This document shows positions 1-54,955 of a stretch of DNA of 54,955 bases, piece by piece. This DNA is from Eledone cirrhosa (Eukaryota): positions 1 to 54,955 of the forward strand of contig CAXHJY010000560.1 of NCBI GenBank assembly GCA_964016885.1. The letters are read 5' to 3'. Made by a program: the position numbers and the translations under genes. Every line of letters begins with the position of its first letter. The first letter of the stretch is position 1. Below the pieces are notes generated by a model. It was given only the letters and a program-made list of their open reading frames with translations, ran no database searches and was not told the DNA's origin.

Positions 1-973
<973 letters not shown>

Positions 974-1018
974 ACAATTAACAACAAAGAGCGCTTAGAA
1001 CATAGGTATATCTTTAAT

Positions 1019-1064
1019 TGCTAACAGTGTTTCATCCACACTAGAAGTGGGACTCTTCAGAGCA
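1019..1064 (-). ncRNA. Type I minimal hammerhead ribozyme (family A, inverted arm)
   Basis: Reverse complement reads TGCT-CTGAAGA-stem II-GAAAC ACT GTT-AGCA. Confidence 0.75.
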
Positions 1065-1764
1065 TAAAGAGTAAATACATAGTATACAAGCATTGACAAA
1101 GCCAAAACAGAAGAATATATGTGGGGATACCATAAGTTGGGAGGAGTTTAAAGAGTAAAGTAAAAGGAGTAAAATAAGAAAAGAGTAAAATAAAAATAAA
1201 AATAAAAAATGTTATCACTCACAGTTGGGCAGGGTTCCGTTAACATACAGCTACATACAAGTATACGCATAAGCATGAGCACCCGCATGCACCTGCACAC
1301 AAGCACCCGTATGCAACACATACAGTATACACTAATACAAAACGGCACAAGTTAAGAGATAGAGATAGATAAAAAATAGATAAGAGGTAGATAAAAAAAA
1401 AAAAATTTTATCTACCTCTTATCTATTTTTTTATCTATCTCTATCTCTTAACTTGTGCCGTTTTGTATTAGTGTATACTGTATGTGTTGCATACGGGTGC
1501 TTGTGTGTAGGTGCATGCGGGTGCTCATGCTTATGCGTATACTTGTATGTAGCTGTATGTTAACGGAACCCTGCCCAACTGTGAGTGATAACAATTTTTT
1601 TTTTTTTTTTTTTTTTTTTTTATTTTACTCTTTTCTTATTTTACTCTTTTCTTATTTTACTCCTTTTACTTTACTCTTTAAACTCCTCCCAACTTATGTT
1701 ATCCCCACATATATTCTTCTGTTTTGGCTTTGTCAATGCTTGTATACTATGTATTTACTCTTTA

Positions 1765-1810
1765 TGCTCTGAAGAGTCCCACTTCTAGTGTGGACGAAAC
1801 ACTGTTAGCA
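1765..1810 (+). ncRNA. Type I minimal hammerhead ribozyme (family A)
   Basis: TGCT CTGAAGA GTCC-CACT tct AGTG-t-GGAC GAAAC act GTT AGCA: stem I, both core boxes, stem II and a 1-bp stem III. Confidence 0.85.
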
Positions 1811-1940
1811 ATTAAAGATATACCTATGTTCTAAGCGCTCTTTGTTGTTAATTGTATTACGGCTCTGTCCTCTGACATTGAGCTAACCATATACTGCCTA
1901 TTTGATAAATGGAGTGTTACACACTCCCAATTCTCTCCCT

Positions 1941-1980
<40 letters not shown>

Positions 1981-2054
1981 TATGTGTATATATATATGTA
2001 TATATATATATGTATATATATACATATATATATATATATGTATATATATATATG

Positions 2055-2086
<32 letters not shown>

Positions 2087-2153
2087 CATATATATGTATA
2101 TATATACATATATATGTAGATATATATATGTATATATATATATGTATATATAT

Positions 2154-2807
<654 letters not shown>

Positions 2808-3009
2808 TGAATTTTTTTATTTACATACTTCTTTTCGGCATGCGTATGCATGTGAACATATAATTTTATGCATATCTGTGAACGAAGTTACTTACATATA
2901 TACACACACCTAACTGTATAAACTTTTTGTGTTTTCATTGGTCAATTTGAACTCTGTTCCCAAACAGACCTGTAATTTTGAATTGTTGTTATTATCAATA
3001 AATATATTT

Positions 3010-3159
3010 CATTATTTCTGAAGACGGCATATATATGTGTTGGTATGTATATTTAATTTTGATAGTTTGTATAATTTTGTATAATTTTGTACATAGATCT
3101 GTTGAATATGCATGCCAATTCTAACACATATATATCCTAGAAACGATCGTTAAATAATG
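3010..3159 (+). ncRNA. Hammerhead ribozyme with ~115-nt extended stem II
   Basis: Stem I CATTATTT/AAATAATG, CTGAAGA, long hairpin (ATATATATGTGTT...AACACATATATAT), GAAAC GATC GTT. Confidence 0.82.
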
Positions 3160-3511
3160 AACTTTTTTTGTTTAATATAAGGAACTGTTTCATTGTTTTA
3201 TTCATTATTTTTTTAATATTTTATCTTGACTCTGTATTCCGTTTATCTTTCACCGAAAGTGATTTTTCATTGCATCTCTTCTTTCCATGATATCCGGATT
3301 ACATTGAGTTCTTCATACGGATTGGACACTACCGTAAACTCTTGGTAGATTTATCTACATAATTTCGCTCCTATTTTCACGGAAATATTCGTATTTTTGT
3401 ACTGTATGTGTGTGTTAATTTTATATTTATGTATATACATATATATGTATGATTTTGTAAACCCATATACATTTAGTTGAGCTCTTTCAATTGTCCATCA
3501 TCCATATCACA

Positions 3512-5945
3512 ATGGAAAAACAATACTTGGGAACCTCTTTAAAGAACATACCAATACCTTCTAAGGATGACTTCTTACTCCTTATGATTCAAAATCTAAC
3601 CAATTTATCAGAAGAGTTAGATGGAGGGCCTACCACTTCGATAAAAAATCTAAATATGCAGATAGGAAATATATGTATGATTTCAATACTTACAAGAATC
3701 CACCACACAACTCTTTGCTTGAAGACTTTGAGAAAGACCTTTTTAATTTAATTAAACACCTCAAATTTAAGAAGTATAAATCTGTCTTTCAAAAGGACCT
3801 TGATTCTACCCTATTGGACCTAAAAAAGTCTAAAAAAATCCATGTCCACTCGGACAAAACTGGTAACTTGTATCACATGGATATTGAAGATTATAATGAG
3901 TTCATATATAAAGAACTCAGGAAAAATTATAAAAAATCTAATAATGCGTCACTCACCAACATCAATAACAAAACACACAACATAGTAAAAAAACTAAACA
4001 TTGAAGATAGAACTGAACCTTTGGCATTGAAAAGACCACACTTCAACCTGAAGGATCATAAATCAAACTTTAACTCAAATCCTTCTATAAGACTTATATG
4101 TCCCTCCAAATCTGATATTGGAATAATTAGCAAAAAAATTTTGGATAGAGTCATCCCACAAATAAGAAAACACGTTAATTTACCACTCTGGGAAAACACT
4201 TCCCAGGTAATTAACTGGTTTAAAAATATTAGATGTAAATCTTCTGCTTCATTTCTACAATTTGATATAGATAATTACTATTCTTCTATATCACCTATAC
4301 TCCTGAACAAAGCATTGATATTTGCTAAAAATAGATCTAACTTAACTTTGGATGACATTAATAGTATTACACATGCTAGACTAACACTTATTGAATTTCA
4401 GAATGAATACTGGACCAGAAACACATATAGTAATCTATTTGATATTACTATGGGTTCAAGCGATTCCGCCCAAATTACTGATCTTGTGGGCCTCTTTCTC
4501 CTTTTCAACATAAATGCCTCCTTTCCCCACCTTAAAGGTGGTTTATATCGTGATGACTGTCTTCTTCTTTCCAACAACCTTAGCCTTTCAGAAATAGAAA
4601 AAAACAAAAAGCATATTAGAACTTTCCTTAAAGACTATTATAGTCTTCATATTACTTTTGAAAAAACAAGTAAAGTAGTAAATTTCCTAGATATAACTTT
4701 AGACTTAGCTACGGGTATCTACCAACCTTACCATAAACCCAACCAAAACTTACACTACATACACTCACAATCTAATCACCCTAAATATATCCTTAAAAAC
4801 CTTGCATATAATATATCACTTAGAATTTCTAACCTTTCTTCTAACCAAGATGTATTTGATAAAAATGCGACCTTCTATAACGAAGCTCTAGATAGAAGTG
4901 GCCACAAAAATAGATTAGAATATATACCTTCTACTAAAAATACTATAAACATACAACCTAATATTACCAACAAACACCAAATGAAAAGTACACACCTAAA
5001 TGCCACCCACACTATACCCCAAAATACCAACAACTCTTCTAATATAAAGTATAGTAACTCTCAAAAAACTACTCATCATACAACTCTAATAAATGTTAAT
5101 AATAAAAATCCTAATAAACAAGATAAAACACCTAAATCTATAAATCTAACTAAAAATGTGCGTGGTGAGATCATTAACATTAATCCTCCTAGTAAACATC
5201 ACGATACAACCTATAAAAATAATAAACAACATAGAAACCGTAATAGACGAGTTACTTGGTATAATGCTCCATTTAATTTACAAATTAAGGATAATATTGC
5301 TAAAAAATTTTTTTATATCCTAGAGAAAAACTTCCCGCCAAACCACAAATACCATCAAATCTTAAATAGGTCTACAGTTAAATTCTCATACTCAACAACC
5401 AATAACATAAAACAAAATATAAGTGCCTATAATGCATATAAATGTAAGAATACCATAAGTATACCACCAATACATCAAACTAACCATAATATCTACTCAA
5501 ATACAGAATTAACGAAAGGTTGTAACTGTAGAAACAAAGCAAACTGCCCATTAAAAGGAAATTGTCTTGTTAACAACATAGTTTATAAATGTAATGTTAA
5601 AACTAAAGATTCTATTTGCTCATATATAGGAGCTACTTCTAACAATTTTAAGTAAGGTTTAATACCCACAAACATAGTTTTTAAAATGCCGCACTGGCTA
5701 ATACAACATCTCTAGCAGAAAAAATCAATAGTTATAAAAATAAGAATATAGAATATGATATGACCTGGAGTGTGCTCAAAAGAGCCAACTCTTATCAAAA
5801 TAATAGAAATGAATGTAGATTATGTTCCCAAGAACTATTTGAAATAATGAAATCTAAGGATATCCTATTAAATAAACGACAGGAATTAATTATATCGTGT
5901 AATCATAAACTAAGAAAAACATTTAAATATTATAAACCTAATTAA
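3512..5945 (+). pseudogene. PLE reverse transcriptase + C-terminal GIY-YIG endonuclease (Hydra-type), disrupted
   Basis: Motifs SLKNIPIPS, LKDHK, FLQFDIDNYY, GLYRDD, NFLDITLDL, CNCRNKANCPLKGNC, IVY...YIG, CRLC, CNH. Frameshifts near 3593 and 5651 and a stop near 5682. Confidence 0.9.
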
Positions 5946-6410
5946 TAAGATTATTTTAGAAATTAATATATAATTTAATTTAAATGTTAGTTAACCTATA
6001 AATTTAATTTAATTAAAATTCTACTACAGATGAGATTATAAAATATTGTGTAATCATAAATTGTGAAAAACTTTTAAATATTACTAATATATACTTCGTA
6101 AATTAATTTATAGATTAATTTTAATTCATTTAACCTTTTATTAAAATTCCTTTACAGATAAAATAAAACAAAATATCGTGTATTCAATGACAGAGAAATA
6201 TTTTTTAATATTATAGACCTAATTAATGTACATTTTAGAAATATATTTATAATTTGGTTTTAATTTGGTTAACCTAAAAATTTAATTTAATTGGCTTAAA
6301 ATTAAAATCCTAATACAGATGGATTGCAGAGTGTCATGTAATCATAGACTGAGATAGGTTTTGGATGTATAACTAGTTAATATATTCTTTGCAGTTTTTG
6401 AAAAAATATG

Positions 6411-6447
<37 letters not shown>

Positions 6448-6850
6448 GTGTATATATATATGTGTATATATTAATTTTAATTTCTGTTTACCTATAATTA
6501 TATTCTACTATAGATAAAATACAATATCTGTTTTAATTATTATAAACCTAATTAACATATACTATAGAAATTAATATATAATTTTTAATTTAGTTAACCT
6601 ATAATTTATATTCTACTACCGATGTAATACTTTATTTGGTTTTTTTCCCTATTACTAAATTCATTTCCTAATATTGATACCATAACGTTAATAATTTTAA
6701 TTTAGTTATACTATAATTAATACTCTACTACTATTTAACTTCAAAATTCCGCTTCAAATATTATAAACCTAAGTAGTATACACCTTAGAAATCAATATAT
6801 TAACTATCTTTAATTTAGTTAACCTATAATTAATAGTCTACTTATATTAA
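5895..6850 (+). repeat. Degenerate AT-rich tandem repeats (~140-150 bp) in the PLE 3' region
   Basis: Recurring GTAATCATAA, ATTATAAACCTAATTAA, TTAGTTAACCTATAA and TTCTACTAC segments. Confidence 0.7.
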
Positions 6851-6999
6851 AATGCATAATTTTGCCTTATTTCTTACATTTCCTAATACTGAAACTACTG
6901 TGTAAACACATATTATGAGCTAAATGCAGATTAATATTCTATGTTTCTTGAAACCTATATTTACTATAATCCCCCCCCCCCTATTATTATTTGTATTTG

Positions 7000-7109
7000 T
7001 AAGCGTGGATGTATGTATGTATATTTAGGTAGGTATGTATGTTTGGGTGTTTGTATGTGAGTATAAAAATATATATGTGCGCATGTAAATAAGGGTGTAT
7101 GATTGTGTG

Positions 7110-7142
<33 letters not shown>

Positions 7143-7274
7143 TTATATATATATATATATGTATCTATGTATTTATGTGGGTATATGTGTGTATGTATAT
7201 GTATGCGCATGTATACGTCTATGTGTATATGTGTGTATGTGTATATATGTACGTATGTGCGCATGTATATGTGA

Positions 7275-7317
<43 letters not shown>

Positions 7318-7356
7318 GTTGATGTGTGTATGTGTATATATATATGTATGTATATG

Positions 7357-7387
<31 letters not shown>

Positions 7388-7483
7388 ATATATGTGTATA
7401 TATATATATGTGTGCATATTTGTCTGACTGTGTGTATTAATTAACTTATTTATTTATTTCTTGTATTTCTTTATTTTTTTATA

Positions 7484-7540
<57 letters not shown>

Positions 7541-7824
7541 ATGTATATGTATGTGTGTGTGTGTATGTATATGTGTGTGTGTGTGTATGTGTGTATATAT
7601 TTATATGTGTATATGTATCTCTATTTATATATATATATATGTGTATGTATATCCCTTTATTTATGTATGTCTGAGTTGTGTGAGCGTGTGGTTGTGTTTG
7701 TATGTGTATACGCATACATGGATGTGTATGTATGTGTATATATGCGTATATGTATGTGTGTATGTGTGTGTGTATATATGTATGTCTATGTATGAGTATG
7801 TATATGTATGTATGTATGTATATA

Positions 7825-7873
<49 letters not shown>

Positions 7874-7936
7874 TATATATGTGTGTGTATATATATATGT
7901 ATGTCTTTGTATATGTGTATGTGTATATGTGTGTAT

Positions 7937-7981
<45 letters not shown>

Positions 7982-8037
7982 GGGGTATGTATGTGTATGT
8001 GTGTATATACATGAGTGTGTTTATATATGTATATAGA

Positions 8038-8082
<45 letters not shown>

Positions 8083-8350
8083 GTGTGTTGTGAATGTATA
8101 TATATATGTATGTGTGTATACATATATATATATGTGTGTATATATGTATATGTCTATGTATTTATATGTGTATATGTATGTGTCTCTATATGTATGCGTG
8201 TGTGTATGTGTATGTGTATTTATATGGTGTGTGTATGTATATGTATGTGTATGTATGTGTTTATGTATATGTGTATGTATATGTATGTATATATATATAT
8301 ATATATATATGTATATGTATGTATATCGATGTATATTTTATATTTTACTT

Positions 8351-8387
<37 letters not shown>

Positions 8388-8400
8388 CTTAATATTTTTC
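7000..8400. repeat. Compound TA/TG low-complexity tract inside the PLE
   Basis: Directly visible. Confidence 0.9.
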
Positions 8401-9009
8401 TTTTTTCTTTTTCTTTTTCTTTTTATTTCTAAATTTATAGATACATTTATAAATAGGCAGTTTGCTGACACCAGTAAATACTGACCTCTTCCCCCCTCCC
8501 CCACCTACTTTCTGTATCTGGATCTAAATATGTGTGGCAGTGTTTATGTGCGCGCATTAATGTCCATATGCTTATGATAATAGTATATACACATATATGT
8601 ATGTGGGGGTGTGTGTGTGTATGTATGTTCGTGGTTGTGTGTATGTTTATGCGTATACGCGCGTGTCTGTGTGAACGTATGTATATGTGTGAGTATATGA
8701 ATGTGTATATATTTATTTTTATATTTATATGTTTATATGCGTATATGTATTTTATCTGTAGATTATAAACATACAGAGACATTAGCCCTGAATTTTTGTA
8801 TTTACATACATCTTTTCGGCATGCGTATGCATGTGAACATATAATTTTATGCATATCTGTGAACGAAGTTACTTACATATATACACACACCTAACTGTAT
8901 AAACTTTTTGTGTTTTCATTGGTCAATTTGAACTCTGTTCCCAAACAGACCTGTAATTTTGAATTGTTGTTATTATCAATAAATATATTTCATTATTTCT
9001 GAAGACGGC

Positions 9010-9194
9010 GGTGGTGGATTGGCAGTATCGGTAGAGGGTCGGACGCCATGCTTTCCAGCAGAGTTACGTCCCTTTACGATCTGAGTTCAAATCCCGCCGA
9101 GGTTGACTTTGCCTTTCATCCTTACGGGGTCGATAAAATAAAGTACCAGTAATGCACTGGGTAATTTGCTGGCCTTGTGCCAAATGTAGAAACA
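9010..9194 (+). mobile_element. tRNA-derived SINE with Meta-like central domain (Octopus-type) and 18-bp TSD
   Basis: A box TGGCAGTATCGG, B box GAGTTCAAATCC, GCCTTTCATCCTTACGGGGTCGATAAAATAAAGTACCAG domain. TSD ATTATTTCTGAAGACGGC at 8992-9009 and 9195-9212. Confidence 0.9.
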
Positions 9195-9343
9195 ATTATT
9201 TCTGAAGACGGCATATATATGTGTTGGTATGTATATTTAATTTTGATAGTTTGTATAATTTTGTATAATTTTGTACATAGATCTGTTGAATATGCATGCC
9301 AATTCTAACACATATATATCCTAGAAACGATCGTTAAATAATG
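9195..9343 (+). ncRNA. Hammerhead ribozyme with extended stem II (3' pLTR copy)
   Basis: Same sequence as 3010-3159, with its 5' part supplied by the SINE TSD. Confidence 0.75.
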
Positions 9344-9414
9344 GACTTTTTTTGTTTAATATAAGGAACTGTTTCATTGTTTTATTCATTATTTTTTTAA
9401 TATTTTATATATAC

Positions 9415-9513
<99 letters not shown>

Positions 9514-9610
9514 TAGTCGATCGACTTTCGTCAAATCGGACCGAGGAAACTATGTTTCCGTTGGTCTTTCCAATTGCTAATACTATCTATCGGTCGCAAC
9601 TCCAGGTAGA

Positions 9611-9727
9611 AGGAGCAACGTGAAATAAAGTGTCTTGCTCAAGGACATAACGCATCGCCTGGTTCAGGAATCGAACTCACAACCTCACGATTGTGAATCC
9701 AATACTCTAACCACTCAGCCACACGCC

Positions 9728-9730
<3 letters not shown>
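9611..9730 (-). mobile_element. tRNA-derived CORE-type SINE, 5' part
   Basis: Reverse complement has A box TGGCTGAGTGG, B box GAGTTCGATTCC and the CORE-like TGTCCTTGAGCAAGACACT. Confidence 0.8.
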
Positions 9731-9766
<36 letters not shown>

Positions 9767-9782
9767 TATATATATATATATA

Positions 9783-9820
<38 letters not shown>

Positions 9821-9863
9821 TGTATATATATATATATATATATAGTGTATATATATATATATA

Positions 9864-9899
<36 letters not shown>

Positions 9900-9940
9900 T
9901 ATATATATATATATACACTATATATATATATATACACTAT

Positions 9941-9973
<33 letters not shown>

Positions 9974-10024
9974 AATATATATATGTATATATAAATATAT
10001 ATATATATGTATATATAAATATAT

Positions 10025-10061
<37 letters not shown>

Positions 10062-10415
10062 AATATATATGTATATATAAATATATATATATATAAATAT
10101 ATAATTATATATAAATATATATGTATATATAAATATATATAAATATATATGTATATATAAATATATATATATAAATATGTATATATATATATACGGATTA
10201 ACAAATAATAGTTAAATGCAGTCCACTTAGGTGAAGTCCAGTTATGGTATTCCAGGTAGTGGATGATATTAACGCTTGGCTTGGTTTGACTCAACAAGGC
10301 GTTTTCATAGTGATGCTGCGGGTATGCTGTAATTCCTATGTTGTAAACACTTGGAGTAATAATAAATCAGGAAAGAAGGTTTACATGGTTTGCTATACAA
10401 AAAAGTTTTTAATCA

Positions 10416-10528
10416 CATAGCTTACATTTGTTTCACTGAACTGGTATGTCTAGAGATCGCTATCCGCCTAATTTTGCGTCACTCGATCGCCAATACAGAA
10501 TTATAACCAGTCAGATCTTCGGAGCATG
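10416..10528 (-). ncRNA. Hammerhead ribozyme, CCGAAGA core, extended stem II (family F)
   Basis: Reverse complement: CATGCT CCGAAGA T CTGACTGGT...ACCAGTTCAG T GAAAC AAAT GTA AGCTATG. Confidence 0.75.
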
Positions 10529-10872
10529 CGAGAATGAAGAAAATACACAGGCAAGAAAATAAAAGAAAATATGGAGTAGTTATGGCATTCAATTAGAACA
10601 ATAACAACAACAATTATTACAACAATGCTATCAATAAAGTATTTAAGGAGACCCTGACATTACTTAGGTGGGGGGTATATAATGTATCTAATGTTACGGC
10701 GTGAAAACCAGCTGTCATAAGGCAAAAAGTATCGTAGTGTATATCAATTTTAAATTATAAAGTTAAGCTAGTTTTTACAGTCTTTCTCTTCATCTTCAAC
10801 AGTATACATGAGTGGGACCACTGTCAAAGCTCAATAGTTGTAGAGTTAATACAGAGGTTAACGAATTAATAT

Positions 10873-10921
<49 letters not shown>

Positions 10922-11256
10922 AATATAAATATATATACACATATATGTGTACATAGACACATACATACACATTAATATACACTAGTACAAAAATATACAT
11001 ACATGCAAAGAGAAAAGCGTGCTAATTGTAATATGGCAAAAAGAAGGTAAAGTAACATTGTAGTAGTGAAATGAGAAAAACTAGGATCTAGGATCAAATG
11101 ATTGCAGCAGCTGAGAAGGAGTAAGATTGTTGGTAGATGAGGTATTTACAGACTATTGTGTGGTATAGACTTGTGAAGGAAATAGTATACTTAATGAATA
11201 TATTTTTTTGTGGGTAGTAGGTATCCTAATTTAAAGCTATGTTATGTTGGTTCGAT

Positions 11257-11649
11257 TCACGGAGGTTTGAATCTTATGAATTTAGTGGCTATTCTATGTC
11301 TGCAGAAGATAGATCTTTCTAACTTATTATTAAGTAGCCTTTTAACATTTCTAAGGATATACAATAGCTCAAGATCACACAGCCCGCAATAGGACATACC
11401 TGTACTATAGGTTTTAGCAGCCGACAACTTCGACCAGTTGATAGTGTAGCTAGCGTTGCTGTCCTTCAATTCCCATATTTTTCTGGCGAGGGTGGTGGAA
11501 CCCATAAGAGCTCGATTTTTCATCGAGTGCCTGTGCACATACCATCTTTTCTTAAAAGAACCCGCGGTGGATCCTATGTAATTCCAAGTGGAGTTACCCG
11601 AGATGACAGTGCACATGTACACCAGGCTCGAATCGAGACATCTGTTCGA
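11257..11649 (-). pseudogene. GIY-YIG endonuclease C-terminal fragment (Hydra-type PLE)
   Basis: LVY...YIGST..FKKRW..H..S, CGLC..E, LLN..E....CRH. A partial inverted copy lies at 11651-11863 (+). Confidence 0.85.
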
Positions 11650-12209
11650 TTTGAAGGACAGCAACGCTAGCTACACTATCAACTGGTCGAAGTTGTCGGG
11701 TGCTAAAACCTATAGTACAGGTATGTCCTATTGCGGGCTGTGTGATCTTTAGCTATTGTATATCCTTAGAAATGTTAAAAGGCTACTTAATAATAAGTTA
11801 GAAAGATCTATCTTCTGCAGACATAGAATAGTCACTAAATTCATAAGATTCAAACCTCCGTGAATCGAACCAACATAACATAGCTTTAAATTAGGATACC
11901 TACTACCCACAAAAAAATATATTCATTAAGTATACTATTTCCTTCACAAGTCTATACCACACAATAGTCTGTAAATACCTCATCTACCAACAATCTTACT
12001 CCTTCTCAGCTGCTGCAATCATTTGATCCTAGATCCTAGTTTTTCTCATTTCACTACTACAATGTTACTTTACCTTCTTTTTGCCATATTACAATTAGCA
12101 CGCTTTTCTCTTTGCATGTATGTATATTTTTGTACGAGTGTATATTAATGTGTATGTATGTGTCTATGTACACATATATGTGTATATATATTTATATTTA
12201 TATATATGC

Positions 12210-12299
<90 letters not shown>

Positions 12300-12643
12300 A
12301 TATTAATTCGTTAACCTCTGTATTAACTCTACAACTATTGAGCTTTGACAGTGGTCCCACTCATGTATACTGTTGAAGATGAAGAGAAAGACTGTAAAAA
12401 CTAGTTTATCTTTATAATTTAAAATTGATATACACTACGATACTTTTTGCCTTATGACAGCTGGTTTTCACGCCGTAACATTAGATACATTATATACCCC
12501 CCACCTAAGTAATGTCAGGGTCTCCTTAAATACTTTATTGATAGCATTGTTGTAATAATTGTTGTTGTTATTGTTCTAATTGAATGCCATAACTACTCCA
12601 TATTTTATTTTATTTTCTTGCCTGTGTATTTTCTTCATTCTCG

Positions 12644-12756
12644 CATGCTCCGAAGATTTGACTGGTTATAATTCTGTATTGGCGATCGAGTGACGCAAAA
12701 TTAGGCGGATAGCGATCTCTAGACATACCAGTTCAGTGAAACAAATGTAAGCTATG
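12644..12756 (+). ncRNA. Hammerhead ribozyme, extended stem II (family F, inverted arm)
   Basis: Mirror of 10416-10528. Confidence 0.72.
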
Positions 12757-12804
12757 TGATTAAAAACTTTTTTGTATAGCAAACCATGTAAACCTTCTTT
12801 CCTG

Positions 12805-12848
<44 letters not shown>

Positions 12849-13039
12849 TGTATATAAATATATATGTATATATATATGTATATAAATATATATATATATA
12901 TATAATATATATGTATATAAATATATATGTATATATATATGTATATAAATATATATATATATATGTATATAAAAATATATATGTATATATATATATATAT
13001 ATGTATATAAATATATATATGTATATTTATATACATATG

Positions 13040-13112
<73 letters not shown>

Positions 13113-13160
13113 GTATATAAATATATATATGTATATATATATATATATATATGTATATAA

Positions 13161-13212
<52 letters not shown>

Positions 13213-13277
13213 ATATATGTATATATGTATATATATATATGTATATATGTATATATATATATGTATATATATATGTA

Positions 13278-13322
<45 letters not shown>

Positions 13323-13339
13323 GTGTGTATATGTATATA

Positions 13340-13428
<89 letters not shown>

Positions 13429-13497
13429 GTATATATATATGAATTAGTTTAGCGAGGTTTTTTTTTATATGAAATCGTGTGTCGAAACAAATATAAG

Positions 13498-14619
13498 AGT
13501 GGTAGGATGTCAATAGATAGCATGCCGAACTACATCGAGGCTATGCAACCCCACATCACCAACACGAGCGAAGTTGCACAACAAACACACGATGGGAGAG
13601 AAAAAATCCTCAACGCTCACATGGTGATGTGGACTGACATCCTAAAGCCAAGCAGACGCACTGCCAACAACTTCCATGCGTCTAACAATGGCATACCACC
13701 CTTGTATGGGCTCCGCAAAGACCACAAGACAGTCGACGACCCGACCACAGGACCACCATCAAGACACGTATGCGGAGCTAATATAGCTAGCAACTACAAG
13801 ATCTCCTACTTCCTCTCAATGGTTATACGCCCCATAATCAAGATGTCCCCAGATGTATGTGAAAGTACAGAGGACCTCCTCAGCAGAATCAGTGAGTGCA
13901 ACAAAAACAGGAGTCTATCCAACTCCATAATAGGCAGCATGGATGTGGTGTCACTGTACCCATCCATTAACATTGATTTTGCTGTGAAAAGATGTGTGGA
14001 GATGATCATTGAGAGTGAGGTGGAATTCTGCGACGTCGACACAGACGAACTGGGCCTCCTACTTAGACTTACCTACAACACTGACTACCTAGACAGCCAT
14101 GACCTTAGATGTTTCTGCCCTAGTAGACCTATAAGAGGTAGACCCCCCACCATAACCTCAATGGCAAAAAAGACTCCCATGGGAAGGTGGATTGGGTGGA
14201 CCAAAGCTATACGGACCCCCCAAAACAATGATCAGGTAAGAAAAATGGTCGCACATGCAATAGGGGCTAGTATCAAAACTACCCTAAAGGGCCACATATT
14301 TAAGTTCAATGAGAAAATCTACACCCAAAATGAGGGAGCAGCCATCGGCGTCAGCATAGCTGGTGATGTTGCCAACCTTTTCATGGTATGGTGGGAAAGG
14401 AGACTTAAAGATCTCCTTAATGAAAGCTCCATAGACCTCATCATGTACTCTCGTTATGTAGACGATATCAATATAGTTATAAGAACACCCCCCACTAGAG
14501 AGCACTAACAAGTTTGATTTAGAACGTAGCATGATGGAAAGATCCAGCAGATAGCTAATTCCATACACCAGAGTATAACTGTAACTATCGACTTCCCTTC
14601 CAAACACCCTAACAATAGG
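13498..14619 (+). pseudogene. PLE reverse transcriptase fragment, Naiad-type (insertion-in-fingers)
   Basis: YGLRKDHK, GPPSRHVCGA, STEDL, GSMDVVSLYPSI, ~130 aa to QNEGAAIG, RYVDD. Frameshifted continuation IANSIHQSITVTIDFPSKH. Confidence 0.8.
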
Positions 14620-16080
14620 TAATTTGGCATTGGTGAGTAATGTTTTCAGTGATTTTGGTTGTCTTTTGCTTTTGATTATTTTGTGTGTTTCAAGGGCTTT
14701 TTTCATTCTTGGGTTTTGTTTTAGTAGTGGGATGTTCTTGTGAATAGTGTTGTAAGCTTCCGCATTTCTTGGGTTGTGTGTTGAGATATATGATAGAATA
14801 TTGGACGTACCTTGAATTTGTTTCTGTTTCCGTAATTCATCAATGTCTATTGCTTTAGCCCTTTCTATTCCATTATTAATTAGTAATAGTGGGTACTCTC
14901 TCTCGAGTAGAATTTCCTTTAATTCTTGAAGTCTTTTATTTCGCGTTTCATAATTGGAGACAATTGTGCAAATTCTTCTTGCTAGGTTGAAAGGAATGTT
15001 CGTCTTCGTGTGCTTTGGATGGTTGGAGGTGAATAGCAGATATTGTTTGGAATCTGTTGGTTTGTAGTGTATGTCTGTTTCGATATTTGTGTCTTTTTTT
15101 AAGATTAAGATGTCCAGAAATGGGAGTTGATCTTGGCTGTATTCCATTGTGAATTGGATGTGGTTATTGATGCCGTTTATTAAGTTTTTGAAATCCTTCA
15201 GTTGGTCGAGTGTGTGGGACCAAAGAATGAGGCAATCATCCAAGTAGCGTTTCCAATTCTCTGATAAATATTTGTGGAAGTTCAATCCGTATTTAGATTT
15301 GGACTGTTCATATATCTGGACTTCTAAGTATGCCATGACTAAGTTGGCATAAGTTGGAGCGGCTTTTGTACCCATCGCAGTCCCCGATATTTGATTGTAA
15401 GTATTGCCATCGAAATCAAAAAAGTTGTTCTGTAGGATGAATTTTAATCCCTCGGTGATGAAGCTTTTTTCTATTCTGTCAGGTATCTCATTGGGATATT
15501 TCTCTAGCCAGAATCCTATTGCTTCTAGTCCGTATTGGTGTGGGATCGTTGTGTAGAGATTCACTACATCGAAAGACACAATAATAGTGTCGTTGTTGAC
15601 ATGTTTCGGGAGGTGGTTTAAGAGGTCCAGATCGTCTCTTACAAGGCTTGGTATGTGTTTCAGTATTGGTTTCAGTAGTATGTCTATAAAGTTACTCAAT
15701 CTGTGTGTTTCACATTGTGGGCCCGCTACAATTGGTCTTAATTTAAGGTCTGTGGGGTATTGTGTGTTCACGCAGGCTGAGGTGGATTGTTTACAGGCAT
15801 CGTTATTTTACACTTGTGGATCTTCGGAAGTCCGTAAAGGTTGCTGGTTTTGTATTCAAAATGTGTTAAATAATCGCGTTCCTTTTTAGTTAGGTCTTCC
15901 TGGTATCGATAAATCAGTGTGTTTAATTTGGTCATTATTTTTGATTGCTGGTAGTTTTTTTACTCTTTCATAGTAATTAGTATTTTGTAAGAGAGAGAAC
16001 ATAGAATTTTTATATTTTTCAGCCTCCATAATGACAACAGTACTTCCCTTGTCCGCTCCCTTAATTATAATGTCCGTATT
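14620..16080 (-). pseudogene. PLE reverse transcriptase fragment, Neptune/Nematis-type, truncated at both ends
   Basis: ADKG, YGLPKIHK (frameshifted), RPIVAGP, SFDVVNLYTTIP, QISGTAMGT, RYLDD, LPFLD, KPTD..QYL..SNHP. Homology ends at LLTNAKL. Confidence 0.88.
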
Positions 16081-17829
<1,749 letters not shown>

Positions 17830-18028
17830 TAAGAACAAAAGATGGTTAAAAGAGTTCCATGTATTTTATTATGCGCATTTCAAAAATTATGCGCATTTCA
17901 AAAACTGAGAAAGATATATTGTTTTACATAGAGAGGTTGAAAACCGTTGGAAGATAATGTATAAATTAAAAGAATTTGAAAATTAACGAAGAGAAAAATA
18001 ATGTAAAGTTAAGGTTTGTATATTGAGG

Positions 18029-18195
18029 GGTTTAATAATATGTGCGATGAAAAGAAAATGTTAATATGTATTAAGAATAATATTTAAGTGTTTAATAACA
18101 TGTGCGATGGAAAAGAAAAAGTTAATATGTATTAAGAATGATATTTAGGGTTTAATAACATGTGCGATGGAAAGAAAATGTTGATATGTATTATT
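18029..18195. repeat. Three copies of a ~58-bp tandem repeat
   Basis: GTTTAATAAYATGTGCGATG...GTTAATATGTATTAAGAAT unit repeated three times. Confidence 0.85.
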
Positions 18196-18955
18196 AAAAA
18201 GAACAACAGGTAATTTAAGTAAGGATATATTGTGAGATGAGCATGAATGAGTTAGATGAAAGGGAGAAAAAATTTTGAATTGAGGATGAATAATCTAACG
18301 TCAAAAAAAAATGTTTGTTTTACGAAGGATTTTTACAAGGTGATATAGAGTAAGAATGTATTGTATTATGTAATAATTGATTCTATGTTAGACAACAGTG
18401 AGAAAAGGTACAGATTAGGGGTTAGACATTAAATGAAAAAGAGAAGAAAGGGAAGTGATAAATAGGAACGATATAGAATGAGTAACAAGTATTATAGAAT
18501 GTATAATAACCTTTGAAATAAGGTAGAAAGATGGGTATATTTTTAAAGAAGTGTATATATATATATGTGCCTTTGAGAAAAAGATTCTGAATTGATAAAG
18601 ATTTGGATATTAGCTGTATACTTTGTGGAATGTTTTGTGGAATTTATGCAAGCAGATAGAAAACAAGTCAGTGCGTCTACCTCTCTATGTAAAACAATAT
18701 ATCTTTCTCAGTTATAAAAGCTATATCTCTCTCTCTATCACCCATCTCTCCTCCTAACTCATCCTTCCTCATTATACTCCTCCCTCTCCCCTTTTTACTC
18801 TCATCTCCTCCTCTTTTTCATCCTTTCCACCCCACCCCCCTCAAAATAAAATATTTTTCCCAATATCACACATCAATCTAAAACTACTTTTCATATGTTG
18901 ATTTAAAACTGCACTATCCACAAGTGTTTTTTAACCTTCATATCATGTCTTCCTG

Positions 18956-19022
18956 TTTTATCTGATGCAAACACAAATATTATTGCGTGATGATATTTGT
19001 TTTTGAAATGCGCATAATAAAA
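18956..19022 (+). ncRNA. Hammerhead ribozyme variant (family G)
   Basis: TTTTAT CTGATGC, stem II ACAAATAT...ATATTTGT, GAAAT GCGC ATA ATAAAA. A9 is replaced by C. Confidence 0.6.
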
Positions 19023-19150
19023 TACATGGAACTCTTTTAACCATCTTTTGTTCTTATATATTATGTATACTCCAGTCCTACAAACTGTAGAGTGCTTCTT
19101 ATCCGATATCAGTATTGCTTTATTGTACTACAATAAAACTCACCTCCTAC

Positions 19151-19267
<117 letters not shown>

Positions 19268-19277
19268 AATATATATG

Positions 19278-19308
<31 letters not shown>

Positions 19309-19341
19309 ATATATGCATATATTTATATATATATGTATATA

Positions 19342-22777
<3,436 letters not shown>

Positions 22778-22832
22778 AAATAAAATAAAGATAAATAAAA
22801 GTCAAATGATTAAAATTTAGCTTCGTTTATTA

Positions 22833-22885
22833 CTGCTATATATATTTCAGTGACAGCCATCTTTGGCTGTGACCCCTTCAGGCAG
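22833..22885 (-). ncRNA. Hammerhead ribozyme variant (family B, inverted arm)
   Basis: Mirror of 23108-23160. Confidence 0.65.
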
Positions 22886-23107
22886 TTTGAATTAGTATGG
22901 TATAGACAAGTACATATGTTGTTTAGGTGTATGATATTGTCAATACTCTGATATGCCCAGTTCCTTGTTGGGTTGTTAATTCACTGGGGAACTGGAGTCA
23001 GTTCCCCAGTGAATTAACAACCCAACAAGGAACTGGGCATATCAGAGTATTGACAATATCATACACCTAAACAACATATGTACTTGTCTATACCATACTA
23101 ATTCAAA

Positions 23108-23160
23108 CTGCCTGAAGGGGTCACAGCCAAAGATGGCTGTCACTGAAATATATATAGCAG
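23108..23160 (+). ncRNA. Hammerhead ribozyme variant (family B)
   Basis: CTGC CTGAAGG, stem II ACAGCC aaagat GGCTGT, GAAAT ATAT ATA GCAG. A9G variant. Confidence 0.68.
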
Positions 23161-23367
23161 TAATAAACGAAGCTAAATTTTAATCATTTGACTTTTATTT
23201 ATCTTTATTTTACACTACTCCGGAGTAACCAAACCAACCTGCGCACTTCGTCGAGTGCTCCAGCCTGCATACTGAGGTGTTGGTATACAACCAACATAAA
23301 CTCAAAATCTATATATATATGTATATATATATACACTATATATATATATATATATATATACACTTAT

Positions 23368-23417
<50 letters not shown>

Positions 23418-23446
23418 CACTATATATATATATATATATATATATA

Positions 23447-23496
<50 letters not shown>

Positions 23497-23759
23497 ATAT
23501 ATATACACATATATATATACACTATATATATATATATACATATATACACTATATATATGTATATATATATATACACTATATATATATATATATATACACT
23601 ATATATATGTATATATATATATATATACTATATATATATATATATATATATACAATATATATATATACAATATATATATATAGTGTATATACAATATATA
23701 TATATATAGTGCATATACATTATATATATATATATAGTGTATATATATATATATATATA

Positions 23760-23788
<29 letters not shown>

Positions 23789-23790
<2 letters not shown>

Positions 23791-24296
23791 AGTCGTTTGG
23801 AAGCCTCGACAATGCAAATGGGTAAATCTCCGGGTAACAAGGTCCGGTGGTGGAGAGAGAGATGTAAGTGTACGTTGAGATGCGTGGTGTTTATAAGATG
23901 TGTGAGATGTGTAGAATGAAGGAAGAGTATAAAGGATAAAATAGAAATAACAACACAAGAGAGAGTTACCTTGGGAGAGATTTAATAGTCCCTATATATT
24001 TTGGATTCACATCCATCAACTGGGGGTTTTTTCTGGGGTGGGGGAAAAGGTTGTCTGTCGGACAAGTCCGGAACGCGTCCTTCGCTGTTTGTTGTTTTGA
24101 AAATCCCTTCATTCTACACATCTCACACATCTTATAAACACCACGCATCTCAACCTACACCCACTTACATCTCTCTCTCCACCACCGGACCTTGTTACCC
24201 GGAGATTTACCCATTTGCATTGTCGAGGCTTCCAAACGACTTAAAGATATTTACTTATTGTTCCACAATGCTTCAAGCAGACTTTAATACTCTCTT
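23789..24296 (+). mobile_element. Family I element, second copy
   Basis: Near-identical to 19793-20301. Confidence 0.78.
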
Positions 24297-26811
<2,515 letters not shown>

Positions 26812-27238
26812 TGGTGGCTGCCAACGCTACACCTGTGACAATTATTGACACATAGTGCTGGGCCCATGGTACCATGTAACGACAAGTGCAGAAAGATCTC
26901 CAAATATAAAGCAATGCCTGTGCCGTGAAGCTTTTATAGTGAGCAAAGGCACTGCACAAAGCCAGTCCCACTCCCTTAACCAAGATGATATTTACCAAAA
27001 AGAAGAACAAGTCAACATCATTGGATACCATCAGGTTTGCAGTTGTTATATCAGAGTTTTCCTTCTCCTAGAATTCTGCCTTGACAAAGGCTAAGGGGTC
27101 ATCTCTCCCGGTGATTTTGGATGGCCATTGACTCTTATTAGCTCCTTTTCCCTTTGACAGGTTTTGTTTTTAGTCCAGCAGGATGTCCAAAGTCACCCTC
27201 CTCACCAAGAAACCTTGGTGGGGTTGCCAGTTTAGTCA
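26812..27238 (-). mobile_element. RTE-related non-autonomous element, family D (internally deleted, 5'-truncated)
   Basis: Matches 33709-34222 with a ~110-bp deletion near 26826. Confidence 0.65.
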
Positions 27239-27304
27239 TATAGTGTATATATATATATATATATGTATGTATATATATACCTCTATGTATGTATATATAT
27301 ATCT

Positions 27305-27739
27305 CCGGGAGAGATGACCCCTTAGCCTCCGGGAGAGATGACCCCTTAGCCTTTGTCAAGGCAGAATTCTAGGAGAAGGAAAACTCTGATATAACACCTG
27401 CAACCCTGATGGTATCCAATGATGTTGACTTGTTCTTCTTTTTGGTAAATATCATCTTGGTTAAGAGAGTGGGACTGGCTTTGTGCAGTGCCTTTGCTCA
27501 CTATAAAAGCTTCACGGCACAGACATTGCTTTATATCTGGAGATCTCTCTGCACGTGTCGTCACATGGTACCATTGGCCCAGCACTATGTGTCAATAATT
27601 GTCACAAGTGTAGTGTTTGTACCAGAGTTTTCATGTCACAGGCTGGACTAAAAAGTCACACTCGTTCAGCGCATCGGTAGGGGTACTCCTACATGGATAT
27701 AAAGTAGTGGCTGTACTCGAAAACGAGTTGGCAGCCACC
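27305..27739 (+). mobile_element. Family D element, 5'-truncated, opposite orientation
   Basis: Reverse complement of 33709-34116. The first ~24 nt are tandemly duplicated. Confidence 0.65.
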
Positions 27740-27767
27740 ATATATATATATGTATAGTGTATATATA

Positions 27768-27816
<49 letters not shown>

Positions 27817-27843
27817 TATATATATATATATATATACACTATA

Positions 27844-28218
<375 letters not shown>

Positions 28219-28278
28219 TATATATATATATGTATATATATACACTATATATATATATATATATGTATATATATACAC

Positions 28279-28329
<51 letters not shown>

Positions 28330-28421
28330 TATATATATACTCTTTTACTCTTTTACTCTTTTACCTGTTTCAGCCATCCGGCTGAGTCCATGCTGGGGCA
28401 CCGCCCTTGTTGCTACACATT

Positions 28422-31400
28422 TTATCTCCAGCCTGTATAGGTTGGCCACTGGTGTAAGAGGGAGTTTGTTGCTGCTGCCCTTAGGTTTCCCTCGTGTCTT
28501 GCTGTGGGCTCATCCGGTATCCTGGATAACAAGGTGTCGAGATGTTTCTTAAAGACATCCACCTCCACGTCATGCAAGTCTCTCAGATGCCTCGGCAGCC
28601 TGTTGAAGAGTTGAGGGCCCTTGAATCCCAGGCTATTGCAATACCTGCTCATTATTCTAGATGTGGAAGACGGGACCTTTGGCACCACACATTGACGTCC
28701 TGTTCGACGGTTGGTCCAGCTCCCAATGCCAAAGTTTGGTGCTAGTCCCTCCAGGATTTTCCACATGTAGATCACTGTGTATCTCTCCCGTCTTCGCTCC
28801 AAGGAGTAGAGGTTCAGTTCCTTTAGCCTCTCCCAGTAGCTTGTCTCCCTCATCTTGGCAATCCTCTTGGTGTAGCTTCGCTGGATTGCCTCAAGCTCCG
28901 TGGTTAGTTTGACACTATGGGGTGACCTCAACTGGGAGCAGTAGTACAAGCGGCTTAGGACAAAAGTCCTCCACAGTGTCAACATGGTGTCTCGATCTCT
29001 TGTCCGGAAAGTCCTCAAGATCCAGCCAGCGAGTCGTCTGCACGTTGTCGCCACTTTCATGATGTGTGAAGAAAAAGATGCATCATCGCTCATGTCTATG
29101 CCCAGGTCTCGTATCGATTTTGACACGGGGATATCGGTCCCTCCTGGTACTGTGTAGCTGTGTTCCACTATATTTGTGTTTGCAGGTTTGTATTGTAGGG
29201 CTTGGAATTTGCCAGCATTAAACTGCATGTTGTTTTCTTCCGCCCATCTGTATATGGCATCCAGATCCTGCTGTAAAAGGGCAGCGTCAGCCGGGTTTTT
29301 GATTGCCTGTGCTACCTTAGTGTCATCAGCATAGCTAGTGAGGGATGTTGTTGCATGCACCACACAGGGCATGTCCGAGAGAGCCACCAAAAACAGTAGT
29401 GGTCCCAGGACTGTCCCCTGGGGCACACCACTTGTTATCGGTGTTTCCCTCGAGAGGGCCCCATTTGCTGAGACTGCCTGGCTTCTGTCCCTTAGGAAGC
29501 CATGCAGCCACTCACCTACTTTTCCAGTTATGCCGAGTCCGTGTAGGTTGTGACATATCATTCCGTGGTCGACCTTGTCAAAGGCCTTCGCAAAGTCAAG
29601 ATATATCACGTCTACATGTGAGCTGTCTAGTAGTTGTCTCAGTACCCAGTCGTAGTGATGTAGCAGCTGTGTAAGGCAGCTTCTTCCTGGGCGGAAACCA
29701 TGTTGCGTGCTAGTCAGGCGGTCATTTTCTTCGAGGAAAGTGATTAGTTTCTTTCTGATGACTCGCTCCATGACCTTACTGATATGCGACGTCAGGGAGA
29801 CTGGCCTATAGTTCTTGGCCTCCGCTCTACTACCTCCTTTATGGATAGGGCATATTGTGCCTTCTTTCAGCTCCCTGGGTAGTACACCGCTAGCCAAGGA
29901 GCTTCTGAAGAGCATCTTCAGTGGAGTTGCTAAGGCCTGCTTACATATTTTTAAGAGAACATGCTGGGAATCCATCAGGTCCAGCAGCCGAGTCTGTTCT
30001 AATTTCATCAATGGCGTACACCACATCCTCCTCCGTTATGTCTATGTGGTTGATGGTTGCCATTTCTTGATGTAGTGTTGTGGCATCAAAGAACTCCTCT
30101 GGCTTCGTTATTTGCATGTGCCTCAGTACTGTTCGTTCAGTATTTCACATATCTCTTGGGGATTTTCGGTTAATGAACCGTCCGTGTGGAAGAGTGGCCC
30201 AATCTTGCAGTGTACTGAGGCAGTTTCTTTTGCAAATTTAAAGAAGGCCTTGGGGTTTGTTTTAATGTTTTCTATGGCCCTGTTCTCTTTCTTTGCCCTC
30301 TCATTCTCATGTGAAAATTTGAGTGCAATCTCGGTGTCAAGTAGTGCACGTTTCAAATAGGATTCCTTCGTGTTTTTGTTTTGTTGACTATTCAACTGGT
30401 TTGAGAGTTTAGTTCTACGTCTCATAAGGATTTTCCTATCTCTGGGAATAAGATTTTTGTGTCTGTTTGCCTCTTTCTCCGGGACACACTTTTTGCATAT
30501 GGTGTGTATCGTTGTCATGAAGTGTTGAAATTGTGTGTTAGTGTCTTGTGTGGCGGTGTTTTCACTCCATGTTTGCTTCCGGATTTCACTCTTAATCTTT
30601 TTCCAGTTAGCCTTGTAGAAGTTAAGGTTGGATAGCGTCCCGGAGCTTATTGGTGGTTTTGTCTCTGTTGGTTCTCTTGGACCACATATTATTAGCTCTA
30701 CTAAGTTATGATCCGAGAGAATTGTTGGTGTCACCTTTACATTGTGGATGAGCACTTCGTTGTTTGTAAAACAGAGGTCCAGGACATTTTCGCCTCTTGT
30801 TGGGAGGAGTATTGCTTGCTCCATGAACAGCCTGTGTGTGAGGGCCAGCAGGGATTCCGTCTGTCTCTGTTCTATTGACGTCATTCCAGGGAGGAGGTGG
30901 CCCTCAGGCTATTTGACCTTTGGTAGGTTGAAGTCTCCCAGCAGTAGGATGTTGAGACCCTGGTCCAGTTTGTCAAGGACCTCTTCTATCCTACTTAGGC
31001 TATCCTCAAATTTACCCTCATGACTGGGGGCATCGGGCGGCCGATATGTGACACATATTACTGTCTGTAGTTGCTTCATATGTATTATCAGTGTGTCACA
31101 GACTGAGTTTGAATGTGTCAACAGTACAATTGGTGTGACATCTTCACGGATATACAGAGCAACCCCACCATGAGTTCTCTCCTTCCTGTCCGAACGAAAT
31201 ACAGTATATTTCGGTATATATATTTCTGCATCTGCTATACTGCTTGTCAGGTGCGTTTCGGTTAGTGCCATGCATAGTGCTTGATTGCTTATGGCTAAGT
31301 CTCCCAGGTAGGAAATTTTACTCATATTACTGAGTTTCACCAGGCCCCTGACAGTCAGCAGCAGCACTGGTGTGACTTTTGGGGTGCCAGTAATGGCTGT
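28422..31400 (-). pseudogene. LINE ORF2: AP-like endonuclease + reverse transcriptase, disrupted
   Basis: ALTETHL, HGGVALY, YRPP, GDFNLP, LDL, SDH, NYRPVSLTS, QHGFR, YLDFAKAFD, SGVPQGTVLGP, YADD. In-frame stop at 30909-30911 and lesions near 30120 and 29955. Confidence 0.93.
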
Positions 31401-32296
31401 CGGTATGACACCTGGTCTGGTGTCAGCGGCGGCCACTCTGGGTCCCTTAACTGCGGTGGTCTCGAGTGCTGGTGTGGATGACCCTGGCTCTGGAGACGAT
31501 GCAGCCAGGTCAGCTGGCCCACAATCTTCTCTGCCATCACTAAAAAATTTTTCTGATCTGCTGCTGACATCTGTATCTCGTCGGCATGTACGTGCCTTTT
31601 CCTTGTTGGTGCGGCACGCGTGACATCAGCATACTTCTGGAGCGGCTTATTTCGGCTTTGGCTTGGGCATGTTGCGCGAGTATGATGGGCATAGTTCGTT
31701 TGAGACCTAGGGTGGGCGAATCTGCATCCCATCCCTGTCTCTCCATGCCAGCATGTCCCGTTCTTGAAAAACTTGCACATTACTTGGGGTTTTTTGCTCC
31801 CAGTATCTCGGTGCTTTCTGTTCTTCCTTTGAACAGTTGTCCACTGGTCCCTCTGCGCTTGGTTCTCCTTCGGAAGGTGATTTCGCTTTTCACCTTTGCC
31901 CTTAGCTTGTTGGTTGCCCGGCCTGCCCTCCCTGCCTGTGGCGGGGGGTATATCATTTTCTTTCAGGTCCGTGCTTGTGCTCTCCTCCTTTTCTTTTTCC
32001 TCCTCCTTTTCCCTCTCCTTCTCCTCGTCCCTCCCTTCGGTTTTCTCCTCCCTGAGGACACGGCTTAGCATCGCCATATGTGGCGCTATGAGGACATACG
32101 CCTTCTCAATTTCTTTTCTCTTTCTCTCTATCTGTGCCAGGGTCCTCAGAAACCCATGGCTCTTCAGGTTCTCCGCCATCTTTTTGCTTGGTGGAGACCT
32201 ATCAGCCTTGGTCCACCCCTTGATCAAAACCGCTAGTTCCATCTTTGACCAGTTTCGTTTACTCCTAATTTCACCTTTTTCCTGCATGCAGTCCAT
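31355..32296 (-). CDS. LINE ORF1 protein (Myb/SANT-like N-terminus, acidic linker, CCCH zinc finger)
   Basis: Open 313-aa ORF upstream of and overlapping ORF2. Contains NWSKMELAVLIKGW...GFLRTLAQIERKRKEI and CKFFKNGTCWHGETGMGCRFAH. Confidence 0.78.
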   Translation of the reverse strand: MDCMQEKGEIRSKRNWSKMELAVLIKGWTKADRSPPSKKMAENLKSHGFLRTLAQIERKRKEIEKAYVLIAPHMAMLSRVLREEKTEGRDEEKEREKEEEKEKEESTSTDLKENDIPPATGREGRPGNQQAKGKGEKRNHLPKENQAQRDQWTTVQRKNRKHRDTGSKKPQVMCKFFKNGTCWHGETGMGCRFAHPRSQTNYAHHTRATCPSQSRNKPLQKYADVTRAAPTRKRHVHADEIQMSAADQKNFLVMAEKIVGQLTWLHRLQSQGHPHQHSRPPQLRDPEWPPLTPDQVSYRQPLLAPQKSHQCCC

Positions 32297-32532
32297 TTCG
32301 CTGTGGAGGGGAGAAAGAGAGACAGTGGGAAGTGTAGGGTAGAGGTTAGAGAGGGACAGCGGGAGGGAGGGGGATAGAGATATAACTCCAGTGAGATAAA
32401 TATAACTCCAGCGACAAAAAGAAAGAGAAACAGAAGAAAAGAAAAGAAAAGGGGGAGAGAGACAGAAGAGGGGAGCGAGAGAGATAGCGGGAAGAGTGGG
32501 AGGGGGAGGTCAGAGGGAGAGAGAGGAGATAA

Positions 32533-32565
<33 letters not shown>

Positions 32566-32787
32566 GCTCGTTGATCTAGAGAGAGAGAGAGAGAAGGAGA
32601 GAGAGAAAGAGAGGAAGGAAGGAGAGAGATAAAGACTGCGTGAGCAATAGCAGTTCATAAATATAAAATAAATTTTAAATTAAATTAATGAATGGAAGAA
32701 ACCGGAATCATAGAGATATAGAAACACGATGTAAGTTGTATATAAGTTTAATCTAAATGTTTGTTTACAAATATACGAAGTTATTGT

Positions 32788-32822
<35 letters not shown>

Positions 32823-32949
32823 ATATATATATATATATATATACAATATATATATATATATATATAGTGTATATATACATATATATATATATAGTGTATA
32901 TACAATATATATATATATATAGTGTATATACAATATATATATATATATA

Positions 32950-32990
<41 letters not shown>

Positions 32991-33164
32991 ATATATAAAT
33001 GAGAGGTATAGAGATTGTTTTAGCGAGAAGCTAACAGCATTCTATAACATATATGCGACTATAACGTCAAGATGGGAAAAGTAGTTAACGTAAGATTTAG
33101 GAAAAAAAAAAAATTCAAACTCATCTCAAAAGAGAATCAGGATATAAATTCATCCACAGAATTG

Positions 33165-33266
<102 letters not shown>

Positions 33267-33271
33267 GTGTA

Positions 33272-33305
<34 letters not shown>

Positions 33306-33307
33306 CA

Positions 33308-33358
<51 letters not shown>

Positions 33359-33392
33359 TATATACACTGTATATATATATATATATGTACAC

Positions 33393-33442
<50 letters not shown>

Positions 33443-33453
33443 CACTATATATA

Positions 33454-33553
<100 letters not shown>

Positions 33554-33708
33554 GTATATATATATGTATATATATATATGTATATATATATGTATATATA
33601 TATGTATATATATATATATATATACACGATATATACACTATATATATGTATATATATATATATATACTCTATATATACACTATATATATGTATATATATA
33701 TATGTATA

Positions 33709-34312
33709 TGGTGGCTGCCAACTCGTTTTCGAGTACGGCCACTACTTTATATCCATGTAAGAGAACCCCTACCGATACGCTGAACAAGTGTGACTTTTTA
33801 GTCCAGCCAACGACTTGAAAACTGGTACAAACACTACACTTGTGACAATTATTGACACAGTGCTGGGCCCATGGTACCATGTGACGACAAGTGCAGAGAG
33901 ATCTCCAGATATAAAGCAATGCCTGTGCCGTGAAGCTTTTATAGTGAGCAAAGGCACTGCACAAAGCCAGTCCCACTCTCTTAACCAAGATGATATTTAC
34001 CAAAAAGAAGAACAAGTCAACATCATTGGATACCATCAGGGTTGCAGGTGTTATATCAGAGTTTTCCTTCTCCTAGAATTCTGCCTTGACAAAGGCTAAG
34101 GGGTCATCTCTCCCGGTGATTTTGGATGGCCATTGACTCTTAAGAGCTCCTTTTCCCTTTGACAGGTTTTGTTTTTAGTCCTGAAGGATGTCCAAAGTCA
34201 CCCTCCTCACCAAGAAACCTTGGTGGGGTTGCCAGTTTAGTCGCCAACGACCCGACCATGAGACAGGTTGTACTGGGATACATGTTACCAGTAGCACCAA
34301 CTGGTGACCTGA
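33709..34312 (-). mobile_element. RTE-related non-autonomous element, family D, longest copy
   Basis: Minus strand carries CTAGGAGAAGGAAAACTCTGA, similar to RTE 5' UTRs, and a 3' stem-loop GTGGCCGTACTCG AAAA CGAGTTGGCAGCCAC abutting (TA)n. Three copies in the window. Confidence 0.65.
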
Positions 34313-34531
34313 CATATATGTATATATATATATATATATACACTATATATACACTATATATATATGTATATATATATGTATATATATATATATATAAACT
34401 ATATATACACTATATATATATATATATATATATTATTTATTAAAATTTGCTCTACGGTTCTTATATATTTGATATATATTTATCCTTATCGAGCCCTCTT
34501 TGGATTTTAGTCTTCAAATTTATTATTATTA

Positions 34532-34601
<70 letters not shown>

Positions 34602-34626
34602 GTATATATATATATATATATATATA

Positions 34627-34705
<79 letters not shown>

Positions 34706-34744
34706 CTGTCATATACTACCCCCTCTGTTTCTTCCTCTATTACT

Positions 34745-35070
34745 AATATAAATACTTCAATTTTTCTGATTTTATCCAATTTATCCAAAATCTCTGAAGA
34801 AGTGACAACTGATTATACATTTGCTATCGAATACTTGCTAACATTATATGATTACGCAAGCAGCGATACATAGGTATTCCGTCTGTTACAGAAACATATG
34901 TCAATACCTAATAAATTCCTTTTTTAAAAAAAAGCACTTTCATTTTATATTCATCCTTTCTACATTTTCTCCGGAATATAATTTATACTCGTTGAGCAAA
35001 CCTGCACGTACGCTGTTCATCTCTAACGTAACGATATATTATCACTACATTATTGATAACCTGAAATTTT
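34745..35070 (+). mobile_element. PLE pLTR and tail, family E
   Basis: HHR core boxes and a terminal hairpin before (TA)n. Confidence 0.55.
34790..34906 (+). ncRNA. Hammerhead-like motif with extended stem II (family E)
   Basis: CTGAAGA A GTGACA...TGTTAC A GAAAC ATAT GTC. Stem I is weak. Confidence 0.55.
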
Positions 35071-35293
35071 ATATATATATATATATATATATATGTAGAT
35101 AAATCTACCAAGAGTTTACGGTAGTGTCCAATCCGTATGAAGAACTCAATGTAATCCGGATATCATGGAAAGAAGAGATGCAATGAAAAATCACTTTCGG
35201 TGAAAGATAAACGGAATACAGAGTCAAGATAAAATATTAAAAAAATAATGAATAAAACAATGAAACAGTTCCTTATATTAAACAAAAAAAGTT

Positions 35294-35442
35294 CATTATT
35301 TAACGATCGTTTCTGGGATATATATGTGTTAGAATTGGCATGTATATTTAACAGATCTATGTACAAAATTATACAAAATTATACAAACTATCAAAATTAA
35401 ATATACATACCAACTCATATATATGCCGTCTTCAGAAATAAT
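35294..35442 (-). ncRNA. Hammerhead ribozyme, extended stem II
   Basis: Homolog of 3010-3159. Confidence 0.75.
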
Positions 35443-35465
35443 ATTTATTTCTGAAGAAATAATAT

Positions 35466-35601
35466 TTATTTCTGAAGACGGCATATATATGAGTTGGTAT
35501 GTATATTTAATTTTGATAGTTTGTATAATTTTGTACATAGATCTGTTAAATATACATGCCAATTCTATCACATATATATCCCAGAAACGATCGTTAAATA
35601 A
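35466..35601 (+). ncRNA. Hammerhead ribozyme, extended stem II
   Basis: Homolog of 3010-3159 with one 11-nt loop unit deleted. Confidence 0.72.
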
Positions 35602-35671
35602 TGAACTTTTTTTGTTTAATATAAGGAACTGTTTCATTGTTTTATTCATTATTTTTTAAATATTTTATATA

Positions 35672-35767
<96 letters not shown>

Positions 35768-35782
35768 TATATATATATACAC

Positions 35783-35812
<30 letters not shown>

Positions 35813-35816
<4 letters not shown>

Positions 35817-38800
35817 GAAAGGATAAAAAGGACGATTGATTATTCCTTCATTGCATTTATTGATAGGTGACGCGCGTTTCGCCACTGATCAGCTCAAGGT
35901 TCGATCTATATCGATCCTACCCGACTCAATAATCGGCAGCTCGACGGACCCTCTTAAAATGCTATAAGAAAATGAAATACATGCTATGTGGTAAAGCTAG
36001 AGTTTCAAGAGTTTGACAAAATGAGTTGTTTTGATTGGTGAGAAGGATCAAGGCGGTGTACTGGCCTGTAGTGTATATGAGGGTGGGTGTGATGGTGAGA
36101 TGTTGGTGACGGTCTGTGGATGAGGTGGGCTGTGATGTGGTAGTGGTGGGTTGGCCTTGGCGTGTAGAGAATGTGGGGGTGGATGTGAAGATATGGTGGT
36201 GGTTAAGGTTATTTAGTGGGATGGGCTGTGGAGTGAGGTTAGTGGATTGTCAGTAGACGGGTTGGCGTGTGGGTGGGGGTGTGGTAGTGGTGCCTTTGTC
36301 TATGGTAGCGGCGTTTTTGGTGGTGTGGTGGATGTATTGGTGGCACAGGTCCTTACATAGATACATAGTTAGACGCTCTTCGTCTGACAGATACCTTGTA
36401 TATACGTATACGTACACACATATATGTATATATGTGCACATATATTATTGTATAAACACACACAACATAAGACACATACGCACATCCTTGCCCACACATA
36501 TCGGCATACGCTCACACACAGCCATATGTATATGTACACACATATATGTGCATGCGCGCATGCGGTCACGAATATGGAGAGTGGGGGAGTATCGGTGGGG
36601 TGGCGAACGACAGCGATGGGGGGAAGGTGAGAGGCGATGTAGAAGGTGTTTTACATATATACATACACATACATACACATGGGTATGGGCACATGGACTC
36701 ACACTCATGTATGCAAGATATACACATACACACTCGCACACACGTATACTCACACACATATATATATATACACATATATATATATATATATATACACACA
36801 CATGTACCGACAACACACACATACACGCGCATATACACATACATGCACATATATGAGCTCACCTACACATACAGTCAGATTTACCCATATATATATATGT
36901 AAACGTACACATACACACATATACATACACATACATATATACACACACATACACATATGCATACACATACACACATATATATATATACAGATATATATAT
37001 ACACACACATAGACATATGTATATACATGTGTTCACATACACACACACACACATACAGATACATTTGCGTACACGCACGCACACTTAAAACGCCCGTATG
37101 AGTAAAATACTTACACACAGACACACATACTATTGTTGGTTGGGGAGTGGAGGTATGTTTTGTCGGTGTTGATGAAGTATGGAGTTGTGTTTTGTGGTGG
37201 TGGAGTTGTGAGGGACAAAAATGTATATACCGGATCGAATACCGGTTAAAAGGTGACATAGGGAACGCGGGGGAAAATCGTTTATGGACGTACGGCGATG
37301 TGTGTTGTGGACATGGTGATGGTTGTGGTGCTGGGGTGTTATGCTCGGCAAGATGATTACATGATCAGAGGTTACGGTGTGTTATAGTGTAGGCAGACGG
37401 GGGGTGGGGGGTATATAATACAGTCGATTTGGGAGCGAGGGATGATATGTGTTGATGATGTAATGATAATGATTGTTGAAGTATGTGGATGTATTTAGTG
37501 GTGGTGTGGTTGTGTGTGCGTGCGACATTTAGCGTGGGGTTGCAAGTTATCTTATTTCATTTCATTGAATTTAACCATATGTAAGCCCGTATTTTGTATA
37601 TCATGCCGCATACATAATCCACACCAAAAATCACACTAACCATGACACCATATTAACAACCACCTTTACCCCGTCTCAACATCGCCCACCTCAATGAACT
37701 TATTGTATTGTACTCCATGTTACCATCTCTAAGCCCCCATTTGTATATCATGCCGCACACATCACCATCACCACCACCAAAATTCGCATCAACATACACA
37801 CTTCATAGTTGCAACATCGTATTTAATCGGTACCATATGATACGTTCTACCTTGCAATCCACAATGACAAGAGACCTTATAAATACAATGTCGATCATAT
37901 CACACCATCGCCACCACCACCACACCACACATCATCATGTGCATACCATACACGCCTACATCCTCATCCCCACATGTTCCCTCTATCTACACTAACTTGC
38001 TACCCCACGCTAAATTCGACCCTGTAACTGTACTGTCGCACGCACACACAACCACACCACCACTAAATACATCCACATACTTCAACAATCATTATCATTA
38101 CATCATCAACACATATCATCCCTCGCTCCCAAATCGACTGTATTATATACCCCCCACCCCCCGTCTGCCTACACTATAACACACCGTAACCTCTGATCAT
38201 GTAATCATCTTGCCGAGCATAACACCCCAGCACCACAACCATCACCATGTCCACAACACACATCGCCGTACGTCCATAAACGATTTTCCCCCGCGTTCCC
38301 TATGTCACCTTTTAACCGGTATTCGATCCGGTATATACATTTTTGTCCCTCACAACTCCACCACCACAAAACACAACTCCATACTTCATCAACACCGACA
38401 AAACATACCTCCACTCCCCAACCAACAATAGTATGTGTGTCTGTGTGTAAGTATTTTACTCATACGGGCGTTTTAAGTGTGCGTGCGTGTACGCAAATTT
38501 ATCTGCATGTGTGTGTGTGTCTATGTGAACACATGTATATACATATGTCTATGTGTGTGTATATATATATCTGTATATATATATGTGTGTATGTGTATGC
38601 ATATGTGTATGTGTGTGTATATATGTATGTGTGTGTATGTGTACGTCTACATATATGTATATGGGCAAATCTGACTGTATGTGTAGGCGAGCTCATATAT
38701 GTTCATGTATGTGTATATGTGCGTGTATGTGTGTGTTGTCAGTACATGTGTGTGTATATATATATATATATGTGTGTATATATATATATATATGTGTGAG

Positions 38801-39837
38801 TATACGTGTGTGCGAGTGTGTATGTGTATATCTTGCATACATAAGTGTGAGTCCATGTGCCCATACCCATGTGTATGTATGTGTATGTATATATGTAAAA
38901 CACTTTCTACATCGCCTCTCACCTTCCCCCCATCGCTGTCGTTCGCCACCCCACCGATACTCCCCCACTCTCCATCTTCGTGACCGCATGCGCGCATGCA
39001 CATATATGTGTGTACATATACATATGGCTGTGTGTGAGCGTATGCCGATATGTGTGGGCAAGGATGTGCGTATGTGTCTTATGTTGTGTGTGTTTATACA
39101 ATAATATATGTGCACATATATACATATATGTGTGTACGTATACGTATATACAAGGTATCTGTCAGACGAAGAGCGTCTAACTATGTATCTATGTAAGGAC
39201 CTGTGCCACCAATACATCCACCACACCACCAAAAACGCCGCTACCATAGACAAAGGCACCACTACCACACCCCCACCCACACGCCAACCCGTCTACTGAC
39301 AATCCACTAACCTCACTCCACAGCCCATCCCACTAAATAACCTTAACCACCACTATATCTTCACATCCACCCCCACATTCTCTACACGCCAAGGCCAACC
39401 CACCACTACCACATCACAGCCCACCTCATCCACAGACCGTCACCAACATCTCACCATCACACCCACCCTCATATACACTACAGGCCAGTACATCGCCTTG
39501 ATCCTTCTCACCAATCAAAACAACTCATTTTGTCAAACTCTTGAAACTCTAGCTTTACCACATAGCATGTATTTCATTTTCTTATAGCATTTTAAGAGGG
39601 TCCGTCGAGCTGCCGATTATTGAGTCGGGTAGGATCTATATAGATCGAACTTTGAGCTGATCAGTGGCGAAACGCGCGTCACCTATTAATAAATGCAATG
39701 AAGGAGTAATCAATCGTCTTTTTATCCTTTCTATATTTTACACTCTGTATAGCTCTACATATCATCACAGAAGTGAACCTAAACATCGAGTGCTCACCCG
39801 GGTGAACTTGCAGTAACTCCTAGTTACACCCACTGGA
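35813..39837 (+). mobile_element. 4-kb non-coding inverted repeat, family C (probable PLE 3' region/pLTR)
   Basis: 35813-~37549 mirrors ~37992-39735, with a one-sided tail 39736-39837 and GAAAC GCGC GTC near 39669. Confidence 0.75.
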
Positions 39838-39862
39838 TATATGTATATAGATATATATACAC

Positions 39863-39923
<61 letters not shown>

Positions 39924-39925
<2 letters not shown>

Positions 39926-40127
39926 ACGAAGGAAATGTGGTAAGGAAGCAGGTGGACCATAACGCACCAAAGTACTCAATACTTGAGGTAGTAGAGTGGA
40001 TAATAGGAACCAGTAAGACCCCGACAGCTGAGCTCAAGCCGTTTCGACGGCTAATTCTGGACTGAGTCCAGAATTAGCCGTCGAAACGGCTTGAGCTCAG
40101 CTGTCGGGGTCTTACTGGTTCCTATTA
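39924..40127 (-). mobile_element. Family K element with inverted arm
   Basis: 39924-40062 is the reverse complement of 2156-2293, and 40064-40127 is a partial forward copy. Confidence 0.7.
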
Positions 40128-40143
40128 TATATATATATATACA

Positions 40144-40257
40144 GTCTGAGTTCAAATCCCGCCGAGGTTAACTTTGCCTTTCATCCTTACGGGGTCGATA
40201 AAATAAAGTACCAGTAATGTACTGGGTAGTTGCTGGCCTTGTGCCTAAAGTAGAAAC

Positions 40258-40261
<4 letters not shown>
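40144..40261 (+). mobile_element. 5'-truncated copy of the Meta-like tRNA SINE
   Basis: Matches 9080-9197 from the B box onward. Confidence 0.85.
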
Positions 40262-40347
<86 letters not shown>

Positions 40348-40368
40348 TATATATATATATTTATACAC

Positions 40369-40428
<60 letters not shown>

Positions 40429-40477
40429 GTATATATATATATATATATATATATACTATATATATATATTTATACAC

Positions 40478-40537
<60 letters not shown>

Positions 40538-40641
40538 TATAGTATATATATATATATATATATATATACTATATATATATATATATATACTATATATATA
40601 TATATATATATACACTATATATATATATATATGTATATATA

Positions 40642-40677
<36 letters not shown>

Positions 40678-40786
40678 TATATATATATATATATATATAA
40701 TGGAAAAATTGAACAGGAACAAAACAGAGAGGCAGTACAACGAATGTTTATTAATTTCACGCTCTGGAGAGTGGGTGGTGGTGGGG

Positions 40787-40820
40787 AACGACGTTTCGGG
40801 CATAAGCCCTTCCTCAGGTG
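40787..40820 (-). ncRNA. Minimal (dimer-type) hammerhead ribozyme
   Basis: Reverse complement: CAC CTGAGGA A GGGC ttat GCCC GAAACGTC GTT. Confidence 0.65.
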
Positions 40821-42317
40821 AGAAGTGTGTGGGAACAGAGTTCAACGGGTGTGTAGGGGAGTGGTGGAGAGACATATAGCGAAAGGGGGTGGGAGGAAAC
40901 GGTGCAAATGAAATTAAAAATAAAAATAAAAATAAAGCATGATCAAAATAAAAGGAATGAAATAAAAATAAATATAAAAGCATGATCAAAATAAACTGAA
41001 ATTAAAAAGGGGTAAAACAGGTGGTGGAAGGGTGTGGGGTGTGTAGGGGTGGTGGCGGGTTCAGTGGGGAGAGGGAGACGGGGTGTCCGAGCGGGGAGGG
41101 TTGAAGGTGGTGTGTGTGTGTAGGTGTACGTGTGTGTGTGTGTGTGTGTATGTGAAAGTAAGGGTTGGGGGAAGAACGGGGTTGCATGTTCAGGAAGAGG
41201 TGTGTGTGTTGGGTGGGGAGGGTGTAGGTCGGAGTGTCTGTGCGTGTGTGGATAGAGGGGTGGGGGGAGAGGAATCAGGAGGCTGAGGGTGTAAATATGT
41301 GGTGGAAAGCACGTGTGTGTGGTGTTTAAGCGTGTTGTGGGTGTAGGTGGCGTGTGGGAGAAAAAAAATGTTTTGGGTGTATGTGTGGGTGAGTTATATA
41401 GGTGATTCCGTAAGAGGATGGTTGAAATGTTGGTAAATTTCTATGATGTTTAGTAGATTCCGTGGTGGTCAAGTTCCACATACGAGTATTCCATGAAGAG
41501 ATGGTCGGAAGAGGAGAGATGTAGGGTGCGCGCGCAACAGGAAATGGTCAAGCGGTGGGAGCGCTGTGTGTCTGTTTGTGCTGGGAGGTGGTCAGAGGGC
41601 ATAGCAGCAGTCAGGTGGAATGGTGAAGGGGCGAAGATGGGTAGGTGTGAAAGTTGGAGTGAGGAGGATGTGTGTGTGTATTAGTAGAGGTGTTAGTGGG
41701 ATGAGTGAGTGTGGAGCGAGGATGTGGGTGGAGCGGGGAGAGAAGGGTGTGTGTAGTTCTATGGAGGGAGTGTGGTGTACTGGTGTGTGTAGTTTGATGA
41801 AGGGGTGTTAGTGGGTGTTAGTATACGGAAGGTGGGGAAAGGGTTGAATGCAGGTGTGAGTGGGGGTTAGTGGTGGTAGGGTGTGTAGAGTTGGTGGTGT
41901 ACGAGGGTGTGTGGGTACGTGTGCGTGGGGTTGGGGGGTGTTAGTGATGTTAGTTGCGTGTGGGGTGGGTGGTGTAAGTGGGTGCATGTGTTCGAGTGCT
42001 TGGGGTCAGGGGGTGTTAGTGAGGTTAGTTGCGGGGTGGTGGGATGGAGGTGTGGGGGTGAGAGTTAGGGTTGGTAGTAGGGTGTGTGTTTAGTGTGAGC
42101 GCGTGTATATATGTGCCTGTGGGTTTGTGCGTATGATAAGGAGGGGGGAGGAGGAGAAGAAGAGAGGGATGTTAGTATGTTAGTTGGGGAAGGGTGGTCG
42201 AATGAGGGGTGGAGTGGAGGTGTTAGTATTGTTAGTCTTGGGGTGGGCGGGACAAAGGAGGGGTGTGTTAGTGGTGTTAGTGGGGGATAAGTGTGGGGGG
42301 AGGGGGGAGGTCGAAGG

Positions 42318-42510
42318 CTAAAGGAATAAGGGTGGGGAGTTCAGGCCGGGGGGAGTGTGGTTCTGTAAGATGAAGATACTTCTTTGTTCGACTCTAAGGC
42401 GATTGGCGGGTGTTCCGTGACATTGGAGTAGGCCACAGACTGTGAGATGGCGTGCGGAATATCCAAGGCCAGCAAAGTGGCGGGCGATGGGGGAACTACC
42501 ACCGAACACA
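42318..42510 (-). pseudogene. GIY-YIG endonuclease C-terminal fragment
   Basis: PIARHF...GLLQC...R...EQ..IF.L....PPGLN. Confidence 0.75.
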
Positions 42511-42540
42511 CTATATATATATATATGTATATATATATAG

Positions 42541-42595
<55 letters not shown>

Positions 42596-42725
42596 TATAT
42601 ATATATATATACACTATATATATATATATGTATATATATATGTATATATATAAATATATATATATGTATATATATATATACATGTTTATATATATAGATA
42701 TATATGTATATATATATATATACAC

Positions 42726-42757
<32 letters not shown>

Positions 42758-42907
42758 CACTATATATATATATGTATATATATATATATACACTATATAT
42801 ATATATATATATATACACTATATATATATATATGTATATATATATATACACTATATATATATATGTATATATATATATACACTATATATATATATATATA
42901 TATGTAT

Positions 42908-43299
42908 AAGTAAATATCTTTAAGTCGTTTGGAAGCCTCGACAATGCAAATGGGTAAATCTCCGGGTAACAAGGTCCGGTGGTGGAGAGAGAGATGTAAG
43001 TGGGTGTACGTTGAGATGCGTGGTGTATATAAGATGTGTGAGATGTGTAAAATTGAAGGGAAGTTTATAAAGGATAAAATAAAAATAACAACACAAGAGA
43101 AAGTTACCTTGGGAGAGATTTAATAGTCCCTATATATTTCGGATTCACATCCATCAACTGGGGGTTTTTTCCGTGGTGGAGAAAAGGTTGTCTGTCGTCC
43201 TTCGCTGTTTTTTGTTTGTTGCATTGTCGATGCTTCCAAACGACTTAAAGATATTTACTTATTGTTCCACAATGCTTCAAGGAAACTTCAATACTCTCA
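42908..43299 (+). mobile_element. Family I element, diverged third copy
   Basis: Similar to 19793-20301 with a shorter right arm. Confidence 0.75.
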
Positions 43300-43360
43300 T
43301 ATATATGTATATATATGTATATATATACTATATATATATATGTATATATATATATATACA

Positions 43361-43413
<53 letters not shown>

Positions 43414-43532
43414 CACTATATATATATATATATATGCATATATATATATATATATACACTATGTATATATATATTTGTATATATATATATATATATATAT
43501 ACACTATATATATATATATATATATACAGTAT

Positions 43533-43581
<49 letters not shown>

Positions 43582-43584
43582 CAC

Positions 43585-43618
<34 letters not shown>

Positions 43619-43703
43619 TATATACACTATATATATATATATATATATATTATATATGTATATATATGTATATATATATATATATATATATTATATATGT
43701 ATA

Positions 43704-43877
<174 letters not shown>

Positions 43878-43880
43878 CAC

Positions 43881-43932
<52 letters not shown>

Positions 43933-43980
43933 CACTATATATATATGTATATATATATATATTATATATGTATTTATATG

Positions 43981-44103
<123 letters not shown>

Positions 44104-44150
44104 TATATATATATATGTATATATATATATACACTATATATATATATATA

Positions 44151-44202
<52 letters not shown>

Positions 44203-44207
<5 letters not shown>

Positions 44208-45437
44208 ATATTTATTAAAATAACAGATTAAAGTTTAAGCAAAGAATCGCTGCTTTCACCCTTAACGGGATCTTCTGAAACTAACAAAGTCAATCTGTAA
44301 ACGCAGAACTGGATATTTCAAAAAACGTTGCAGCCGGAGGAAGACAGGAAGACGATACTTTGGTTCGTGGAAACGTTCGCTGGCAAAGAACGTGAAAGAA
44401 CGAATAATACGTTATTAATAGGAGCGGTGAAAAACAATTACGCGCAAAGACAGAACCACGTTTATGGTATAATAGAGGTCGTAGACTAATGTTCTCTTAG
44501 GTGGTGCATAGAGACGTTCTCTGGCAATGAACGAAAAAACGAAGATAATAAGTCATATGTGGAGCACGCAAAGACAAAACCACGTAAATGGTATAGCAGA
44601 AGTCGTAGACTAAAATTCTAACTAGGAGACCAAATGAATCTCCGCTACAGAGTTAAGAACAAAGTAAATAAATACAATACAGAAGTAATAGAAACAAATA
44701 AATACATACACGCAAACAGATACGTACATACACAAGCATACGAAAAACCTTACCATAGGTATACAAACCATGCACATATAAATATGTGTGTATGTGTATG
44801 CTTGTGTACAAATAAATAAATAATTATATAAACGTATATAAGTAAATAAATACGTATATAACAAGCGCACACACATACCTACAAATAAATACACGAATGT
44901 TCGGAGACGTAAGTCAACTAAAACAAGAAGTACACATATACACACACCCACCATACGTACGAACCTGCATACTCACGCAGACGCGCAAAACTCCCGTATA
45001 CACATAGCCAAACCCTAAATATGTAAAAATTAAACGCCAAACATACCTTCACAAAACATACGGGTAATATATACTTTCCTATGCAAATAAGTAAAGGAAT
45101 AAACAAAACATATACTTAGCTCCCACATCAAGACGTAAAATATCCACGTATAGATCGTGCTATCCGTTAGGGTATAACGTGGGGCTGTAATACAGGAAAG
45201 CTTTGAGCAATTTATGTTTACAAGCCGAAATTGCCTCAGATTTTTTGTTTAAGATGTGGTCTGTGGCGTAGAGTATTTCAAGGGCCTCAGCGGCGCAGAA
45301 GTCACATGGTTTTTTATTTCCGTTATACGATCTACCCCTATCTAGGATCTCCCAGTGTAACTTATATTGGGTGTGGTTGTCTTTTAGACTCCAGATATAA
45401 GCTGAAAATGACGTCATATTCCTTCTTAGAGGGTATA
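44203..45437 (-). mobile_element. 5'-truncated Hydra-type PLE, family L
   Basis: EN C-terminal fragment, 3' UTR with two imperfect repeats (44369-44490, 44510-44615), and a pLTR end shared with 27948. Confidence 0.8.
45160..45436 (-). pseudogene. GIY-YIG endonuclease C-terminal fragment (Hydra-type)
   Basis: [12 protein letters not shown]....W.IL...CDFC..E...ILNKKSE..S.CKH. Confidence 0.82.
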
Positions 45438-45473
45438 CAATATATATATATATATATATATATATAGTGTATA

Positions 45474-45571
<98 letters not shown>

Positions 45572-45605
45572 TATATATTTATATATATATATATATATAT
45601 ATACA

Positions 45606-45660
<55 letters not shown>

Positions 45661-45665
<5 letters not shown>

Positions 45666-45979
45666 CAGGAAAGAAGGTTTACATGGTTTGCTATACAAAA
45701 AAGTTTTTAATCACATAGCTTACATTTGTTTCACTGAACTGGTATGTCTAGAGATCGCTATCCGCCTAATTTTGCGTCACTCGATCGCCAATACAGAATT
45801 ATAACCAGTTAGATCTTCGGAGCATGCGAGAATGAAGAAAATACACAGGCAAGAAAAGAAAAGAAAATATGGAGTAGTTATGGCATTCAATTAGAAAAAT
45901 AACAACAACAAATTATTACAACAATGCTATCAATAAACTACCTAAGTGGACTGCATTTAACTATTATTTGTTAATCCGT
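45661..45979 (+). mobile_element. Family F pLTR: inverted arm plus 40-bp terminal tail
   Basis: 45661-45936 matches 10363-10638, and 45940-45979 is the reverse complement of 10193-10232. Confidence 0.85.
45714..45826 (-). ncRNA. Hammerhead ribozyme, extended stem II (family F)
   Basis: Copy of 10416-10528. Confidence 0.7.
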
Positions 45980-46003
45980 ATATATATATATATATATATA
46001 TAT

Positions 46004-46086
<83 letters not shown>

Positions 46087-46103
46087 TATACACTATATCT
46101 ATA

Positions 46104-46136
<33 letters not shown>

Positions 46137-46188
46137 TATATATATATATATATATATATATACACTATATATATATATATATATAGTG

Positions 46189-46306
<118 letters not shown>

Positions 46307-46363
46307 ATATATATATATATATATATACACTATATATATATGTATATATATATATACACTATA

Positions 46364-46400
<37 letters not shown>

Positions 46401-46463
46401 TATATATATATATATATGTATATATATATACATATATATATATACATATAAACACTATAAATG

Positions 46464-46747
<284 letters not shown>

Positions 46748-46809
46748 TATATATATATATGTATATATAAATATACACTATATATATATATGTATATATA
46801 TATATACAC

Positions 46810-46849
<40 letters not shown>

Positions 46850-46959
46850 AACACTATATATATATATATATATATGTTTGTATATATACACTATATATAT
46901 AAATATATATATATATATACACTCTATATCTATATATATATATATGTATATATATATGT

Positions 46960-48133
46960 ATTGTGCATGCAATTAGGGGAGTGTTCCGAGATCTTGTTGA
47001 GGAGAGGGCCTTTGGCGAATAGAATCTCATAGCTCTCGGAGATACAGAGGTCACAGCAATTATGGCCTCCCTTGTAGGATCGCGCTCTCTGGAGTAGTCT
47101 CCATTGGGTCTTGAAGGGGATGGAGTTCCTTTTAATGTGCCAGATGTGGGCGGCCAGTCTAGTTTGGTTAGATTTGTCTGGGCGCCGGAACGAATGTGTG
47201 TGGGCGTACCAGAGAGTCTTAAAACTGTTAGAAGTCATCCCGATGTACGAGTTTCTTTTTTCATCGGGGCCTGAGAGTACATCGCATATATAGACGAGAT
47301 CTTTTTTTAGACAGTTGTTGTTGAGAGGGCAGGTAGTCTTATCAGGGCAATTGCAATTGCCATCGGTTGCTGGATGGGCTTCGGAAAAAGTAGACTGATT
47401 AGGCTTCTTGCTGTTATTGTTGGCTAAGTTCCTAGCTACATTAGGTGTGGTAGAGTAAGAGAGTCTAATGGTATTCTTATTAAGGATTGTATAGTACCTA
47501 TGTTGGGTGGGGAAGTGTTTTTGTAAGAGAGTGAAGAAAAGTTTAGCTACAGGTGTTGAACATTCGCGGTTGAAGGGGGGGGTTGTACCAGCTAATGTGC
47601 CTTCGCCTATTCTTCCTGGGTGGGCGTGGGGCTATACTAAGGTAGGTGATCTTATCTCTAAAGCCGCTGCGGGCCAGGGCCTCGTTGTAATAGGGGGCTG
47701 CTGCTCTAAAGATATCTTCATTGGCGGCGAGGCTAGATATCCTAATGGAGACACTTTTCACTAGGTTGTCTAATATATTTTTGGGGTGGTTAGAATTAAC
47801 GTCTATATATCTAAGGGATTCATTAGATTTGTGGTACGGGTAGTAAAGGGAAGTTTCTAAGTCGAGGGTAACGTCCAGGAAGTTAGCTTTAGTTAAGTTC
47901 GAATCTAAGATAATCCTAAGGCCTAAGTTTTTAAAGAAGGTGTAAAAGTTTTTCCTGAACCCATCCGTGGTCCTGGGGTTGATTTTGTGGAGGGCAAAGA
48001 GGCCGTCATCTCTGTAGAGACCGCCGGAGAGGCCTGTGAGGAGGGTCTTCAACCTGTGGAGGATGAACAGACCCACAAAGTCACTTAATTCAGCTGAGTC
48101 GCTAGCACCCATGCTAACGTCGAAGGGGGTCTC
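46960..48133 (-). pseudogene. Hydra-type PLE RT C-half + GIY-YIG, truncated at both ends
   Basis: [34 protein letters not shown] (frameshift in C run ~47575), CNCPDKTTCPLNNNC, LVY...YIG, CDLC, CMH. Confidence 0.88.
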
Positions 48134-48209
<76 letters not shown>

Positions 48210-48652
48210 TATATATATATGTATATATATATATATATATATGAGACCCCCTTCGACGGGTCAAACTGGAAATGCACTATCGGAACGTGCACGGGTACAC
48301 CGTCAACAAATCAGAGAACAAAATGTCCGTCAGATACCCCTAAGCGGCCACCTGGCAACATGTGGTCAGGGAATATTTATAATATTCCCATTCTAAAAAT
48401 TACACATCCCAAGTGAAATCAAGAGAAAAATCAAAGAAAAGAATTTTATTGATAAATTCAAACCCAAGCTTAATGAACAATAATAACGCCTAGGGGTATT
48501 ACTTCTACTACCACTATGACCACGACCACTAACAACAACAACGACAACAACAATAATAATAATAATAAAAGTGATGTTGATGGTGATGATTAATAGAAAA
48601 TGCTATTTTCATCATTTCAAAAAGCAAAACAATTGATGCGTTGGGTATGACT

Positions 48653-48830
48653 ATTGGTCGTTAGCATGCTCAACCAGCCGTGACGCTTAAACCAATCAGC
48701 TGTAGTAATTCAGTGAAACTACACACTGATTGGTCGAAATACAGTTTACAGGGCTTTGCATTCTGGAGCCATTTTTCTCTGTATAAAATGTATAAAAGGT
48801 AGTAAATTTACCCATCTCATTACAGTTGAA
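48653..48830 (+). promoter_or_regulatory. Putative pol II promoter in pLTR
   Basis: CCAAT boxes at 48653(-), 48692(+) and 48729(-), TATAAAAG at 48791, and Inr-like CAGTT ~32 nt downstream. Confidence 0.55.
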
Positions 48831-48860
48831 AATTGCAAACTCGACTGTCACCACATATCA

Positions 48861-48899
48861 TGAACCTGAAGATTGCGAAAGCATGAAAGTACTTGTTCA
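48861..48899 (+). ncRNA. Minimal hammerhead ribozyme
   Basis: TGAAC CTGAAGA T TGC gaaa GCA T GAAAG TA CTT GTTCA. Confidence 0.8.
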
Positions 48900-49090
48900 A
48901 TTAACACTTAGAATTTAATATTCTATCATACTATTTCATTATAATACCATATTATATATATTTTAAAGGATTGTAAATAAAACGAGTAAATCAGACAAAG
49001 TTGGAATTCCTCTTATTAATATAATCTTCTATACACAATCATACACACCCGTGTATATTTACCTATCTATATATATATATATATATGTAC

Positions 49091-49124
<34 letters not shown>

Positions 49125-49231
49125 TATATATATATATGTATATATATATATACACTATATATATATATATATATATATATACACTATATATATATATATA
49201 TGTGTATATATACACTATATATATATATATG

Positions 49232-49264
<33 letters not shown>

Positions 49265-49281
49265 TATATATATATATATAA

Positions 49282-49343
<62 letters not shown>

Positions 49344-49396
49344 GTATATATATAATTAACAACAAAGAACGCTTAGAGCATAGGTATATCTTTACT

Positions 49397-49442
49397 TGCT
49401 AACAGTGTTTCGTCCACACTATAAGTGGGACTCATCAGAGCA
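49397..49442 (-). ncRNA. Hammerhead ribozyme (family A, inverted arm)
   Basis: Mirror of 53482-53527. Confidence 0.8.
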
Positions 49443-49945
49443 TAAAGAGTGATTACATATTACACAAGCAATAACAAATCCAAGACATTGAAGAAATAAA
49501 AAATAAACATTGAAAAATAAGCATTGAAAAATAAGAGGTGCTATCAGTCACAGTTGGGCAGGGTGCTGTTAACATACAGTTACATACAAGCATACGCATA
49601 AGCATGAGCACCCGCATGCAACCACACAACAGGCAGCCATATGCAACACATATAGTATAGACTAATACAAATAACATATCATGGACGAGTATGCAAAAGC
49701 TAAGAGATGAATGGTGGATATACAATGGGTAAAAATACAATGGGTAAAAGTAAGATAAACAAAGGATAAAAATAGATTAACCATAGATAAAAAATAGATT
49801 AACCATGGATAAGAGATAGAGAATAGATAAGGAATAGACAAGAATAGATGAGATAGATAGGAGTAGATAAAAATAGATAAAAAATAGATAAAAAATAGAC
49901 AAATAATATATATAAAAAATATATATATAAAATATACAGATAATA

Positions 49946-51334
49946 GAGGGTGGGTTGTACCGGGATGACGCCCTACTCTCCATAGATACTAGTAAGTATA
50001 ATATAGTGCGCATTAGGAAAAAGCTGCATAGTTTCTTTAAAACCTTTAATCTGTCCATTACTATGGATATAAATGATAGAACTGTTAACTTCCTTGATGT
50101 TACATTAGACTTGGATAACCATACGTACACAGCGTACCATAAGCCTAATGAATTGCTGACTTACGTGAATACCAACTCTAACCACCCTAGGTCGGTCATC
50201 AGTGGTATATTGAAGGGCGTATCTAACAGAATAAGTTCACTCTCACATAGTGAAGAGGCGTTTAACTCGCAGGCTGATTACTATAATGATGCCTTAGCTA
50301 GATCCGGCTTTAGGGACAACTGGCATTATACCCAGGGAAATAATAGTCCTAATAGAAGCTCTACCAGTGTTGTTATAACACATAATATGTCCATTGGTAA
50401 TAGAGGTGTCTCGAATAGGAGGGTTCTAAATGCCGGTGAAATGAACCAGCAGGGTACCATTAGTCTAAGTAATAGCAATGGTAGGCCTCGCAGCTCCCCG
50501 CATAAATTAGGTGAGCATAGTAACCGTAGAAATAATAATATTAATAATAATAATAATAATAATAATGATGGAAATAAAAAGAATAGAAGAAGATTGAATA
50601 CATATTTCAACCCCCCTTTTAACTCTGAAGTGGCTATAAATATTCCTAGGGCCTTCTTCTCTGTGTTAGAAAGGAACTTCCCTCCTGGTAATAGGTACCA
50701 CTCTATCCTCAATAAGAATGTTGTTAAACTTTCGTATTCTACAACCCAAAATCTGGCCTCTCATCTAGCCAATACTAATAATAGGAAAATAAAGGAAGGC
50801 CTGGACAACCTAAGCCTAGGGGAAAACACGGTAGTGGACAGAGGGAGCCTGGACACACGTGGTCAGCAAGCTGGTGATCATTCTGAGAATAGCATCACCA
50901 GAAATTGTAACTGTAGAAGGGCTTCGGGCTGCCCCCTGAATGGTTTCTGCCTTATTAGAAACATAGTTTACGCGTGTGATGTGGTAACTACGGCGCCCAC
51001 TAAAACTTATATAGGATCAACCTCCACCCCCTTTAAGACCAGGTTTAACTCTCACCAGTGCACTTTTAGGCACAATAAACTGAGGAATTCCACCTCCTTG
51101 GCAGCGTACGTCCACAATTTAAAAAATGCACGAACACATTACACCCTCACTTGGCGGCAGGTTGCTAAATCCCATCCATATACTCCTCATAATAGAGTAT
51201 GTAACCTATGCCTTGCTGAATCCCACTCTATTATATTTGCTAAATGCTCTCTACTAAACAGAAAGTCAGAAATATTTTCCTCTTGCCCCCACCGAATATT
51301 AAGCTCTTTCTTCTACTTTAAACCTATTAGCTAG
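49946..51334 (+). pseudogene. PLE RT C-half + GIY-YIG endonuclease (Hydra-type), 5'-truncated but open
   Basis: GLYRDD, NFLDVTLDL, SNHP, YFNPPFN, CNCRRASGCPLNGFC, IVY...YIGST, CNLC, CPH. Confidence 0.92.
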
Positions 51335-53481
51335 CACTTTCTTAATTCTCCAGTTGGGCTATCTTGTGTAACTGTCTCTTATTGTGTGTAATTGTTTCCT
51401 ATTGTTTGTCTTCTATGTATATGAGTCTGTGTGTGTATATGTATGCCTGCGGGAGAATATTGATCTGGATATTGAGGTGTACAGGTGAGTTGGTGTGTAT
51501 GTTAATAAGCACCCCTGTTTGGCACAGTGGATGTGACCCATCCACGATCGCCTAGCCACCCTTAGTGCATTGGTGGGTCTATCCCAACGTGTACTTTACG
51601 GATCTGTACCTCTGTATGCGCATGAGTTATGATGTAATATATCTATGTAGAGCGTGTGCTGCGATATAGGCTGCACAAATGAAATCTAGCCTGTAACTGT
51701 GGGCGGACCTGTGCCATCTCGCCGTGAGCAGTAGATACGTAGCACATGCACGTGTTACCCTCCTATTCTGTGGTTTAAGATCTACAGGCTGACTTCGGAG
51801 AGCTTTGGCCCGGTGTTGTAGTCTTTCTAGCACAATCGGCCTTCCATATATTGACGGTCGTTGTTATTATCCCAAAAGTAATGTTTTGGCCCCGATAGCC
51901 CTCCGCAGTTATTAACGGTCTGTTTACACTTGAATCGGGCGACTACACGTGCGGACATGCATCTCTTCGTAAGAATTTACTTTGATTAATTTTTGCTGCA
52001 TCTCCTCGTAAGAATTTATCTTGAATGTATTATCTGTGACCAGTGTGAGCGACTGTGGTGGATTCTGCCTTTGTTGGCCTAATGTGATATTTCTGTGTAT
52101 TATATCCGCTTTGATCCGGGTGTCCTACGCTGTGTGTGTGTGCGTGTGTGTCTGTATATACATTTATATGTGTATGGGTGTAGGTGGTTGTATATGTCTA
52201 TCTATAAATATATATATATGTATACCGTCTCTGCATATGCATGTGGTGTGTGTATATGCATATACGTACTAACCATATTGTTGTGTATAATCTTGGGATG
52301 CCTCAATGTTGTGATTTCATGGATATTGGCTTTTGAAGCTATTTTTTATATGCGCTGTTGAGTATGCATATTAACCCGCCTAACCCAACTGTATTTGCTT
52401 GCTTTCGGCTAGCCCACCTGCACTTGCTTGCTTTCGGCCCACTTATCTGCCTCTTGATGTTCATGTTGATGTAAACGATTTTGCTTGCTACCTTGTGACG
52501 TTGTGACACTCAGTTATCTGCCCATGGATGTTCCTGCTGCTGCATGTGAATTTACCTACCTTCCTTGCATACGTCCTTGCTAGTGATGTGGATATACCTC
52601 TGTTGACCAATGGATTCCTGCCCGAGTGTGAACCTTTTGTGATTGCCCCACCGCTCAACTGTGTGAATGCACACCCGTGACTTTCGAGTGTGAACTTCTG
52701 TGACTGCCTAACCCGGATGTCTCCATTGCATTGCAATGGTCAACTCAATCGAGTGTGGACATAGCACCTGTTGATTATAAATCTCATTTGAGCATTTGAT
52801 TGTTGTGATATGGCTAACTGTAACACTTAAGGCGTTCGTGTGCCCCTGATATATTCAAGAATTATATTCAAAACATATATATCTTATCTCACTTTACTTT
52901 ATTTTATTTTATTTCATTGTATTTTATTTTATATAATTTTATTTTATTTTATTCTTTACCCTTTATCTCTATTATCTGTATATTTTATATATATATTTTT
53001 TATATTTTTTATATATATTATTTGTCTATTTTTTATCTATTTTTTATCTATTTTTATCTACTCCTATCTATCTCATCTATTCTTGTCTATTCCTTATCTA
53101 TTCTCTATCTCTTATCCATGGTTAATCTATTTTTTATCTATGGTTAATCTATTTTTATCCTTTGTTTATCTTACTTTTACCCATTGTATTTTTACCCATT
53201 GTATATCCACCATTCATCTCTTAGCTTTTGCATACTCGTCCATGATATGTTATTTGTATTAGTCTATACTATATGTGTTGCATATGGCTGCCTGTTGTGT
53301 GGTTGCATGCGGGTGCTCATGCTTATGCGTATGCTTGTATGTAACTGTATGTTAACAGCACCCTGCCCAACTGTGACTGATAGCACCTCTTATTTTTCAA
53401 TGCTTATTTTTCAATGTTTATTTTTTATTTCTTCAATGTCTTGGATTTGTTATTGCTTGTGTAATATGTAATCACTCTTTA

Positions 53482-53527
53482 TGCTCTGATGAGTCCCACT
53501 TATAGTGTGGACGAAACACTGTTAGCA
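53482..53527 (+). ncRNA. Type I minimal hammerhead ribozyme (family A)
   Basis: TGCT CTGATGA GTCC-CACT tat AGTG-t-GGAC GAAAC act GTT AGCA. Confidence 0.87.
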
Positions 53528-53659
53528 AGTAAAGATATACCTATGCTCTAAGCGTTCTTTGTTGTTAATTATATTACGGCTCTGTCCTCAGACATCGAGC
53601 TAACCTTATACTGCCTATTGGATAAGTGGAGTGTTACACACTCCTAATCCTCTCCCTTA

Positions 53660-54955
<1,296 letters not shown>

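Follow-up and report, generated by a model that had tools for sequence, protein, structure and literature searches.

An inverted copy of a Hydra-type element end at the 5' junction of a Neptune-type Penelope-like insertion in Eledone cirrhosa: a likely fold-back junction in TA repeats

Inverted duplications of the flank, primed by TA/AT, have been described on the reciprocal end of L1 insertions, together with an inversion case in which the cDNA was joined to the flank with 0 bp of homology (10.1101/2024.12.14.628481). For R2, snap-back 5' junctions form a class in which priming is mostly by the cDNA and less often by nearby DNA (PMC11371274, PMC11204384). Snap-back SD-MMEJ often uses TA/AT primers and needs microhomology at the final joint (PMC5728401), and breaks arising in TA repeats are mended by Pol theta (PMC13645644). 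Among Penelope-like elements (PLEs), the Hydra clade has been defined by a CxCX5C linker and by CxxC and CxH motifs flanking a conserved E and N, its families show a preference for insertion into (TA)n (26 of 27 supplement rows, with one octopus row), and Neptune elements may carry a 3' tail of 30-40 nt (PMC8557442; such a tail also in PMC11167929). By what route the 5' end of a PLE insertion is completed, and inverted structures arise, is an open question according to PMC8557442.

The window analysed here is the whole stretch of 54,955 nt of contig CAXHJY010000560.1 from Eledone cirrhosa (Table 1). Over 16 nt, 48118-48133 is the perfect reverse complement of 48243-48258 (GAGACCCCCTTCGACG). 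These arms enclose a TA tract, with a minus-strand Hydra-type fragment on one side and a plus-strand Neptune-type fragment on the other. The first-pass annotation had described this perfect inverted copy around about 110 bp of TA (109 nt by our count), with the plus-strand 16-mer fused straight to a Neptune-type endonuclease (EN), and both points were confirmed, GQTG of the EN beginning right after the 16-mer. The inverted copy begins at the exact base where Hydra meets TA, and its other limit is the truncated 5' end of Neptune; outward, the match stops at 16 nt and inward it reaches through 12 nt of TA only. When up to 3 mismatches are allowed, the 16-mer occurs in the window at just these two sites, whereas two matches were reached in none of 100 shuffles. 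Among 56 TA tracts of at least 20 nt (two of them, at the window ends, with one flank each), the focal tract is the only one whose two edges form an inverted repeat of more than 6 nt, and the chance expectation of such a repeat in the whole window is about 4e-7. The region folds into a strong hairpin (-52.5 kcal/mol, computed fold).

Table 1. Features at and around the junction, in coordinates of the window.
Feature	Position	Strand	Remarks
TA tract left of Hydra piece	45979..46957	.	plus strand: 16 G and 11 CAC versus 5 C and 3 GTG
Hydra-type Penelope-like fragment	46962..48133	-	RT (xPFDVSMG to thumb), CxCx5C linker and GIY-YIG EN as far as CxH
Template arm	48118..48133	-	first 16 nt of Hydra fragment, in-frame codons E-T-P-F-D-(V)
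TA tract	48134..48242	.	109 nt, run lengths [12]G[29]G[30]CAC[11]G[21]
Inverted 16-nt copy of Hydra end, templated insertion	48243..48258	+	zero depth; family records begin at 48259
Neptune-type GIY-YIG EN C-terminus	48259..48486	+	GQTG to stop codons; 5'-truncated inside YIG motif
Neptune 3' UTR / pseudo-LTR to shorter family 3' end	48487..49023	+	read loose ends
Minimal hammerhead ribozyme motif, core at 48866	48861..48899	+	motif scan with stems I and II; fold
Optional 38-nt tail with AC-rich hairpin, to longer family 3' end	49024..49061	+	
TA tract at Neptune 3' end	49064..49354	.	same G/CAC signature, plus strand

The stretch 48118-48258 is likely a further instance of the known fold-back junction at retroelement 5' ends. 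As in the L1 cases, a truncated retroelement bears at its 5' junction an inverted copy of the flank, with a self-annealing TA/AT primer, but the element is Penelope-like, the TA loop of about 85 nt contrasts with the small L1 hairpin and the copied flank is the end of another element. In R2, too, a stretch from close by is found copied on the opposite strand where the target meets the truncated cDNA; the R2 cDNA end mostly copies itself, whereas the Neptune cDNA end has no homology with the Hydra template; an invasion primed by the cDNA through microhomology was rejected on the same ground. The insertion is an inverted copy of the nearby flank, forms a longer repeat together with its primer (16 nt plus 12 nt of TA) and, for the 16-mer, is foreign to the downstream sequence, as in snap-back templated insertions. 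With its short insert within a longer inverted repeat, its TA/AT primer and its TA break site it resembles snap-back SD-MMEJ and Pol theta insertions, from which it differs in the primer repeat, which may be as far as about 100 nt away from the end, and in the final joint: at 48258/48259 the Hydra sequence goes on with T and Neptune begins with G. We did not file the 16-mer joint as strict SD-MMEJ, although it is snap-back-like, because it has no microhomology. Taken as a whole, the locus shares domain motifs, TA targets, tail, hammerhead and inverted 5'-end structures with the Hydra and Neptune PLEs of PMC8557442. In those, the usual inverted copy reaches the 3' end of the element itself, whereas the present copy has a length of 16 nt, takes its start from the same base, is set apart by TA and adjoins an element of another clade.

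By the motif marks of PMC8557442, the left piece is assigned from its translation to the Hydra type. It carries a C-terminal GIY-YIG EN after the RT, a CxCX5C linker (CNCPDKTTC) and, in the EN, CDLC..E..N..E..CMH, with no CxxC between GIY and YIG and no CCHH. The region of the RWK and DKT motifs, present respectively in 32 and 36 of the 37 listed relatives of at least 650 aa, falls outside the fragment. A protein search recovered 150 relatives among 1412 candidates (120 of them listed), and the closest one listed, P0002 (53% identity over 165 aa), reads VPFDVSMG; the 16-mer is therefore in-frame Hydra RT coding sequence. The fragment is 5'-truncated and contains one frameshift, near the G8 run at 47575-47582, and no in-frame stop in about 390 codons. 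It was reported in the first-pass annotation to have no 3' UTR of its own, and indeed it ends at CxH, its final codons, stop codon, 3' UTR and ribozyme being missing; the motif scan found no hammerhead within it. Beyond CxH, relatives have 6-34 residues (median 11, in the 86 of the 120 listed with a recognisable N..E..CxH motif), and the other Hydra-type copies of the window extend over 1-2.3 kb from the ORF end to the 3' end, with a hammerhead motif in two of the three other families scored. The missing 3' end may be due to a deletion at the TA edge or to internal priming. A 15-nt direct repeat containing G surrounds the piece (46947-46961 is identical to 48135-48149) and is compatible with a Hydra target duplication, but such a repeat is insignificant inside TA. 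Among metagenome contigs, 158 pattern matches to Hydra EN relatives were obtained and none was confirmed; the viral contigs searched gave no match.

The right piece is assigned to the Neptune type by its motifs and its likeness to P0001, the single relative found (one of 4 candidates), which is an RT+EN protein with a Neptune-type CX2-5CxxC linker; the position of this linker lies outside our fragment. The two ENs are 64% identical over 72 aa, and the fragment has one internal stop in 75 codons. Both H of the CCHH motif are present, followed by the stop and the UTR, and the two C, present in P0001, lie upstream of the truncation. A hammerhead in the pseudo-LTR and an optional tail of 30-40 nt, which mark the Neptune clade, were both recovered. 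The window gave no match in Rfam at gathering thresholds, the hammerhead motif scoring below them, and none of 7 proteins compared exceeded the curated cut-off of Pfam, with sub-threshold RVT_1 in two other ORFs only. Two alternative 3' ends exist in the family, 38 nt apart (49023 and 49061) and TA-rich beyond both: loose ends behind the shorter one open with TA repeats in 37 records (run X5) and 28 records (run X1), and those behind the longer one (355 reads, run X12) have a TA-rich consensus with an agreement of 0.61. This fits the two RT start sites described in PMC11167929, and the AC-rich hairpin of the tail resembles the RT start region of the anole element in that paper. The Neptune piece is likely an ordinary 5'-truncated insertion into TA.

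The Neptune family is very abundant in reads, and we used this to ask where its sequence starts. Four of the 14 listed runs, which possibly come from other individuals or species, were aligned over 48222-49066. Depth in the bin 48222-48250 was 0 in all four, and in the raw-read run X12 the bin 48251-48279 reached 0.73 and 0.68 of the next bin, where 0.72 is expected if coverage starts at 48259. Two of the 24 listed records start exactly at 48259, one of which, X2#9, has 31 other letters before it. Coverage of the family starts at 48259 and the 16-mer is therefore foreign to it. Whether it could be native Neptune sequence, a point raised by the first-pass annotation, was thus settled in the negative by these records and by P0001, which has CKEIYI before GQTG where the 16-mer reads RPPST in the same frame. 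Since the 16-mer is foreign to Neptune and templated from the Hydra end, some DNA was copied at the junction. In the two best-matching runs, our copy differs from nearly all reads at 6 of 40 listed positions, which places its divergence from the family at about 0.7% or more. Metagenome contigs contained no exact match to the Neptune start. No read or contig of the four runs crosses the junction, which is known from the assembly; this zero depth neither confirms nor refutes it, since one run had its repeats at 48222-48253 masked out and the junction is a single-copy site looked for in what may be other individuals. We also rejected a dating from the perfect 16/16 match, which is expected with a probability of 0.72 at 1% and 0.38 at 3% divergence.

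The copying of DNA at the junction, as proposed in the first-pass annotation, was thus retained, but not its further claim that the TA tract was made or wholly copied in a single multi-template event. The interruptions of the focal tract, G and CAC, are on the same strand as in neighbouring tracts, and its variant profile, compared with those of its two neighbours, gives cosines of 0.90 and 0.96 when read on the same strand, against 0.28 and 0.00 when the strands are opposed. This focal signature comprises four interruptions, and the tracts are not independent of one another. The CAC variant, with its phase shift, is found in 16 of the 18 tracts of at least 60 nt located right of 23 kb and in 1 of the 13 located left of it (Fisher p 8e-6, an optimistic value with a post hoc boundary and related tracts). 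Of these 31 tracts, 24 lean towards the plus form, 4 the opposite way (for instance 45440-45662, which is nearby) and 3 are tied. In eight hand-picked inserts, the Hydra and Neptune pieces and six inverted-arm units, both flanks always lean alike, although the outer ends of the six units point opposite ways; as a control, TA-rich stretches inside inverted element pairs flip with the element. The two long tracts of a local duplication share runs of 9 interruptions in the same order, and interruptions are therefore heritable. The variant sets vary with position and not with element family. The simplest reading is that the tracts are one old TA array split by many insertions, of which 48134-48242 is likely a remnant that would have served as the fold-back loop and 49064-49354 likely the other half of the Neptune target.

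Two further ideas on the origin of the tract find no support in this comparison. The suggestion that the PLE RT lays down (TA)n itself is disfavoured because the variants follow the chromosome strand and position: the tract shares the CAC/G variants and strand of its neighbours whatever the element orientation, instead of following the element as in telomerase-like repeat addition. Copying of the tract in the same event as the inversion is likewise disfavoured because 12 nt at most are mirrored, and the Neptune 3' end is ordinary and then followed by TA. Half of the tract being a mirror copy was discarded at the first mismatch, at 13 nt. We also rejected random sequencing noise as the source of the interruptions (their order is kept in the duplicates and both polarities occur inside inverted elements), as well as a derivation of CAC from the Neptune tail, which has a similar 7-mer but whose strand is not tracked by the polarity. 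TA tracts of at least 60 nt total 16.7 kb of the window and display higher-order repeats and a strong plus-strand bias, with variant sets that differ by region (CAC from 23 kb, GTATG at 20-26 kb and G[5]G at 1-974) and are usable as a map of array growth.

The reading that we prefer, and regard as moderately probable, is that Neptune inserted into leftover older TA beside the Hydra piece, and that the target end folded back, copied 16 nt and was end-joined to the cDNA. A long TA array with G/CAC variants, whose signature is observed, would have been split by many Penelope-like insertions, Hydra included. The Neptune RNP would then have cut TA beside the Hydra 5' end, as in known TPRT, and reverse transcription would have run from the normal tail end to a halt at 48259, these two ends being observed. 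The upstream target 3' end, self-complementary TA, may have turned back on itself and annealed no more than about 12 nt from the Hydra edge; it would then have been extended through 16 nt of Hydra DNA, either by a repair polymerase of the host, for instance Pol theta, or by the RT acting on DNA. The hairpin would finally have been opened and joined to the truncated Neptune cDNA, at the observed junction without visible microhomology. New synthesis would thus amount to about 16-28 nt, most of the TA being pre-existing.

We ranked this target-end fold-back first because one junction accounts for everything without coincidence: an exact 16-nt arm with just 12 nt of mirrored TA, a 16-mer made of Hydra coding sequence and foreign to Neptune, a Neptune 3' end normal for its family (ribozyme, tail) with TA beyond it, as in an insertion into existing TA, and the regional CAC/G signature and strand kept on both flanks. 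Further fold-back junctions in the same window also argue for it. The order Hydra-then-Neptune was preferred by parsimony, although Hydra has no stop in about 390 codons and Neptune one in 75, which points weakly to the opposite order. Other points count against the target-end fold-back: the junction comes from the assembly, uncrossed in the four runs; the loop is of about 85 nt, versus small hairpins in the L1 inverted duplications; the microhomology usually needed by strict SD-MMEJ is missing at 48258/48259; R2 snap-back is mostly cDNA-primed and less often uses flanking DNA; the signature comprises four focal interruptions, with a post hoc boundary at 23 kb and 4 of 31 tracts leaning the opposite way; and the missing Hydra 3' end is left unexplained.

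Alternatively, Hydra could have come second, its truncated cDNA being made onto target TA, folding back on itself, copying its own last 16 nt and being joined to an older, possibly trimmed, Neptune piece. Self snap-back of the cDNA is the commonest kind in R2 and is seen in the Hydra-type piece at 27947-28047; the focal Hydra piece is free of stop codons and flanked by the 15-nt direct repeat, a weak sign inside TA. We consider this order unlikely, given that the entire 109-nt tract must have been copied or retained, that the re-joining must have hit the Neptune piece exactly or inside it with no TA remaining, and that loops measure 0-4 nt in the other fold-backs of the window whose two arms derive from a single element. 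A later repair, with both elements already in place, is rather unlikely too: a break in the TA would have been healed by snap-back end joining, adding the 16-mer and deleting the right part of the tract and the Neptune start. Pol theta does repair broken TA repeats and leaves templated insertions in them (PMC13645644), snap-back synthesis is often primed by TA/AT (PMC5728401) and the lost Hydra 3' end suggests deletions at TA edges here, but one extra event is required, the deletion is unnecessary as 5' truncation is normal for these elements (PMC8557442), and the final joint lacks microhomology. The core common to these two readings and to the target-end fold-back, old TA and a fold-back, is taken jointly very probable.

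The remaining possibilities depart from this core. Both sides of a TA cut could have primed RT in one event, on a Hydra RNA and a Neptune RNA, the gap being bridged by TA copied from the flank and by a snap-back. The two pieces do stand 5' to 5' like converging cDNAs, the Hydra piece has no normal 3' end, as might an RNA copied in trans, and a PLE protein in purified form cleaved each of the two strands and extended them (PMC11167929). This is nevertheless improbable: two RNAs of different clades are needed at one cut, a 5'-to-5' arrangement is expected by chance in a crowded array, and simple persistence explains a local signature on the local strand. De novo synthesis of the tract by the PLE RT, through telomerase-like repeat addition, appears highly improbable, even though telomerase is sister to the PLE RTs (PMC8557442), some bacterial RTs are reported to make tandem repeats (PMC12039810, PMC12632851) and long TA tracts occupy so much of the window: in a fresh tract one would not expect the CAC/G variants of the region, on the strand usual there, tract polarity is independent of element orientation and variants differ by position rather than family. 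Our literature search, of incomplete coverage, found no report of a PLE RT making (TA)n. Finally, a chimera of the assembly or library, in which a TA fold-back during amplification or sequencing joined two loci, is favoured by the strong hairpin and by the junction being spanned by no independent record in the four runs. Sequencing fold-backs typically mirror long stretches, whereas the mirrored stretch is of just 16 nt here. The regional tract signature is moreover present on both sides, as in true neighbours, and the runs compared may be of other individuals or species, for a locus that is one copy of a very abundant family; we hold a chimera to be quite improbable.

Other fold-back structures and elements were observed in the window. 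The 101-nt piece at 27947-28047 is the 3' part of a Hydra-type element of the same family as 44204-45440; at 27947-28099 its 5' end folds back over 28 nt without a loop, with a 12-nt re-copy at 28047 and then TA, and this is a clean cDNA snap-back scar. The hammerhead motifs of this family, at 28018 and 44277 on the minus strand, have CAGAAGA and not CTGAAGA in both copies, a core that is possibly inactive or a variant common to the family. Near-perfect palindromes between or near TA tracts, with arms/loops of 203/4 nt (22792-23201), 64/1 nt (40000-40128), about 200/24 nt (35229-35668) and 164/56 nt (1210-1593), are probably fold-back insertions. At 27015-27425, an inverted copy breaks off at a short TA tract and resumes beyond it; 24 nt are re-copied in tandem at 27303-27352, and the whole is another complex templated junction. 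A local duplication of about 4 kb (19685-22774 and 23310-26798), including a TA tract of 2.3-2.5 kb, could be real or correspond to two haplotypes assembled in tandem. At 13453-16071, a plus-strand PLE RT fragment of another type, which we take to be Naiad-like by its motifs, meets a minus-strand Neptune-type RT head-on with no TA between them. A largely intact LINE, presumably CR1/L2-like, lies at 28422-32509 on the minus strand and encodes an ORF1 with a CCCH-like motif, an AP endonuclease and an RT. At least four further Hydra-type families are present (3571-5939, 10194-12807, 44204-45440 and 49355-53657), one nearly full-length with RWR and DKT motifs and two whose 3' ends are long and inverted. 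The 55 kb thus contain five divergent lineages of the Hydra type, more than the single octopus family that the PMC8557442 supplement lists.

A broader version of the one-event reading would have the PLE RT remodel its TA target in one reaction, using both cut ends and RNAs of two clades, copying flank TA and sealing by snap-back. If true, the enzyme would produce chimeras between clades and also drive the huge TA arrays that it targets, which would tie PLE RTs to microsatellite growth and telomerase-like behaviour; the evidence points away from this and we judge it distinctly unlikely. The junction is instead a natural example, of modest use, of a known junction type, here in a Penelope-like element. 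The variant letters in TA tracts can separate target DNA from newly made DNA. TA-rich genomes like that of Eledone cirrhosa hold many such scars, and a census of their junctions could separate fold-back of the cDNA from fold-back of the target end.
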